A stretch of DNA of 64,000 nucleotides. It comes from Malacoraja senta (Eukaryota). Position numbers and translations under genes: made by a program. The stretch is from assembly GCA_038087875.1 (NCBI GenBank), contig CM075990.1, positions 12,092,001-12,156,000 on the forward strand. Reading direction: 5' to 3'. The notes below the pieces were generated by a model, which ran no database searches, had not been told where the DNA came from, and saw only the letters and a list, made by a program, of their open reading frames with translations. This document shows positions 1 through 64,000 of the stretch, piece after piece (positions within the stretch are counted from its first letter, which is position 1; the number at the start of each line of letters is the position of its first letter).

Positions 1-630
1 TTTTGTCGAGGTATGAGTTGATCTGTGCCATGATCAGCCTCCCAAAGCACTTCATCACCACAGACGTTAGTGCCACTGGTCGATAGTCATTGAGGCACGT
101 CACCTTGCTCTTCTTAGGCACCGGTATAATTGATGCCCTTTTAAAGCAGGTGGGAACCTCAGGCCTCAGAAGTGAGAGGTTGAAAATGTCTGTAAATACT
201 CCGGCCAGTTGGTCTGCACAGGTTTTTAAATCACGCCCGGGTATACCATCAGGTCCAGGCGCTTTCCGAGGGTTCATTCACCCTTCTGAAGGATCTTCTG
301 ACGTCGGCCTCTGTGACTGTGACCGAAATGCCATCACGGTGAATGGGGGCTCGGGAAGGCACATCAATGTTCTCCCTATCAAAGCGTGCGTAGAACGCAT
401 TGAGCTCGTCAGGGAGTGATGCTTCGCTGACATTTGAGCTACCTCCTGATTTCGCCTTGTAGGAGGTGATTGCATTCAGGCCCCGCCACAGTTGCCGAAC
501 ATCTGTCTCATCCTCCAGCTTAGAGCAAAAGTCCCTTTTGGCCTTTTTGATGGCCTTATCAAGGTAGTATCTGATCTTCTTGTAGACCTCTGTATCTCCG
601 GACCTGAATGCCCGGGATCTGGTCTGCAGA
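1..630 (-). mobile_element. Rex1/Babar-type LINE fragment (RT region, frameshifted), running off the window edge
   Basis: Minus strand encodes LPDELNAFYARFD...VRRSFRRVN, then after a frameshift [10 protein letters not shown]...[16 protein letters not shown]. Confidence 0.8.
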
Positions 631-658
631 AGAAAGCGGAGAAGAAGAAGTCTGGGTA

Positions 659-941
659 TAGTTTCGAGATACAGCACGGAAACCGGCACTTCGGCCCACC
701 GAGACCGCGCCGACCAGCGATCCCCGCACACTAACACTATCCTACACACACTAGGGACAATTTACAATTTTACCAAGCCAATTAACCGACAAACCTGTAC
801 GTCTTTGGAATGTGGGAGGAACCCGGAGCTCCCGGAGAAAACCCACGTAGGTCGCGGGGAAACATACAAACAGACTGCACCCGTAGTCAGAATCGAACAC
901 TCGACTCTGGCGCTGTAAGGCAGCAACTCCACCACTGTGCC
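659..941 (-). mobile_element. tRNA-derived V-SINE (HE1-like)
   Basis: A/B-box-like head, CTCCGGGTTCCTCCCACA core and CR1-like 3' end; same family as 41793-42118. Confidence 0.8.
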
Positions 942-2888
942 AAGTAGAATAAAACAGGATGAGTGTAATTGGGCATTTGATAGTCTGAACTTGGTGGGCC
1001 ACAGGGCCAGCTTCCACGCTGTGTAACTGTGGAACCATCTCCTTCCATGAAAGCCACTCGTTATTCAGGAAGACTTTAACTACACTTATCATTACTGATA
1101 CTGGTCTCTTACTGCAGATCAAATTAATTACTTGAATTTAAATGTTCAAGCTGCTGTTTGGGAATATAAACTCTTCTCTGGATGAAACGTATAGCCTTTA
1201 GACATTAACCACTCTGCCAACGTAGCCCTATTTGAATAAACATTGGCATTGGTACAGGAATTAACAAATAATTAAAGGTAATAATTAAATAATTGCCCAT
1301 GTAATCAGTTCCAGTTGTTTTATCGCAAAGCAGAGCAAGTTTCCTCGGTCCCATTTCTCGCCTCGATAATCTACTCGCCATTTCTTGCCTCGATAATCTA
1401 CTCATCTGCCTCGATGGGTTAACCACTATGACTATTTGAGCTCTGATGTGAACCTGGGCTGATCGACCATGAAGACATTTGAATTGTTTCACCGGAGGTA
1501 AACAATTCACAAGCGCTGGGCATTTCCGAGGATACTTGACGAGATCAAAGTGCCGTCAACACGAAGGATGATCGCGATTTAACTTCCTCGGCATCGGCCC
1601 ATGTCATCTGTCAGAAGTAATGAACAAATAGAAACATTTGCGTTCGCCCGCAGCCCTTTTTGATGTTTGGTTGGAAGTGTGAGGCTCTGCGGTGCGGCAC
1701 TTCACCGCTTGTTTGCCTGGTTAATTACTCCATCCTTTCCCACAAGGACCGGCTGTAGACTAGCTAGCTTCCAGCCTTCCATTAAATATGCAGGCAAACT
1801 CCCTACTGCTCCCTGGGCAATTTGCGAGGGAAAAAGAGAGAGCGGGTCTATTTTGAAATACTCAGTGGAAACAATCTCAGGTTAACACCACATTCCCATG
1901 TAGAAAGTCAGCAACATCTGATTCATTCACTGGCTCTTGGATTACCCGGCCAGAGCAATTTGTTATCCACCCTCAACACTGCGGAGCAACCGCCGGTGAA
2001 ATATGTAAGAAAGAACTGCAGATGCTGGTTTAAATCGAAGGTAGACTCAAAATGCTGGAGTAACTCAGCGGGTGAGGCAGCATCCGACGTCGCCCATTCC
2101 TTCTCTCCAGAGGTGCTGCCTCACCCGCTGAGTTCCACCAGCATTTTGTGTCTGCCGCCGGTGAAGAAATGTTTTATACCACTGCCGCCACTGATTATTT
2201 GATTATTATTGCCTGCTGATAAGGTTGTTTGTGAGTTTTGGAGGTTTAATTGGCTTGTTGGGCCCTGTGCCTGGAGCCCACCGAGGTACAGGAGCCTGAG
2301 ATCTGTTACATCCAGGTTCAGGAACAGCTCCTTCCCCACAGCCATCAGCCTATTAAACTCACCAGCAAACAGAGTCTGAACTGTAGCAGCCTATTGCACT
2401 TTATCTGCTTATTTATGTGTATATTAAACTGAACTGTTCTGTATTTTTGCTTACAATACACTGTTGTGCTGCAGCAAAGCAAGAATTTCATTGTCCTATC
2501 TGGGACACATGACAATAAACTCTCTTCACGACTTGAGTTGATCAGATGCTGGTGTCGGTCCATGGAGTTCAGATTTGGAGCTGGATGGACCATTCACACT
2601 TGCCCCACAGTTCTCCAAGATTAGGGCTGCAGTGCATTTCAGAACTCCACCTCCTGGGTGAAAAAACACATCCCGACTCTCTTAACCATTTGGGTTGCAA
2701 TTAATTGGCTGTTCTTCCTTAGTCTGTTGCCTTGTTTACTCAACTCTCTGCTTAAATAGATAGGAAGGATCTATTCTCATTCTTGTGTGGGAAGGAACTG
2801 CAGATGCTGGTTTACACTGAAGATAGACACAACATGCTGGAACCAATTGGGAGAACTTCGGCACCATTGTACTGTCTCATTCCATGAC

Positions 2889-3259
2889 TTAAGGGGTTGG
2901 ACAGGCTAGATGCAGGAAGATTATTCCCGATGTTGGGGAAGTCCAGAACTAGGGGTCACAGTTTAAGGATAAGAGGGAAGACTTTTAGGACCGAGATGAG
3001 GAAATCATTTTTTACACAGAGAGTGGTGAATCTGTGGAATTCTCTGCCACAGAAGGTAGTTGAGGCCAGTTCATTGGCTATATTTAAGAGGGAGTTAGAT
3101 GTGGCCCTTGTGGCTAAAGGGATCAGGGGGTATGGAGAGAAGGCAGGGATGGGATACTGAGTTGGATGATCAGCCATGATCATATCAAATGGCGGTGCAG
3201 GCTCGAAGGGCCGAATGGCCTACTCCTGCACGTATTTTCTATGTTTCTATGTTTCTATG
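2889..3259 (+). mobile_element. CR1 LINE 3' fragment
   Basis: Encodes the RT C-terminus (RTRGHSLRI...FFTQRVVNLWNSLP), followed by a 3' UTR and a (CTATGTTT)n tail. Confidence 0.88.
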
Positions 3260-4262
3260 ACCATTGCTTCATCAAATATCCAAAAAGCTGTTGATGCATC
3301 TACTCAGAGACTGAATCAGTCTGAAGAAGGGTCTTGACCTTCTCTCCAGAGATGCTGCCTGTCCCGCTGAGTTACTCCAACATTGTGTCGTCTATCTTCG
3401 GTTTAAACCAGCATCTGCAGTTCCTTCCTCACTCAGTGACCAAATCTCCACAGGCCTTGAGGGGAGAGAATTCCAAAGTTCCCTACCCTTTGAGCCATAA
3501 GGAATTATTTTAAAGATTGCAAGCCTTAGTTTTAGCCTCGTCAGCCAGGGGAGGCCGCTTTATGTTCCGATGAGGTTGCTGCTCAATATTTAAAAAGTGG
3601 AATTCTTTGCCACAGAAGGCTGTGGAGGCCAAGTCAGGAGTGGATATTTTTAATAGACAATAGGTGAAGTAGGAGGCCATTTGGCCCTTTGAGCCAGCAC
3701 CGCCATTCAATGTGATCATGGCTGATCATCCACAATCAGTACCCTGTTCCTGCCTTCTCCCCATATCCCTTGACTCCACTATTTTTAAGAGTATCTAACT
3801 CTCTCTTGGAAGTATCCAGAGAACCGGCCTCCACCGCCCTCTGAGGCAGAGAATTCCACAGACTCACAACTCTCTGTGTAAAAAAAGTATTTCCTCATCT
3901 CCGTTCTAAATGGCTTAGACAGAGATAGATAGATTCTTGATTAGTACGGGTGTCAGAGGTTATGGGGAGAAGGTGGGAGAATGGGGCTAGGAGGGAGAGA
4001 TAGATCAGCCATGATTGAATGGCCGAGTAGACTTGATGGGCCGAATGGACTAATGCTACTATCACTTATGACCTTCCGGTTGCGACATGCTCTGCTAGCA
4101 GTCGCAAACTTTTTAGCTCCGCTGAAAAAATCGCGATTTTTCGCGTTAAAATCGGGTCTGGAGGTCGGGACCGTTTTTAAAAACTTACCGGAGCTTCATG
4201 TCGCGGTGCTGATGACGTCATCAGTAAGCGCCGCGATTTTAACGGAGGGAAAGTCATTTTAA

Positions 4263-5258
4263 ATGAAAAGTACATCTCCAGGTCAGAGCCCACAGAGGAA
4301 AATCTCAAAACATCTGCTAAAGACTCTGGAACAGCAAGAAACTTCAGAACTGACCTCTGGAGAGGTCTCTGGAATGGCTACTCGATCTGCAAAAGAGAAA
4401 ACCGAAATGGAGGACTTAAGAAACTCGGTAAGAGATATCAAAAATGATATGGAAGCTGGGAACAGTAAATTGATAGCCGGTAATGATAAAATACTTGAGG
4501 GTATTGAGGCTCTCCAAAAAAGAATTGAAGGTGTGGAAAAAGGACTATCGATAAAAATTGAAAAGGTGGCAGAAGAGACCACAAAGATGTTTGAGGCTGT
4601 GCACGAAACTGTGGCTGCAAATGCATCTGCAGTGAATGATTTGGAAGCTGCTGTGGAAGTGATGGCTGGAGAGATGCAGACTATGAAGTCAGAAATAGAT
4701 AGTCTCAAGAACCAAGTCACAAAGGTTTCGAATAAATGTGTTGACCTAGAAGCTCGCTCAAGACGTCAAAATATAAGAATACGTGGTGTAAAAGAGGGAG
4801 CTGAGGGGGACAATGTTTGTGAGTTCGCTGCCAACCTAATTAAACACGTACTGAAGCTACCAGAAGTACCTGTAATTGAAGTAGCACATCGACTCCCCAG
4901 ATTTAAATCAAGATCTCAAGGAGAACGTGCCTACCCACGACAGATCATAATTAAACTTCGGGATATCTCAACAATGGAAGCGCTGATGAAAAAAATCAAC
5001 CACGGAGAGAAGATGATGTACAGAGGTGATACTATTAAACTCCTACGGGACTACCCTTATGAGATTGAGCAAAAGAGAAGAAAGTTCTCACAGACCAGAG
5101 AAGTTCTTTATGGTGTTAAGGGAGTTTTGTGTGGAGTGTTTTACCCGGCTAGAATGCGTATCACCTTTGAGGGAGTGTCAAAAACATTCACTAATTCGGA
5201 TGAATCTCTCAAATACGCTCAAGAAATCGCGACTAAGGCTGCATCAACTGGAGACTGA
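4263..5258 (+). CDS. L1 ORF1p (coiled coil + RRM + CTD)
   Basis: 331-aa open frame with a heptad-rich N-terminal half and L1 ORF1 motifs DLEARSRRQNIRIRG, AHR and YPARMRI. Confidence 0.92.
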   Translation: MKSTSPGQSPQRKISKHLLKTLEQQETSELTSGEVSGMATRSAKEKTEMEDLRNSVRDIKNDMEAGNSKLIAGNDKILEGIEALQKRIEGVEKGLSIKIEKVAEETTKMFEAVHETVAANASAVNDLEAAVEVMAGEMQTMKSEIDSLKNQVTKVSNKCVDLEARSRRQNIRIRGVKEGAEGDNVCEFAANLIKHVLKLPEVPVIEVAHRLPRFKSRSQGERAYPRQIIIKLRDISTMEALMKKINHGEKMMYRGDTIKLLRDYPYEIEQKRRKFSQTREVLYGVKGVLCGVFYPARMRITFEGVSKTFTNSDESLKYAQEIATKAASTGD

Positions 5259-5509
5259 AAACCAAGACGACATGAACAAATGAACTTGCTTATTCTTCCA
5301 ACAAGAATATCACAAGGAAAGTGAATTAACTGAACACTGATTTTTTATTTTTTATTTGACTTCAAGCAACAGATTCTTAGTGAGACGTGGCTAGACATTA
5401 TTATCTTCGCTGGAACATTGTGCTATGTAATTCAAGGACACTACGTGCTCAAACGAGGAAAACCTGATAACGGGACGAACTGCTGGGCTGAGAGTGAAAA
5501 ACATCACAT

Positions 5510-6078
5510 GGCTTATATTGTTTATAAAAAACTGAAAAAACTGAGAACTAATAATAATTAACAATTAACAATACTAATATAGAAATAGCAATTGAAATAG
5601 ATAAAAAATGTGCAGTCTGCTCTGTTTAGCAGATAACAGCAAGTGCTATGCAGCTCGAGAGTGGAGGGAGGGGGAGACCGGGTACCTGGCATAACTCCAG
5701 GAGCCAGACTCCCGTTAACCCTTCCAGCGAACAGCTCATTTTTAACAATATTAAAATCAATTTAAAATAGTTAAGAGATAATATACACTCGAGGTTGATA
5801 TGAAAAATATATACGGCTTATATAGTTTTACAAAATGCTGAGAATTAATCATAATTAATAATTAACAATACTAATATAGAAATAATATTTGAAACTGATA
5901 AAACTGTGGTGCCTGCGTCATAACGCAGACAGCAGTTATCACCTATGTTCACAGCTCGTGGAGAGGAGAAGAGATCAGGCACCTGGCACAATTCCAGGAA
6001 CCTGACTCCGGTTAATCCACTCAGTAAACCGCTCACTTTAACAATACTAAATTCATTTTAAAATAGTTAAGAGATAAA
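5510..6078 (+). repeat. Diverged tandem duplication of about 300 bp in the L1 inter-ORF spacer
   Basis: Units at about 5510-5780 and 5815-6078 share AATTAACAATACTAATATAGAAATA, CCTGGCA...TCCAGGA and TTTAAAATAGTTAAGAGATAA. Confidence 0.85.
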
Positions 6079-6468
6079 GAGTGAGTAGGATATGGAATCG
6101 AATACATTTGACATATATATAAATTGTAACTGGGTGAAATAGAACTGAATTGGAAACGGTAATGACCCCATAGATTTTGGGTAATAAATACAGCGGGGCT
6201 AACTTTATACCAACTACGCCGGAAGCGTTATGGATGTCGTACCCCACAGACGAGTGGGCCACTCACTACGGTGTTGAAATTTTAGACACCGTAAATTTAT
6301 TTGATTTATATATATATTTTTTTTTAATCACAATATGTCACATCTGTGTGTTTTTTCTTCAAGGACAATCGCGCAGGAGAACTACCAAGGAAGTCTATAA
6401 TAGAAATACTCCCAAAATAACCAGAGTCCGGAGGTATGAACGCACCACAATAATTAAGGTCATTAAAA

Positions 6469-9400
6469 TTGGTAAAAATGCATGACGACAATCAAAAGAA
6501 AATAGGAGGAATCACATTATGTAGTTGGAATATAAGGGGGATTAATGAACCTATTAAAAGGGGCAAGATACTAGCTCAGTTGAAATCATACAACACGGAC
6601 ATAGCGTTTCTACAGGAAACACATCTTAAACAGCAAGATCAGACAAGACTGAGGGCGAACTGGATAGGCCAAACATTTCACTCTTCATTTACCTCCAAAT
6701 CTAGAGGTACTGCAATTATTATTCGTAAAGGAATTCCATTTAAATCAAAGAACACTATTTTAGATAAGGAAGGGAGATATCTTATAGTAGCAGGGGAGAT
6801 CAATAATATGCCAATTACGCTGGTAAACATATATGCGCCCAACTTTGATAACCCTCAATTTTTTAATAAAATTCTGAATATAATTGCAGAATCTAATTAT
6901 CAAAATGTTATAATCGGAGGAGATTTTAATTGTGTTTTAGATCCTTATTTAGATAAATCGATGCAAAAACAAAAAGGTCAGACGAAATCTAAAACCAGTG
7001 AACTCTTACACACATATATGGAAAACACAAATATAACAGATGTATGGAGGATTGCAAACCCGACGGGAAGGGATTACTCGTTTTATTCAATGGTGCATAA
7101 AACATATTCACGGATAGACTATTTTCTAGTGGATACAAAATTAATTTCGCAATCTCTGAATCCTAAATATCATATTAATGCGATCTCAGATCACTCTCCG
7201 TTAACTTTTGTTCTAAAACTAGAAGGAATGTCTATGAATAAACCGTTCTGGAGGTTTAACTCACAAATTTTAAAAGACCCTCAAGGGAGTATCTATCTAA
7301 AAAAACAGATGGATCTATTTTTTGAGTTAAATGATACACCAGAGATATCCCCCACGTTATTATGGGAATCCTTCAAAGCATTTATAAGAGGAGTCATTAT
7401 TTCATTTCAAGCTTATCAAAATAAAAAGAATAAGAATGAACAAAGACACTTAGAAGATCAAATAAAACAGTTAGATATAGATAATGCTAAAGACCCAACT
7501 ATGGATAAACATAATAAAATACTACTACTGAAATTTCAGTTAAATAAATTACTGTCAGAGAAAGTTATAACATTATTTCAAATCACAAAACAAGAACACT
7601 TCGAATTCGGGGACAAACCCCACAAACTTCTAGCACGACAACTTAAAAAACGGGAAAAAGAGAATGCAATATTAAAGATTAAATCAGATAGAGGGGAAGT
7701 ATTAACACTACCCAAGGATATTAATAAAAGATTTGCTCAATTTTACCAGAATCTATACACATCTAAAACGTCAATAGACAATAATAAAATCTCAGAATTT
7801 TTAGATAATTGTAATCTACCACAATTAGAACGCAGGGAACAAGAGGAACTGGGAGCACAAATTACTTCTAAGGAGATAGAAGACACAATAAAAACACTAA
7901 AAAATGGAAAAACACCAGGACCAGACGGATTCAGTAATGAATTTTATAAATCTTTTTATGATATAGTTACTCCACGATTACAAAAAATGTATACATATGC
8001 TTATAAAGAGCAAAACCTACCTGAAACACTAGCGGAATCAACGATCATATTAATACTTAAAAAAGATAAAAATATAGAAGAACCAGGATCATATAGAGCT
8101 ATTGCTTTGTTAAATACGGATCAGAAAATAATAGCAAAAACATTAGCCAATAGATTAAGCAAGTATGTTAGTAGTCTAATACATGAGGATCAAACAGGAT
8201 TTATACCTAAGAGACACTCATTTAATAATTTGAGACGTTTGCTTAACATAATGCATTCACATAAATCTTATGACCAAGAGTTAGCTATCATCTCACTGGA
8301 CGCAGAAAAAGCGTTTGATCAAGTAGAATGGGACTATATGATCAAAGTATTGCAAAAATTCCAATTGGGAGAAAACTTTATTGCATGGATAAAACTACTA
8401 TATAACAAACCTACGGCTAGAATACTAACTAATAATATATTATCTTCAAAATTCGAATTATCTAGGGGCAACAGACAAGGATGTTCACTATCACCGCTGT
8501 TATTTGCTTTGGTAATTGAACCCCTTGCTGAAAAAATAAGAACACACTCGAATATTCACGGTTATAACACAAAATATTCAAACAACAAACTATCCCTATA
8601 TGCTGATGATGTACTACTGTACATCACAAAACCACAAATTAGTATACCAAATATATTAAACTTAATTGAGGACTTTGGATCCTTTTCAGGATATAGAATA
8701 AATTGGAACAAAAGTGAAATTATGTCGATTAAACCAAAAGACTCAACACATCTCAGGAAATTCCCTTTTAAAATAGCTATGGAAAAATTCAAATATTTAG
8801 GAATTGAGATTACTAGAAATTACCATGATATGTTTAAAGCTAATTATAATCCCCTACTTAAGAAATTAAATAATCTGATTAAATTTTGGAAAACACTTCC
8901 GATGTCCTTAATAGGTAGGATAAATGCTATAAAAATGATTTTCTTACCACAAATCCTTTACCTATTTCAATCAATACCTATATATCTCCCAAAAAAGTTT
9001 TTCAAAAAACTGGACTCAGACATTACAAATTTTATATGGGATTACAAATCCCACAGAATACAAAGAACACACCTTAACAAACGAAAAGAGTTGGGGGGTC
9101 TAGCGCTCCCTAACTTTATGTATTATAACTGGGCAGTAAATATTAAAAATATGATTCACCTGCTGGACAATTCTGCCCAGCAGGTGGACTGGATTAGAAT
9201 GGAAAAAGGGGATTGCTCCCCGAATAATATAGGAGCGATTATTCTCTCTCCAATAAATTTGAATAATAAAAATTATAATAAAAATCCAATTATATATAGC
9301 ACTATTAGAACATGGAAGCAAATAAAACAGAATCTAAAATTAAGAAACCTATCTCTCTTAATACCAATAGTCAATAACCCATCGTTTAAACCTTCAATCA

Positions 9401-10269
9401 TAGATAAAGCATTTATACAATGGGAAAGAATGGGAATTAAAACGCTCGAAGATCTGTATGAATTAGAAAAATTACTATCATTCCAACAACTACAACTGAA
9501 ATATAATTTGAAAAATAATCAATATTTTAAATATATACAAATCTGTGACTATTTGAAAACACACACAAAAGATTATTATAATATGCCTTCCGACTTACTA
9601 GATGAAGCAATGAAGACAAAGGCGGAATCAGTTAATTTAATATCATACTTATATAATATCATCTTAAATATAGAAATACCCACAACAGATGGAATTAGAA
9701 GAGATTGGGAACAAGATCTAGGTATAAAAATTTCAAAAGAGAGTTGGGATAATCATTTATTACAGGTGCATAAATGCTCGATCAACGTACGACATACGCT
9801 TATCCAATTTAAAACATTACATAGATTATATTATTCAAAAACCAAACTAAATAAAATCTTTCCTAACGTCTCACCAATCTGTGATAAATGTATATGTCAA
9901 GAAGCTACCATAGCACATTCTTTTGTTTTTTGTACAAAAATCCAAAAATTCTGGTTTGAAATATTTGATATTTTTTCAAAATTAATCAAAATAAAACTGG
10001 TACCAAAACCAGAATGGATTATTTTTGGAATATCGGAAGGTATTCCTGAATTAAACGTGTATCAGAAGAATTTACTCAATTATGGGCTAATAATGGGAAA
10101 AAAGCTTATACTTAAATTCTGGAAAAATGCGCCCACACCAACAATAAAAATGTGGACATCAAATATGTTGGAAACATTACATCTGGAAGAGATGAGATTC
10201 CTCCTAGTAGGCAAAGTAGATCAATTTCAAAAGACGTGGTCTACGTTTTTGGACCTATTACAAGCATGA
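6469..10269 (+). CDS. L1 ORF2p (APE endonuclease, reverse transcriptase, CCHC domain)
   Basis: 1266-aa open frame (first ATG at 6478). Endonuclease motifs SWNIRG, LQETH, GGDFN, RIDY, SDH. RT motifs PGPDG, LDAEKAFD, QGCSLSPLLF, YADD, YLG. C-terminal CDKC...HSFVFC. Confidence 0.96.
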   Translation: MVKMHDDNQKKIGGITLCSWNIRGINEPIKRGKILAQLKSYNTDIAFLQETHLKQQDQTRLRANWIGQTFHSSFTSKSRGTAIIIRKGIPFKSKNTILDKEGRYLIVAGEINNMPITLVNIYAPNFDNPQFFNKILNIIAESNYQNVIIGGDFNCVLDPYLDKSMQKQKGQTKSKTSELLHTYMENTNITDVWRIANPTGRDYSFYSMVHKTYSRIDYFLVDTKLISQSLNPKYHINAISDHSPLTFVLKLEGMSMNKPFWRFNSQILKDPQGSIYLKKQMDLFFELNDTPEISPTLLWESFKAFIRGVIISFQAYQNKKNKNEQRHLEDQIKQLDIDNAKDPTMDKHNKILLLKFQLNKLLSEKVITLFQITKQEHFEFGDKPHKLLARQLKKREKENAILKIKSDRGEVLTLPKDINKRFAQFYQNLYTSKTSIDNNKISEFLDNCNLPQLERREQEELGAQITSKEIEDTIKTLKNGKTPGPDGFSNEFYKSFYDIVTPRLQKMYTYAYKEQNLPETLAESTIILILKKDKNIEEPGSYRAIALLNTDQKIIAKTLANRLSKYVSSLIHEDQTGFIPKRHSFNNLRRLLNIMHSHKSYDQELAIISLDAEKAFDQVEWDYMIKVLQKFQLGENFIAWIKLLYNKPTARILTNNILSSKFELSRGNRQGCSLSPLLFALVIEPLAEKIRTHSNIHGYNTKYSNNKLSLYADDVLLYITKPQISIPNILNLIEDFGSFSGYRINWNKSEIMSIKPKDSTHLRKFPFKIAMEKFKYLGIEITRNYHDMFKANYNPLLKKLNNLIKFWKTLPMSLIGRINAIKMIFLPQILYLFQSIPIYLPKKFFKKLDSDITNFIWDYKSHRIQRTHLNKRKELGGLALPNFMYYNWAVNIKNMIHLLDNSAQQVDWIRMEKGDCSPNNIGAIILSPINLNNKNYNKNPIIYSTIRTWKQIKQNLKLRNLSLLIPIVNNPSFKPSIIDKAFIQWERMGIKTLEDLYELEKLLSFQQLQLKYNLKNNQYFKYIQICDYLKTHTKDYYNMPSDLLDEAMKTKAESVNLISYLYNIILNIEIPTTDGIRRDWEQDLGIKISKESWDNHLLQVHKCSINVRHTLIQFKTLHRLYYSKTKLNKIFPNVSPICDKCICQEATIAHSFVFCTKIQKFWFEIFDIFSKLIKIKLVPKPEWIIFGISEGIPELNVYQKNLLNYGLIMGKKLILKFWKNAPTPTIKMWTSNMLETLHLEEMRFLLVGKVDQFQKTWSTFLDLLQA

Positions 10270-10650
10270 GGTGCAATAGTAATTTAGAAAAACAAATAAA
10301 TAAATAAAAGGTATCTGGACCTGGTAATGGGAGGTAAAATAAAAATAGACTTGGTTGGTAGTTCCTTCTCTATGAAGTATGGTATAAGAGTTATAATAGA
10401 GCGATTGTTCCTTCTTTCTTTTTCTTTTTTTTCTAGGGTCTATTTTCTAACTTTACTTCCTTCTCTAACCTCTTTTCTAAGGGGCTTTCTTTTCCCAACA
10501 CTCTTTTGCACTTCACAACCTTTGTGCACTTTCTTCACTTCTCTTACTTCTTTCTTTTTCTTTCTTAAAGTTTAAAAAAGTGAAGCGGTACAAAAAATGT
10601 ATTAATATATACGTGTTGTACATTACTGTAATCTACCGTACTTCTAAAAA

Positions 10651-10684
<34 letters not shown>

Positions 10685-11887
10685 TATGACCTTAAACTTG
10701 AGGACTCTCCCCAGTTGGAGTTAATACAACCCAGGGTCCAGTCTGGTGATTTCCCTCAGTCGCTCCGCATTGTTCGGCATTCCTGGTGGTCCAGCATCTG
10801 ATTCACCGGGGTACGGCTTCATACCCTCCCCATGGTCCCATTCGGGTACCGTTCCTGCACTCCCTTTAAATGCTCGAGCATACTGTCTCCAGTGCTACTT
10901 TCTACATCCACCAGGGCCCCGATTCCCATGCGACCGTTTATACTCGCTGGAGCCCTCTTGTCCATACTCCCTGGAAACCGCTGTGGTTCACTGAATTGGG
11001 AGAACCAGCAGTGTGAAAGATTTGTCTGTCCAACACAACCAAAGTCCCATGATGCTGGTTTAGCTATGTCCTGATATTGAGACTCATTTGCAAAACAATA
11101 ATGCATTGAAATTGAGCTGTCTTGTCGGCAGTCTTAATGTGGTAGTGAGTTATATCGTAATTTGCAATTTCCAGTCGGACAGCTCCTAACCCATGCTAAT
11201 TGGGGTTTAAGAAGGGTGAGGTGTCGGACATTCTCTTGTGGTTATCATTGGTCACTTTGAGATGATTAGTGTGAACAAATGGGAAAACAGGCACCAGGTG
11301 TTTGCAACCCTACATCTGGGCCAGATGTTTCATTGGTCAGATAAGCTTAGAGCACAAGAGGAGGCTGTTTGTCCCAATGAGTCAGCGCCAGCAGGATCAT
11401 GGACAATCAAGCCTCATCTCATCTAATGTTTCAATTCCTGGGCTGCAGCCCCATTCTCCTGCCTTCTCCCCATTTACCCCTGACACCCAGTACTAATCAA
11501 GAATCTATCTATCACTGCCATAAAAATATCAATTGTCTTATCCCCACAGCTTTCTGTGGCAATGAATTCCACAGATTCACCACCCTCTTACCAAAGAAGT
11601 ATCCAGACCATTGTTCCCAGACTTGCTTGTGTATTCTCTCCAGACCAGAACCAGAGGAATAGCTGGACTAAACCTTCACAGAGTCAGTGAATGCTCAGTA
11701 GATAGCTTCTGTGGATATTGATCTTTCTGGCCAGTGAACTTTCATCTTCCTGTTTCAAATCCTGCAGCACCGGTGCAGAATACTTCAAAAAAACATACAT
11801 ATAATCTGATGCAAGGTCATTGATTCGATATATTAACCATGTTTCAGTCAATGCCTCGACTTGCTGAATACTTCACCGTTTGTCAGC

Positions 11888-12100
11888 GTGTAGGAAGGAA
11901 CTGCAGATGCTGGTTTAAACCGAAGATAGACGCAAAAAGCTGGAGTAACTCAGCGGGACAGGCAGCATCTCTGGTGGGAAGGAATGGGTGACGCTTCGGG
12001 TCGAGGAAGAAAGGTCTCGACCCGAAATGTCACCCATCCCTTCTCTCCAGAGATGCTGCCTGTCCCGCTGAGTTACTCCAGCATTTTGTGTCTATCTACC
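11888..12100. mobile_element. Head-to-head (palindromic) Penelope-derived repeat pair
   Basis: Arms of about 90 bp are near-perfect reverse complements centred on GGGTCGAG...CTCGACCC; same repeat as the Penelope terminus at about 30690-30780. Confidence 0.75.
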
Positions 12101-14444
12101 GGTTCTCAGACCTTGTTTAGCATTTCCAATATCTGCCGCGTTTTTGCTTTTTGTCATTAAGTTATGATTTGTCTCTTTGTTAGAAGCCTGTTACAAACAT
12201 AAGGCTGTCACCATTACCAAGATAAGCCCCTGCACTCCAATGTAAGTGAAGTGGTGAGCTCTCGCCGATATGCGATGAGACTCCCTAACAAGACAAGTCT
12301 TTTATTCATTCCCAAAGAACTCCTCCACCCGCTGTCAGTTGAGACGAATTATTTCAATGATGTTGGCTGCACCATCAGAGAAGTTTTCAAGTGTTTGTGC
12401 TGTTAAGAGTTTTGAAAGGGGAGAAGAAAAGCTCTCAGCGATGGTTGAATTGCCGCGACACTCTATCCCTGTCTGAAATCAGTACAAAGGATAACCTGAG
12501 TAGACAATTTCCTTTTGGTGGAGAAGAATTGGATTTAGATTGTGCTTTCGTAGCTCTCTTATTGAAGTGCTGTCTTAGACGAGTTGTTTCCTTTGGGGGT
12601 GATCAAACACAGGAGCTGCAGCTCTAAAGGTGTACACAGAGCTTGGCAGAATAAACAAGCACATTAGAGACGGATTGAGGAGCCCCAGACCTCTGTAAAG
12701 CCATCCCCAGAATGTGCTCAGAGGCCTAACATCCTTGTACTTTATTCACTGCATGGCACAATTTCAAAAACCCAACAAGATTAGTGGCTCGGACTTCAGT
12801 GTAGAGAATTCACTTCCTCCTGTTGTAACGAGAGCACCAGGAGTATACAACCGTGAGCAGAATAGATAGGTTGAATGCCCAGAGCAGGGGCATCGACTTT
12901 AAGGTGAGAGGGGAAAGATTTAATGAGGGACAATTTTTGCACACAGACAATGGTGGGTATTTTTTTTTCACTTCGCTTTTAATTTAATTTTAATTTCAAC
13001 TTGTAGAATAGAATGCTATTTATTGTCATTCAAACCTAGGCATGAACGAAATATCATTACTACAGTTTTTTTACATTACAAAAAAAAACAAGACCCACAC
13101 TTAACACAGTTTACATAAACATCCATCACAGTGAGTCTCCAACACCTCCTCACTGTGATGGAAGGCAAAGTCTTATCTCTTCCCTTTATTCTTCACCCGC
13201 GGTCCAGCAGTCCAACTGCAGCGTCTAGGCGAACTGGGGCTCCGATGTTAAAGCCCCCGGCGGACGATGGTAAGTCCTGTGGCCATTTAGCCACGCCGGG
13301 CGATGTTAGGCCCCGGCTCCGTGTCCTCCAAACCCCGCGGTTCAAGCAGTCCAACCCGCAGTCCAACTGCAGCGTCTAGGCGAACTGGGGCTCCGATGTT
13401 AGAGCCCCCGGCAGACGATGGTAAGTCCCGTGGCCGCTAACCCGCGCCGGGCGATGTTAGGCCTCGTTCCATGTCCTTTAAACCTCGCGATTCCAGCGGG
13501 AGAAGTTCGTGTGCCTTTTTGTGCGTTGTGAGTGTTGGCAGACCGATTTCCCTCCGGGGATGGATAAAGCTTTATCGTATGGTATATGGAACAGGCTGCC
13601 AGAGGAGGCAATTGAGGCAGGTACTATGACAATATTTAAAAGACGTTCGTTCAGGTACATGGAAAGGCAGGTGGGGCTAGCGTAGATGGGGCATCTTGGT
13701 TGGCATGGACACGTTGGGCCAAAGGACCTGTTTCCATATTATGTGACTAGGACTATTTCAAATATATATCTCTATAGACAATAGACAATAGGTGCAAGAG
13801 TAGGCCATTCGGCCCTTCAAGCCAGCACCGCCATTCAATGTGATCATGGTTGATCATCCCCAATCAGTACCCTGTTCCTGCCTTCTCCCCATATCCCCTG
13901 ACTCCGCTATTTTTAAGAGCCCTATCTAGTTCTCTCTTGAAAGCATCCAGAGAACCTGCCTCCACCGCCCTCTGAGGCAGAGAATTCCAACGACTCACCA
14001 CTCTCTGTGAGAAAAAGTGTTTCCTCGTCTCCGTTCTAAATGGCTGACTCCTTATTCTTAAACTGTGGCCCCTGGTTCAGCCTTTGAAGAGATAACTAGT
14101 TATAATGTCAACTTTGGATGCTAGTATTCTCCAGCAGCGTTAAATTAGACGAGGAAGCTCTCATCATGTTGCGACTGGTGTGAACTGCAATGTGCAAATA
14201 AGCTGCTGTATCTAACATCATTACTTGTACTTCAGAGTTACTTCTCTAGGAGTGCAGTGCTGTGGGATGTCCTGAGGTGACTACAATTATATTTGAGGTG
14301 TTTGCTTTTAGATAGAAACATAGTAAATAGGTGCAGGAGTAGGCCATTCGGCCCTTCGAGCCAGCACCACCATTCAATATGATCATGGCTGAACATTCAA
14401 AATCAGTACCCCGTTCCTGCCTTCTCCCCATATCCCTTGATTCC

Positions 14445-15328
14445 AATTCAATTCAATTCAATTCAATTTATTTGTCTTTTGAGGGACAAATTTGTCATTT
14501 GGACCCCTTGAGGTCCAAACGAAATGTCGTTTCTGCAGCCATACAATACAAAACAAAGAAGACCCGAGACACAACACAATTTACACATACATCCATCACA
14601 ACGCTGTGATGGAAGGCAAAAATAACGTATCTCTCCACTGCACTCCCCCCCCCCCCCCCCCGATGTCAGAGTCAAAGTCAAAGCCCCGGGCGGGCGATGG
14701 TGATTGTCCCGCAGCCATTAAAGCCACGCCGGGTGATGCAGGGTCACGCACCGGGTCTTGGTGTTAGAGCCCCGGCGCTCGCCCGCAAAGTCCGGCAGCC
14801 ATTCCAAGCCGCGCGGGGGGACGATGTAAAGCCCCGCTCCAGGTGCGCTTCAACCCCGCAACTCGGGCGGGAGAAGTCGCCGCTGCGGAAGCCCCGAAAA
14901 GCGGTCTCCCACCAGGGGACCCGCGGGCTTCCGGTGTTGCCGTCCGCCAGACCCACGGTTGTAGCCTCCGAATCTCCGGCGGTCGGGTCGGGTAGCAGCA
15001 GCGCTCCACCACAGCTCCACCCGCTCCGGACTCGGCCAGCCCCGCGACGGTGAGTAGTCCGCAGCTCCACAGGAGCCCCAGGTCGTTCCTGCTGGAGGCC
15101 GCTCCACGTTGCCCAGCCCCAACGACAACGGAGACCCGACAAAGAAAAGGTCGGGTCTCCCGTGCAGCGGAAAGATTTTAAAGTTTCCCCCCCCCACCCC
15201 CACCCCCACCCCCCCACACACATACCCCGACAAAAAAAAATAATAAAAACTACATAAAAACGAGACAAAAATAATAAAAAGACAGACGGACTGCAGAGGC
15301 CGCTGCAACGAAAAGTCGCGCCGCCCGA
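14445..15328 (-). mobile_element. Non-coding, CpG-rich non-autonomous retroelement nested in a CR1 3' end
   Basis: TSD GATTCC at 14439-14444 and 15329-15334; (GAATT)n tail. Related 3' segments at about 13005-13500 (-), 48970-49320 (+) and 29497-29620 (+). Confidence 0.72.
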
Positions 15329-15875
15329 GATTCCGTTAGCCCCAAGAGCTAAATCTAACTCTCTCTTGACATAGTTCATGGTGTGGCAAACAATAGTTTA
15401 GAGTTCATATTCCACGATTGTGACCAGATTGTGTTGGTCTTTTCAGCATTCATCAAACTGGTTGAAGCAACAACACGACCCTCTCTGCAGCATCCAGGTT
15501 TACGCTGAATGTGTCGCATTGAATGTCCTACTATAGTCCAGTTTAGTTTATTGTCACCTGTACCAAAGTACAGTGAAAAGCTTTTCGTTGGGTGCTAACT
15601 AGTCAGCGGAAAGACAATACATGATTACAAAGAGTGTTCCTGAGATATCATCTACTTCACTGGAGACCCTTGGACTATCTTTTATTGGACTTTATCTTGC
15701 AACTAAATGTTATTCCCTTCATCATGTATCTGTACACCATGTATGGTTCGATTGTAATCATGTATAGTATTTCTACTGACTGGTTAGCATGCAGCAGAAG
15801 ATTTCACTGGACCCTGGTACACGTGACAATAATCACATCATCATCGTTAAAAACATCAGCGGGCACGGTGCCTTA

Positions 15876-16077
15876 AAGGCCTGTCCCACTTTCACGACCT
15901 AATTCATGACCTTTTTTATGCCACGAGTACCTACGACTAGCATCACGACCTACCTACGACCTACCTATGACCTATCTACGACCTCCTACGACCTCGTGAC
16001 GACTATGCTGCGAGTATGAATCAAGGGCAAACTCGGCAGAGGTCGTGAATTAGGTCCGTGTAAGTGGGACGGCCCCT
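15876..16077. mobile_element. PIF/Harbinger-type MITE
   Basis: TIRs AAGGCCTGTCCCACTT...AAGTGGGACGGCCCCT, TTA TSD on both sides, internal (CTACGAC)-like repeats. Confidence 0.82.
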
Positions 16078-19000
16078 TTACAATGCTATGCACGACAGTG
16101 ATCGAAACCTCTACTAACGCATGGATGTCCGTTAGCTCTCTAGGAGCTCATCCACCCTTTGACAGGTCTTGTTTTTGGTCCTGCTGGGGGTCCACAGCCC
16201 CCTCCTCACCTGGCAAACCAGGTGGGGGAGACGGTTTAGTCGCCGACTATCCGACCATGGAGCAGGTAGCACGGGATTACATGGTACCCGTGGGCATACC
16301 TTGAGGAGATTTTGCAGGGGGTGAACTCACCCTGACCTGACCATAAACTAAACTAAACTAAATTAAACTATCTATAGATGAGACGGGCAGCCAGTAGCTT
16401 TCTTATGGCTGGAATTATCCAGGAATGAGTCCTAGATGTTATTTCAAAATAGAGCATGGAGATTCTCCCAAATTCACGGGCGAGGATGTATCTCTTCAGA
16501 AGGGTCTTGACCTGTAAAATCAGTCTGAAGAAGGGTCTCGACCCAAAACATCACCCATTCCTTCTCTCCAGAGACGTTGCCTGTCCCGCTGAGTTACTCC
16601 AGCATTTTGTGTCTATCTTCAATTTAAACCAGCATCTGGAGTTCTTTCTGACACTGGAGTCTCTTGAGTATTTTTCTGAACAAACAGTGCTGTTTTCATC
16701 AGCAGTCAGCATGACCTTAAATGACAGGCTAGTCTTTGTTTCGGAATAAATATCCGTTTGTGCAAAATAGGCCACTGGTGCCTGTTAGGACCGGAAATGA
16801 AATAATGTCCTTATTCATATCTGTGGTTGCATTTCTGCAGGGTCTGGTTCACGTGAGATTTCTAACTGGTGTTTTGGGGGAGTCCTGTTTGAAAGATGGG
16901 TGGCAATGACTCGAGCTCCGTGGCTCCGAAGTGCTTTATAATTGTTGAGATCATTAGAGTGCTCTCACTTCTGGACCCAGAATTAGATATTACTCCACTA
17001 TATCACTGAATACTGATATTAGTTTTCATTTGTTCTCATTTGTGCCATGTTAATTGTGATTTGTGGATCATATCCTCGATTCCATCCAGCTTTATTAGAA
17101 ACCTCCAACCCCTTGATCTTGGCCCTCTGCTTTTATTTGCTATTACTCTGTTACAATTGCTCTTCAATATTTGGGGGTGGAGGCAAACAGTTTAATAAAA
17201 TGATATAAATCACTTCAGACAAACTCTGCACGTTACTGGAAGCTCAGTTCAAGTTACTGCATGTGAAATGTTCTTCCCTCTTGTACTGGAAGACAACGTA
17301 TAGCATTAAAAGGTGATCTCTGGAGGAAATGGATGGGCGACGTTTCGTATCGGGACCCTTCGTCTGAAGAAGGGTCCCAACCCGGAACGTCACCCACCAT
17401 TTTTCTCCAGAGATGCTGCCTGACCTGTTGAGTTACTCCAGCACTTTGTGTCTATCTTCGGTGTATACCGGCATCTGCTGAACCTCCCTACACATTTTGT
17501 CTGCCCCACTGCAAAATCTCCTCAAGGTATGCCTACTTTGAAGAAGTTCACTTCCTCTCTCCCACCCTCTGTCCCTTCTCCCCCTCTGTCATTCCGACTG
17601 CTCTCCAGCTAAACAAAGCCTGAAGAAGGGTCCCGCTCCAAATGTCACCCATCCTTTTTCTCCAGAGATGCTGCCTGACCTGCTGGTTTACTCCAGCACT
17701 TTTTGTCTATCTGAAGCATTACTTACCAAAGACCAATGGGCCCAGGTGTTCTATGTGATGAGTGCAGACTGCGCCCATTGTGGAGATTATGTCTATCCAG
17801 GGGGCCTTTGGAGAGATGAGAAGGAATTTCTGTACTCAGTGGGTGGTGAATCTGTGGAACTCATTGCCACAGAAGGCTGTGGAGGCCAAGTCAGTGGATA
17901 TTGTCAAGGCAGAGATAGATAGATTCTTGATCAGTAAAGGGGTCGGGGTTTGTGGGGAGAAGGCAGGAGAATGGGGTTGAGAGGGAAAGATAGACTAGCC
18001 ATGATTGAATAGCGGAGTAGACTTGGTGGGCCTAATTCTGCTCCTAGAACGTATGGACTTAATGGAGATGTGTGTATTCAATGATCCAGTGGCTGCTGAA
18101 TGCTCTTCAGCCGACCCCCTCACCGACTGGTAATGTGGGTGTCTGCCATAAAGATGAGTGTCCATTAGGGATCATTTTGATAAACATCAGACGTATTAAT
18201 TGAAGGCACCTCATTGATTGAGGAGCTCTGTTAAATGTTGAGAAATAATGAAGTGATTCAACGCAGTGCTTCAAAAATACCGCAGTGTTTACTGTTTACA
18301 TTGTTCATCCTCCAGTTGGAAAGTTTACAATGTGCATTCTTAAATATTGGAAAGAAATATTGCTTAAGATCTGAAAAAGACCCCTCAGTACCCAATACCA
18401 GCGGGCACACCTCGACAATATAGAGGGAGTGATATACAGGTGAGGTGTTAAATTGTGATTCCATTCGGCTCTTTAAACACAAACGATCCTCTGGCATATC
18501 TAGAAGAAGATAATTTGTCCAAAGGTTTTCCAGTTAATAGAAGCAATTACACCATATATCTTCCTTTTTTAATTTATTTTGCCTTCTTCACTTCTCATCT
18601 TTTCATTTAATTTTGCCTCTTGTTTCTTTGTTTCTCTCTCATTTTCCCATCGGTGCGGTTGCTTGGCAAACACACGGACCTTTTTACACCCGGCAAGGTC
18701 CACACGGCTGCAACGATACCGTCTTCATTCGGCGCTCGAAGGAGAAATCTTCACGGGGAGAGCTCCCTGTTCCTTTTATCAATGGTTCAGAGGGTTTAAT
18801 GTCTCAGCTGAACGAAGGCACCTCACGCAATCAGTGCTACTCTCATGTGTCACTTTAGATTAGGCTCTCGTGTGTGGAGTGGATTGAGAATGCAGACCCT
18901 GAGGCTTTAGCCAAGCCGATAAAAATCCATGAGGATTTGAAGTGACTCTCCCCACAATCTCTTCGCTGAATGAGTTTCTCAATCTTTTGAAGTTTGTTTT

Positions 19001-20550
19001 AAAATATTAGTGCAGTAGGTCATAAGGACTGTTGGAACAATACATGGAGCAACTAAGTACCAAGGTAAACTAACCTCATCTGCTCATGTCATAAGGAATA
19101 GGAGTAAAATTAGGCCATTCGGCCCATCAAGTCTGCTCCGCCATTCAATCATGGCTGATCTATCTCTCCCTCCCAACCCCATTCTCCTGCCTTCTCCCCC
19201 CATAACCTTTGACACCTGTACTAATCAAGAATCTATCTATCTCTGCCTTAAAAATATCCACTGACTTGGCCTCTATAGCCTTCAGGATCTATAGGATCAA
19301 TAAACTCATCAGGAAGGTTGGCTCTGTCCTGGGGGCAGAGTTGGATTTACTGGAGGTTGGTCTTGGAGGGGAGGATGCTCCTCAAACTGCGGAGCATCAT
19401 GGACAATGCAGCTCACCCCATCCACGACACACTGGTCAACCTGAGGAGCACCTTCAGTAACAGACTGGTTCCACCAAGATGCAGGACAGAAGGCCACAGG
19501 AGATCCTTCTTCCCTGTGGCTTTCAAACTGTACAACTCCTCCCCCTTCTGTCATGGGGTCGACTGAGACTTGACTCCCCTCAGTTTGACTCTGGTGCCTT
19601 GGGGTATTTTTTGCCACAATGCCGTCACTACTTAATGAAAGATTCATATGATGCATGCCAGGTGTAATTCATGAATTGGCTTCACCCGAGATTGGTCCTG
19701 ATGTGGAGTGACTCTGCTATAGTGTGGGCGAAGTGATCAGCACAGATGCATTCAGGGAAGGGTCAGTGCATTCATGAGGGAGGAATGAATAGAAGCCCAC
19801 ATCAACAGATGGAGGTAGTGTGGGCAGAAGCTTGGGCAGGGCCAAATGGTATATTTTCCTGTGCCTGAAATGCAATGTAATTCCATCTAATTTTGGAGGA
19901 GTAAATGCCCCCTCATCTGCCTGTCAATGCGACAACGTATTGCCATAATCCCGTTCCTTTCTCTGCATTCTTTGTGAACCTCAAATTCATGCATTTGCAG
20001 GGAGATGTTCGTCTTGTTTTAACAGCAGGAGATAAAAAAAAGTCTGCAGTGCTTCGTGAATGATAATGGGTTGGTGACGTGCCAGATTCCAGCTTCAAAG
20101 GCATCTATTTGGCACTGCCTCAATGAGGCCCTGACTGTTTATTATTTAAAAGGCTAACATTTACAGTATTTAAACAAATGTAATTCCATGCTGATCAGGA
20201 TAAACCCATATCTGGGAACATAGTCTACCGATTAATGTCAAACATGCGCCAACTCTTACACTGAAAAATGTTTTAAAGAGGAAACTAATTTGTATGTTCC
20301 CGTCATTGAAGTTACTGACAAAATATATTGAAAGAATTGAGCAGTTATTCAAGCTGAAGTTCATTAGTTCATAAGTGATAGGAGCAGAATTAGGCCATTC
20401 GGCCCATCGTCTACTCCACCATTCAATCATGGCTGATCTATCGTTCCCTCTTAACCCCATTCTCCTGCCTTCTCCCCATAACTCCTGCCGCAATGTAGTT
20501 AGGCTGCCTACATTGAAGGTATACAAAGTCCAACTTTAGTTTATTTTCAT

Positions 20551-20855
20551 TTAGTTTAAAGATACAGCGTGGAAACAGGCCTTTTGGCCCACCGGGTCCG
20601 CGCCGACCAGCGATTGCCTCACATTTACACTATCCTACACCCACCAGGGACAATTTTACATTTACCAAGCCAATTGACCTACAAACCTGTACGTCTTTGG
20701 AGTGTGGGAGGAAACCGAAGATCTCGGAGAAAACCCACTGGGTCACGGGGAGAACATACAAACTCCGTGCAGACAGCGCCCGTAGTCGGGATCGAACCCG
20801 GGTCTCTGGTGTTGCATTCACTGTAAGGCATCAACTCTACCGCTGCGCCACCATG
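20551..20855 (-). mobile_element. tRNA-derived V-SINE (HE1-like)
   Basis: Near full-length copy with A/B boxes and a (TAAAC)-like tail. Confidence 0.82.
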
Positions 20856-20930
20856 ACAGAACTAAATAAGGGCTGGAGCTACCTGACACCAATGCTTCCT
20901 CCTGGAGCTGAGTGATGTTCTGTTCATGAT

Positions 20931-21480
20931 GTCATAAAGGATAGGAGCAGAATTAGGCCATTCAGCCCATCAAGTCTACCCCACCATTCAATTATGGTTG
21001 ATTTATCTCTCCCTCCAAATCCATTTCTCCTGCCTTCTCCCCATAACCCCTGACACCCGTACTGATCAAGAATCTATCCATTGCTGCCTTAAAAATATCC
21101 ACTGACTTGGCCTCCACAGTCTTCGGCCGCAAAGAATTCCACAGATTCACCACCCTCTGACTAAAGAAATCCCACCTCATCACCTTCCTAAAGGAAAGTC
21201 CTTTAATTCTGCGACTATGACCTCTAGTCCTAGACTCTCCCACTAGTGGAAACATCCTCTCCACATCCACTCTATTCCAAGCATGTGTTAGCCCACTCAA
21301 TCCTGGGATCATTCTCGTAAACCTCCTCCGGACCCTCTCCAGAGCCAGCACATCCTTCGTCACATATGGCGCCCTACATTGTTCACAGTTCTCCAAATGA
21401 GGCCTGACCAGAGCCTTATAGAGCCTCAGCATAGCATCCCTGTTTTTGTACACAAGCCCTCTTGAAACAAATGCGAGCAA
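20931..21480 (-). mobile_element. CR1 LINE 3' fragment
   Basis: Encodes LYKALVRPHLE...RTRGHSRRI...FFSQRVVNLWNSL, followed by a CR1 3' UTR. Confidence 0.85.
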
Positions 21481-22149
21481 CTGCGTTGGGGCAGTGGTGT
21501 AGTGTGTTATTTGTATTGCTTCAGCTGAATAGAATCGTGTTGGTACTTTTATATAATTTCAGTAAAGACTGCACAGGATGCAGAGCTGAGCGCAGGTGCC
21601 AGCCAGCATCGCCTGGCAGTGTGGCTGGGCTGGGCTATTTATCTTGTCTCGCTCGGAACAGATGGCAATTGCTTTTCATCTTAAGCTGTGCGTCTTGTTC
21701 AGTCGGGGGAGCTGGAGGTGACAGACTCGAGGGGTTCTTCATCAAAGTACACCACTTGCCACGGCCCGATGAAAGTTGTTGCGATGTATTGGCTGTCCCC
21801 GTACCTTTCCTGCCCTCTCACTGCGATGTACATACATGCCCTGGTTAGAGAGGAAGGTTGAGGAGCGCTGGGTTCAAGTGTCACTCCGGAGACGTGCCGC
21901 CCGAAATTCCAGAGTCGTACTTGGGGAATTTTTATTGCACGTGTTCACAATACGTGGTCTCCGCCAGCATTTCTTATCAATCCCCTCTTGTCCCTGATGG
22001 AGGAGGTAATTAAGACTGAACCATATTGGAAGGTCTGGTATTTACTACACCTGAGCAGATGTTAAAAGCCAAATTCCTCCTCTAGAGGACATACTGAACC
22101 AGATGTGTTCATACTTGCCATTAATAAAACAAGCTTTAGTTCCAGGTTG

Positions 22150-22460
22150 AGTTGAGTTGAGTTTAGTTCAGAGATACAGCGTGGCAACAGGCCCTTCGGC
22201 CCATCGTTTCCGCACCGACCAGCGATCCCCGCACATTAACACTATCCTACACACACTAGGGACAATTTACATTTACACCAAGCCAATTAACCTACAAGCC
22301 TGTACATCTTTGGAACGTGGGAGGAAACCAAAGATCTCGGAGAAAACCCACACAAGTCGCGGGGAGAACGTGCACAAACTCCGTACAGACAGTACCCGTA
22401 GTCAGGATCGAACCCGGGTCGCTGGCGCTGTCAGGCGGCAACTCTACCGCTGCGCCACAG
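22150..22460 (-). mobile_element. tRNA-derived V-SINE (HE1-like)
   Basis: Near full-length family copy. Confidence 0.8.
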
Positions 22461-23384
22461 TGTGGAAACAGGCCCATCATGCCCACACCGGCCAACATGT
22501 CCCAGCTACATTAGTCCCACCTACTTGGTCAATATCCCTCCAAACCTGTCCTATCCATGTACCTGTCTAAATGTTTCTTAAACGTTGGGATAGTCCCAGC
22601 CTCAACTACCTCCCTTTTCCTTCAATCAACATGTCCTCCTTGCTCTGGGCAACTTTTGCTGACAAATTAAGAATAAAATAAAATAAAAGAACGTGACCTT
22701 TAGAAAGATGAGGAGGAATTTCTTCAGGCAGAGGGTGGTGAATTTATGGAATTCATTGCCTCAGGCAGCTGTGGAGGTCGTCAATGGATCTTTTGTTATG
22801 GAGGGGATTGATGGGTCCTTGATTAGTACGGGTGTCAAGGGTTATGGGGTGATGCCCGTAGAATGGTGTTGACAGGGAAAGATAGATCGGTTATTCATTA
22901 AATAAACCGTGTATTGGCAGATGCAATGGGGGAGGACCACCTGTTGAAGTCTACTTTGGGGGAAGAGGAAGGTGGAGGGGGGGGGGGGAGGGGAGGGAGA
23001 ACGACTAAACCCCTTCAATCAACATCCTAAGTAATTTTGTCATATCCTATTTCTGAGCAATCTTAATCAGATATCTTGGATTTTCAGGTTTTTTTTAAAT
23101 TATATAATTCTGGTGGATTTGGATTCAAGAGTTGCATAAATATTTTACAAGAAAACTTCCAGACATTTCTACAGATCTATGGACAGGGAAGGGTATGCAG
23201 GGATATGGGACAAATGCAGGCAAATGTGACTCGCCCAGAATACCAACGGTCGGTGTGTATAGGAAGTAACCGCAGATGCTGGGTCTCGACCTGAAACGTC
23301 ACCCATTCCTTCTCTCCAGAGATGCTACCTGTCCCGCTGAGTTGCTCTAGCATTTTTTTATTCTAACGGTCGGCATGGTTAATG

Positions 23385-23660
23385 TGTAAGAAGGAACTGC
23401 AGATGCTGCTTTAAATCGAAGGTAGACACAAAATGCTGGAGTAACTCAGCGGGACAGGCAGCATCTCAGGAGAGAAGGAATGGGCGACGATTCGGGTCAA
23501 GACCCTTCTTCAGACTGATGACTGCTTCAGTCTGAAGAAGGGTCTCGACCCAAAACATCGCCTATTCCTTTTCCCCATAGATGCCGCCTGTCCCGCTGAG
23601 TTTCTCCAGCATTTTTTTGTCTACTTTCGATTTTTCCAGCATTTGCAGTTCCTTCTTCAA
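23385..23660. mobile_element. Head-to-head Penelope-derived repeat pair
   Basis: Long inverted arms around CCCTTCTTCAGACTGA...TCAGTCTGAAGAAGGG. Confidence 0.75.
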
Positions 23661-24986
23661 CACTTCATCAGACTGATGTCAGGGGAGGGGGGCGAGACAA
23701 AGATAGAATGTAGGCGGAGACAGTAAGACTAGTGGGAGAACTGGAAAGAGGAAGGGGATGGAGAGAGAATGGGTAAGATGGGCTGAGGGCCCTGTCTCCG
23801 TGCTGTTTAGCTCTATGACTCTGAGTGGGCATGGGGTTGTGATGAATTCAATGTTGGGCCAGCTGGTTGCCCTCCACGCAGCACCAACTTGCAGTTCTAA
23901 GTTACAAATTGCAAGTAGTGGCGTTCCTTCTGTATCCTTGCCCGCCCGTTTCCAGATTTCAAGGTCTGATGAGTGTGCCTATGGAGATCTCTGCTGGAGC
24001 TTATAAATGATGCATTGCCATAGTAATTAGATTCACTTCATAATTTATCCTTGTTGTTCATAATTAATGAGGTGTTTGGGACTCGGATGCCCGACAAGAT
24101 CCCAAGGTAGGATTACTGTCGAATCTTAATGTGCCAGATGACTGAGGGGAGTTGAAGGGCCCTTTCTTGACCTGATTAGAGATAAATAAATGCAACAGTA
24201 CAATCAACATTCAACAAAGACATTCATTCTGTGTAGTAACTTTTTTCTGGATTAGTTGAATCATTGAAGTTTACAGCATGGGAGATGATTATTGACTCAG
24301 TGTGTGTACTAATGCTGCTTCCCAATGCTTGGTTATTTACAGGCGGGACAGTCACTGCCTCACAGCGCTGGAGACCCAGGTTCGATCCTGACCACAGGTG
24401 CTGTCTGTACCTTCTCCCAGTGACCGCGTGGGTTTTCTCCGGGCGCTCCGGTTTCCACCCACACTCCAAAGACATGCAGATTTGGAGGTTAATTGACTTC
24501 TGTAAAATGTAAATTGTCCCGAGTGTGGGATAGTGCCAGTGTATGGGGTGATGACTGGTCGGTGAGGACCTGGTGGATCGAAGGGCCTGTTTCCATGCCG
24601 CATCTCTATGGTCTAAGGTTACACTGTGTCAAGAGGTCGACTGGGAGTTTCGACCTTGCCCTACCCCATTAGGGAACGTGTTCCAGAACCATAACCCTTC
24701 TTTGGGTTGAAATAATTGTCTTTAATCCTTAAATCTGTGTGGCTCTGAATTTTTAACCCCTCTCAGAGTATTCGGTCTTTCCAGTCCATTCTGTTAATGA
24801 TATTTATGATGGAACACTTCTCAATTGAAACTTTCCTGAGCCTCAATCATTGCAAAATGAAACAACCTCTACTGAAGCAGCCTTTCATTGTAACTGAACT
24901 TTTCCTGGCCACCACCTGAACAATTTCTATACCCTGTTGAGGTCGTGTCAGATCCTCCTTGTAGCATGAGAACCTGAGATGTGCTC

Positions 24987-25300
24987 ATTAGTTTTAGTTT
25001 AGATACAGTGCGGAAACCCCAGGCCCTTCGGCCCACCGAGCCTGCGCCAACCAGTGAACCCCACACATTAACACTATCCTACACACACTAGGGACAATTT
25101 ACACATGCACCAAGCCAATTAACCTACATACCTGTATGTCCATGGAGTGTGGGAGGAAACCGAAGATCTCGGAGAAAACCCACGCGGTCACGGGGAGAAC
25201 GTACAAACTCCGTGCAGACAGAACCCGTAGTCAGGATCGAACCCGGGTCCCCGGCGCTGCATTGGCTGTAAAGCAACAACTCTACCGCTGCGCCACCGTC
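24987..25300 (-). mobile_element. tRNA-derived V-SINE (HE1-like)
   Basis: Near full-length family copy. Further copies at about 24340-24615 (+), 25965-26262 (-) and 27200-27545 (+). Confidence 0.8.
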
Positions 25301-26749
25301 ACCGCCCCCAGTCCAGCAGCAGAATACCAACAAGTAGCCATTAGTTAAACTTGTGCCAGGGGGTCTGGGCCCGCTGAAGTTGCTTCAGATTGAAGTTGAT
25401 CTCCGCTGGCTCAGCAGTACAGGTCCTCCCCAGCCTACGATCATTCGACTTATGCCCAGCATCACATACGGAGGAGGGAGGGAGACTGGACAGATGGATT
25501 TGCGAGCTGCTGTTGGGGTTCGGGCATCTTGTGCCGTGGACAAACTCAGTTTGCAGCCACATTTCCAACTTGTGAACTGTCCGCTTGCAAATGGTTGTCA
25601 GGAACGGATCCCTACCATAACCTTGGGAGACCTGTATACCTATGAATTATACCCTCTGTGATTTATGATCAGAAGGCCAAGTGAATGAAGCCTGACGGTT
25701 CGGTTTCCTATGTGGTTATGTGTCTGTAAAAGATTGTCAGAAAATATCCTTTACAACTACATTCAATGTCATCTCTTTTAGCTTTCTCTGATTTGTAAGC
25801 AAGCTGGTAGAAGCGCTGCCTTGCGGCTCCAGCAGCCCAGGTTCAATCTTGACCTTTGGTGCTGTCTGTGTGGAGTTTGCATGTTTTCTTTGTGACTCCG
25901 AGGGATTCCTCCCGGTGCACCAGTTTCCTCCTCCATCCCAAAGATGTGGGTTGCTAAATGTGTGGTTTAGTTTAGAGATACAGCGAGGAAACAGGCCTTT
26001 CGGCCCACCGAGTCCACGCTGATCAGAAATCCACACACATTAACACTATCCTACACACACGAGGGACTATTTACATCTTTATACCAAGCCAATTAACCTA
26101 CAAACCTGGACGTCTTTGGAGTGTGGGAGGAAACCGAAGGTCTCGGAGGAAACCCACGCGGTCACGGGATGGGCGTACAAACTCTGTACAGACAGCACCC
26201 GTAGTCGGGATCGAACCCGGGTCTCTGGCGCTGAAAGCAGAAATTCTACCGCTGTGCCACCCTCCTGTGTACACACGCGTGTATAGGCGAGTCGCAGAAT
26301 CTAGTGGCAGCTGACGCATACGTGAAAGTAGGATTATGATTATGGAGAAAGCTTGTGGAGAATGTGAGATTGCGGAGAATTGATGGGCTAAATGGCAGCC
26401 ATCTCCTGTTGGAGAAGGGAATATGGGACCAATACTGGCCTCGGAGGTGTGCTAAGGTTTTGAGCAGTTTTTTAAATAAAAGAGTTGGTGATGTCCTTGG
26501 TTCAAGGCCATTGGAGGAATATCAGTTTTCATTGGGTACCAGTTGATGTAATTGGGAGAGAGAGCCTTCATATCATCCACTTCTCTAGATATATCTTACG
26601 GAAAGGAGATTTATCTCGATGACAGTTTTACAATATCATTGAACATCCATCATGGTGAGGGCAACTTACAGTACCAAACATTAGAAGAAAAATATGATGA
26701 ACTTGGCCTGGGTAGATGGGCTGAATGGCTCGTTTTGGCTGTGGGCTTC

Positions 26750-26939
26750 TCTTCTTCTTTTCGTGTCCATCTTGTTACAAATGTTGGCCTCGCTGTCATC
26801 GTCCGTCCTGAAATGGACGCAAGCTTCCGGCGACAATCAGTGGAAGCCATCACTTGTAATCGATGATGGTGGTAGCAGAATGAACTCAGGATACTTCCAG
26901 TATCCAGCCCCACGACGTGGACGCTTCCACTATGGGGAC
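26750..26939 (-). mobile_element. Short non-autonomous retroposon with a degenerate 5' HDV-like ribozyme and (AAG)n tail
   Basis: TSD GTGGGCTTC (26741-26749) / GTAGGCTTC (26940-26948); minus-strand 3' end TGGACACGAAAAGAAGAAGA. Confidence 0.78.
26873..26939 (-). ncRNA. HDV-like ribozyme fold, probably degenerate
   Basis: P1 GUCCCC/GGGGCU (1 mismatch), P2 UAGUGGAA/UUCUGCUA, P3 GCG/CGU, L3 UCCACGU, P1.1 GG, P4 AUACU/AGUAU. J4/2 (CCUGAGUUCA) is longer than canonical. Confidence 0.65.
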
Positions 26940-27059
26940 GTAGGCTTCACTGATGGGGTAAGAACATTTGTGCACATATGTGTGAGCCCAAGACAGTACT
27001 TGAATTGGTTTTGTTTAATATTATCACGTGGACTGAGGTACAGTGAAAGGCTTTTTTAT

Positions 27060-27060
<1 letters not shown>

Positions 27061-27133
<73 letters not shown>
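27061..27133. repeat. (AG)n microsatellite
   Basis: Uninterrupted AG run. Confidence 0.97.
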
Positions 27134-27135
<2 letters not shown>

Positions 27136-27609
27136 CTTGAAGATGACAACAAGCAAGGATGAAGAATCAAGGAAACATTAATTAAATTCGCCAGCACTGA
27201 TATGGTAGAGCAGCTGCCTCACAGTGCCAGAGACTTGGGTTTGATCCTGACCTTGGGTGCTGTCTGTGCGGAGTTTGCACGCTTTCTTTGTGACCTTGTT
27301 GGTTTCCTTTGGTGCTTTGGTTTGCCCCGACATCTCAAGGTCATGTGGGTTTGTTGGTCAAGTCAACTTTATTTGTCACATACAAGATGTGCAGTGAAAT
27401 GAAAGTGGCAATGCCTGTGGTTAATTACCCTCTGAAAATTGCCCCCGTGTGCAAGGAGAGGAAGTGGAATAACATAGAACTGGTGAGAACGGGTGATCAA
27501 TAGCCATTGTGGACATGGTGAGTTGAAGGGCCTGTTTCCAAGTATCCTCATAACTCCGTGGATTGTCACCTTGTCACCCTCTCATTCTCTGTGAAGCTTG
27601 TGTGGACCT

Positions 27610-27963
27610 GAGATCCGGAGAGCGATGCTGTCTGGAGCCATGCTCCTGGTAGGGCCACCCATGGAGAGAGGTCTCTGACAAAGAGCAATCCAACCAAGAC
27701 CTCAACGGTGGAACAGGCGGAGGACGATGGCTGACCTTAGTGGAGCGTCACGACGGCTGGGAAGGCTGCAGCAGAAAAGGGCCTCCAGTCGTCTTGGATT
27801 CCATGCCACTGGATCCTGACCCAGGTCTGTCAAGGGCCGTGGGGTGGCTGTCTGTGCACCATTTGCCCCATGTTAAGCAATGTCACGCACAGGTGTCCTC
27901 CACATAGGGAATAGCAAGCACCCTGGAGGCACCCATGGTCAGCCACGACCGAAGGGGGCCTAA
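27610..27963 (+). mobile_element. Probable RTE-clade (Rex3/Expander-like) derived non-autonomous element
   Basis: GGAGCCATGCTCCTGGTAGGGCCACCCATGG resembles RTE/Rex3 5' UTRs (recalled); no ORF. Confidence 0.4.
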
Positions 27964-28053
27964 GGTTGATAACAGTTTTGTCCTCAGCAGGAGAACATTC
28001 TGATTGAAGATTATTGGGCTGAATTGTTACTCCATTTCCCATCTGAAGAAGGC

Positions 28054-28441
28054 TCTCGACCCGAAACGTCACCCAATCCTTCTCTCCAGAGATGCTGCCT
28101 GTCCCGCTGAGTTACTCCAGCACTTTGTGTCCATCTTCGGTTTAAGCCAGCACCTCCAGTTCCTCCCTGCACAAGTTCTACCACTCTGTCGCACTGCCCT
28201 CATAAAATGAAGAAAGGATCTAAAATAAACACAATTCTCGAGGTAGCGCAGTCCACAAGTGGTCGTCGTGGAAAGAAATCCGATGACCTTGCGGGGAGCT
28301 GGTAAATTATCAATAACTGGGCAATAATACAAGGCTCCCCATCCCAGATTGGCACTAAGCTCAGGGATTCGCATGCTGTGGGGCTGGTTGTGGAACGCGG
28401 GTGTGTTGTCGTTGACTTTGTGAGCCACACTGCACTTGAAT
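28054..28441 (-). pseudogene. Inverted, degraded duplicate of the 3' part of CDH23 exon 6 plus downstream intron
   Basis: Minus strand encodes VNDNTPAFHNQPHSMRIPE and aligns with about 42199-42813. The donor is mutated (GAG|gtgagt to GAG|cttagt), and the copy lacks the CR1 insert found at about 42408-42650. Confidence 0.9.
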
Positions 28442-30436
28442 CAAACTCTGAACATTCCCTCTCAACAGATGCTGCAACAGTTGAGCTAGATCACTCGGGA
28501 ACAAAGTTACTGCATCTTGAATTGAAGATGTAATCGGCATGAAGATACATTTACTTTCCACTGAACCTGCATAATTAAACCCATAACCCATTAAATGTTT
28601 CCTGAACAGCTTGTGTCTTTGTTCCCGCATCACACTGATTGCAGCACGTTTAATTACTTTTCATCAGAAATGTATTAATGAATTGTTAGAAAGAGATATT
28701 TGCCATCAATTGAAGCTTTAGAGAAACATCGGGATTGTCAACCCTGTTTTGACCTATTGTTGACATTCCATCGTGTGACATAAAAATAGGAGCAGAATTA
28801 GACCATTCGGCCCATCAAGTCTACTCCGCCATTCAATCATGGCTGATCTATCTCTCCCTCCTAACCCCATTCTCCTGCCTTCTCCCCATAACCCCTGACA
28901 CCCACACTAATCAGGAATCTATCTATCTCTGCCATAAATATATCCACTAATTTTGCCTCCATGGCCTTCCTTGGCACAGATTATCCACCCTCTGACTAAA
29001 GAAATTCCTCCTCATCTCCTTCCAAAAAGAACGTCCTTTAATTCTGAGGCTATGACCTCTGGTCCTAGCCTCTTCCCCATTTGGTCACATGGCATTTAAT
29101 CACATGGTTCTTGGTCACATGATCACAGCATTGACAGTATCTGATTTTTGTTTTGTGTCGGTAAGACTCATAGAGTCTTACAGCATGGACACAGGCCCTT
29201 CGGCCCAACTTGCCCACACTTGGCCAACATGTCCCATATACACTAGTTCCTCCTCCCTGCATTTGGCCCATATATATCCCTCTAAACCTGGTCCATCCAT
29301 GTACATGTCTAAATGTTTCTTAAACATTGCAATAGTATCTGTCTCAACTACCTCCTCTGGCAGCTCGTTCCGTACACCTACCACCCTCTGCGTAAAAAAG
29401 TCACCCCTCAGATTCTCTCCCTCAACCCCCTTAAACCTATGTTAGTTGGGTCTCAATTCCCCTACTCTGGGCAAGAGACTCTGTGCGTCCACTCAGATCA
29501 CAGTGAGGAATGTGGAGGAGTCACTGTGGTGGATGTTTATGTTAAAATGTATTTTGTGTGTTTTGTTGCTTTTTATCGGTATGACCTGTATGGCAAATCG
29601 AATTCCTCGTATGTTAAAGTATGATTATGATGATGTTATCATCCTACCACAACCAGAGAGCAGTCCTCAACTACCATCTACCTCTATGGTGACCCTCGGA
29701 CTATCCTTGATCAGACTTTGCTGGCTTTACCTTGCACTGAAAGTTATTCCCTTATCATGTATCTATACACTGTAAATGGATCGATTGTAATCATGTATTT
29801 TCTTTCTGCTGACTGGTTAGCACGCAACAAAAGCACTTTCACTGTACCTTGGTACACATGACACTAAAGTAAACTGAGGTCAAGGGAGTAACGATAGGTT
29901 TGGGGCCCTTTAATTGTCTGGACACACATGGTTTGAACAAGTGGCAGTGAGAGTGACAACAAAACTTGGTGAGACACAAAAAACTCAGCGGGACAGGCAG
30001 CATCTCTGAAGAGAAGGAATGGGTGACGTTCCGGGTCGAGACCCTTCTACAGGCTGAGAAACGTCACCCATTCCTTCTCTCCAGAGACACTGCCTGTCCC
30101 CGCTGAGTTACTCCAACTTTTTGTGTCCATCTTCGGTTTAAACCAGCATCTGCAGTTCCTTCCTAAACAAAACCTAGTCGATCAATGCAGTGGTACATAA
30201 TTATAGCAACCATAGCTTCCGTTCCCATAGCGTCTATCAATTCACAGTTTCATCAAGCAGAAAATTGACGATAATCGATCGGAGACTTGATACAAGGGTC
30301 AAGGAGAATCTTAAAGGGGGAGGATGTGGAAAGAGTAAATCCCAAACCTTGGGGCCATTGTTGTCAGTAATGTGATTGGCAGCTTATCATATAGTGTGTC
30401 TATCATCGGTAGAAACCAGCATCTGCAGTTCCTTGA

Positions 30437-30780
30437 ACAACTCCACCTCCCATTCCGAATCCGACCTTTCTGTCCTGGGCCTCCTCCATGGCCAGAGTGA
30501 GCACCACCGGAAACAGGAGCAGCACCTCATATTCCGCTTGGGCAGTTTGCATCCCAGTGGCCTGAACATTGACATGTCCAATTTCCGGTAGCCCTTGCTG
30601 TCTCCTCCCCTTCTCAGCTCTCCCTCAGCCCTCTGGCTCCTCCTCTTACTTTCTTCTTCCTGCCCCCCCCCACCCCCCCCAACCACCTTGCATCAGTCTG
30701 AAGAAGGTTTCGGCCTGAAACGTTGCCTATTTCCTTCGCTCCATAGATGCTGCCGCACCCGCTGAGCAATTTTGTCTACC
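30437..30780 (+). mobile_element. Penelope-like element 3' fragment (end of GIY-YIG ORF + terminal repeat with hammerhead core)
   Basis: Encodes HSESDLSVLGLL...EQHLIFRLGSLHPSGLNIDMSNFR*, followed by CTGAAGA-AGGTTTCGGCCT-GAAACGTT. Related antisense fragments at about 32700-33345 and 56190-56467. Confidence 0.82.
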
Positions 30781-31074
30781 TTGATAAACTAATCTAATTT
30801 GACTGCACATGATCCATATCCCTTCGTTGGATATGCATATGTCTATCTAAAAGCCTTTTAAACATCACTATCCTATCTACCTGCACCCCCCCCCCCCCCC
30901 CAGCAACGTGTTCCAGGCAACCATTTTTATGTGTAAAAATATCACTCACCTCACACATCCCCTTTAAACCTTGCTCCTCTAACCTTAAAGCTACGCCCTC
31001 TGGTCTTTGTCATCCACCCTAGGGAAAAGGTTCAGACTCTCTAATCTGTGCCTCATCATTTTATACTGTAGACT

Positions 31075-31126
31075 GGGGCCAAGGAAAGAGCGTTCACGTC
31101 GCGGCCCTGTTTCCACCAATCTTTCC
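31075..31126 (+). ncRNA. Minimal HDV/CPEB3-like self-cleaving ribozyme (predicted)
   Basis: P1 GGGGCC/GGCCCU with a G1-U wobble, P2 GGAAAGA/UCUUUCC, P3 GCG/CGC, L3 UUCACGU, J1/4 GU, P4 replaced by UUCCA, J4/2 CCAA (catalytic C at 31116). Confidence 0.85.
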
Positions 31127-31243
31127 ACCACCACGCACAAGGAGCGACAAGACAGACACCATTGTACGCAGATGCCGAGACGTGTGTTCATCTCCGGCTG
31201 GACAACTTCTGATCTTGTGTGTGGACTCCATAAGAAGAAGAAG
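31075..31243 (+). mobile_element. Short non-autonomous retroposon with a 5' HDV-like ribozyme and (AAG)n tail
   Basis: Perfect TSD ACTGTAGACT at 31065-31074 and 31244-31253; 3' end TAAGAAGAAGAAG; first base is G1 of the ribozyme. Confidence 0.88.
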
Positions 31244-31273
31244 ACTGTAGACTTGACCATTAACAACTGCTTT

Positions 31274-31582
31274 ATTTAGTTTTTGTTTAGTTCAGAAATA
31301 CAGCATGGAAACAGACCCTTGGGCCCACCGAGTCCGCGCCTACCAGTGATCCCCGCACACTAACACTATCCTACACACTGGGGACAATTTTTTACATATC
31401 TATCATACCTATAAACCTGTACGTCTTTGGAGTGTGGGAGGAAACGGAGGTCCTGAAGAAAACCTAGGCAGGTCACAGGGAGAACGTACAAACTCCGTAC
31501 AGACAGCACCCGTGGTCAGGATCGAACCGGGGTCTCTGGCGCTGTAATGCAACAACACTACCTCTGTTCCACCGTGCCGCCC
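31274..31582 (-). mobile_element. tRNA-derived V-SINE (HE1-like)
   Basis: Family copy lying just downstream of the ribozyme retroposon. Confidence 0.78.
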
Positions 31583-32231
31583 AATATTATACAAGTCATC
31601 AAAAGAAATGAAAACAAATTCCATTCATTAATTCCCACCTGCCAGTACAGCACAGCGTCAGGAATGTGAAATGAAATCTTTGGAGGGAGTTGGAAAAAAA
31701 ACTACCCAATGCTTGGGAAAGCAGCATATTGTACGGCATTGCACTAGCAGCGGTCATGAACATGGTCTCCTGCAGCTTCTGACAGGTACATAGTAGTTAG
31801 CATGAATGAATGAGCAATACAGAGCACAGAACTGTGAGTGTGGATCGGGATCACCATTCATTTATCATCTCTGCGTCGAAATCCAGGGACTCCCAACCCA
31901 GTAACTCTGTGCGGATATGTTTGTCATTTGGACAGCAGTGGTTCAAGGGGGCAGCTCAGCACCACCTTCTCAAGGGCAATATTTGTCATCCTTCTGAGTT
32001 CCGCATCCTGTGAATTAATTAACAGAACGCTAAGGCTTTTGCGGTAAACTTAATTTCAGCGTTGTTTGATCCATCTGTCAAGATGGTGGCTGAGGTATCG
32101 AACCCTGCAAACATGTAAAGCGCAAAAATGTGAGCAAACTGCAATGAAAGGCAGCAAATAGGAAAGAATAGTGTAGGAAGGAACGGCAGATGATGCTTTA
32201 CACCTAAGATAGACACGAAATGGTGGAGTTA

Positions 32232-32687
32232 AGGGCCTGTCCCACTTGGCCTCATTTACGTGTCATATGTAAAATATGTCGATGCGTCGTGATGCGCGAC
32301 GTCGCGCGCAAATCACACGTCAGCACAGCTGTCTGGTGCGCGTGACATCATTAGAATACGCTGCGGCGCGCGGCGACGCACATTTACGGACTTCGACGCA
32401 CGGTGACGTAACCATGCGTCACCACGCGATACACGTGAGATGTCGGGACACCAGCGAGCGACGCCAATGCGTCAGCAATACGTCAAGCAGGTGGCACGCG
32501 AGGATTTCATTACACTATGAAATCCTGGAGCGCCTCGCGATACCGCGCGCCACCGCATGCGATTCCACGCCTCACCATGCGCAATGCGTGCGTCACCCAC
32601 GCTCACCCCACGCGTCACGACACGTCGACCTATTTGACATATGACGCGTAAATGAGGTGCAAATGACGGCCAAGTGGGACAGGCCCT
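32232..32687. mobile_element. PIF/Harbinger-type MITE (CpG-rich subfamily)
   Basis: TIRs AGGGCCTGTCCCACTTGGC...GCCAAGTGGGACAGGCCCT; TTA/TAA flanks; inserted in a Penelope-derived repeat. Confidence 0.85.
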
Positions 32688-34169
32688 TAATTTAGCGGGA
32701 CGGGCGGCATCTCTGGAGAGAAGGAATGGGTGACATTTTGGGTCGAGACCTTTCTTCAGACTCTAGGGAGAGGGAGACTAGAGGTATGGACGGGTGAGGT
32801 GTGAAAACAACAGATCAAAGTAGACGGTACACAAAAATGCTGGAGAAACTCAGCGGGTGCAGCAAGCATCTATGGAGCGAAGGAAATAGGTAACGTTTCG
32901 GGCCGAAACCCTTCTTCAGGATCAAAGTAGACAATGCTCAAGGAAAATGTAGATTGGTTCATTGCTAGCTGGGGGGAAGGTGACAACGAGGCATACAATC
33001 AGAAAAATTTAATCTGGAGGACAGTGAAAGTAGTCTGAGAAGTAGGGTCGGGGACATTTTTCATCATGCTAGAAAAACGCCCCGACCTACTTGATGCCAC
33101 GAGTACCTACGACTAGCATCACGACCTACCTACGACCTACCTACGACCTCGTGACGACCATGCTGCGAGTATGAGTCAAGGGCAAACTCGGCAGAGGTCG
33201 TGAATTAGGTCGTGAAAGTGGGACAGGCCCTTTACTTGAAGTTAGAGAAATCAATATTCTTACCACTGGATTGTAAGCTGCCCAAGAGAAATATGAGGTG
33301 CTGTTCCTCCAATTTGCGTTGGGCTCCACTCTGAGAGTGGAGGAGGAAATAGTGGAAATACGTCACGTGAGAGGAGTAGAATTAGGCCATTCAGCCCATG
33401 GAGTCCACTCCGCCATTCAATCATGGCTGATCTATCTCTCCCTCTCAACCCCATTCTCCTGCCTTCTCCCCATATCCCCTGACATCCGTACAGAGGAGAG
33501 TGGAGATAGGAAAGAAATATTGCATGAATGTTGCATCTTATCACTTTGTTTGGGAAGCGTTTTCATTTCAGACAATGAATTTATTTTAAGTCTACGGGAG
33601 ACTTCAGCACGGAGGCCAACAATGAAACCCCTAGTCTCAGATAGGATGGATGGTGTGTCAGCGTTAATGGAGGTAACGGCGTTAGCTGGGGAATTTACTG
33701 TCTTTCGGATGGTGTCACTGCATCTTTCGTCCCTATCTGATCATGCGTCTCTGATCAATGTTCAATCAGAAAGAAAAGCCTCTGAATAGGCAGCTCTCCC
33801 TCAGAGCTATGCTGGAGAGACAGCTTTAGTAATCTGTCAAATGCAAGCTGGTTCTGCAAGGTTGTCGTTGGAATTCCTCAAAGCACTTAAACGCCGATAG
33901 TTTTGTGTCAGATCTAATTCTGTATCCCTTTTCTGCCAACTCCATCAATATATCTTTTCATTCTATTCTCCCTGTGGTGTTTATTTAGCTTGCTCTTAAA
34001 CACAATTGTGTTCCTTTCCCTCAGTAATCCTTGTGGTAGTTGGTTCCACATTCTCTGAGTAAAGAAGTTTCCTGTTAATTCCTTTGGGATTTATGAATGT
34101 ACTTGAGGGCTTTAGTATTGAGCCAATTCAAGTCAAGTTTATTGTTATATGCACAAGTACCATAGGGTT

Positions 34170-34462
34170 TCACGGTGGTGCTGCGGTAGAGTTGCTGCTT
34201 TACAGCGCCAGAGACCCGGGTTCGATCCTGACTACGGGAGCTGTCTGTACAGAGTTTGTACGTTCTCCCCATGACCTGCGTGGGTTTTCCCCGGGAGCTC
34301 CAGTTTCCTCCCACACTAAAAAGACGTACAGGTTTGTAGGTTTGGCTTGGTATAATTGTAATTTGTCCCTAATGTGTGTAGTTTGTGTTAGTTTGCTTGT
34401 CGTTGGTCGGCACAGACTCAGTGGGCCGAAGGGCCTGTTTCCGCGCTGTATTTCTGCACTAA
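34170..34462 (+). mobile_element. tRNA-derived V-SINE (HE1-like)
   Basis: Near full-length family copy. Confidence 0.8.
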
Positions 34463-35312
34463 GATGCAGGTACAATGGAAATCCTGCCTGCAGCAACATC
34501 ACATTTGCGTGGGTCAGATAACACACAAAAACATATCTTATACATAACCTGCAAGACACTGAAGTAATAGATTGTACAGATACAAAGATGTTAGTGCAAA
34601 TAAGCTTTTGGCCTTCTCGCTCACCAAAAATCTATCTAACTCTCCTGAAGATTTTGCTTCCACTGAACTTTAAGGTTGAGAGTTCCAAAGACATTCAATT
34701 CCTGGGATGAGAGATGCCTTATTTGAAAGTGGGCAAAATTCTAGATTTTCACACACAAGTCTAACTAAACAGCACTAACAAAACTATGAACTACTATCTT
34801 TGGTTGCACTGAGAACTAGTTTTTTTTGCGCTTGAATTGGGGTTATTAATTTATTGATTTTTATTGATGATGTTATCAATGCACATTGTGTTTGCAGGCC
34901 TTTTATGCTGCTGCAAGTAAGAATTTCATTGTTCCGTTGCCAATGCAAATGGACACTGGACTCTTGACTTGCGAAGGGAAATGTCCACATTTGCCAGACT
35001 CTCCTGTATCTAGTGTGTCTCAGAGTAGTCCCCCCTCATTTTCTAAATGTCAGCAGATCCAGACCTAGTGTTGCCCGGGAGGCAACCGGTCCATTCCAGC
35101 TGTTGGTCTGGTGAAGTTTCCCTGAACTGCCTCCAAATGTTGCCTATTCCTTTTCTCCAGAGTTGCTGCCTGACCTGCTGTGTGTTGCTCCAACACCTTT
35201 GTGTCTATCACTGCAAGGTAGCCCCGTGTGTAGACATTGGGTGATGTTCCTCTACCTCATGCTTATGGCTGGGGCGACTGACTGACTCACTGTTCTCTGT
35301 ATTATTCCACAG

Positions 35313-35455
35313 GAACCTCCGTGACCAAACTGCGGGCCAGAGATCCAGACAACGACACGCTTGTGTTTGGCGTCGCGGGGGAAGAAGCCAGCAAATACTT
35401 TGCCGTGGAAAGCGAGACCGGTGTGGTATGGCTTCGCCAGCCTCTGGATAGAGAG
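35313..35455 (+). CDS. CDH23: Cadherin-23 coding exon (equivalent to human exon 4; EC1 domain)
   Basis: Flanked by ttccacAG and GTgctt; 143 nt. Translates (G)TSVTKLRARDPDNDTLVFGVAGEEASKYFAVESETGVVWLRQPLDRE, versus human GSSVTQLLAQDMDNDPLVFGVSGEEASRFFAVEPDTGVVWLRQPLDRE (recalled). Confidence 0.95.
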
Positions 35456-36081
35456 GTGCTTACAAACATAGAAAATAGGTGCAGGAGTAGGCCATTCGGC
35501 CCTTCGAGCCAGCACCGCCATTCAATATGATCACGGCTGATCATCCACAATCAGTACCCCGTTCCTGCTTTTCCCCCCATATCCCTTGATTCCGTCAGCC
35601 ATCATTACTATCATTGCTCCTGGCAAGACTGGAGGCACAGTACAGACCCCAAGACCTTGCATCTTCAAGCAGGTTTCATTGCTGGGATGACTGATTTATC
35701 TCAACTAAAACATCTATTAATTAAGCAATATTCGGCCCTTGAGAATAAATTACTGCCAGTTTGATTGTGGTGATTTGCGGCAAGTAGCACTCATCTATTC
35801 AATAGAAAAACAAATGTCTGCTAATTGGCAATAATCCACTGTAACCAAGTGCCTTGTCGTAATTCACTCTTAGAGTGGATTAACACGGGACGTGACTTTC
35901 CTCTGTACGTGTGCCCCGCATTCATAATCATCTCTAATGTCTTCCTAGGCCTGATTCTTGAAATGGCTTTTAAAAGTACAATGTAACTTTGACTTCCTAT
36001 ATCATATGATCACTTGCTCAAATGATTTACAGTGATCTGTCACTTGCTGTGGTGTTTTTATGTTAGACTTCCACATGATGT

Positions 36082-36200
36082 TCTCTCTGTCTCTCTCTCC
36101 CTCCCTCTCTCTCCCTCTCTCCCTCTCCCTCTCTCCCTCTCTCCCTCCCTCTCCCCCCTCTCTCTCCCCCCCTCTCTCCCTCTCTCTCTCTCCCCCCCCT
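36082..36200. repeat. CT-rich low-complexity tract
   Basis: Imperfect (CT)n/(CCT)n polypyrimidine run. Confidence 0.9.
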
Positions 36201-37702
36201 TCCATACACATTCCCAAATTACTAATGAATCGCCAAACAAATGTTACTTTGTTGGCCCGCTGATTTGTGTGGAATTGGGGGAAGGGGGGAGTGAAAATAC
36301 TGAAAGGAAATAAAATATTGAAGAGTTACTGATTGGAAATTAAGAAGGAAGGAAAATAAAGGAAAGTGTGGCTCGAAGTTTGCTTTAACTGGGAACTCTG
36401 CAGTGCTTTAAACTCCATAATCTGTTTGAGCAGTTAAGATGTGGTCAATTCCGACAGTCTCACGTTTCACATTAGGCCGATGAAAGGTCACCACCCGAAA
36501 TGTCACCTATTCCTTCTCTCCAGAGATGCTGCCTGATCCGCTGAGTTACTCCAGCATTTTGCGTCTACCTCCGGTGAAAACCAGCATCTGCAGTTCCTTC
36601 CTACACATGGTAGAGTAGGAATTGGTGGGCTAGAAATTCTCCGGGACCGTGACCCATCACGGGAACCCTTGTCCATCTGGAGTAAACACAACGGGACAAC
36701 CTAGAGGTCACTACTTCATAAAATCAGAATTCACTCGTTTTTGATTCAATGATGCTTTTCCCACAGTTCTTCCCAGGACTTTTATTCCTTGACCTGTTTA
36801 TCTCCAAACTGCTGAAAGGATGCCATTCTTACTCCTCTCTTCCCCCCCCCCCCCCCAATCCAATGAGCGATGCAGCTGACCTTCCCATCATCGCGGGTTC
36901 CTTTCAGCAAACTGTTCAATGTCAGTTTGTGGTATTATTTACATTTCCCAAATGCCTCCACGAAGTGGTTGCTCGCTCAGTTCAACGTGGTGGAACAGTT
37001 ACCGTTCATAAACGACAGGAGTAGAATAAGACCACTCGGCCCATTAAGTCCACTCCGCCATTCAATCATAGCTGATCTGTCTCTCCCTCCTAACCCCATT
37101 CTCCTGCCTTCTCCCCATAATCTTTGACACCCGCTACTGCCTTTCACACACTCTACGAGATGGTGTTTTGTTCTGGGGGGGGTTGGACACAGCAGTCCGA
37201 CCATCATGCACTATGTAACATTAGCTCACTAAATCATTTTTCTTTGGTCCCAAGGTGCTTTCTTAATTACACTTTCAGACTCAAATTTGAGCCTTGTAAC
37301 CTATATTCAAATTACAGGCAATGTGTTACCATTTTCCTCGGAGAATACGCTGTATTAATGAAGGATGCAGGGCATTAATGGCAATGGATTCCTATTCATT
37401 CTTAAAATAGTGCTATCTTGGGAGTCAAATTTTTAAATGAAGTAATTTTTTATTTTTAAGAAAAGGTTGATTTTTAAAATCAGAAGTCGAATTACTTTAA
37501 TGCCAAAATTCACTTTACTTTAAAAAAAATATTTTTCTTTTTTTTAAATAAGGGAGGCACAAGGAACTGCAAATGCTGGCTTACAAAAGTGGACAGTGCT
37601 GGAGTAACTCAGCAGGGTCAGGCAGTATCTCTAGAGAACAGAGTTAGGTGACGTTTCGGGTCGGGACCCTTCTTCAGAAGGAGTCTTCATTTTTATTTGA
37701 GT

Positions 37703-38372
37703 CATCCTCTTCTTGCACAGCCTGGTGTGCGCAGCCTAAGGGGCTGTCCCACTGCGGCGACCTAATTGGCGAGTTTGGAAGAGTTTGCCCTCGACTCATA
37801 CTCGCAGCATGGTCGACGTGAGGTCCTAGGAGGTCTTTGTAACTCTCCTTCATGCTCGAGAGTAGTCCCCGCGTACTCCAGGCCTCAGCTAGGTCGCCGT
37901 GTATTTTCCAACATGTTGAAAAATGGCCGCGAGTGAAAAAAGATCGCCAGGGAAAAAAATCGATGCTTTTTTTAACTTGTAGGTTTAGTCGAAGTAGGTC
38001 GTAGTAGGTCAGCATGTTAGTCGTAGGTAATCGGGGGTAGTCGAAGGTGATCAAAGGTAGTCGTAGATAGTCTTCAGCATAGTCGAAGGGAGGTCGAAGG
38101 AGATTGGAGGTCGTCTTCACTCTCCACTATTCGGTGTCCAATTTTCCTGAAGCTAGTCGTAGCTAGTCTTCTACATAGTCGAAGGAGGTCTTCAACATGA
38201 CACTTTTTCAAACTCTCCTAAACTCTTCTAAACTCGCCAATTAGGTCGCCGCAGTGGGACAGCCCCTTTAAGTTGTAGGTCAACCTGTTCTATTTGATCT
38301 TGTTCGTGCACGTCGGGTTAATTGCATTCGTCGAAACAGGGTGGACCACGTGAAGGTTGCAATCTCCCACCC
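37703..38372 (-). mobile_element. Short non-autonomous retroposon with a 5' HDV-like ribozyme, interrupted by a MITE
   Basis: Perfect TSD TTTTATTTGAGT at 37691-37702 and 38373-38384; minus-strand tail AAGAAGAGGATG; about 140 bp once the MITE at 37739-38267 is removed. Confidence 0.85.
37739..38267. mobile_element. PIF/Harbinger-type MITE nested in the ribozyme retroposon
   Basis: TIRs AGGGGCTGTCCCACTGCGGCGACCTAATTGGCGAG...CTCGCCAATTAGGTCGCCGCAGTGGGACAGCCCCT. Confidence 0.85.
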
Positions 38373-38373
38373 T
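38321..38373 (-). ncRNA. Minimal HDV/CPEB3-like self-cleaving ribozyme (predicted)
   Basis: Minus strand reads (A)GGGUGG GAG AUUGCA ACC UUCACGU GGU CCACCCU GU UUCGA CGAA UGCAAU. P1, P2 (AUUGCA/UGCAAU) and P3 (ACC/GGU) pair perfectly; J4/2 is CGAA. Confidence 0.85.
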
Positions 38374-39233
38374 TTTATTTGAGTGTACATTGTGATTTGC
38401 AATTTATTTTTTTTAAGTTCATTTTCCATACAAATTAGCCCACCTGCCTAATGATACAAGTCAGAGGCTGGAACAGTAAGCTGCAAGTCCCTGGATCATT
38501 CCATTATTATAAATCTGTAATTGTGTTGGGTATCCTGAAAGCACTCACTTTCTTCGAAAATAAAGAATTAGGCCGAAGCTATGGATTATAAATTGAAAGA
38601 AATTATGTGATGCATAATCAGTGGTTTAAATTGGAAACAAGGCAGGGCATAAATTGCAAGTCCTCTTTGGAAGCTTTTCTATCGACACAGAAAATTGCCA
38701 GAAGAAAGGCAATTATTGCTCCTAATGTGAGTGTCTCCATGTTTCAGCAATTCCTACCAGCTTAATGGCAGTATGCAAATCGAACAAATCTGCAGTGAAA
38801 ATATAACCTTCACAGTATTCAATGTTTTATAAGCTGGAGTGCCTTTTTTTATTGATGATGCACACTTAGTTTCGAGAGACATGCAAGGCTTTCTGTACTC
38901 TTGATTATAGCTTTTTTCTGTCAGGACATAGAATTACTATCCAAACTGTTTTATTTCACATTGTCACAAAGTCGTACAGCTCAGAAACGGGTCCCATCGC
39001 CCATCACGTCTGTAACAGCAATCAAAGACCTGTATTATTATTCTGCTTTTCCAGCACTCAGCCCCAGCCTATTATGCCATGGGCATTTAAAAAATGCCCA
39101 TGTAAACATTAAACGTGAGAATACCTGTTTCGTCCAACCCATCAGGTGTTCCTGATTTCCACCACCCTTGGGGTGAAAAAGTTCTTTCCCCAGATCTCCT
39201 CTCACTAGTTGTAAACCTCCTCTAAATCTAAAT

Positions 39234-39271
39234 TGAGTCTGAAGAAGGGTGCCGACCCGAAACGTCACCCA
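39234..39271 (+). ncRNA. Minimal type I hammerhead ribozyme motif in a Penelope-derived repeat (predicted)
   Basis: UGAGU-CUGAAGA-A-GGGU GCCG ACCC-GAAA-CG-UC-ACCCA. Both conserved boxes are present, stem II pairs, and stem I pairs at 4 of 5 positions. Confidence 0.6.
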
Positions 39272-39799
39272 TTTCTTCTCTCTCAGAAATGTTGCCTGTC
39301 CTGCTGAGCTACTCCAGTATTTAGTGTCTATCCCTTAAATCTCATCTCCATTGCCCTCGACCTCTGCCCTGTGTTGTTGGTCTTGAAGCAGCACTTGAGG
39401 TCTGTTACCATGCTGTAAATGGAAGAGTCGTCTGTTGCACAACTGTCTTCTGTCTACCATTTGCAACCCTATCTATGCACCTCATATTTTAGTATGCCTC
39501 AATGAGGTCAATGCTTGCTCTCGTCTGCTCCAAAGAGAACACGCCCAGCTTACCCTTGTGGCTCACAACTAAAGAGCTCCAATTGAGGCCACATCCTGAT
39601 GAATCTCCTCTGCACCCCCTCCAGTGCTATCACACCCATCCTATAGTGTGTCAACCAGAACAGGACACTGTACTCCAGTTGTGGCCTAACGATGTTTTAT
39701 AGAAGCAAGTATTTGCCTACCTTGTCTACCTGTCCTCCCGCCTGAGAAATCCTTGGCCATATATACTCACAGTTCCTCATTCCTTTTTAAAGTCTTATT

Positions 39800-40131
39800 T
39801 TGGTATGTCCCATTTGCGGGATGCTGATAAAAAAAGGTATTTGTTCTTCTCTTTTTCCTTTCTCTTTTTCTTCTTCTTTTCTAGGGTTTACTTCTTAACT
39901 CTTTTTCTTATAGGGTCTTTGTTCTTTCTTGTTGTCACGTGTTTGTTTTTTTACACTTTCACCTTTTCCTTCACTTTCCTCTTTCTCTTAATCTTATCCT
40001 CTCCCTTTTTTAATGTGTAAAAAAAAAAAACGGAGTACATTAATTGTAATAAAATATACGTGACAAGTACTAATGGATGTGGTTGTAACGTAATGTGATT
40101 CTAATAAATAAAATTAAAAAAAAAAAAAAAA
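39800..40131 (+). mobile_element. 5'-truncated L1 (3' UTR + poly(A))
   Basis: T-rich 3' UTR resembling 10400-10650 (TTTTCTAGGGT...), AATAAA and poly(A). TSD AAAGTCTTATT at 39789-39799 and 40129-40139, at a TTTTT/AAAG site. Confidence 0.85.
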
Positions 40132-40375
40132 GTCTTATTAGCCCTCTCAAAATGCATTGCCTCTTGCAGTATTAATTTCCATCAGCCATTTCTTCGCCCA
40201 TCCTCCCAACTGTTCGGTATTGTTCTGCAACGTTATCTGGTCCAAATAACTGCTGTGTATCGGACCAAACTTTGATCTCATACTTCTCTCCGATTTTCTG
40301 TTGTTAAAAACTCAGAACTGGAAGTGTTGTTGTTACTTCACATGTTTCGTTTTTTTAAAACTTTTTTTTTTCCAG

Positions 40376-40423
40376 CTGATCTCGGAACTTCAAGTGGAAT
40401 TCTCCGTGAGTGACAAGCAGAGT
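40376..40423 (+). CDS. CDH23: Cadherin-23 coding exon (equivalent to human exon 5)
   Basis: Polypyrimidine tract + cAG acceptor, GTaagt donor; 48 nt, phase 0-0. Translates LISELQVEFSVSDKQS, versus human TKSEFTVEFSVSDHQG. Confidence 0.92.
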
Positions 40424-40798
40424 GTAAGTAATATTCTTTCAGCTGAGTGTAACGATGTGATGTGTGAAGTTTAGTCGTTTTCACCAGCAATGTTAAAGTA
40501 AAGCACATCTCTTTGAGAGACTGTGGATGAGATAGATATGTCCGTAGCACAATTCTTCAAGAAAGCGAATGAACAGCGCTCAAAATTGTTCCACGAACCT
40601 CCTACATGCAGTCTGACCAGTCCCCACCGGACTCAGCCCCTCAATGTCCAGCAGCGGAAGGATCCCGGATTGTGGTCCAGTGCACTTGTATTGGTTGCAC
40701 CAAACTTCAGTGAGTCCCTCAGCATGAACTGCTGGAATGGGCCAGTTGGCAATATTCCTAGTGTAGGAACAAACTGCAGATGCTGGTTAATTGAGTAA

Positions 40799-41103
40799 TG
40801 GGGCTGTCCCACTGTGCGAGCTAATTCAAGAGTTCTCCCGAGTTTCCCCTGATTCGAACTCGGAGAATTATGGTAATAGCCGCTCGTCTGTACTCGGGGC
40901 TCTCGTGAAAATGTTTCAACATGTTGAAAAATCTTCACCAGTCTTCCCGAGCTTACCGCGTTTCCCGAGTACCTGCCGTTAGCGTTACGAGCCGCTAAGA
41001 AACGTCCCGAGCTCCGTACGTACCACGCTACGTACCATTCTAGTTTGATTTTTTTTAAACTCGGGAGAGCTCTTGAATTAGCTCATACAGTGGGACACCC
41101 CCT
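40799..41103. mobile_element. PIF/Harbinger-type MITE
   Basis: TIRs GGGGCTGTCCCACTGT...ACAGTGGGACACCCCC; TAA/TTA flanks; inserted at GAG-TAA-CTC. Confidence 0.8.
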
Positions 41104-41792
41104 TTACTCAACGGGTCAGGCAGCATCTCTGGAGAACATGGCTAGGTGACGTTTCGGGTCGAGACCCTTCAATATTCCCTAACGCACATCTCACTGTGCT
41201 GGGAGATCAACACGTTTGGGACAGACCAACGAACGTCTTTCACTGAGTTGTTGGTCTTGAAGCAGCACTTGATATCTATCACCATGCGTGTCCCTGGGAA
41301 CAGCCGTAATTGGAAGAGTCCTCTGTTGTACAACTGCAAGGGATGAACCGTGACAAGGGCCCTTGCGTCCACCTCCAGACCCCCTTTACAAATCCAGATT
41401 CAGAGAAGAGGCGGGCAACCGTCTCCTCTCCATTGCAGCTGTTCCCAGATCCTTTTACTCTAAAGTTTTGAATAAAAAGGAACTGGAAGTTCACTTTGCT
41501 ATGGTTCTGTTCGACTCATATTTAAACACTGCATTGTACATGCATTGCATCAGTTCTAAAAATACAATTTTGATTTTGGTTAGTTGTACTGATTAACTAT
41601 ACAAGCCCATAACTGGTAGCACAGTCAGTGATCTGCATGAATTAATCAAGCTATTTCACACTTAGCATAATGCATATTAATTAGTTGGTAGCTCTGTCCT
41701 GTCCTGCCTTGGGGAAGAGAAGGTGGGCAAGTATCTCGAATCAAAGCCTAATGAATGCCAAACTAGCAGTCTGGTGGATTACTTTACAACCA

Positions 41793-42118
41793 AGGGCGGT
41801 ACAGTGGCGCAGGAGTATGGCTGCCTTACAGCGAATGCAGCGCCAGAGACTATGGGTTCGATTCCGACTTCGGGTGCTTGTCTGTACGGAGTTTGTACGT
41901 TCTCCCCGTGACCTGCGTGGGTTTTCTCCGAGATCTCCGGTTTCCTCCCACACTCCAAAGGCGTACAGGTTTGTAGGTTAATTGGCTTGGTAAATGTTAA
42001 AAAATTGTCCCTAGTGGGTGTAGGATAGTGTTAATGTGTGGGGATCGCTGGTCGGCGCGGAACCGGTGGGCCGAAGGGCCTGTTTCCGCGCTGCATCTCT
42101 AAACTAAATTAAACTAAA
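41793..42118 (+). mobile_element. tRNA-derived V-SINE (HE1-like), full length
   Basis: Head GGGCGGTACAGTGGCGCAG, B box GGTTCGATTCC, core CTCCGGTTTCCTCCCACA, tail (TAAAC)n. Ends about 45 nt before the exon at 42163. Confidence 0.85.
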
Positions 42119-42162
42119 GTGCAGCACAACTTCTGAAACCCTTCTTGACTTTTAATTTGCAG

Positions 42163-42255
42163 GTGATTAAAGGCATTGTCAATATTCAAGTGGGCGACGT
42201 CAACGACAACCCACCCGGGTTCCACAACCAGCCCTACAGTGTGCGAATCCCTGAG
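42163..42255 (+). CDS. CDH23: Cadherin-23 coding exon (equivalent to human exon 6; EC1-EC2 linker)
   Basis: tttgcAG acceptor, GTgagt donor; 93 nt. Translates VIKGIVNIQVGDVNDNPPGFHNQPYSVRIPE with the DxNDNxP calcium-binding motif, versus human VITRKVNIQVGDVNDNAPTFHNQPYSVRIPE. Confidence 0.95.
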
Positions 42256-42407
42256 GTGAGTGCCAATCTCAGATGGGGAGCCTTGTATTAAACCCAATTA
42301 TTGCCCAGTTATTGATAATTTACCAGCTCTGCACAAGGTCATCGAATTCCTTTCCATGGCGACCACTTGTGGACTGCGCTTCCTCGAGAATTGTGTTTAT
42401 TTTAGAT

Positions 42408-42650
42408 TTGTGACACAGAGTGGTGAGTCTGTGGAATTCTCTGCCTCAGAGGGCGGTGGAGGCGGGTTCTCTGGATGCTTTCAAGGGAGAGCTAGATAGG
42501 GCTCTTAAAGATAGCAGAGTCAGGGGATATGGGGAGAAGGCAGGAACGGGGTACTGATTGGGGATGATCAGCCATGATCACATTGAATGGCGGTGCTGAC
42601 TCGAAGGGCCAAATGGCCTACTCCTGCACCTATTGTCTATTGTCTATTGT
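42408..42650 (+). mobile_element. CR1 LINE 3' end
   Basis: CR1 3' sequence with a (CTATTGT)n tail; absent from the duplicated copy at about 28215. Confidence 0.85.
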
Positions 42651-44220
42651 CTTTCTTCATTTTATGAGGCCAGTGCGACAGAGTGGTAGAACTTGTGCAG
42701 GAAGGAACTACAGATGCTGGTTTAAACCGAAGATAGACACAAAGTGCTGGAGTAACTCAGCGGGACAGGCTGCATCTCTGGAGAGAAGGAATGGGTGACG
42801 TTTCGGGTCGAGACTGAAGTACTCTGAAGAACTTCGAGTCTGAAGAAGGGTCTCGACCCGAGACGTCACCCATTCCTTCTCTCCAGTGATGCTGCCTGTC
42901 CCGGCTCCAAGTCCAGTCCAAACACTTGGGATTCACGCACCACTGCCTAACTTAGGTTGACATTCAAGTGCAATGTTGAGATGGTACAACAATAATGAGG
43001 TCGCTGTCTTTTATAGCTGAGATGAGCTAATGTTTCAGAATTAATTGAAGACACCATGGTGTTATTTGCAGGATGTTTTTCTTATACTTAATCCATCGTT
43101 CATTGAGCAAAACCCAGTGAAATGATTCAGAATCATTGTTTGCACCAGCAAAATTAAGTGAAATGATTGGAGTTATTCTTTCACTAATTGTCCTCATTCA
43201 AGTATTAACTGGACTTGAAAGCATGTGTTCCTTGGACAACCTTTCATTCATCTTCTCACGGATACTCACTCAGTTCTCTCCACTCCTCCTCAATCTCCAA
43301 TATACCACACACCAATTTCCTTGGTGTGCGATTTCTGACGAGGGGTCATTTTAATTGCAGTGTTTTTCTCTCTTTACAAAATGTTGCCTGACCTACTGAG
43401 TATTTTGTGTGAAATTGTTGTTCTACTCAATACCGGCGTTTACTAAGTTGAGAAATGGCTGCCAAGTTTACGCTACAAATGAATTCTATAACAATCCCAT
43501 CTTCGTCATTGTTAATAGGTTTAAGGTGGTGGGGGGGGGGGGGGAGCAAAGATTTAAGATGAATCTGAGGGGCAATTTATAAAGAATGAGTTGCCAGAGG
43601 AGGTAGTTGAGGTAGGTGCTATCACAACATTTATGAAGACAGGGACATGAATAGGATAGGTTGAGAGGGTTATGGGCCAAGCGTGGGCAGGAGGGGCGAG
43701 TGTAGATGGGACATGTTGGTTGGATTGGGCAAGTTGCGCAGAAGGGCCTGTTTCCAAGCTTATGACTCGAAGGGTCTATGAGACAATGAATCTATGACCT
43801 ACTATTCAGGGGCACCTGGAAAGTGTGATGTCTGTTCCTGGAATAGTGCCTTTTAGAAATTCACAGCACAACATGGCGAATGCCAACATTTCCCCAGGGT
43901 CCTGAGAGAAGATCTGTTTCTATAGAGAACAGATATAGGATCATTTATTTGATAACTGTGTATTTGAAAACCATTGTGTGTGTGTCACTCTATGAATTGG
44001 CCACTCTCTGTCTTCCTAAGCACCTGACTTGTCACCTCTGTACTGCTCCAATTCTGGTTGATATTACTTGTTCCTGGTTAGAGCTGTTGCTATAATCCAA
44101 AGCCTCGGGGTTTGCTGCTAAATTGTCATTACCACTCTACTTGCCTCTCCTCAAAGTTGCTCTTCAAGACTGTTCCGTTTTGCCAATCTTTAGTTCATTT
44201 TAGTTTTGTTTAGTTTTTTT

Positions 44221-44523
44221 TAAAGTTTAGTTTGGAGATGCTGCGTGGAAACAGGCCCTTCGGCCCACCGCGTCCTCACCGACCTGCGATGCCCACACAC
44301 TGACGCTCTCCTACACACACTAGGGACAATTTGCATTTATACCAAGCCAACTAACCTACAAACCTGCACGTCTTTGGATTGTGGGAGGAAACCGAAGATC
44401 TCGGAGAAAACCCACGCAGGTCACGGGGAGAACGTACAGACTTCGTACAGACAAGCGCCTATAGTCAGGGTCAACCCCGGGTCTCTGGCGCTGTGAAGCA
44501 GTAGCTACGTCACCGTGCTGCCC
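44221..44523 (-). mobile_element. tRNA-derived V-SINE (HE1-like)
   Basis: Family copy. Others at about 47283-47589 (-), 58672-58975 (-), 61903-62125 (+) and 63195-63474 (-). Confidence 0.8.
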
Positions 44524-45340
44524 TTTCCATCTATCCTAGCATCTCCAACCTGGTTCAATGTTAGATCTTAGTTGGCAAAGGCCTGTAAACACACAATGGG
44601 ACATATTGCAGTGTTATAGGTGCTGTACAAATTCAAATTGCTATCTCTCAACATTCGGATAATGCGTACTCAAATTTGTAACAAGGTGATTATTTTCAGC
44701 TAAAGTTGCAAAAATAGAGTTTGCACTATAAATCTGATGTGTATTTAATACTCTTGCCCTTTGGTGATGCTGAACAAAGTAGAACAAACAATTAAAGAAC
44801 CTTAGATAGACATTAAAAGCTGGAGTAACTTAGCGGGCAAGAGAGCATCTCTGGAGAAAAGGAATAGGTGGCGTTTCAGGTGAGACCCTTCTTCAGACCA
44901 TGCCAACCTTCTGCTCTGTATGTATACCCTTTAATACTGGACAAAAATCAAGCACCTCTATCAGGAAGCAAGCTCTAAAATAAATGTTCAGAATTGTTGT
45001 CCATTTGTTGATGCCAAGAAGAGAAATATTGTCTTTGCATTTCAAACGCAATTATTGAACGTGTATTATTAGCTGTTCAGCTTAAAGTGGCAAGTGATCC
45101 AAAGTCACTTAAAGTGGTCCAAAATCAATTGGCGAGACGATGTTTAGAAGGTACAAATTTTCAGCAAGATAGTATTGATGAGATTAGATATGGGATGCAA
45201 TTAACATTTGTAAAATGCCATTAGGATTACAAATCGCAAAAGAGCACTATCTCTGCTGACAGTTAAAAGGCAAAAGTTGTAATAGGATTACTAACGACAT
45301 GCAGGTTTAAATGGAAGATAGGCACAAAAAGCTGGAGTAA

Positions 45341-45549
45341 AGGGCCTGACCCACTTTCACGACCTAATTCACGACCTCTGCCGAGTTTGCCATGACTCAT
45401 ACTCGCAGCATGGTCATCACGAGGTCGTAGGATGTTGTAGTTAGGCCGTGATGCTAGTTGTAGGTACTCGTGGCATCAAGTAGGTCGGGGCGTTTTTTCA
45501 ACATGATAAAAAATGTCGTGAATTAGGTCGTGAAAGTGGGTCAGGCCCT
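45341..45549. mobile_element. PIF/Harbinger-type MITE
   Basis: TIRs AGGGCCTGACCCACTTTCACGACCTAATTCACGAC...; perfect TAA TSD inside the host sequence GGAG-TAA-CTCA. Confidence 0.88.
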
Positions 45550-48500
45550 TAACTCAATGGGACAGGCAGCATCTCTGGAGAGATGGAATGGGTGACATTT
45601 AGGGTTCGAGACCCTTTTTCTTCTTCAGAAGAATAAGTCTGAAGACGGGTCTCAACCCGACACGTCACCCATCCCTTCTCTCCAGAGATGCTGCCCGTCC
45701 CGCTGAGTTACTCCAGCTTTTTGTGTCCAACATCGACATGATGATTGGCGCTGCAAGTTTATCTCAGCAATTGGGAACTGAAGATCAGTTTAAAAACATC
45801 TTTCAGCCCCTTAACTAATGTGCAACAAAGAGTGCTGGGCACCGTGACAGACAGAACACATTCTGCAAATTGGAGAGTCATAAAAACTCTATTACCAGGA
45901 ATCAAATACCCCAGCAGAGAACAGGGATTCGCATAAAATGATACATGCAAATTTAATGAGGTTTGTCACGTTCAGCTTCTGGTGTCAGCTTCAGCCACGC
46001 CGACACTCAGCCATCCTTTAAGATGACGAAAGAATCATTACGGCTTCACAAAGAAAGTTTTGTGCAATTGGCAACCTGTTTTCATACTCCATTCATGAAT
46101 AAGCATTGTGATTTGTATTCCATAAATTAAGCTATAAAACCATTCCCAGACCATAAATAATTTACACAAACATGCCGCCCATGCTGGCGATCCAGATTTC
46201 TGACAAAAGATTTCCAATTCCTGTGCTAACAACGGCCTGTTTCCTTCATCATCATTGCTTTTTTTGCATATCCTTTATTCATTGTTCTCTATCTCTCTAC
46301 ATCATTATCTATATCTCTTGTTTCCCTTGTCCCGAACAAGTTTGAAGAAGGGTCTCGACCCAAAACGTCACCGATTCCTTCCAGGCACGGAAATCGCTAC
46401 CAAAGCATGGGGGGGGGGGGGGTGGAGGGACACAATTTCTTGGCAGCCACGCACGCGCATGCGCACACACGCGAGGCCCTGTGGACGGTAACATCGGGGG
46501 CTGACCTGGTTGGGGACCGACTCCAAACGCCAGCAACAGCAACTTCGTCCGCCCCGAATCGTGGGGCTTGAATCGGCCTGTTCACGGGGTCTTTCATCGG
46601 CCGGCGGGGGGCTTCAACATCGGGAGCTTCGATCGCAATTTGATTTTAAGCCGCGCCGGGGGCTAAAAGGCCACGAGAACGGGATGATTCAGCCCTTAGA
46701 AAACGTCTAATAAAACATGGGGGGGGGGTGGTTGTCCCCCATTTCTCAAAGCGGGGGGGACACGTGCCCCCCCCCCCCCCCCCGTCCCCCACAGGATTTC
46801 CGCCCCTGATTCCTTCTCCAGAGATGCTGCCTGTCCCGCTGAATTACTCCAACTTTTTGTGTCACTTCTATTTCCTGTATTTGTAACTGGCCGGCCGTCA
46901 GACAATAAAAAAAACCTGATTACCTGCTATTGCCCTTCCCGCTGAGAATCGTTAATATTTTCAGGTAGCTCAAATTATTTCGTGACTAACTGAAATATCA
47001 CCATCATTTTGAAAACAGGAAGATCCTAAAAAGAAAATGACTGATAAGCACACACCATGAAGGTTGAAGTGAGATCATTGGAAAGGGGAGTGATTATTGT
47101 ACAGCATCCAAATGCTTTTGTGTTGAAGAAGGAACTGCAGATGCTGGAAAATCGAAGGTACACAAAAATGCTGGAGAAACTCAGCGGGTGCAGCAGCATC
47201 TATGGAGCGAAGGAAATAGGCACGTTTCGGGCCGAAACCCGTCTTCAGACTGGGTTCTTCAGTCCAAATGCATTTTCAGTGCTTAGTTCAGTTTAGTTTA
47301 GAGATACAGCATGAAAACAGGCCCTTCAGCCCACCCAGTCCGCGCCAACCAGTGATCCCCGCACACTTACACTATCCCCTTACACACACACACACTAGGG
47401 ACAATTTACAATTTTACCAAGTATATTAACCTACAAACCTCTACGGGAAGAAAACAGAGATCCCGGAGAAAACCCACGCAGGTCACGGGGAGAACGTACA
47501 AACTCCGAACAGACAGCACCCGTAGTCAGGATAGAACCCAGGTCTCTGGTGCTGGAAGGCAGCAACTCTACCACTGGGCCACCGTGCCACACAGCAGCTG
47601 TGATAGATTCAACAAGGCTTGAACCAGGGAAGTTGCTTTTCCCTTGGCCTCTTGGAGTTCAGTTCCACACCCTCTCTGCATCTGCACCAACATTGCCCTC
47701 TGCTTGGATGTGTTAGCTGAGGTTAAATGCTTCATGTTGGGGGAAGGCTTCAATGTGAAAGGTGCAAGAATGCTTCCAACTGAAAGTACATTTGCTACCA
47801 TTGGTTTGAAAGATTTTTATCGTGAATCAGGAGCAATGTGTTGACTTAGATTGTACTCTGGCAGATTAGCTCCTGTGAGGCTGAACAATTCAGATGTTCC
47901 ACTTCCTGCCTCCTTGTTTATCTGTTGGCTCAGCTAATGTTTGCTCGGTGAATCAAGCTGGGGCAGGTCCATTATTTCAGATGATAGACTAGGGACCGGC
48001 CATAGCTGTCCGTAATGTTGTTTCACATTACACAGCGTTGCAGGAGGCATGGAAAACCAATACAGATTGCACAGGAATCACAGTGCCACAGTGCAGACTC
48101 TTATTGTGATTTAACTCAAACCCAAACAGTGAAACATTGAGACATGGAAACATACAATCATTAAAACATAGAAACATACAAAATAGGTGCAGGAGTTGGC
48201 CATTCGGCCCTTCGAGCCAGCACTGCCATTCAATATGATCATGGCTGATCATCCAGAATCACTTCCTTGTTCATCTAAGGCAAGGGTTCCCAGCCTGGGG
48301 TAATCTACCAGTGAAACCCTCTGAGACAGGATTCAGTTCGTGGGTGCGGTTTGTACCATCACAGCTCTGTCACCCATTCCTTCTCTCCAGAGATGCTGCC
48401 TGTCCCGCTGAGTTGCTCCAGCATTTTGTGTCTTGTCTTCGGTTTAAACCAGCATCTGCAGTTCCTTCCTCCACAGAAGAAGACGTCCAAAGTTGGTTGA

Positions 48501-49486
48501 GAGGTTATGAATGGCACAATAATTCAGATAATAAATATTTCGCATGTTTCACACGTTTCGTCTGCGTGAAGCTATTCATTTGATGGAAGAGAAACATTGT
48601 TTTTGTGGTAAAAGAAGGTGAGGTTCGGATTGCTGATGATGCTGATTTATTAACGCATCAGAGATTGCGTACTGTAGAAGTGTTTTAATTAAATTCACAC
48701 ATGCTGAGCAAATATGAATCTGGAGCAACTAATTTTACTTGTCTGTATTTTAATAACTTGACTACAGAAACATGTTTAATGGTTTTCGTTCAGCTCCATG
48801 GAGAGTGAGTTAACATGAGCATTCACCAAGGGGTTTGTTTCAGGCCAGTGATTTCCCCCACTAGAGGGTCCCGCCGTTTTGTGCTTCATTAGTTCCACAA
48901 AGTTTTAAACGAAGGGCCCCGGTCTTAACATCTCACTTCGGGATGCATTGGCCAATTTTGCAGCAAGTTTGCAGCAAGCGGCAGCTTCGGCCACCCCGGG
49001 CCGCGGAGTTTGAACCGGCCCGTCGCGGAGCACGGATTCAGCCGCGGGATTGACTTACCATCACCCGGCGGGGTCACAGCGTCAGAAGCCTGGATCGCCT
49101 CAGCGCAGAGGGAGAACAAAGCGGGAAGAGACAGAGACTTTAAGACTTTTGCCTCCATCACAGTGAGGAGGTGCCTGGTGAACTCACTGTGGTGGATGTT
49201 AATTTGTGTTTATTGTGGGTTTTGTTATTTATTATTATATGTATGACTGCAGGCAACGAAATTTCGTTCAGACCGAAAGGTCTGAATGACAAATAAAGGA
49301 ATCTCTCTCTAATCTCTCTCTAAGTCACTTCTATTTTGAGATGTTTTTGCTAGATGCCTAAGTGGTGGGAGATGAGGTTGAGGCAAGGAACTGCAATAAG
49401 CCATTGGCATGTGCTGTGTCGGTCTAACCAATTGGCACCTCCAACATTTCCTCGTTCCCTGGAGTGTTTCTATTAATACCAGAGTA

Positions 49487-50025
49487 AACATAGAAACATA
49501 GTAAATAGGTGCAGGAGTAGGCCATTCGGCCCTTCGAGCCCGTTCAATATGATCATGGCTGATCATCCAACTCAGTATCCTGTACCTGCCTTCTCTCCAT
49601 ACCCCCTGATCCCTTTAACCACAAGGGCCACATCTAACTCCCTCTTAAATATAGCCAATGAACTGGCCTCAACTACCTTCTGTGGCAGAGAATTCCACAG
49701 ATTCACCACTCTCTGTGTGAAAAATGTTTTTCTCATCTCGGTCCTAAAAGACTTCCCCCTTATCCTTAAACTATGACCCCTTGTTCTGGACTTCCCCAAC
49801 ATCGGGAACAATCTTCCTGCATCTAGCCTGTCCAACCCCTTAAGAATTTTGTAAGTCTCTATAAGATCCCCCCTCAATCTTCTAAATTCTAGCGAGTACA
49901 AGCCGAGTCTATCCAGTCTTTCTTCATGTGAAAGTCCTGCCATCCCAGGAATCAGTCTGGTGAACCTTCTCTGTACTCCCTCTATGGCAGGAATGTCCTT
50001 CCTCAGATTAGGAGACCAAAACTGT
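49487..50025 (-). mobile_element. CR1 LINE 3' fragment (young)
   Basis: Encodes EERLDRLGLYSLEFRRLRGDLIETYKIL...WNSLP; nearly identical to 2889-3259. Confidence 0.88.
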
Positions 50026-51496
50026 AAAACACAAAGTGCTTGAGGAACCTAGTGGGTCAGACAGCATCTGGGGGAGGGAATGGATGGGCGATGTTTAAGT
50101 TCGAAACCAGTCAGGGATGTCGGGGGTTATGGGGAGAAGGCAGGAGAATGGGGTTGAGAAGGAATGGCAGAGTGGACTTGATGGGCCGAATGGCCTAATT
50201 CTGCTTCTATAACTTATGAACTTCAGTCTGTTGTTGTGCTCAAGAATTAAGCTTCTGCAGCCTCTTGTTTCTCCTTAATACCAAGTATTCTGTCTCGAGT
50301 CTCTGGCTTTGCACATCTACTGATATCTTTATCCACGCTTTTGGGATCTCTACATCTGAGTCTCCGACTTGCCACCCCACCCACCATATCCAATACAGTT
50401 TAGTTCAGTTTATTAGTGTACTTTTGTCACGTGTACCAAGCTACAGTGAAAAGCTTTTGTCTGAGGATAGAGGGCATAGAGCTTGGTGCAAGATAAAGTC
50501 CGAATGTCTCCAATGAGGTAGATGGGAGGTCGGGATGGCTTTCTAGTGGGTGAGGGGATGGACCGTTGCTTGATAATGGCTGGGAAGAAACTGTCCCTGA
50601 ATCTGGACGAAACACTCCCTGAATCTGGAATCACTTCCAGCACTAGTTCCATTTGCTTGCAGATGGCACTATATCTTTCTATGTCTTGCCTATTTGCGTC
50701 TGTGTCTAAATGCCTCCTAATTGTACAGTCGGCACAATTATACCAATGGCTTGTGTTTTTTTGTTTATGTGATATGAACTTTGCTGGCAATGTCAGCCTT
50801 TACTGTCCATCTCAATGTAACTGGTCCACAGCTGAGAGCAAATAGCAGCCCATCACAAAAAGGGCAGATCCGGTAAGGACGGACATTCTCTTCCCTGAGC
50901 TTTTCAATGATGAATCAATAGTTTGCCACCATTACATGTCGATTAAAAGGCTAATATCAGTATTAAATTGTTTGAATTTAAATTGCCTTTGGGAGGAAGG
51001 GTCTCGACCCGAAACGTCACCGATTCCTTTTCTCCAGAGATGCTGCCTGTCCCACTGAGTTACTCCAGCACTTTGTGTCTATCTTTGGTGTAAACCACCA
51101 TCTGCAGTTCCTTCCTACACACAGATGATTCAAGATGGTCAAAGCCTTCTTCAGTCACAAGAACACTGTTCTATTGCAGGCACCTATGCACAAGTTAATA
51201 TAGAACTGATGTAAGTGTTTCAGGAGGAAACTCAAAGGGTTTTTGTACAGATGTTCAGCCAAGACCAAGGCATCTGTTCATTCATTCTAGAGCAAAGGGA
51301 AATGACGGAAAGGCTTCAAGATCATCAAAGATCATGGTGTGGTTAGCTTTTAATATTATAAACTTCTGGACAGCCCCAATTGCTAAGAAAACTGTAGCCC
51401 ACCCAGCTCAACAGTACACATATTGTAAAAGCAGGTTGGAGGGGCTCATGCCGTACAGAGGGTGTTATGCAGCAAGGAACACTCATGAATCTCTAA

Positions 51497-51690
51497 AGGG
51501 CCTGTCCCACTTGGGCGTCATTTGCGAGTCACGCAGGTGGCGCGCAACGATTTTGTACATCCCAAAATCCTGGGGCGCCGCGCGTGACTGCGCGTCACTG
51601 CCTACGTCACCACGCACCATGCGTGCATCATGACGCGTAAATGATGTAGCGTAAATGACGCGCAAATGACACCCAAGTGGGACAGGCCTT
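51497..51690. mobile_element. PIF/Harbinger-type MITE (CpG-rich subfamily)
   Basis: TIRs AGGGCCTGTCCCACTTGGG...CCCAAGTGGGACAGGCCTT; TAA TSD. Confidence 0.85.
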
Positions 51691-52829
51691 TAAAGAATTA
51701 TAAAGACATATATAAACTGGGGATGGTGCTGTTGTCTCACAGCTAAAGTGACCCGAGTTCAATCCTAATCTCTGGTGCTGACCGCGTGGAGTTTACACGT
51801 TTTCCCTGTGTTAAAGAAAACTTTAAAACACAACACAAAGATCGGGTAAGGCAATCAAGGCTTTATTTAAGAGCACCAAATACAGTGATTACATGTATCA
51901 ACGAACAAAGATTCATCTGCTTCTTATATACAGAATTTTCCTCTGTTGTTTTGTCTATTGCAGAAGGCACTTTAGAACTTTTCCTACTTCCAAATGGTCT
52001 TCTAACAAATAAACATTGTGCACTTCTGAAAGACCCAGCAGAGTAAACACAGCCCGATTCCACCCCATTACAGATAAGCAAATGTCCTGTTACGCTTTCA
52101 ACCTTATTTTACTCTTTTACGTTTGCTCTTTGTCCTTTGTCAACAGAGAAGAGAATCTGACTAGAGTAGACTGCAGTAAGTGCCAGGTACACATGCTCAT
52201 AGAATCATAGAAACATAGAAAATAGGTGCAGGAGGAGGCCATTCGGCCCTTCGAGCCAGCACCGCCATTCATTGTGATCATGGCTGATCGTCCCCTATCA
52301 ATAACCCGTGCCTGCCTTCTCCCCATATCCCTTGATTCCACTAGCCCCTAGAGCTCTATCTAACTCTCTCTTAAATCCATCCAGTGACTTGGCCTCCACT
52401 GCCCTCTGTGGCAGGGAATTCCACAAATTCACAACTCTCTGGGTGAAAACCTTTTTTTCTCACCTCAGTCTTAAATGGCCTCCCCTTTATTCTCAGTTTC
52501 AACCTTCTTTAAAGCACAGCATTATTATAACACATGAAGACATTTTAAGCATTCTACCTATCCCTAAGCCCTGCTGTCTTCTTGAAGCTTTGCAATTTAT
52601 TTTTGATACTTGTGACCACATGCATTAACCCTGCGAGGGTCCCGTTTCCTTCAACATCACAAAAATGAGGGGGGGGGGGGGGTTGGTGGGTAAATTGGCT
52701 GTTATAAATTGTCCCCAGTGCGGAGGAAGTGGTAAAATCCGAGCGACGATAATGGGAATGTAGGAAGACTAAAATTGGATCAAGAGTCATGAATTTGTTT
52801 TCCACTCTCAATTTTGTCTTTTGATGATG

Positions 52830-53282
52830 AAGATGATGATGATGAATACTTTATTGTCATTATAACATGTAAACATGTACAATGAAATTAGAAATGCCAA
52901 CCAGTCAGTTCACCAGTCACACATTTTCTAAGAGCAAAAGTCTAAGATAAACAACTAAAATAAATAACATGAGAAAAAAACACATTCTTCTGTGGATTTC
53001 CCAGTCCCTTTGGTGTGTAGCACACCTGTACTCATTTGGTGGCTACATTAAGTGTAGTTATTGCTGTGGGATAAAAACTGTTTTTGAGTCTGTTTGTCCT
53101 TGTCCTCATTGATCTGTACCGTCTGCCTGACGGCAGCAGTTCAAACAGGGGGTGGAAAATGTCCTTTATGATCTTCTGGGATTTTTTGAGACAGTGGGAA
53201 CTGTGTAGGTCCTCCAAGGTGAGGAGAGGGCAGCCGATAATCTTCTGGGCGTTGTCAATAGCCCTCTGGAGAGCTTTCCTCT
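52830..53282 (-). mobile_element. Rex1/Babar-type LINE 3' fragment
   Basis: Encodes IIKDIFHPLFELLPSGRRYRSMRTRTNRLKNSFYPTAI. Similar ends at about 19290-19560 and 61225-61380. Confidence 0.75.
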
Positions 53283-53821
53283 TAGCTGAGTTAATATCGT
53301 TCGGAGGTAGAACCTTTTTGTGAATGGAGATCGTAGTTGTTTTATCATGAGATTTTCTGTTGCCAGAGAACAGAGTCTACAGCAAGTTGGAGCTGCTTAG
53401 GTCTCTGTTTAGGACCCACGAGAGGCCAAGTGGGAAATTAAGCTATAAATTAAAACCTTTCAATTTAGCAGTTACAGCACAACTATGGAAACAATTACTA
53501 GGTGAAATACTTAATTGGAATTCCTCATTTGCAGAAGCAAGATTAAATCATGTCGGAGCATTTAATTTACCCTCACCGCCTCCTTATATTGGCATCAAAT
53601 TGTATATTAGCTGCTGCTGTTGTCGGGTCATTGAACTGTGTACATACGGTGATGCTGACACCTAATAAAGGAGATGCATTTCAGCCGGGCGTAGTTTATG
53701 GATTGCCGCAAATGCCATTGTGAGGGTCCATTTCCATTTTAGACAAACTTTAAGCCATGGCAATTATTTGGGCAAGATGGGCTCCCCATTTTGGATGGGC
53801 ATTTTGGATATTCAAACCAAC

Positions 53822-54150
53822 ATTTTTTTTCATTTTTTTAATACATTTTATATTTACAAGAAAGAGAAAAAGTGAGATATGCAAAGATAGGACCCCTAGA
53901 CTACCAAAGTAGTGTAGCCAAAGAGTGGGTAAAAGAAAGAGAGAAATAGAAGAAGAAAAAAGAAAAAAAAGAAAAAGAGAGAGAAAAGTGGTGATATACC
54001 CGCCTGTCGTCCCTCCCCACCCACCTCACCCAATCCATAGTTGGATTTAAATCCAAAGTTGTGTTGCGCCATACTATCCTTGTAAGAAATCAGTAAAGGG
54101 TGTCCATGTCTTGGAAAAATGATCTGGTTCAAACCAAAAATTGAGGGCAA
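53822..54150 (-). mobile_element. 5'-truncated L1 (end of ORF2 + 3' UTR)
   Basis: Minus strand encodes EPDHFSKTWTPFTDFLQG*, similar to the ORF2 end KVDQFQKTWSTFLDLLQA*. Followed by a T-rich UTR and an A-rich tail. Confidence 0.75.
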
Positions 54151-54789
54151 AACACGTCACAGAATCACACAGCAGAGAAACCGGCCATGTGACCAAACTC
54201 GCCCATACCAACCTTGATGCATCATCTCAGCCAGTCTCCTTGGCCTGATTTTGGCTCGTATCTGTCTGAACCTTTCTTGCCCAGGTATCTATCCAAGTGT
54301 CTTTTAAATGCTGTATGGTACCTGCCTCAAGTCCCTCCTCTGGCAGCTTGTTCCATACACCCACCACCCTCGAAGTGAAAATGTTTCCCCCGCCAGGTTC
54401 TCTATAAAATCTTGCCCCTCCTACCTTAAAGCTTACGACCTCTGGTTCTTGATTCACCCACCCTGTGTAAATGACTCTGTGCATTCACTCTATCTATTTC
54501 CCCGCATGATTTTATACACCTCTATAAGATCACCCCTCGTTCTCCCACGGTCCAAGGAATAAAATCTGAGCCGGCCCAACAGCTCCCCATAGCTCACGCC
54601 ATCAGGCTACAGAAATTCTCCTCCTCAAAATTAGGGTGATTTAAAATGAACTACATATTTGGTCCTGAAGCCTTTTATGACATCTCCAGATAGAAACATA
54701 GAAAATAGATGCAGGAGTAGGCCATTCAGCCCTTCGAGCTAATTAGCATTAGGAGCAACTTGCAGGTTAAAGGAAAACTTAGGAGTTTA

Positions 54790-55385
54790 GGAGCAAGGAC
54801 GTCCTACTGCAGTTGTACAGGACCCTGGTGAAACTGCACCTGGAGTATTGTATGCAATTTATGTCTCCTAATTTGTGGAAGGACATTATTGCTATTGAGG
54901 GAGTGCAGCGTAAATTCACCAGGTTAATTCCCGGGAAGGCAGGACTGACATATGAAAGAATGGGTCGACTGGGCTTGTAATCACTGGAATTTGGAAGGAT
55001 GAGAGGGTATCTTATAGAAACAAAAAATGATTGGACAGGCTAGATGCAGGAAAAATGTTCCCGATGTTGAGGGAGTCCAAAACAAGGGGTCACAGTTTAG
55101 GAATAAGGGGTAAGCCATTTAGGACTGAGGTGAGGAAAAACCTCTTCACCCAGAGAGTAGTGAATCTGTGGAATTCTCTGCCACATAAGGCAGGAGAGGC
55201 CAATTCACTGGATGTTTTCAAGAGAGAGTTAGATGTAACTCTTAGGGCTAAAAGAATCAAGGGTTATGGGGAAAAGCAGGAACGGGGTACTGATTTTAGA
55301 TGATCAGCCATGATCATATTGAATGGCAGTGCTGGCTCAAAGGGCTGAATGGCCTACTCCTGCACCTATTGTCTATGTTTCTATG
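54790..55385 (+). mobile_element. CR1 LINE 3' fragment
   Basis: Degraded RT C-terminus, 3' UTR and (CTATGTTT) tail. Confidence 0.85.
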
Positions 55386-57244
55386 AAGCGTCACCTATCC
55401 ATGTTTTACAGAGATGCTGCCTGACCCGCTGAGTTACTCCAGCACGTTGTTTTCATTGTTTGGTGAATCACCATTTCGTTGTCTCTAATAAATATTCTAC
55501 GGAACTTTGCTTAGCAGCAGCAGACATGACTGCATACAGATGGCAGCACAGTTGCCTCACCGCTGCTGTGACCTCGGTTCAGTCCTGATCTTGGCTGCTG
55601 TCTGTGCGGAGCTTGCATGTTCTCTCTGCAACCACATTCAGTGAGTTTCCTCCGACTGCGCCGGTCTCCTCCCACATCCCAAAAGCTTCAGAGTTGGTCG
55701 GTTAGTTGGCCATAATAGATTGCCCCAAGTGTGCAGATGAGTGGTAGCATCTGGGGGGAGATGAGTGAATGAATGAAAGATACTTTATTGTCACATGTGG
55801 CAAGTCACAGTGAAGATACTTTGCTTTGCAAACCCAAGGTATGCAAAGAGTCACTAGATAAAGGGCGCTGATGAGATTACATAGTATTCCACTTTAACAC
55901 AAAGTATCCCATTTGTGGTTTCCCCTTGGAATGTGTTGGGAAAAAAGAGGATTGGGGGAAATAGTTGCTGGATGGATCGCGTGGGCAGAAAGGGTTATTT
56001 CCATGATGTGCGACGTTGAGAATAAAATGTCGATCACAGGGAAACACTGAATTTGTCTGTACTGGCCACCTACACACAAGACACGAGAAAATACCCCCCA
56101 TATTGTTTATCAGAGCAGTGTCCCGATCCAAAATACTGTCAACCCATTCCATCCACAGATGCTGCCTGACCCGCTGAGTTATTCCAGCACACAAAAATGC
56201 TGGAGAAACTCAGCGGGTGCAGCAGCATCTATGGAGCGAAGGAAATAGGCAACGTTTCGGGCGGAAACCCTTCTTCAGACTGATGGGGGGTTGGAGGGGG
56301 CGGGGAGAAGAAAGGAAAAAGGAGGAGGAGGAGGAGCCCGCGGGCTGAGGGAGAGATGGGAAGGGGAGGAGACAGCAAGGGCTAACAGAATTGTAAGAAT
56401 TCAATGTTCATGCCACCAGGATGCAGACTCCCCAAGCGGAATATGAGGTGCTGTACCTCCAATTTTTCCAGCAATTTGGTGGTTTATTCCATCCTGATTG
56501 TTCATCATTTGATTTGCCTTTAACACATTCTATTGCTTAAAATGAAGTGCATGTCTCAATGTTAACATGTTAACAATTTCCCAATGAGTAATACCTAATC
56601 CGTAGGTGGCAATATTTTGTTGTTTCCAGATGTTTGCCTGTTTTCAAATATATTTTAAGCTGACCCAGAGGACACATTTCAAAAACATTTTCCTTTGGTG
56701 AAATAAAAATTCATTTGTGTTTTTTGTTTTCAAACCAGTGCGGGTTTGAAATTGTGATGGATTAAACTGATTACCTGAATGCTGTTGCTTCTGCGCGTGA
56801 GTTTTGTGAGATTTTGAAAGCATATTAAGCTGTGTGAAAGATGGTCTCTCCTTGAATCGCGAGCTGAAGCATTAAAGATGGTTCCCCACGGTAATCTACT
56901 GTTGCTACAACCTAAATGCCGACTAAAAATACAACAGGTCTAATTTCCGACCTGACAACGATTTGGAGAGCAGGTGAGAAAATAAAATGGTTCAAAGACT
57001 GCAAGGTTTAGAGGACGAAGCTTAAAAAATGTTGCCTGGGCTGGAGTAGCTCAGTTATAAGGTGAGACAAGATAGACTGATCGTGTTTTCTTTGGAGTGG
57101 TGGAGGCTGAGGGGGGTATGGGAGGGGGAGAGGGAGAGATAGATGTTTCTTCCCAACAGAGAGATATATCTCAAGCTCAGTGGCATGGGTGTAAGAAAAT
57201 GGGTCAAGGTTTAGCGGGGATCTGAGGAAGAGGTTTTACACTTA

Positions 57245-57605
57245 AGGGCCTGTCCCACTGACCGAGGTAATTCAAGAGTTCTCCCGAGTTTTCCCCTGAT
57301 TCGACCTCGGAGAATGTCCGTAGCGTGTCCGTAGGAGTTTGTGGATGTCTCGTAGCGGCTCGTACGAGTAAAAAAGCAACAATTTTTTTCATCACGAGTA
57401 TTTTTTTACTCGCGGACATTTTTCACAGTGTTGAAAAATAACGTCACGAGTTTACCGGATTTCCCGAGTGCCTACCGTTAGCATTACGAGCCGCTACGAG
57501 ACATCCACGAACTCCTACGGAACCGCTACCGACATTCTCCGAGTTCGGATCAGGGGGAAACTCCGGAGAACTCTTGAATTACCTCGTACAGTGGGACAGG
57601 GGCTT
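57245..57605. mobile_element. PIF/Harbinger-type MITE
   Basis: TIRs AGGGCCTGTCCCACTG...CAGTGGGACAGGGGCTT; TTA TSD in a CAC-TTA-GAG target. Confidence 0.82.
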
Positions 57606-59342
57606 TTAGAGGGTGATTGGAATCTGAACTTAATGGACAAGGGAGGCAGAAGTACCTTGATGGGCACTTGGATCACCAGGGTTTGGAAGGCTGCATGGCA
57701 ATTGCTGTTCAGTTGGATTAGTGTAGGTGGGTAAAGTGGTGGGCCACAGCATGGACGTGGTGAGCCAAAGGGCCTGTTCTTGATACTCCTTGATTCTCAC
57801 GGCCTATCGAGAACCGGAGGGCATAGGTTTCGAGAACCAGAGGGCATACCTTTTGAGCACCAGAGGACATAGGTTTAAGGTGATGGGGGAAATGATTTAA
57901 TCGGAACCCGAGGGGCAACTTTGTTTTACCCAAAGGGTGGTAGGTATATGGAACGAGCTGCCGGAGGAGGTAGAGGAGGCAAGTACTATCACAACATTTA
58001 AGAAACATTTACACATGTACATGGATGGGATAGGTTTCGAGGGATATGGGCCAAATGCAGGCCGGTGGGACATGTTGGTCAGCATGGACATATTGGGCAG
58101 AAGGGCCAGTTTCCACGCTGTAAGACTCTGTGTAGATGTAAATTGCAGAGTGAAAATGCATCTGAATATTGATCTAATCCCAATACAGCTACAAAACCTT
58201 GAGTCTATGAGGAAATGAATTACGTAGATATAGGATTGTGTGTGGAGTCAAGTGATGGTGACAAGAACCTCGTGTTGTGCTTTGTGAGGGAGAGGTGGGA
58301 GGGTGGATGGATGGAGTTGAAGGGTGGTGGGGAGCGCGAGGATGGGCTTGTCAGAGACACAAAAAGCTGGAGTAACTCAGCAGGACAGGCAGCTTCTCTG
58401 GAGAGAAGGAATGGGCGACGTTTCGGGTCGAGACCCTTCTTCAGACGCCTATGTTCCGTTTGTTATGTTGGGGTTAAATCGGTTGTTTAATAGGGAAGAG
58501 GAACGATGTGTGAACAAAGTCAGAGACTGTAAGAAGCACAATTTGGAGTTGTGACTTGGAGTCACAGTTGACTACAGGTCAAAAAGTGAGACCATATTCT
58601 CTGGCGCTGAGGTGCAATGGGAGATCAACATGAAAAAAAAATCAATATCTTGAGTTCGATAAGGTTTTTCATTTAGTTTTAGTTTTAGAGATACAGCATG
58701 GAAACGGGGCCTTCAACCCACTGAGTCCACGCCGACCCATTCGCACTAGTTCTTTGTCATTCCACTTTTCTCATCCACTCACTGCACACGAGAGACGATT
58801 TACAGAGGCCAACAAACCCGCACGTCTTTAGGATGTGGGAGGAGACCGAGTACCGAGAGGAAACCTACGAGGTCACAGGGAGAACGTGCAAACTCCACAC
58901 ATACAGCACCTGAGGTCGGGTTGGAGCAGGGATCTCTGGTGCTGTGAGGCAGCAGCTCCAGCATCTGCATTACTGTACCTCCTGGTTCATTTCTCTCAAA
59001 GATGCTGCCTGACCCAAAGAGCTCCTCCAGCAGTTAGTTTTTTGCAGCTCACTGGGTTTGTTGATTGAGATATCAATTCAAAATCATGGTTCATGAGTTG
59101 AAATTCAGGTAGTCTCTAAATATGTTGTACGTTTCTGGGTATAACCTTGACATTGGTGTGTTCTCATTTATCTAACATACACTAACTCCAACTAAAGTCC
59201 AAACTCCCTTGGTTGCAGTAAGGACATTGGACTTTGTTATGGTTTTGCATTATATTGCTGTTTTTATTTATTGAACTTTTTTTTTTGTTTATTATTTTAT
59301 CTATTATTGAGTACTATCTTGACAAATCTGACACGCTGACAC

Positions 59343-59359
59343 GCTGCTGCTGCTGCTGC

Positions 59360-59395
<36 letters not shown>

Positions 59396-59407
59396 TGCTG
59401 CTGCTGC
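59343..59407. repeat. Compound (GCT)n(GCC)n(GCT)n trinucleotide repeat
   Basis: Seen directly; lies within a LINE-like 3' tail (CTGCTGCAAATAAGAATT). Confidence 0.92.
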
Positions 59408-59453
59408 AAATAAGAATTCTATTGCTCCGTTTTGGGACCAATGACAAATCAAT

Positions 59454-59765
59454 AGGGCAGCCACGGTGGCGCAGCGGTCCAGTTGCTGCCTTACGGCGCC
59501 AGAGACCCGGGTTCGATCCTGATTACGTCTGTTGTCTGTACGGAGTTTGCACGTTCTCCCCGTGACCGTGTGGGTTTTCCCCGGGCGCTGCGGTTTCCTC
59601 CCACACTCCAAAGACGTGCAGGTTTGTAGGTTGATTTGGCTTTGGTAAAAATTGTAAATTGTCCCTGGTGTGTAGGATAGTGCGAGTGTACGGGGATCGC
59701 TGGTCAGTGCGGACACGGTGGGCCGAAGGGCCTGTTTCCGCGCTGTATCTCTAAACTAAACTAAA
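59454..59765 (+). mobile_element. tRNA-derived V-SINE (HE1-like), full length
   Basis: A/B boxes, V-core and (TAAAC)n tail. Confidence 0.85.
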
Positions 59766-60011
59766 TTCTGCTGGGTTGTTCCAGGGACGATGGGAAACGT
59801 GCTTCCATTAATAGAGCAGAATTGGTTGAAGGCTGCTGTGTTAGTGCATGGGGGGCCCGATGGTCGGCACAGACTTGGTGGGCTGAAGGGCCTTTTTCCA
59901 CGCTGTATCTCTAAACTAAATACTAAACTGAACAACAAAACACCTGTAACTGCATATTAAGAGTCTCTTGGCTTGATCTGCAGTCAGGGGAAATATATTG
60001 CTGATGCTGAT

Positions 60012-60845
60012 AATGCTGATAAATGTGAGGTGCTACATCTCGGCAGGACAAATCAAAATAGGACGTACATGGTAAATGGTAGCGAATTGAGGAATGCAGT
60101 TGAACAGAGGGATCTAGGAATAACTGTGCATAGTTCCCTGAAGGTGGAATCTCATGTAGATAGGGTGGTAAAGAAAGCTTTTGGTGTGCTGGCCTTTATA
60201 AATCAGAGCATTGAATATAGAAGTTGGGATGTAATGTTAAAATTGTACAAGGCATTGGTGAGGCCAATTCTGGAGTATGGAGTACAATTTTGGTCGCCTA
60301 ATTATAGGAAGAATGTCAACAAAATAGAGAGAGTACAGAGGAGATTTACTAGAATGTTGCCTGGGTTTCAGCAACTAAGTTACAGAGAAAGGTTGAACAA
60401 GTTAGGTCTTTATTCTTTGGAGCTCAGAAGGTTAAGGGGGGACTTGATAGAGGTCTTTAAAATGATGTGCGGGTTAGACAGAGTGGACGTGGATAAGCTT
60501 TTCCCATTGAGAGTAGGGAAGATTCAAACAAGGGGACATGACTTGAGAATTAAGGGACAGAAGTTTAGGGGGAACATTAGGGGGAACTTCTTTACTCAGA
60601 GAGTGGTAGCTGTGTGGAATGAGCTTCCAGTGGAAGTGATGGAGGCAGGTTAGATTTTATCCTTTAAAAATAGATTGGATGGGTATATGGACGGGAAAGG
60701 AATGGAGGGTTATGGTCTGAGTGCAGGTAGATGGGACTAGGGGGAAATAAAAAAACAATTTTTTAAAATAAAAAAAGTGTTCGGCACGGACTTGAAGGGC
60801 CGAGATGGCCTGTTTCCGTGCTGTAGTGGTTATATGGTTATATAT
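60012..60845 (+). mobile_element. CR1 LINE 3' fragment (second family)
   Basis: About 210 aa of RT C-terminus (DKCEVLHLGR...LYKALVRPILEYGVQFWSP...WNELP). Its 3' end (GGCCTGTTTCCGTGCTGTA) is shared with the SINE tails. Confidence 0.9.
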
Positions 60846-62634
60846 TGTATGAAGTATGAAACTTCATAGGAAGGTAGGAATTAGGAGCAGGACCAGGTTG
60901 CTTGGTCCCACAAGCCTGTTCTAACATTGAATCAGATAATGTATACTATGAATGCAACCTGGACTCTGCACTCCTGCCCACCCAAGGTAAACTCTCACCC
61001 CTTACTTATCAAGAATCTGCCTACCACTGCCTTCAAAATATTCACAGCAATCTCATTACGTTTGGTGACAGCACATCAATAACATTAGTCATGCATTTTG
61101 GGATAACCTCAGGGCATGAGAAGTATATTTATTCTCCATCAAAAGAAGAGTTTGGAAATAACCCAAGCAATGTAAAATGGACCTTGATTCCACCGTCCTT
61201 TGAGCAAGACTCTATTGACATTTCACACCGCCTCGGGAAAGCAGCCAACATAATCAAGAACTACTTACACCCTGGTCGTTCCCTTTCCGCTCCTCTCCCG
61301 TCAGGCAGAAAATATAAAAGAATGAAAGCATTTGCCTCCAGGTTCAAACGCAGCTTCCTCCCTGCTGTATCAGACCCGTGAATCGTCCTCTCCGAAGAGA
61401 AGGATGTATTCCAGATCCTCCAATCTACCACATTGCGACCCTTGCATTTTTTTTTCTATCTGTTCTTTATCTGCACATTTTATTCTCCACTCAATCCTTT
61501 CCTCATTTGCAACACTCCTCATACTCACGGATGATTTGATTGTAATCATTTATAGATAATTTACCTGGACAGTACTTTGTTTTCTGTATCTCAATACACA
61601 TGACAACAATAAACCATATCAATACCAAGAACTGCAAGAACTCTGAACTTTGAAAGCAGAATATGTTTCATTCTGGGCAACCCCATTTTCACAAAATGGT
61701 TTTCCCTATTTTTGAGAGGAGACATTTACTCCACATTTACTCTGGACATAAGGAGCAAGAGCCGGTCAGAAGGTGAACTGGGGTACTGCCTCCGGTGCCT
61801 TCAAGGTCGCCTGTAGGAGGCGCTCACGGGACACAAAGATTGCCGGGCGAGGAGAGGGACATCAGCTTGCGCCGTATTTATCTTTGGTATAAACCAGCAT
61901 CTGCGGCATGGTGCAGTGGTAGAGCGACTGCCTTACACCGCCAGAGACCCGGTTCGATCCTGACTACGGGTGCTGTCTGTACGGAGTTTGTACGTTCTCT
62001 CCGTGACCTGCGCGGGTTTTCTCCGAGATCTTTGGTTTCCTCCCACACTCCAAAGACGTACAGGTTTGTAGGTTAATTGACTTGGTATAAATGTAAATTG
62101 CCCCGAGTGTGTGTACGATAGCGTTAAGGGCCTATCCCAAGAGCATGCGACTGCATGCGGCAAGCGCGACCTGACGTGGTCGCTTGAGCCGTACGGTCTC
62201 GTGGGGCCGGTCCCACTTCGATTGCCGGAGCTGTATGGAGTTGTGCGGAGCTGGTCCCGACATCGCGCGGGGCTCCGAAAAACTGACAGTGTTCAAAAAT
62301 TCCGCGCGGCAACGGGCCTGCCGGCCCGCAGCCGCCTCGACGCCGTACGCACCGCCTCGATGTGCTAGCTGTTCTCTTCACTGCCTGAACTGCTGATCAT
62401 TTTCTACCGGTTATATTTTAATTTCATCACGCTGACTTCTGCAGTGTTTTGTCTTTGTGCGTTGGTCTCTCATGTTCCGGCTACTCATGCAGTACTGTGT
62501 TCAGTTTGGCTCAGTCTGTTACAGGAAAGATGCCAGCAGGCTGTAAATAGACCAGAGAAGATTGGCAAGGATGATGCTAGGACTCGAGGTATCTGACCTA
62601 TAAGGGGTTGGGCAGGCAAGGACTTGATTCCTTA

Positions 62635-63036
62635 AGGGCCTGTCCCACTTTCACGACTTAATTCAAAACCTCTGCCGAGTTTAAAGGACCTAAAAAAAAA
62701 ATCAAGATCGTGGTAATCTACGAACTCCTACGACTATGTTCACGAACTCCAACGAGTATGGCTACGAATTACCACGACTATTTCGATGCCCTCCTTACGA
62801 GTAAAAAGTTGCAATTTCTTTCATCCCGACCATTTTTTTACTCGTGGACATTTTTTATCGGGCTGGAAAAAACGTCCCGACTTACCTGATGCCACGTGTA
62901 CCTACAGCTGGCGTAACGAGCCGCTACGATATATCTACGAACTCCTACGGACTCGTTACGAACATTCTGCGAGTTTGAATCAAGGGGAAAACCCGGGAGA
63001 ATTCGTGAATTACCTCGTGAAAGTGGGACAGGCCCT
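62635..63036. mobile_element. PIF/Harbinger-type MITE
   Basis: TIRs AGGGCCTGTCCCACTTTCACGA...TCGTGAAAGTGGGACAGGCCCT; TTA TSD; inserted in a CR1 fragment. Confidence 0.86.
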
Positions 63037-64000
63037 TTAGAGAGCAGGAGGCTGAGGAGAGATCATATAGAGTTGTATAAAATCCTGAGGGGAATAGATA
63101 TATTGAATGTACAGAGTCTTTTTCCCAAGGTAACGAATCAAGAACTCGAGGGAATGGGTTTATGGTGAAAGCAGAAAGATTTAACAGGAAGCTCAGTTTA
63201 GATTTTTTAGTTATAGCATGGAAACAAGCTCTTCGACGCACCGGGTCCATGCCAACCCATGCACGAGTTCTGTCCGACACACTTGGGACAATTTATAGAA
63301 GGCAATTAACCTACAAACCTGTACGTCTTTGGAATGTGAGAGGAAAAAGGAGCAGTCGGAGTAAACCCACACAGTAACAGGGAGAAAGTACAAACTCCGT
63401 ACAGACAGCACCCGCAGTCAGGATCGAACCCCAGTCTCTGGTGCTGCAAGGCAGCAACTCTACCGCTGCGCCAATGTGCTGCCCCGAGTGGCAACTTTTA
63501 CATGCGGAGGGTGGTGGGTACATGGAATGAGCTGCCACAGGAAATAGTTGAGGCAGGAAACAATAAAAGAATGTAACAGACACTTGGGGCAGGTTCATGG
63601 ATAGGAACGGTTTGGAGGGCCATAGGGCAGACGCAGGCAGATGGGACGAGCTGGGATGGGGCATCTTGGTCGGCATGGGCGAAATGGGCTGAAGGGCCTT
63701 TTTCCCTGCTGTACGACTCTATGATTCTAAGTGCCCACTGTTCCTCCACTACTGCCTGAACGGTTGATCTTTTCCTGCTGGTGATGTCTTCATTTTGTAT
63801 TCCTGGCATCCACAGTGTTTTGCCTCGGGTACTCGTGTGCTGTCTCAGCTCATAGTCCTAAACTGCAATGTGCTCCTCGCTGGGGAATCGGAGGCATTGT
63901 GACTCCTCATGCAGTCTGATTGCTTTGGCTCGTGATAGTGAATGATGTCCCCAAACCTTGGTGCCTTGGTGTTGCAAATGAAAGGGTAAAAGGCTAATGT

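What the first reader, a model, noticed from the sequence alone, without database searches (positions are those of the whole stretch)
26741..38384. Family of ribozyme-headed mini-retroposons: HDV/CPEB3-like ribozyme at the 5' end, (AAG)n tail, TSDs
Seen: three independent insertions (31075-31243 +, 37703-38372 -, 26750-26939 -) of about 140-190 bp. Each has a 9-12 bp TSD, an (AAG)n tail and no tRNA A/B boxes. Each begins at (two copies) or 1 nt after (one copy) G1 of an HDV-type nested double pseudoknot. Stems differ but all pair. P1: GGGGCC/GGCCCU, GGGUGG/CCACCC, GUCCCC/GGGGCU. P2: GGAAAGA/UCUUUCC, AUUGCA/UGCAAU, UAGUGGAA/UUCUGCUA. P3: GCG/CGC, ACC/GGU, GCG/CGU. L3 stays U(U/C)CACGU, and two copies share GU-UUC(C/G)A-C(C/G)AA around the catalytic C. 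Known: HDV-like ribozymes cut the 5' ends of R2, RTE and L1Tc/ingi retrotransposons out of co-transcripts. Inference: these are promoter-less SINE-like elements that excise their own 5' end from host Pol II transcripts and are mobilised by an Ingi/Vingi- or RTE-type LINE. I do not know of this being described in cartilaginous fish. Three copies in 12 kb suggests high genome-wide abundance.
Basis: partly seen in the sequence, partly recalled or inferred. Interest (0 to 1): 0.93.

Follow-up and report, generated by a model that had tools for sequence, protein, structure and literature searches.

The report
CPEB3-type ribozyme heads on retroposons
Thousands of short mobile DNA copies in this vertebrate genome, and the 3-kb jumping gene that most likely copies them, begin with a small RNA motif built like a self-cutting ribozyme so far reported only from a mammalian gene, which hints at where that mammalian ribozyme came from.

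Summary
All three insertions are real retroposon copies with target-site duplications (TSDs), AAG-rich tails and an HDV-type double-pseudoknot head. They belong to three high-copy families: A has 2,639 and C 1,620 head matches, and B has at least 1,617 first-look candidates.

- **5' ends:** of 45 copies with an exact TSD, 23 have the TSD abutting G1 exactly. Seven more are ambiguous but include G1.
- **Fold:** across seven families, 89% of helix cells pair (37-49% when partners are slid). Changes on both sides occur in 17 of 25 pairs, including pseudoknot P2.
- **Partner:** a 3.1-kb LINE with one 940-aa endonuclease plus reverse transcriptase (RT) ORF, RTE-like in layout. It has the same head, an (AAG)n tail and TSDs. 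I found no sign of an Ingi/Vingi partner.
- **New point:** the heads are specifically CPEB3-type. Rfam's mammalian CPEB3 model (cut-off 35 bits) scores the LINE head at 64 bits, and other families at 48-60. A 2021 paper says this ribozyme has no known non-mammalian relatives.

Ribozyme-processed LINEs and ribozyme-only non-autonomous elements are already known (R2 SIDEs, L1Tc/NARTc, RTE). This is therefore a new variant of a known kind. Self-cleavage and Pol II co-transcription remain inferred, because no RNA data were available.

The parts
31065..31074 (.). Copy A, 5' target-site duplication (10 bp)
   Evidence: Same 10 bases recur at 31244-31253 (locus L009)
31075..31126 (+). Copy A ribozyme head, 52 nt, P4-less (P1, P2, P3, L3, J4/2)
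   Evidence: Rfam CPEB3 model 33.3 bits, E 9.7e-6; helices pair; P1 and P3 recovered by MFE fold
31075..31243 (+). Copy A, whole family-A element (169 bp)
   Evidence: 40 of 40 scored genome matches at 93-95% identity over the full length; head 32-mer with up to 3 mismatches found 2,639 times, control 0
31232..31243 (+). Copy A (AAG)4 tail
   Evidence: Read; the same tail is seen in other copies
31244..31253 (.). Copy A, 3' target-site duplication
38373..38382 (.). Copy B, 5' target-site duplication (10 bp)
   Evidence: Repeated at 37691-37700
38321..38372 (-). Copy B ribozyme head, 52 nt, P4-less; lacks the family's G1
   Evidence: No Rfam hit. P1 and P3 pair in alignment A1; P2 was read directly
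37701..38372 (-). Copy B, whole family-B element, interrupted
   Evidence: Family copies are about 135 bp; 1,617 first-look candidates
37740..38268 (.). Nested inverted-repeat element (~38-bp terminal inverted repeats, apparent 3-bp duplication) inside copy B
   Evidence: Read; absent from the other 19 family-B loci
37691..37700 (.). Copy B, 3' target-site duplication
26940..26948 (.). Copy C, 5' target-site duplication (9 bp, one mismatch to its partner)
   Evidence: Partner at 26740-26748
26873..26939 (-). Copy C ribozyme head, 67 nt, with a P4 hairpin
   Evidence: Rfam CPEB3 model 27.4 bits, E 8.4e-4; a cleaner family copy, L040, scores 35.1 bits
26749..26939 (-). Copy C, whole family-C element (~190 bp) with AAG-rich tail at 26749-26760
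   Evidence: 40 of 40 scored matches at 92-94% identity; head 32-mer with up to 3 mismatches found 1,620 times, control 0
26740..26748 (.). Copy C, 3' target-site duplication

Best explanation
These are copies of three families of short non-autonomous retroposons. Each has only two functional modules: a 52-67-nt CPEB3/HDV-type self-cleaving ribozyme as its first bases, and an (AAG)n tail.

Proposed cycle:
1. A source copy with no promoter of its own is transcribed as part of a longer host or read-through transcript (inferred).
2. The head folds into the nested double pseudoknot and cuts 5' of G1, so the element RNA starts exactly at G1 (inferred from the fold and the 5' ends).
3. The endonuclease-reverse transcriptase of a 3.1-kb RTE-like LINE in the same genome, which carries the same head and the same tail, primes on the AAG tail at a nicked target. 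It copies the RNA to its 5' end (inferred; TSDs and tails are shown).
4. The new copy therefore starts at G1 and is flanked by 7-15-bp TSDs (shown).
For: **Copy number**
- The core 13-mer occurs 1,175 times, against 1 for the reversed control.
- The family A head 32-mer matches 2,639 times and the family C one 1,620 times, with up to 3 mismatches and 0 in controls.

**5' ends**
- Exact TSDs of 7 or more bases were sought ending between -5 and +6 of G1. They were found in 45 of 70 non-duplicate loci, after dropping 8 duplicate loci. The 70 include 4 loci with no tail at the expected length, which were not searched.
- Of those 45, 23 abut G1, 7 run 1-3 nt into the head (ambiguous, G1 included), 2 start after G1, and 13 have 1-5 intervening nt.
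- Allowing one mismatch in the TSD, 25 of 56 end at 0 and 16 at +/-1.
- Upstream sequence diverges directly 5' of G1 in 7 of 8 LINE copies with an intact head.

**Fold**
- The alignment holds 23 heads from 7 families. 89.0% of 464 cells pair, against 37-49% when partners are slid.
- 17 of 25 pairs change on both sides. The covariation score is 0.403 against 0.159 in shuffles (0 of 500 reach it). Pseudoknot P2 is 96% paired.

**Family match**
- The Rfam CPEB3 model scores 64.2 and 63.8 bits on LINE heads, 59.7, 51.4 and 48.2 on three further families, and 35.1 on a clean family C copy.
- Genome-wide, 39 of 59 scored candidates exceed the cut-off, and 0 of 14 control genomes ring.

**Partner LINE**
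- It has the head, a 940-aa ORF with PF03372 and PF00078 domains, an (AAG)4 tail and a 12-bp TSD.
- 209 3' ends and 17 heads were counted. Five head-tail pairs lie 3.10-3.14 kb apart.

**No Pol III-type head**.

**Known precedent:** ribozyme cleavage at the 5' junction of R2, R4, L1Tc and RTE, and ribozyme-only SIDEs (passages in PMC3774820, PMC6765202).
Against: - No cleavage assay and no RNA data were available, so cutting at G1 and co-transcription are unproven.
- The window copies themselves score below Rfam's cut-off (33.3, 27.4, none).
- MFE energies are not better than shuffles.
- The bodies of A, B and C share nothing with this LINE except the ribozyme core and the tail. Only C shares a 15-nt 3' end. 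The link to this particular LINE rests on the shared tail and head type.
- Copies within a family are related by descent, so the covariation counts effectively rest on about 7 lineages. The structure was also partly read from these same sequences.
- 13 of 45 TSDs do not abut G1. Many of these are TSDs with a point mismatch, but not all.
- One family-E copy has an A-rich tail rather than an AAG tail.
Confidence: 0.8

Rival explanations
1. The head does not self-cleave in vivo. The 5' end at G1 is a transcription start from an unrecognised promoter. The conserved fold serves as a recognition or stability element for the reverse transcriptase, as 5' RNA does for R2 protein.
For: There are no RNA or cleavage data. 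Families A and B lack P4, and their window copies score below Rfam's cut-off or not at all. MFE z-scores are weak.
Against: The complete catalytic architecture is kept across 7 families through compensatory changes: P1 with a G-U closing pair, P2 pseudoknot, P3, L3, and a C-N-A-A J4/2. Heads score 48-64 bits on a model of a proven ribozyme. No Pol III-type head was found. P4-less HDV-like ribozymes are described as natural 'minimal' forms (abstract of PMC10879173 in the listing; their activity is recalled, not read).
Confidence: 0.1
2. The three families are ribozyme-processed, but a LINE other than the 3.1-kb one found here mobilises them. This could be another RTE subfamily or an unrelated LINE that accepts AAG tails.
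For: The bodies and the last 40 nt of A and B do not match this LINE. Only 17 LINE heads and 209 tails were counted, against thousands of SINE-like copies. The genome holds further ribozyme-headed families D, E and F and an L1-like LINE with a poly(A) tail in the window.
Against: The LINE found has the same tail repeat, the same head type and the same TSD size range. It shares a 15-nt 3' end with family C. Many exact 32-mers and an open 940-aa ORF indicate recent activity. The L1-like LINE ends in poly(A), not AAG.
Confidence: 0.15
3. The resemblance to an HDV/CPEB3 ribozyme is a chance or compositional match in ordinary repeats.
For: The L3 heptamer is not enriched in the window. The window copies fall below the gathering score.
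Against: Rfam E-values reach 5.6e-16. 0 of 14 control genomes ring. Covariation exceeds 500 of 500 shuffles and all slid controls. The fold always starts at the first base of the repeat unit.
Confidence: 0.01

Closest known systems
R2 SIDEs (short internally deleted elements) of Drosophila
   Same: They are non-autonomous elements made only of a 5' HDV-like ribozyme plus a 3' end used by the LINE's machinery. The ribozyme cuts the element out of a co-transcript (passage in PMC3774820).
   Different: SIDEs are site-specific in rDNA, low in copy number and derived from R2 by internal deletion. Here the families are dispersed with TSDs and number thousands of copies. Their bodies are unrelated to the LINE found, and the partner is RTE-like.
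HDV-like ribozymes at the 5' end of RTE, R4, baggins and L1Tc retrotransposons
   Same: The ribozyme starts at the first base of the element, and cleavage defines the 5' junction (passages in PMC3774820 and PMC6765202; Ruminski 2011 is recalled, as the paper was not held).
   Different: Described mainly in insects, nematodes and trypanosomes. I could not check which vertebrate cases, if any, the primary papers list. Here the heads are CPEB3-type in sequence, and high-copy SINE-like families share them.
NARTc / L1Tc of Trypanosoma cruzi
   Same: A non-autonomous partner shares the LINE's first 77 nt, which hold an HDV-like ribozyme (abstract of PMC3383444).
   Different: That 77-nt piece is also an internal promoter, and NARTc shares sequence with L1Tc. 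Here no promoter was detected, and only the fold, not the helix sequences, is shared between families.
Mammalian CPEB3 intronic ribozyme (Rfam RF00622)
   Same: The architecture is the same and much of the sequence too. The LINE head matches the model consensus exactly over an 18-nt stretch spanning P2-P3-L3-P3', over the 8 nt after P1 and over the J4/2 region (alignment). Family C and a metagenome copy have the same P2 helix as the consensus. Family E has the same P4 stem.
   Different: CPEB3's is a single-copy, conserved intronic element. It is stated not to occur outside mammals, or outside that gene in mammals (passages in PMC8233481). Here it is transposon-borne, in thousands of copies, with variable P1, P2 and P4, and with P4-less forms.
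Perere-3 (RTE clade) with 5' twister-variant ribozymes in Schistosoma mansoni
   Same: An RTE-type LINE with a single endonuclease plus RT ORF, non-specific insertion with TSDs, and a 5' self-cleaving ribozyme next to the TSD (passages in PMC8501958).
   Different: The ribozyme class differs (twister rather than HDV-like), and the host is a flatworm.
Minimal (P4-less) HDV-like and theta ribozymes
   Same: Families A and B replace P4 with a 5-nt linker, giving heads of 52-53 nt.
   Different: Those minimal forms were reported from gut phages and microbiomes (abstract of PMC10879173 in the listing). Here they sit on eukaryotic retroposons.

Membership tests
HDV-like self-cleaving ribozyme (CPEB3 type) | Nested double pseudoknot: P1, P2 (crossing P1), P3, and P4 where present, kept by compensatory change | tested here: met
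   89.0% of 464 cells are paired. Changes on both sides occur in 4 of 7 P1 pairs, 4 of 7 P2, 2 of 3 P3 and 7 of 8 P4. Slid controls give 37-49%. 0 of 500 shuffles reach the covariation score.
HDV-like self-cleaving ribozyme (CPEB3 type) | G1 in a G-U wobble closing P1, with the cleavage site 5' of G1 | tested here: met
   column pair 1/37 is G-U in 8 of 9 cells with letters. Families A and C, whose P1 is one pair shorter, have their G-U at pair 2/36 (5 cells). The repeat unit starts at this G in 7 of 7 families.
HDV-like self-cleaving ribozyme (CPEB3 type) | Catalytic cytosine in J4/2, just before the 3' strand of P2 | tested here: met
   A C-N-A-A motif sits directly before P2' in the commonest form of all 7 families, though some degenerate copies, including window copy C, depart from it. 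It aligns to the model's J4/2. Its catalytic role is inferred.
HDV-like self-cleaving ribozyme (CPEB3 type) | P1.1 mini-helix between L3 and the bases after P1 | tested here: inconclusive
   Read. One C-G pair is possible in all families. The second position is U/U in most families but C/G in family C, where both sides change. This could not be counted with the tool because the register differs in A1.
HDV-like self-cleaving ribozyme (CPEB3 type) | Score at or above Rfam RF00622's gathering cut-off (35 bits) | tested here: met
   Met for the LINE (64.2, 63.8), D (59.7), E (51.4), F (48.2) and a clean C copy (35.1). Not met for window copies A (33.3) and C (27.4) or for family B, which gets no hit.
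HDV-like self-cleaving ribozyme (CPEB3 type) | Mg2+-dependent self-scission | not testable with these tools
No RNA run was on record.
Mammalian CPEB3 ribozyme as an orthologous locus | Single conserved copy in an intron of the CPEB3 gene | tested here: not met
   Thousands of dispersed, TSD-flanked copies. It resembles the CPEB3 ribozyme but is not the CPEB3 locus.
RTE-clade non-LTR retrotransposon (the partner LINE) | About 3.2 kb, with a single ORF holding an N-terminal AP-type endonuclease and an RT, and no separate ORF1 | tested here: met
   3,137 bp. One 940-aa frame with PF03372 (E 6.6e-8) and PF00078 (E 2e-32). The first Met lies about 29 nt after the ribozyme. The layout matches that given for Perere-3 in PMC8501958.
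RTE-clade non-LTR retrotransposon (the partner LINE) | Short 3' UTR ending in a simple-repeat tail, non-specific insertion with TSDs, frequent 5' truncation | tested here: met
   (AAG)4 tail and a 12-bp TSD. 209 tails against 17 heads.
RTE-clade non-LTR retrotransposon (the partner LINE) | RT groups with named RTE elements in a phylogeny | not testable with these tools
   No Repbase or Dfam references are held. Homologues (1,759 at E<=1e-3 of 8,000 scored) carry only generic names and lie on contigs of about 3.0-3.4 kb.
Classical SINE | 5' head derived from tRNA, 7SL or 5S RNA with an internal Pol III promoter | tested here: not met
   ARAGORN finds 0 genes in 26000-39000. No tRNA, 7SL or 5S match at E<=10 in that stretch, or at E<=0.05 in the window.
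SIDE-type element (internal deletion derivative of its LINE) | The 5' and 3' parts are identical to the partner LINE's ends | tested here: not met
   Against the LINE found, only the ribozyme core (15-18 nt) and the tail match. Family C also shares a 15-nt 3' end. Other LINE subfamilies were not surveyed.

The most novel reading that the evidence does not exclude
The mammalian CPEB3 ribozyme is not a mammalian invention. It would be the domesticated 5' head of an RTE-type retroposon from the lineage still active in this genome. On this reading, the transposon-borne heads, and similar single copies in unidentified eukaryotic metagenome contigs scoring 66.5 and 52.1 bits, are the missing non-mammalian relatives and outgroups. 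They share with the CPEB3 consensus not only the fold but also helix sequences that catalysis does not dictate: the P2 of family C and of contig L107, the P4 stem of family E, and P3 in six of seven families.
Probability: 0.4. Interest if true: 0.85.

Novelty: new variant of a known kind. Interest (0 to 1): 0.7.

Why it matters
- **Scale.** Ribozyme-defined 5' ends are used here by high-copy, promoter-less SINE-like families in a vertebrate-type genome, not only by a few LINEs. At least seven families share only a fold and a tail.
- **A natural variant library.** There are several thousand CPEB3/HDV-type variants, including 52-nt P4-less forms, for structure-function work.
[quoted passage not shown] Sequences here score up to 64 bits on that family's model, and they point to a retroposon origin that can be checked.
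- **Annotation.** These families lack Pol III heads and would be missed or misfiled by SINE finders.

Tried and rejected
- **Weak first tests.** The L3 motif count is not above chance. The Rfam gathering scan of the window gives 0 hits. MFE folding z-scores are not significant.
- **RNA evidence.** No RNA holder was listed. Four contig runs laid on 26500-38500 were swamped by repeats. They listed no molecule starts or ends at the three copies and no empty-site joint. Short contigs of two coded organisms cover parts of copies A and C at about 90% identity, which I do not use as evidence.
- **Relatives of the LINE in prokaryote-labelled assemblies.** Four loci were found, all 3' halves without 5' ends, so they say nothing about heads.
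- **SINE bodies against the LINE.** No shared body was found, so simple internal-deletion origin from this LINE is rejected.
- **Ingi/Vingi partner.** No evidence; the partner has the RTE layout.
- **tRNA-derived SINE.** Rejected.
- **Earlier findings of this scan.** Nothing was found.
- **Primary papers.** Ruminski 2011 and Webb 2009 are not held. Vertebrate RTE ribozymes could therefore be in print without my seeing them.
- **Searches behind 'not found in print'.**
- **Taxon.** Not resolved.
- **Family B copy count by a head pattern.** Not obtained. Only the first-look figure stands.

Full report
**What is in the window**

All three insertions are as described.
- Copy A (31075-31243, +) is 169 bp. 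It is flanked by a perfect 10-bp duplication and ends in (AAG)4.
- Copy B (38372-37701, -) has a 10-bp duplication and a degenerate AAG-rich tail. A ~530-bp inverted-repeat element, absent from the other family-B loci, interrupts it. It starts one base after the family's G1.
- Copy C (26939-26749, -) has a 9-bp duplication with one mismatch.
One correction: P1 of copy C has a U-C mismatch where the family has G-C.

Taken alone, the window copies are weak evidence.
- The L3 heptamer is not enriched: 8 found, 9.3 expected.
- Nothing reaches an Rfam gathering score.
- In a permissive scan, the only ribozyme family to hit is the mammalian CPEB3 ribozyme (cut-off 35 bits). It scores 33.3 bits on A and 27.4 on C, and does not hit B.
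- MFE energies are no better than shuffles.

**Family level**

The window lies in a 1.94-Gb assembly that could be searched but not downloaded.
- The 13-base P3-L3-P3' core of copy A occurs 1,175 times, against 1 for the reversed control.
- Each copy recruits 40 of 40 scored full-length matches at 92-97% identity. First-look candidates number 1,516 (A), 1,937 (C) and 1,617 (B).
- A 32-base head segment with up to 3 mismatches occurs 2,639 times for A and 1,620 times for C, with 0 in controls. The matching count for B was not obtained.
- The families are about 170, 135 and 190 bp long. They share no body sequence with each other.

**5' ends**

I fixed G1 from the fold, as the base of P1. I then looked for exact duplications of at least 7 bases ending anywhere from 5 nt before G1 to 6 nt after it.
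- I started from 78 loci and dropped 8 duplicate loci. Four more had no tail at the expected length and were not searched. Another 21 had no exact TSD. That left 45 with a TSD.
- In 23 of the 45, the TSD abuts G1 exactly. In 7 it runs 1-3 nt into the G-rich head, so the start is ambiguous but includes G1.
- In 2, the element starts after G1. In 13, 1-5 nt intervene, and many of these are TSDs with a point mismatch.
- Allowing one mismatch, 25 of 56 end at 0 and 16 at +/-1.
- The base before G1, which is the last base of the TSD, is T in 38 of 62 copies. This points to a target preference.

**The fold**

A genome-wide search with Rfam's CPEB3 model gave far stronger hits than the window copies.
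- Of 59 candidates scored, 51 had E<=1e-3 and 39 were over the cut-off. The best was 64.2 bits. None of 14 control genomes rang.
- Fetching 26 of these hits revealed a LINE head and three more short-element families, D, E and F.
- I aligned 23 heads from the seven families and counted the pairs of P1, P2 (written as a pseudoknot), P3 and P4.
- 89.0% of 464 cells pair, against 37-49% when the 3' partners are slid by 1-3 columns.
- 17 of 25 pairs change on both sides. The covariation score is 0.403 against 0.159 in shuffles, and 0 of 500 shuffles reach it. P2 is 96% paired, with 4 of 7 pairs changed on both sides.
- The closing pair of P1 is G-U.
- A C-N-A-A motif precedes the 3' strand of P2 in the commonest form of every family and aligns to the model's J4/2; a few degenerate copies, window copy C among them, depart from it.
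- Family C also changes both sides of the second P1.1 position (read).

Caveats on the fold:
- Copies within a family are not independent, so the evidence rests on about seven lineages.
- MAFFT misplaced the 3' part of family B, so its P2 was read by eye.

**The autonomous partner**

Eleven to twelve of the fetched hits are the 5' end of one LINE.
- One full copy (L080 plus L085) is 3,137 bp. It starts at the ribozyme, and its first in-frame Met lies about 29 nt after the ribozyme.
- It has a single 940-aa frame with an AP-type endonuclease (PF03372) and a reverse transcriptase (PF00078).
- It has a short 3' UTR, an (AAG)4 tail and a 12-bp TSD.
- With up to 2 mismatches there are 17 heads and 209 3' ends. 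Five head-tail pairs lie 3.10-3.14 kb apart on one strand. This is typical 5' truncation, and the many exact matches indicate recent activity.
- Its protein has relatives at 48-64% identity in lancelet, sea urchin, psyllids, moths, a lizard and a notothenioid fish, mostly on contigs of 3.0-3.4 kb.
- The layout and tail are those of the RTE clade, as described for Perere-3 (PMC8501958). A phylogeny against named RTEs could not be run.
- The link to A, B and C rests on the shared tail repeat, head type and TSD size, plus a 15-nt shared 3' end with family C. The bodies do not match, so another subfamily could be the true partner.
- The window's own LINE (4263-10682) is L1-like with a poly(A) tail, and is not a candidate.

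**Mechanism**

- *Shown:* TSD-flanked insertions, tails, a conserved and covarying fold starting at base 1, a LINE with the same ends, and no Pol III-type head.
- *Inferred from the known R2, R4, L1Tc and RTE cases* (PMC3774820, PMC6765202): transcription inside longer transcripts, self-cleavage 5' of G1, and target-primed reverse transcription from the AAG tail by the LINE's enzyme.
- *Not explained:* how the RNA's 3' end is defined.

**Comparison with what is known**

- Ribozyme-headed LINEs are established.
- So are non-autonomous elements that keep only the ribozyme and a 3' end. These are the R2 SIDEs (PMC3774820) and NARTc (PMC3383444).
- This is therefore a variant, not a new kind.
- The differences are the scale, the number of families sharing only a fold, the P4-less 52-nt forms on eukaryotic elements, and the CPEB3-type sequence.

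**The CPEB3 resemblance**

In cmscan's alignments, the LINE head matches the CPEB3 consensus exactly in three places:
- an 18-nt run covering the end of P2, P3, L3 and P3';
- the 8 nt following P1;
- the J4/2 region.

Family C and a metagenome contig (L107, 66.5 bits) carry the same P2 helix as the consensus. Family E carries the same P4 stem. These helix sequences are not known to be required for catalysis (my knowledge, not tested).

Bendixsen et al. [quoted passage not shown] My searches found no paper that links the CPEB3 ribozyme to a retroposon or reports CPEB3-type heads in non-mammals. However, the primary surveys (Webb 2009, Ruminski 2011) were not held, and I saw no supplements.

Common descent, meaning exaptation of a retroposon head in the mammalian stem, is my most novel reading, at about 0.4. 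Convergence on a favoured sequence is the alternative.

**Limits**

- No RNA or cleavage data were available.
- The taxon is unresolved.
- The whole genome was not available for a full census.

Noticed in passing
window 4263-10682: An apparently intact L1-like LINE. It has a 331-aa ORF1 frame with no Pfam hit, a 1,271-aa ORF2 with endonuclease and RT domains, and a poly(A) tail at about 10648-10682. The best named relatives are teleost fishes at 35-43% identity.
   Followed up: partly
window 37740-38268: A ~530-bp element with ~38-bp terminal inverted repeats and an apparent 3-bp duplication, nested inside copy B. It is MITE-like and its class was not determined.
   Followed up: no
families A, B, C and the LINE (loci L001-L102): The base just before G1, which is the last base of the TSD, is T in 38 of 62 non-duplicate copies. 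This suggests a target or second-strand nick preference.
   Followed up: partly
G000:C8:937653-937813 and G000:C4:35489706-35489789 (L092): Short tandem arrays of a 26-nt piece of the LINE's ribozyme head lie directly upstream of a LINE copy. They are unexplained and could be template-switch products.
   Followed up: no
L094 (family E copy): This ribozyme-headed short element ends in an A-rich run rather than (AAG)n, followed by an 8-bp TSD. Some families may use another partner.
   Followed up: no
L106 and L109 (metagenome contigs): A CPEB3-type ribozyme (52.1 bits) sits a few hundred bases upstream of an exon encoding a fibrinogen-like domain in an unidentified eukaryote. No RT lies within 3.6 kb.
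   Followed up: partly
L113 (contig in a bacterial-labelled assembly): A relative of the LINE, 51% identical, ends in a (GAT)n-like tail. The tail is preceded by the same short motif (GGACACGA) that precedes the AAG tail of family C (the LINE's own 3' end has AGACACGA).
   Followed up: no
window 29993-30097 (-) and 45551-45710 (both strands): Long hairpins give sub-threshold hits to miRNA precursor models: mir-1266 at 36.9 bits (cut-off 70) and MIR2118 at 45.1 bits (cut-off 85). They are probably inverted-repeat transposon remnants.
   Followed up: no
window 27059-27100: A (CT)n microsatellite of about 42 bp lies about 120 bp outside the 5' end of copy C.
   Followed up: no

What the first reader, a model, noticed from the sequence alone, without database searches (positions are those of the whole stretch)
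31065..31253. Sense-strand CPEB3-like ribozyme inside a CDH23 intron
Seen: GGGGCC AA GGAAAGA GCG TTCACGT CGC GGCCCT GT TTCCA CCAA TCTTTCC, with every stem intact, on the CDH23 strand about 4.2 kb upstream of the exon at 35313. From recall, the block AGCGTTCACGTCGCGGCCC and the single-pair P1.1 (L3 UUCACGU, J1/4 GU) match the mammalian CPEB3 intronic ribozyme. P1 is one pair shorter on both strands and P4 is absent. Inference: (i) it could cut CDH23 pre-mRNA co-transcriptionally and compete with splicing, as proposed for CPEB3; (ii) elements like this are a candidate source for the orphan mammalian CPEB3 ribozyme.
Basis: partly seen in the sequence, partly recalled or inferred. Interest (0 to 1): 0.85.

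Follow-up and report, generated by a model that had tools for sequence, protein, structure and literature searches.

The report
Jumping-gene cousin of CPEB3 ribozyme
This is one of hundreds of copies of a short jumping gene whose head is predicted to be a self-cutting RNA, and its relatives in this genome resemble the memory-linked mammalian CPEB3 ribozyme so closely that the CPEB3 ribozyme likely began as the head of such a jumping gene.

Summary
Observation confirmed. 31075-31243 is one copy of a ~170-nt non-autonomous retroposon (733 exact core matches in this genome) with an (AAG)n tail and a 10-bp target-site duplication. Family homology starts at G1, the predicted cut site of an HDV-like fold with a 6-bp P1 and no P4. 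It lies sense in a ~111-kb CDH23 intron; nothing here points to a host role. The likely driver is a young 3.14-kb APE+RT LINE of Vingi type in the same genome, headed by a complete ribozyme scoring up to 64 bits on Rfam's 'mammalian' CPEB3 model (cut-off 35). An old five-copy family matches the CPEB3 consensus at 58 of 63 positions outside loop L4, including all seven P4 pairs. Repbase Vingi 5' ends and an alligator SINE, printed in a 2018 supplement, show the same head. Five HDV-like heads of more distant LINEs do not match the model. The CPEB3 ribozyme is therefore likely an exapted Vingi head; this copy is a reduced cousin, not its closest relative. Cleavage is untested. I found no paper making the Vingi link, but four key papers were unavailable. 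The scan had noted other HDV-like folds, not this one.

The parts
31065..31074 (+). Left target-site duplication (10 bp, ACTGTAGACT), ending at the predicted cut site 31074/31075
31075..31126 (+). Predicted HDV-like ribozyme at the 5' end of the retroposon: P1 31075-80/31103-08, P2 31083-89/31120-26, P3 31090-92/31100-02, L3 31093-99, P1.1 C31095-G31109, no P4, J4/2 31116-19 (C31116 = predicted catalytic C)
   Evidence: cleavage not tested
31127..31223 (+). Body of the retroposon, shared by family members, origin unknown (no match to the autonomous LINE family A or to 74 metagenome relatives at E<0.3)
31224..31243 (+). 3' end: GACTCCAT (family majority GACTCGAT) plus (AAG)4; resembles the GACACGAA(AAG)n end of the autonomous LINE
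31244..31253 (+). Right target-site duplication
35313..35455 (+). CDH23 exon (EC1 repeat) downstream; the element is in the ~111-kb intron before it

Best explanation
The feature is a copy of a short, non-coding retroposon whose first 52 bases are predicted to fold as a self-cutting HDV-like ribozyme, likely mobilised by a Vingi-type LINE of the same genome, and its head likely descends from the same Vingi ribozyme lineage that gave mammals the CPEB3 ribozyme. Mechanism: a copy is transcribed as a passenger in a host transcript or from an internal promoter (inferred). The ribozyme would cut just before G1 and free an RNA that begins exactly at the element's first base (inferred; shown only as the place where family homology and target-site duplications stop). 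The Vingi APE-RT protein would bind the GAC-CGA-(AAG)n end and copy the RNA into a new site, leaving a roughly 7-14-bp duplication (duplications and tail shown; the partner is inferred). Because the cut lies 5' of the ribozyme, each new copy keeps it. The copy in the CDH23 intron is most likely a passenger. An insertion of the same kind into CPEB3 intron 2 before the marsupial-placental split was likely kept and became the CPEB3 ribozyme (inferred).
For: Repeat: 1224 first-look candidates, 40 scored at 93-100%; 733 exact matches of a 25-nt core, 0 in the reversed control. Boundary: in 60 copies chosen only by the inner core, the majority base is 82% at G1 and 92-100% at the next seven positions, against 28-52% at the 12 upstream positions. 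32 of the 40 copies with a recognised tail have an exact duplication of 7 nt or more (shuffled pairs: mean 2.4, max 7), and 23 of the 32 end within 1 nt of G1. Partner: family A is 3.14 kb, 95-98% identical among 9 copies, has an intact 1002-aa ORF with APE and RT and no RNase H hit, a complete ribozyme at its 5' end and a similar tail. Its head matches the printed 5' ends of Vingi-2_Gav (3128 bp), Vingi-4_Crp, Vingi-2_SPur and Vingi-1_BF (PMC5786205 supplement, compared by eye). Structure: across 13 aligned heads, 88.4% of cells pair and 13 of 25 pairs change on both sides; slid controls pair 38-46%. 6-bp P1 helices and P4-less ribozymes occur among active HDV-like RNAs (PMC4908430; PMC10879173; PMC6326823). 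CPEB3 kinship: 39 of 60 scored RF00622 matches in this genome pass the cut-off, best 64.2 bits, against 0 of 14 control genomes. The family C majority equals the Rfam consensus at 58 of 63 positions outside L4, with P4 7 of 7 pairs and P2 6 of 7 pairs, the seventh compensatory (counted by eye). The alligator SINE2-1_AMi has both P2 and P4 identical, 28 of 28 nt. Of 6 metagenome LINE heads with an HDV-like fold, only L151 matches RF00622 (55.6 bits), and its RT is sister to family A's clade at 100/97.
Against: No cleavage data. The reads available were contigs only and cannot show RNA ends. The element's body matches neither family A nor its relatives, and none of 60 core-selected copies leads into an ORF, so the direct parent LINE was not found. 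J4/2 is CCAA, whereas one design study used CRRA, and an alternative 5-bp P2 is possible. A fixed 5' end can also come from an internal promoter, as in Pr77 (PMC3383444). The descriptor found no ribozyme in 21 of 29 metagenome loci examined, many of them truncated, but including three in the clade of the Anolis protein. One of five covariation measures (further pair types) did not beat shuffles, 491/500. The mammalian locus and its flanks were not examined. The tree has no outgroup and only two CPEB3-type lineages.
Confidence: 0.75

Rival explanations
1. The head is a Vingi-derived relic that no longer cuts. Loss of P4 and of one P1 pair inactivated it, and the family's fixed 5' end comes from an internal promoter or from protein recognition of the 5' sequence.
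For: The linker looks like a family-D P4 with two deletions (alignment to L048). J4/2 is CCAA. An alternative P2 pairing is predicted at 0.25-0.55 when 35-60 nt of host flank is included. The L1Tc head is both promoter and ribozyme (PMC3383444).
Against: P1, P2, P3, P1.1 and a C four bases before P2 are all kept in the family majority (CCAA in 41 of 60 copies, 4 other, 15 not parsed). P2 differs from the other families by compensatory changes. P4-less and 6-bp-P1 ribozymes are described as active.
Confidence: 0.25
2. This copy has been co-opted to cut CDH23 pre-mRNA and tune splicing, as proposed for CPEB3.
For: It is sense, intronic and 4.24 kb before the acceptor. The murine ribozyme is 9931 nt before its exon and affects mRNA maturation (PMC10919898). 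Its head is intact, and a minority T-to-C change (3 of 60 copies) turns a P1 wobble into a Watson-Crick pair.
Against: At least 733 copies in 1.94 Gb is one per ~2.7 Mb, so some will fall sense in long introns by chance (inference). P1 probability falls from 0.96 (20 nt of flank or less) to 0.0 (35 nt) and 0.48 (60 nt) in nested-fold predictions. Conservation across species was not shown.
Confidence: 0.07
3. The likeness to CPEB3 is convergence on the HDV core, not descent.
For: HDV-like cores can converge: R2 shares 21 of 27 core nucleotides with HDV (PMC8256844). For the window copy alone the match is mostly P1-P3-L3.
Against: Identity extends through P2 and P4 in family C and SINE2-1_AMi, and swapping P4 or P1/P2 did not change the rate in a designed ribozyme (PMC6326823). 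My rough estimate for 7 of 7 P4 pairs plus 6 of 7 P2 pairs by chance is about 1e-7 per lineage. Five other HDV-like LINE heads score nothing on RF00622. A core pattern hit 2 stretches in 2.9 million viral contigs, neither with a P1 partner.
Confidence: 0.07
4. The element is mobilised by RTE-clade LINEs rather than Vingi.
For: RTE elements give many bipartite derivatives and carry ribozymes (PMC5786205). DUF6451-bearing elements are abundant here (their RTE identity is recalled).
Against: No match between the element and 30 DUF6451 loci at E<=0.01. Head and tail both resemble family A and Repbase Vingi ends.
Confidence: 0.05

Closest known systems
Mammalian CPEB3 ribozyme (Rfam RF00622)
   Same: HDV-like nested double pseudoknot with a one-pair P1.1, identical P3 and L3, a 19-nt identical block, sense intronic position here. 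Sister families in this genome are near-identical over the whole length.
   Different: Multi-copy retroposon head, not a single conserved locus. P1 is 6 bp, P4 is absent, P2 matches at 6 of 14 nt, J4/2 is CCAA. 33.3 bits, below the family cut-off of 35.
Vingi clade LINEs and derivatives (Vingi-2_Gav, Vingi-4_Crp, Vingi-1_BF, Vingi-2_SPur, SINE2-1_AMi; PMC5786205)
   Same: Same 5' head sequence type. Family A has the clade's layout (one ORF, APE+RT, no RNase H hit, ~3.1 kb). The SINE2-1_AMi tail resembles family A's.
   Different: That paper does not call the Vingi head a ribozyme or mention CPEB3 (0 occurrences in the main text). The window's element has no tRNA head and an unassigned body.
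NARTc/RIME with the L1TcRz (Pr77) head in trypanosomes (PMC3383444)
   Same: Short non-autonomous element sharing a 5' HDV-like ribozyme and a short 3' end with its LINE, cut at +1. Ingi is the sister clade of Vingi.
   Different: Vertebrate host, reduced P4-less fold, CPEB3-type sequence; promoter activity and cleavage untested here.
Minimal (P4-less) HDV-like and theta ribozymes (PMC10879173)
   Same: No P4 domain.
   Different: Reported almost only from gut phages (nearly 99%). Here the reduction appears to have arisen by deletion in a vertebrate retroposon.

Membership tests
HDV-like ribozymes | Nested double pseudoknot P1/P2/P3/P1.1 with complementary strands | tested here: met
   covariation across families
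HDV-like ribozymes | G1 wobble or pair, L3 U..C..G, C in J4/2 followed by an A-rich strand | tested here: met
   G31075-U31108, U31093, C31095, G31098, C31116; second J4/2 base is C rather than a purine
HDV-like ribozymes | Self-cleavage 5' of G1 that depends on the catalytic C | not testable with these tools
   Indirect only: element boundary and duplications end at G1; available runs were contigs
CPEB3 ribozyme (RF00622) | Score at or above the gathering cut-off of 35 bits | tested here: not met
   33.3 bits for this copy; met by 39 of 60 scored relatives in the genome
CPEB3 ribozyme (RF00622) | 7-bp P1 and 7-bp P4 | tested here: not met
   6-bp P1, no P4; met by families A and C
CPEB3 ribozyme (RF00622) | Single conserved locus in CPEB3 intron 2 | tested here: not met
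   Repeat copy in CDH23; this genome's own CPEB3 gene was not examined
Non-autonomous non-LTR retroposon | Dispersed copies, simple-repeat tail, variable target-site duplications, no ORF | tested here: met
Vingi clade (for partner family A) | Single ORF with APE and RT, no RNase H | tested here: met
   definition from PMC13708176
Vingi clade (for partner family A) | RT groups with named Vingi reference elements | tested here: inconclusive
   No named Vingi protein was available; the tree holds unnamed homologues only. Assignment rests on layout and 5' sequence match to named elements
Bipartite derivative of one LINE (5' plus 3' end of the same parent) | Both parts align to one autonomous element | tested here: inconclusive
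   Head 84% over 32 nt and a short tail motif match family A; the body does not
tRNA-, 5S- or 7SL-headed SINE | Small-RNA-derived head | tested here: not met
   Homology begins at the ribozyme G1; no such Rfam match in 30900-31400

The most novel reading that the evidence does not exclude
The mammalian CPEB3 ribozyme, reported as not found outside mammals and lacking outgroups, is the exapted 5' head of a Vingi retrotransposon. Its outgroups are abundant and some are young: a cartilaginous-fish genome holds five related ribozyme-headed families, one 92% identical outside L4 and one reduced to a P4-less minimal ribozyme that spread to hundreds of copies or more.
Probability: 0.8. Interest if true: 0.85.

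Novelty: new variant of a known kind. Interest (0 to 1): 0.72.

Why it matters
[quoted passage not shown] Vingi heads would supply those outgroups and a mechanism of origin, and they make testable how a retroposon processing signal was retuned for neuronal gene regulation. Domestication of intronic ribozymes from mobile elements has been proposed in general terms (PMC7761336), but without a named source in what I could read. It also predicts a ribozyme in the 5' UTR of at least some Vingi elements, a clade now used for RNA-only gene insertion; the 2026 review mentions no ribozyme for Vingi in the passages shown. The CDH23 location itself is probably incidental.

Tried and rejected
Rfam scan of the whole window at gathering score: 0 matches. 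RTE partner via PF20049: 150 matches, none of the 30 fetched loci similar to the element. Search for a second autonomous family with the C-terminal 150 aa: the 79-88% hits were frameshifted family A copies, 96-98% identical as DNA. Search with L042 was swamped by a flanking repeat; tighter searches gave only 3 family C copies each, so family C rests on 5 copies. Sequencing runs: no RNA holder listed, contigs only, so no information on RNA ends or expression. No relatives of the LINE protein in viral contigs. A relaxed descriptor found nothing in 15 metagenome loci, and it fires in 9 of 150 random window pieces. The RTE outgroup for the tree could not be extracted, so the tree is midpoint-rooted. 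The preceding CDH23 exon is not in the window. Earlier-findings look-ups by sequence, by genome and for Vingi were empty. Not held and not read: Ruminski 2011, Webb 2009, the Webb and Luptak 2011 review, and Kojima 2011 on Vingi; any of them, or Repbase and Dfam entries, may already link these heads to CPEB3.

Full report
Observation. The sequence is as reported. It reads GGGGCC AA GGAAAGA GCG TTCACGT CGC GGCCCT GT TTCCA CCAA TCTTTCC at 31075-31126, which gives a 6-bp P1, 7-bp P2, 3-bp P3, a single P1.1 pair and a five-base linker where P4 normally lies. Rfam's CPEB3 model scores it 33.3 bits (E 3.7e-7, cut-off 35), and no other HDV-type family matches at E<=10; at gathering score the whole window has no match. 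The 19-nt block is unique in the window and absent from 100 shuffles, and my descriptor fires only here on either strand. The host gene is CDH23: the exon at 35313-35455 matches residues 25-72 of solved CDH23 chains, and an exon about 76 kb upstream of the window matches residues 2-22. The element is thus sense in an intron of about 111 kb. That the genome is a cartilaginous fish is my recall from its repeats, not a tool result.

It is a retroposon. A genome search gave 1224 first-look candidates, with the 40 scored at 93-100%, and a 25-nt core has 733 exact matches against 0 for the reversed control. I fetched 60 of the 100 listed places; three pairs among them are duplicated loci. The majority base is 82% at G1 and 92-100% at the next seven positions, but 28-52% at the twelve positions upstream. 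40 of 60 had a tail my pattern recognised. 32 of those 40 have an exact duplication of at least 7 nt (shuffled mean 2.4, max 7), and 23 of the 32 end within one base of G1. The window copy has a 10-bp duplication and (AAG)4. It is 5.8% from the majority of 30 copies, mostly in the body; in the head it differs only by T-to-C in P1. So the family's 5' end is the predicted cleavage site, as for L1Tc and NARTc (PMC3383444, passages).

The partner. Searching the genome with RF00622 returned 60 scored rows out of a rough 102,231 candidates; 39 pass the cut-off, against none in 14 control genomes. The 30 fetched loci fall into five families: A (12 loci), B (3), C (5), D (4) and the window's family E (6). 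Family A continues into a 3.14-kb element, 95-98% identical among nine copies, with an intact 1002-aa ORF in L142, APE and RT domains and no RNase H hit. That layout defines Vingi in PMC13708176 (passages). Its end, GACACGAA(AAG)n, parallels family E's GACTCGAT(AAG)n. The supplement of PMC5786205 prints the 5' ends of Vingi-2_Gav, Vingi-4_Crp, Vingi-2_SPur and Vingi-1_BF and the alligator SINE2-1_AMi, and they are the same head type (I saw search passages and part 1 of 15 of the file). Homologous proteins occur in Anolis, amphioxus, sea urchin, insects and bony fish. Against a simple parent-derivative picture, family E's body matches neither family A nor 74 metagenome relatives, and no core-selected copy led into an ORF.

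Is the fold real and working? In an alignment of 13 heads that I chose from the five families and one metagenome element (one row is a base out of register in P1), 88.4% of cells pair and 13 of 25 pairs change on both sides. Three measures beat all 500 shuffles, one was reached by 6, and one (further pair types) was not better than shuffles; slid partners pair 38-46%. Relatedness inflates these numbers. A 6- or 7-bp P1 is normal (PMC4908430, passages), and P4-less ribozymes are described as active (PMC10879173 and PMC6326823, passages). Caveats: J4/2 is CCAA, the linker offers an alternative five-pair P2, and for this copy nested-fold predictions put P1 at 0.96 with up to 20 nt of host flank, 0.0 with 35 nt and 0.48 with 60 nt. 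I put cleavage by the family E head at about 0.65-0.7. Public runs offered only contigs and say nothing on RNA ends.

Kinship with CPEB3. All counts here are by eye against the Rfam consensus printed. The window copy shares P3, L3 and the six P1 pairs but only 6 of 14 P2 bases. The majority of the five family C copies matches at 58 of 63 positions outside L4, with all seven P4 pairs and six of seven P2 pairs, the seventh a compensatory change. SINE2-1_AMi matches all 28 P2 and P4 bases, and Vingi-2_Gav 46 of 48 positions outside P4. Swapping P4 or P1/P2 sequence did not change the rate of a designed ribozyme, so these stems should be free to drift; a rough chance figure for family C is about 1e-7 per lineage (my estimate). 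Controls: of 29 metagenome loci examined from 74, 8 show an HDV-like fold just upstream of the ORF (three are one element). Of the six scanned, only L151 matches RF00622 (55.6 bits); the other five give nothing at E<=10, and one weakly matches a different HDV family. In an RT tree of 34 rows, L151 is sister to family A's clade (100/97), and the five others lie outside a 22-row clade supported at 100/99 (midpoint root, no outgroup). Three loci inside that clade showed no ribozyme by my descriptors, so not every member is shown to carry the CPEB3 type. A core pattern found 2 stretches in viral contigs, neither a ribozyme by inspection. The head type is present in invertebrate elements, so capture from mammals is implausible; insertion of a Vingi head into CPEB3 is the simplest direction. 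I did not examine the mammalian locus.

What is known. HDV-like ribozymes at the 5' ends of R2, RTE, Ingi and other LINEs, and their short derivatives, are known (PMC6765202, PMC5786205, passages). Domestication of intronic ribozymes has been suggested in general (PMC7761336, passages). [quoted passage not shown] PMC10919898 (passages) names no source element in what was shown. Searches for CPEB3 with Vingi returned 0 papers, Vingi with ribozyme three relevant papers (the two I searched for CPEB3 have no mention), and the other searches (listings) showed no title or abstract making the link. PMC9901934 and PMC8256844 were seen as passages. Four older papers were not held, and Repbase and Dfam could not be searched, so I put the chance that the link is unpublished at about 0.6.

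Verdict. The locus is a real, predicted ribozyme-headed retroposon copy and probably a passenger in CDH23. Its value is as a pointer: Vingi heads are likely the source and the missing outgroup of the CPEB3 ribozyme. New variant of a known kind; interest 0.72.

Noticed in passing
L097 (G000:C8:932200-938200) and L142 (G000:C4:35486100-35491100), 5' ends of family A: Four to six tandem copies of a 26-nt unit running from the GATC in the 5' strand of P1 to the GATC in its 3' strand, likely reverse-transcriptase slippage between the two palindromic sites.
   Followed up: no
60 family E copies, position -1: T precedes G1 in 31 of 60 copies (22 of 30 in the first set) and is part of the duplication, which may reflect a target preference or pairing with a non-templated A on the cDNA.
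   Followed up: partly
Families B, C, D (L035, L039, L043; L042, L044, L046, L052, L055; L224-L233): Old low-copy elements that share the ribozyme plus only about 25-45 downstream bases and show no clear tail; L232 ends in a short AAG tail right after the head. Head-only fossils resemble the state of the mammalian ribozyme.
   Followed up: partly
PMC5786205 supplement, SINE2-1_AMi: Behind a tRNA head the Vingi-derived ribozyme carries changes at the first and last L3 positions, which may have inactivated it so that the head is not cut off.
   Followed up: no
L147 and the cluster of P0004: A relative 86% identical to family A's protein (91% in RT) clusters with a bony-fish protein, a hint of horizontal transfer between fish lineages.
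   Followed up: no
L148, L160, L164 upstream of the ORF: Stretches that look by eye like the 3' half of a different HDV-like type (GGCAAC...GGCTAA in L148 and L164), not parsed by my descriptors.
   Followed up: no
window 26750-26769, minus strand: A short GGACACGAAAAGAAGAAGA stretch like family A's 3' end, but no family A match in the window at E<=1e-3.
   Followed up: partly
window, whole: Dense SINE and LINE fragments, at least 60 direct-repeat families; one of them begins at about 31272, just after the element.
   Followed up: no
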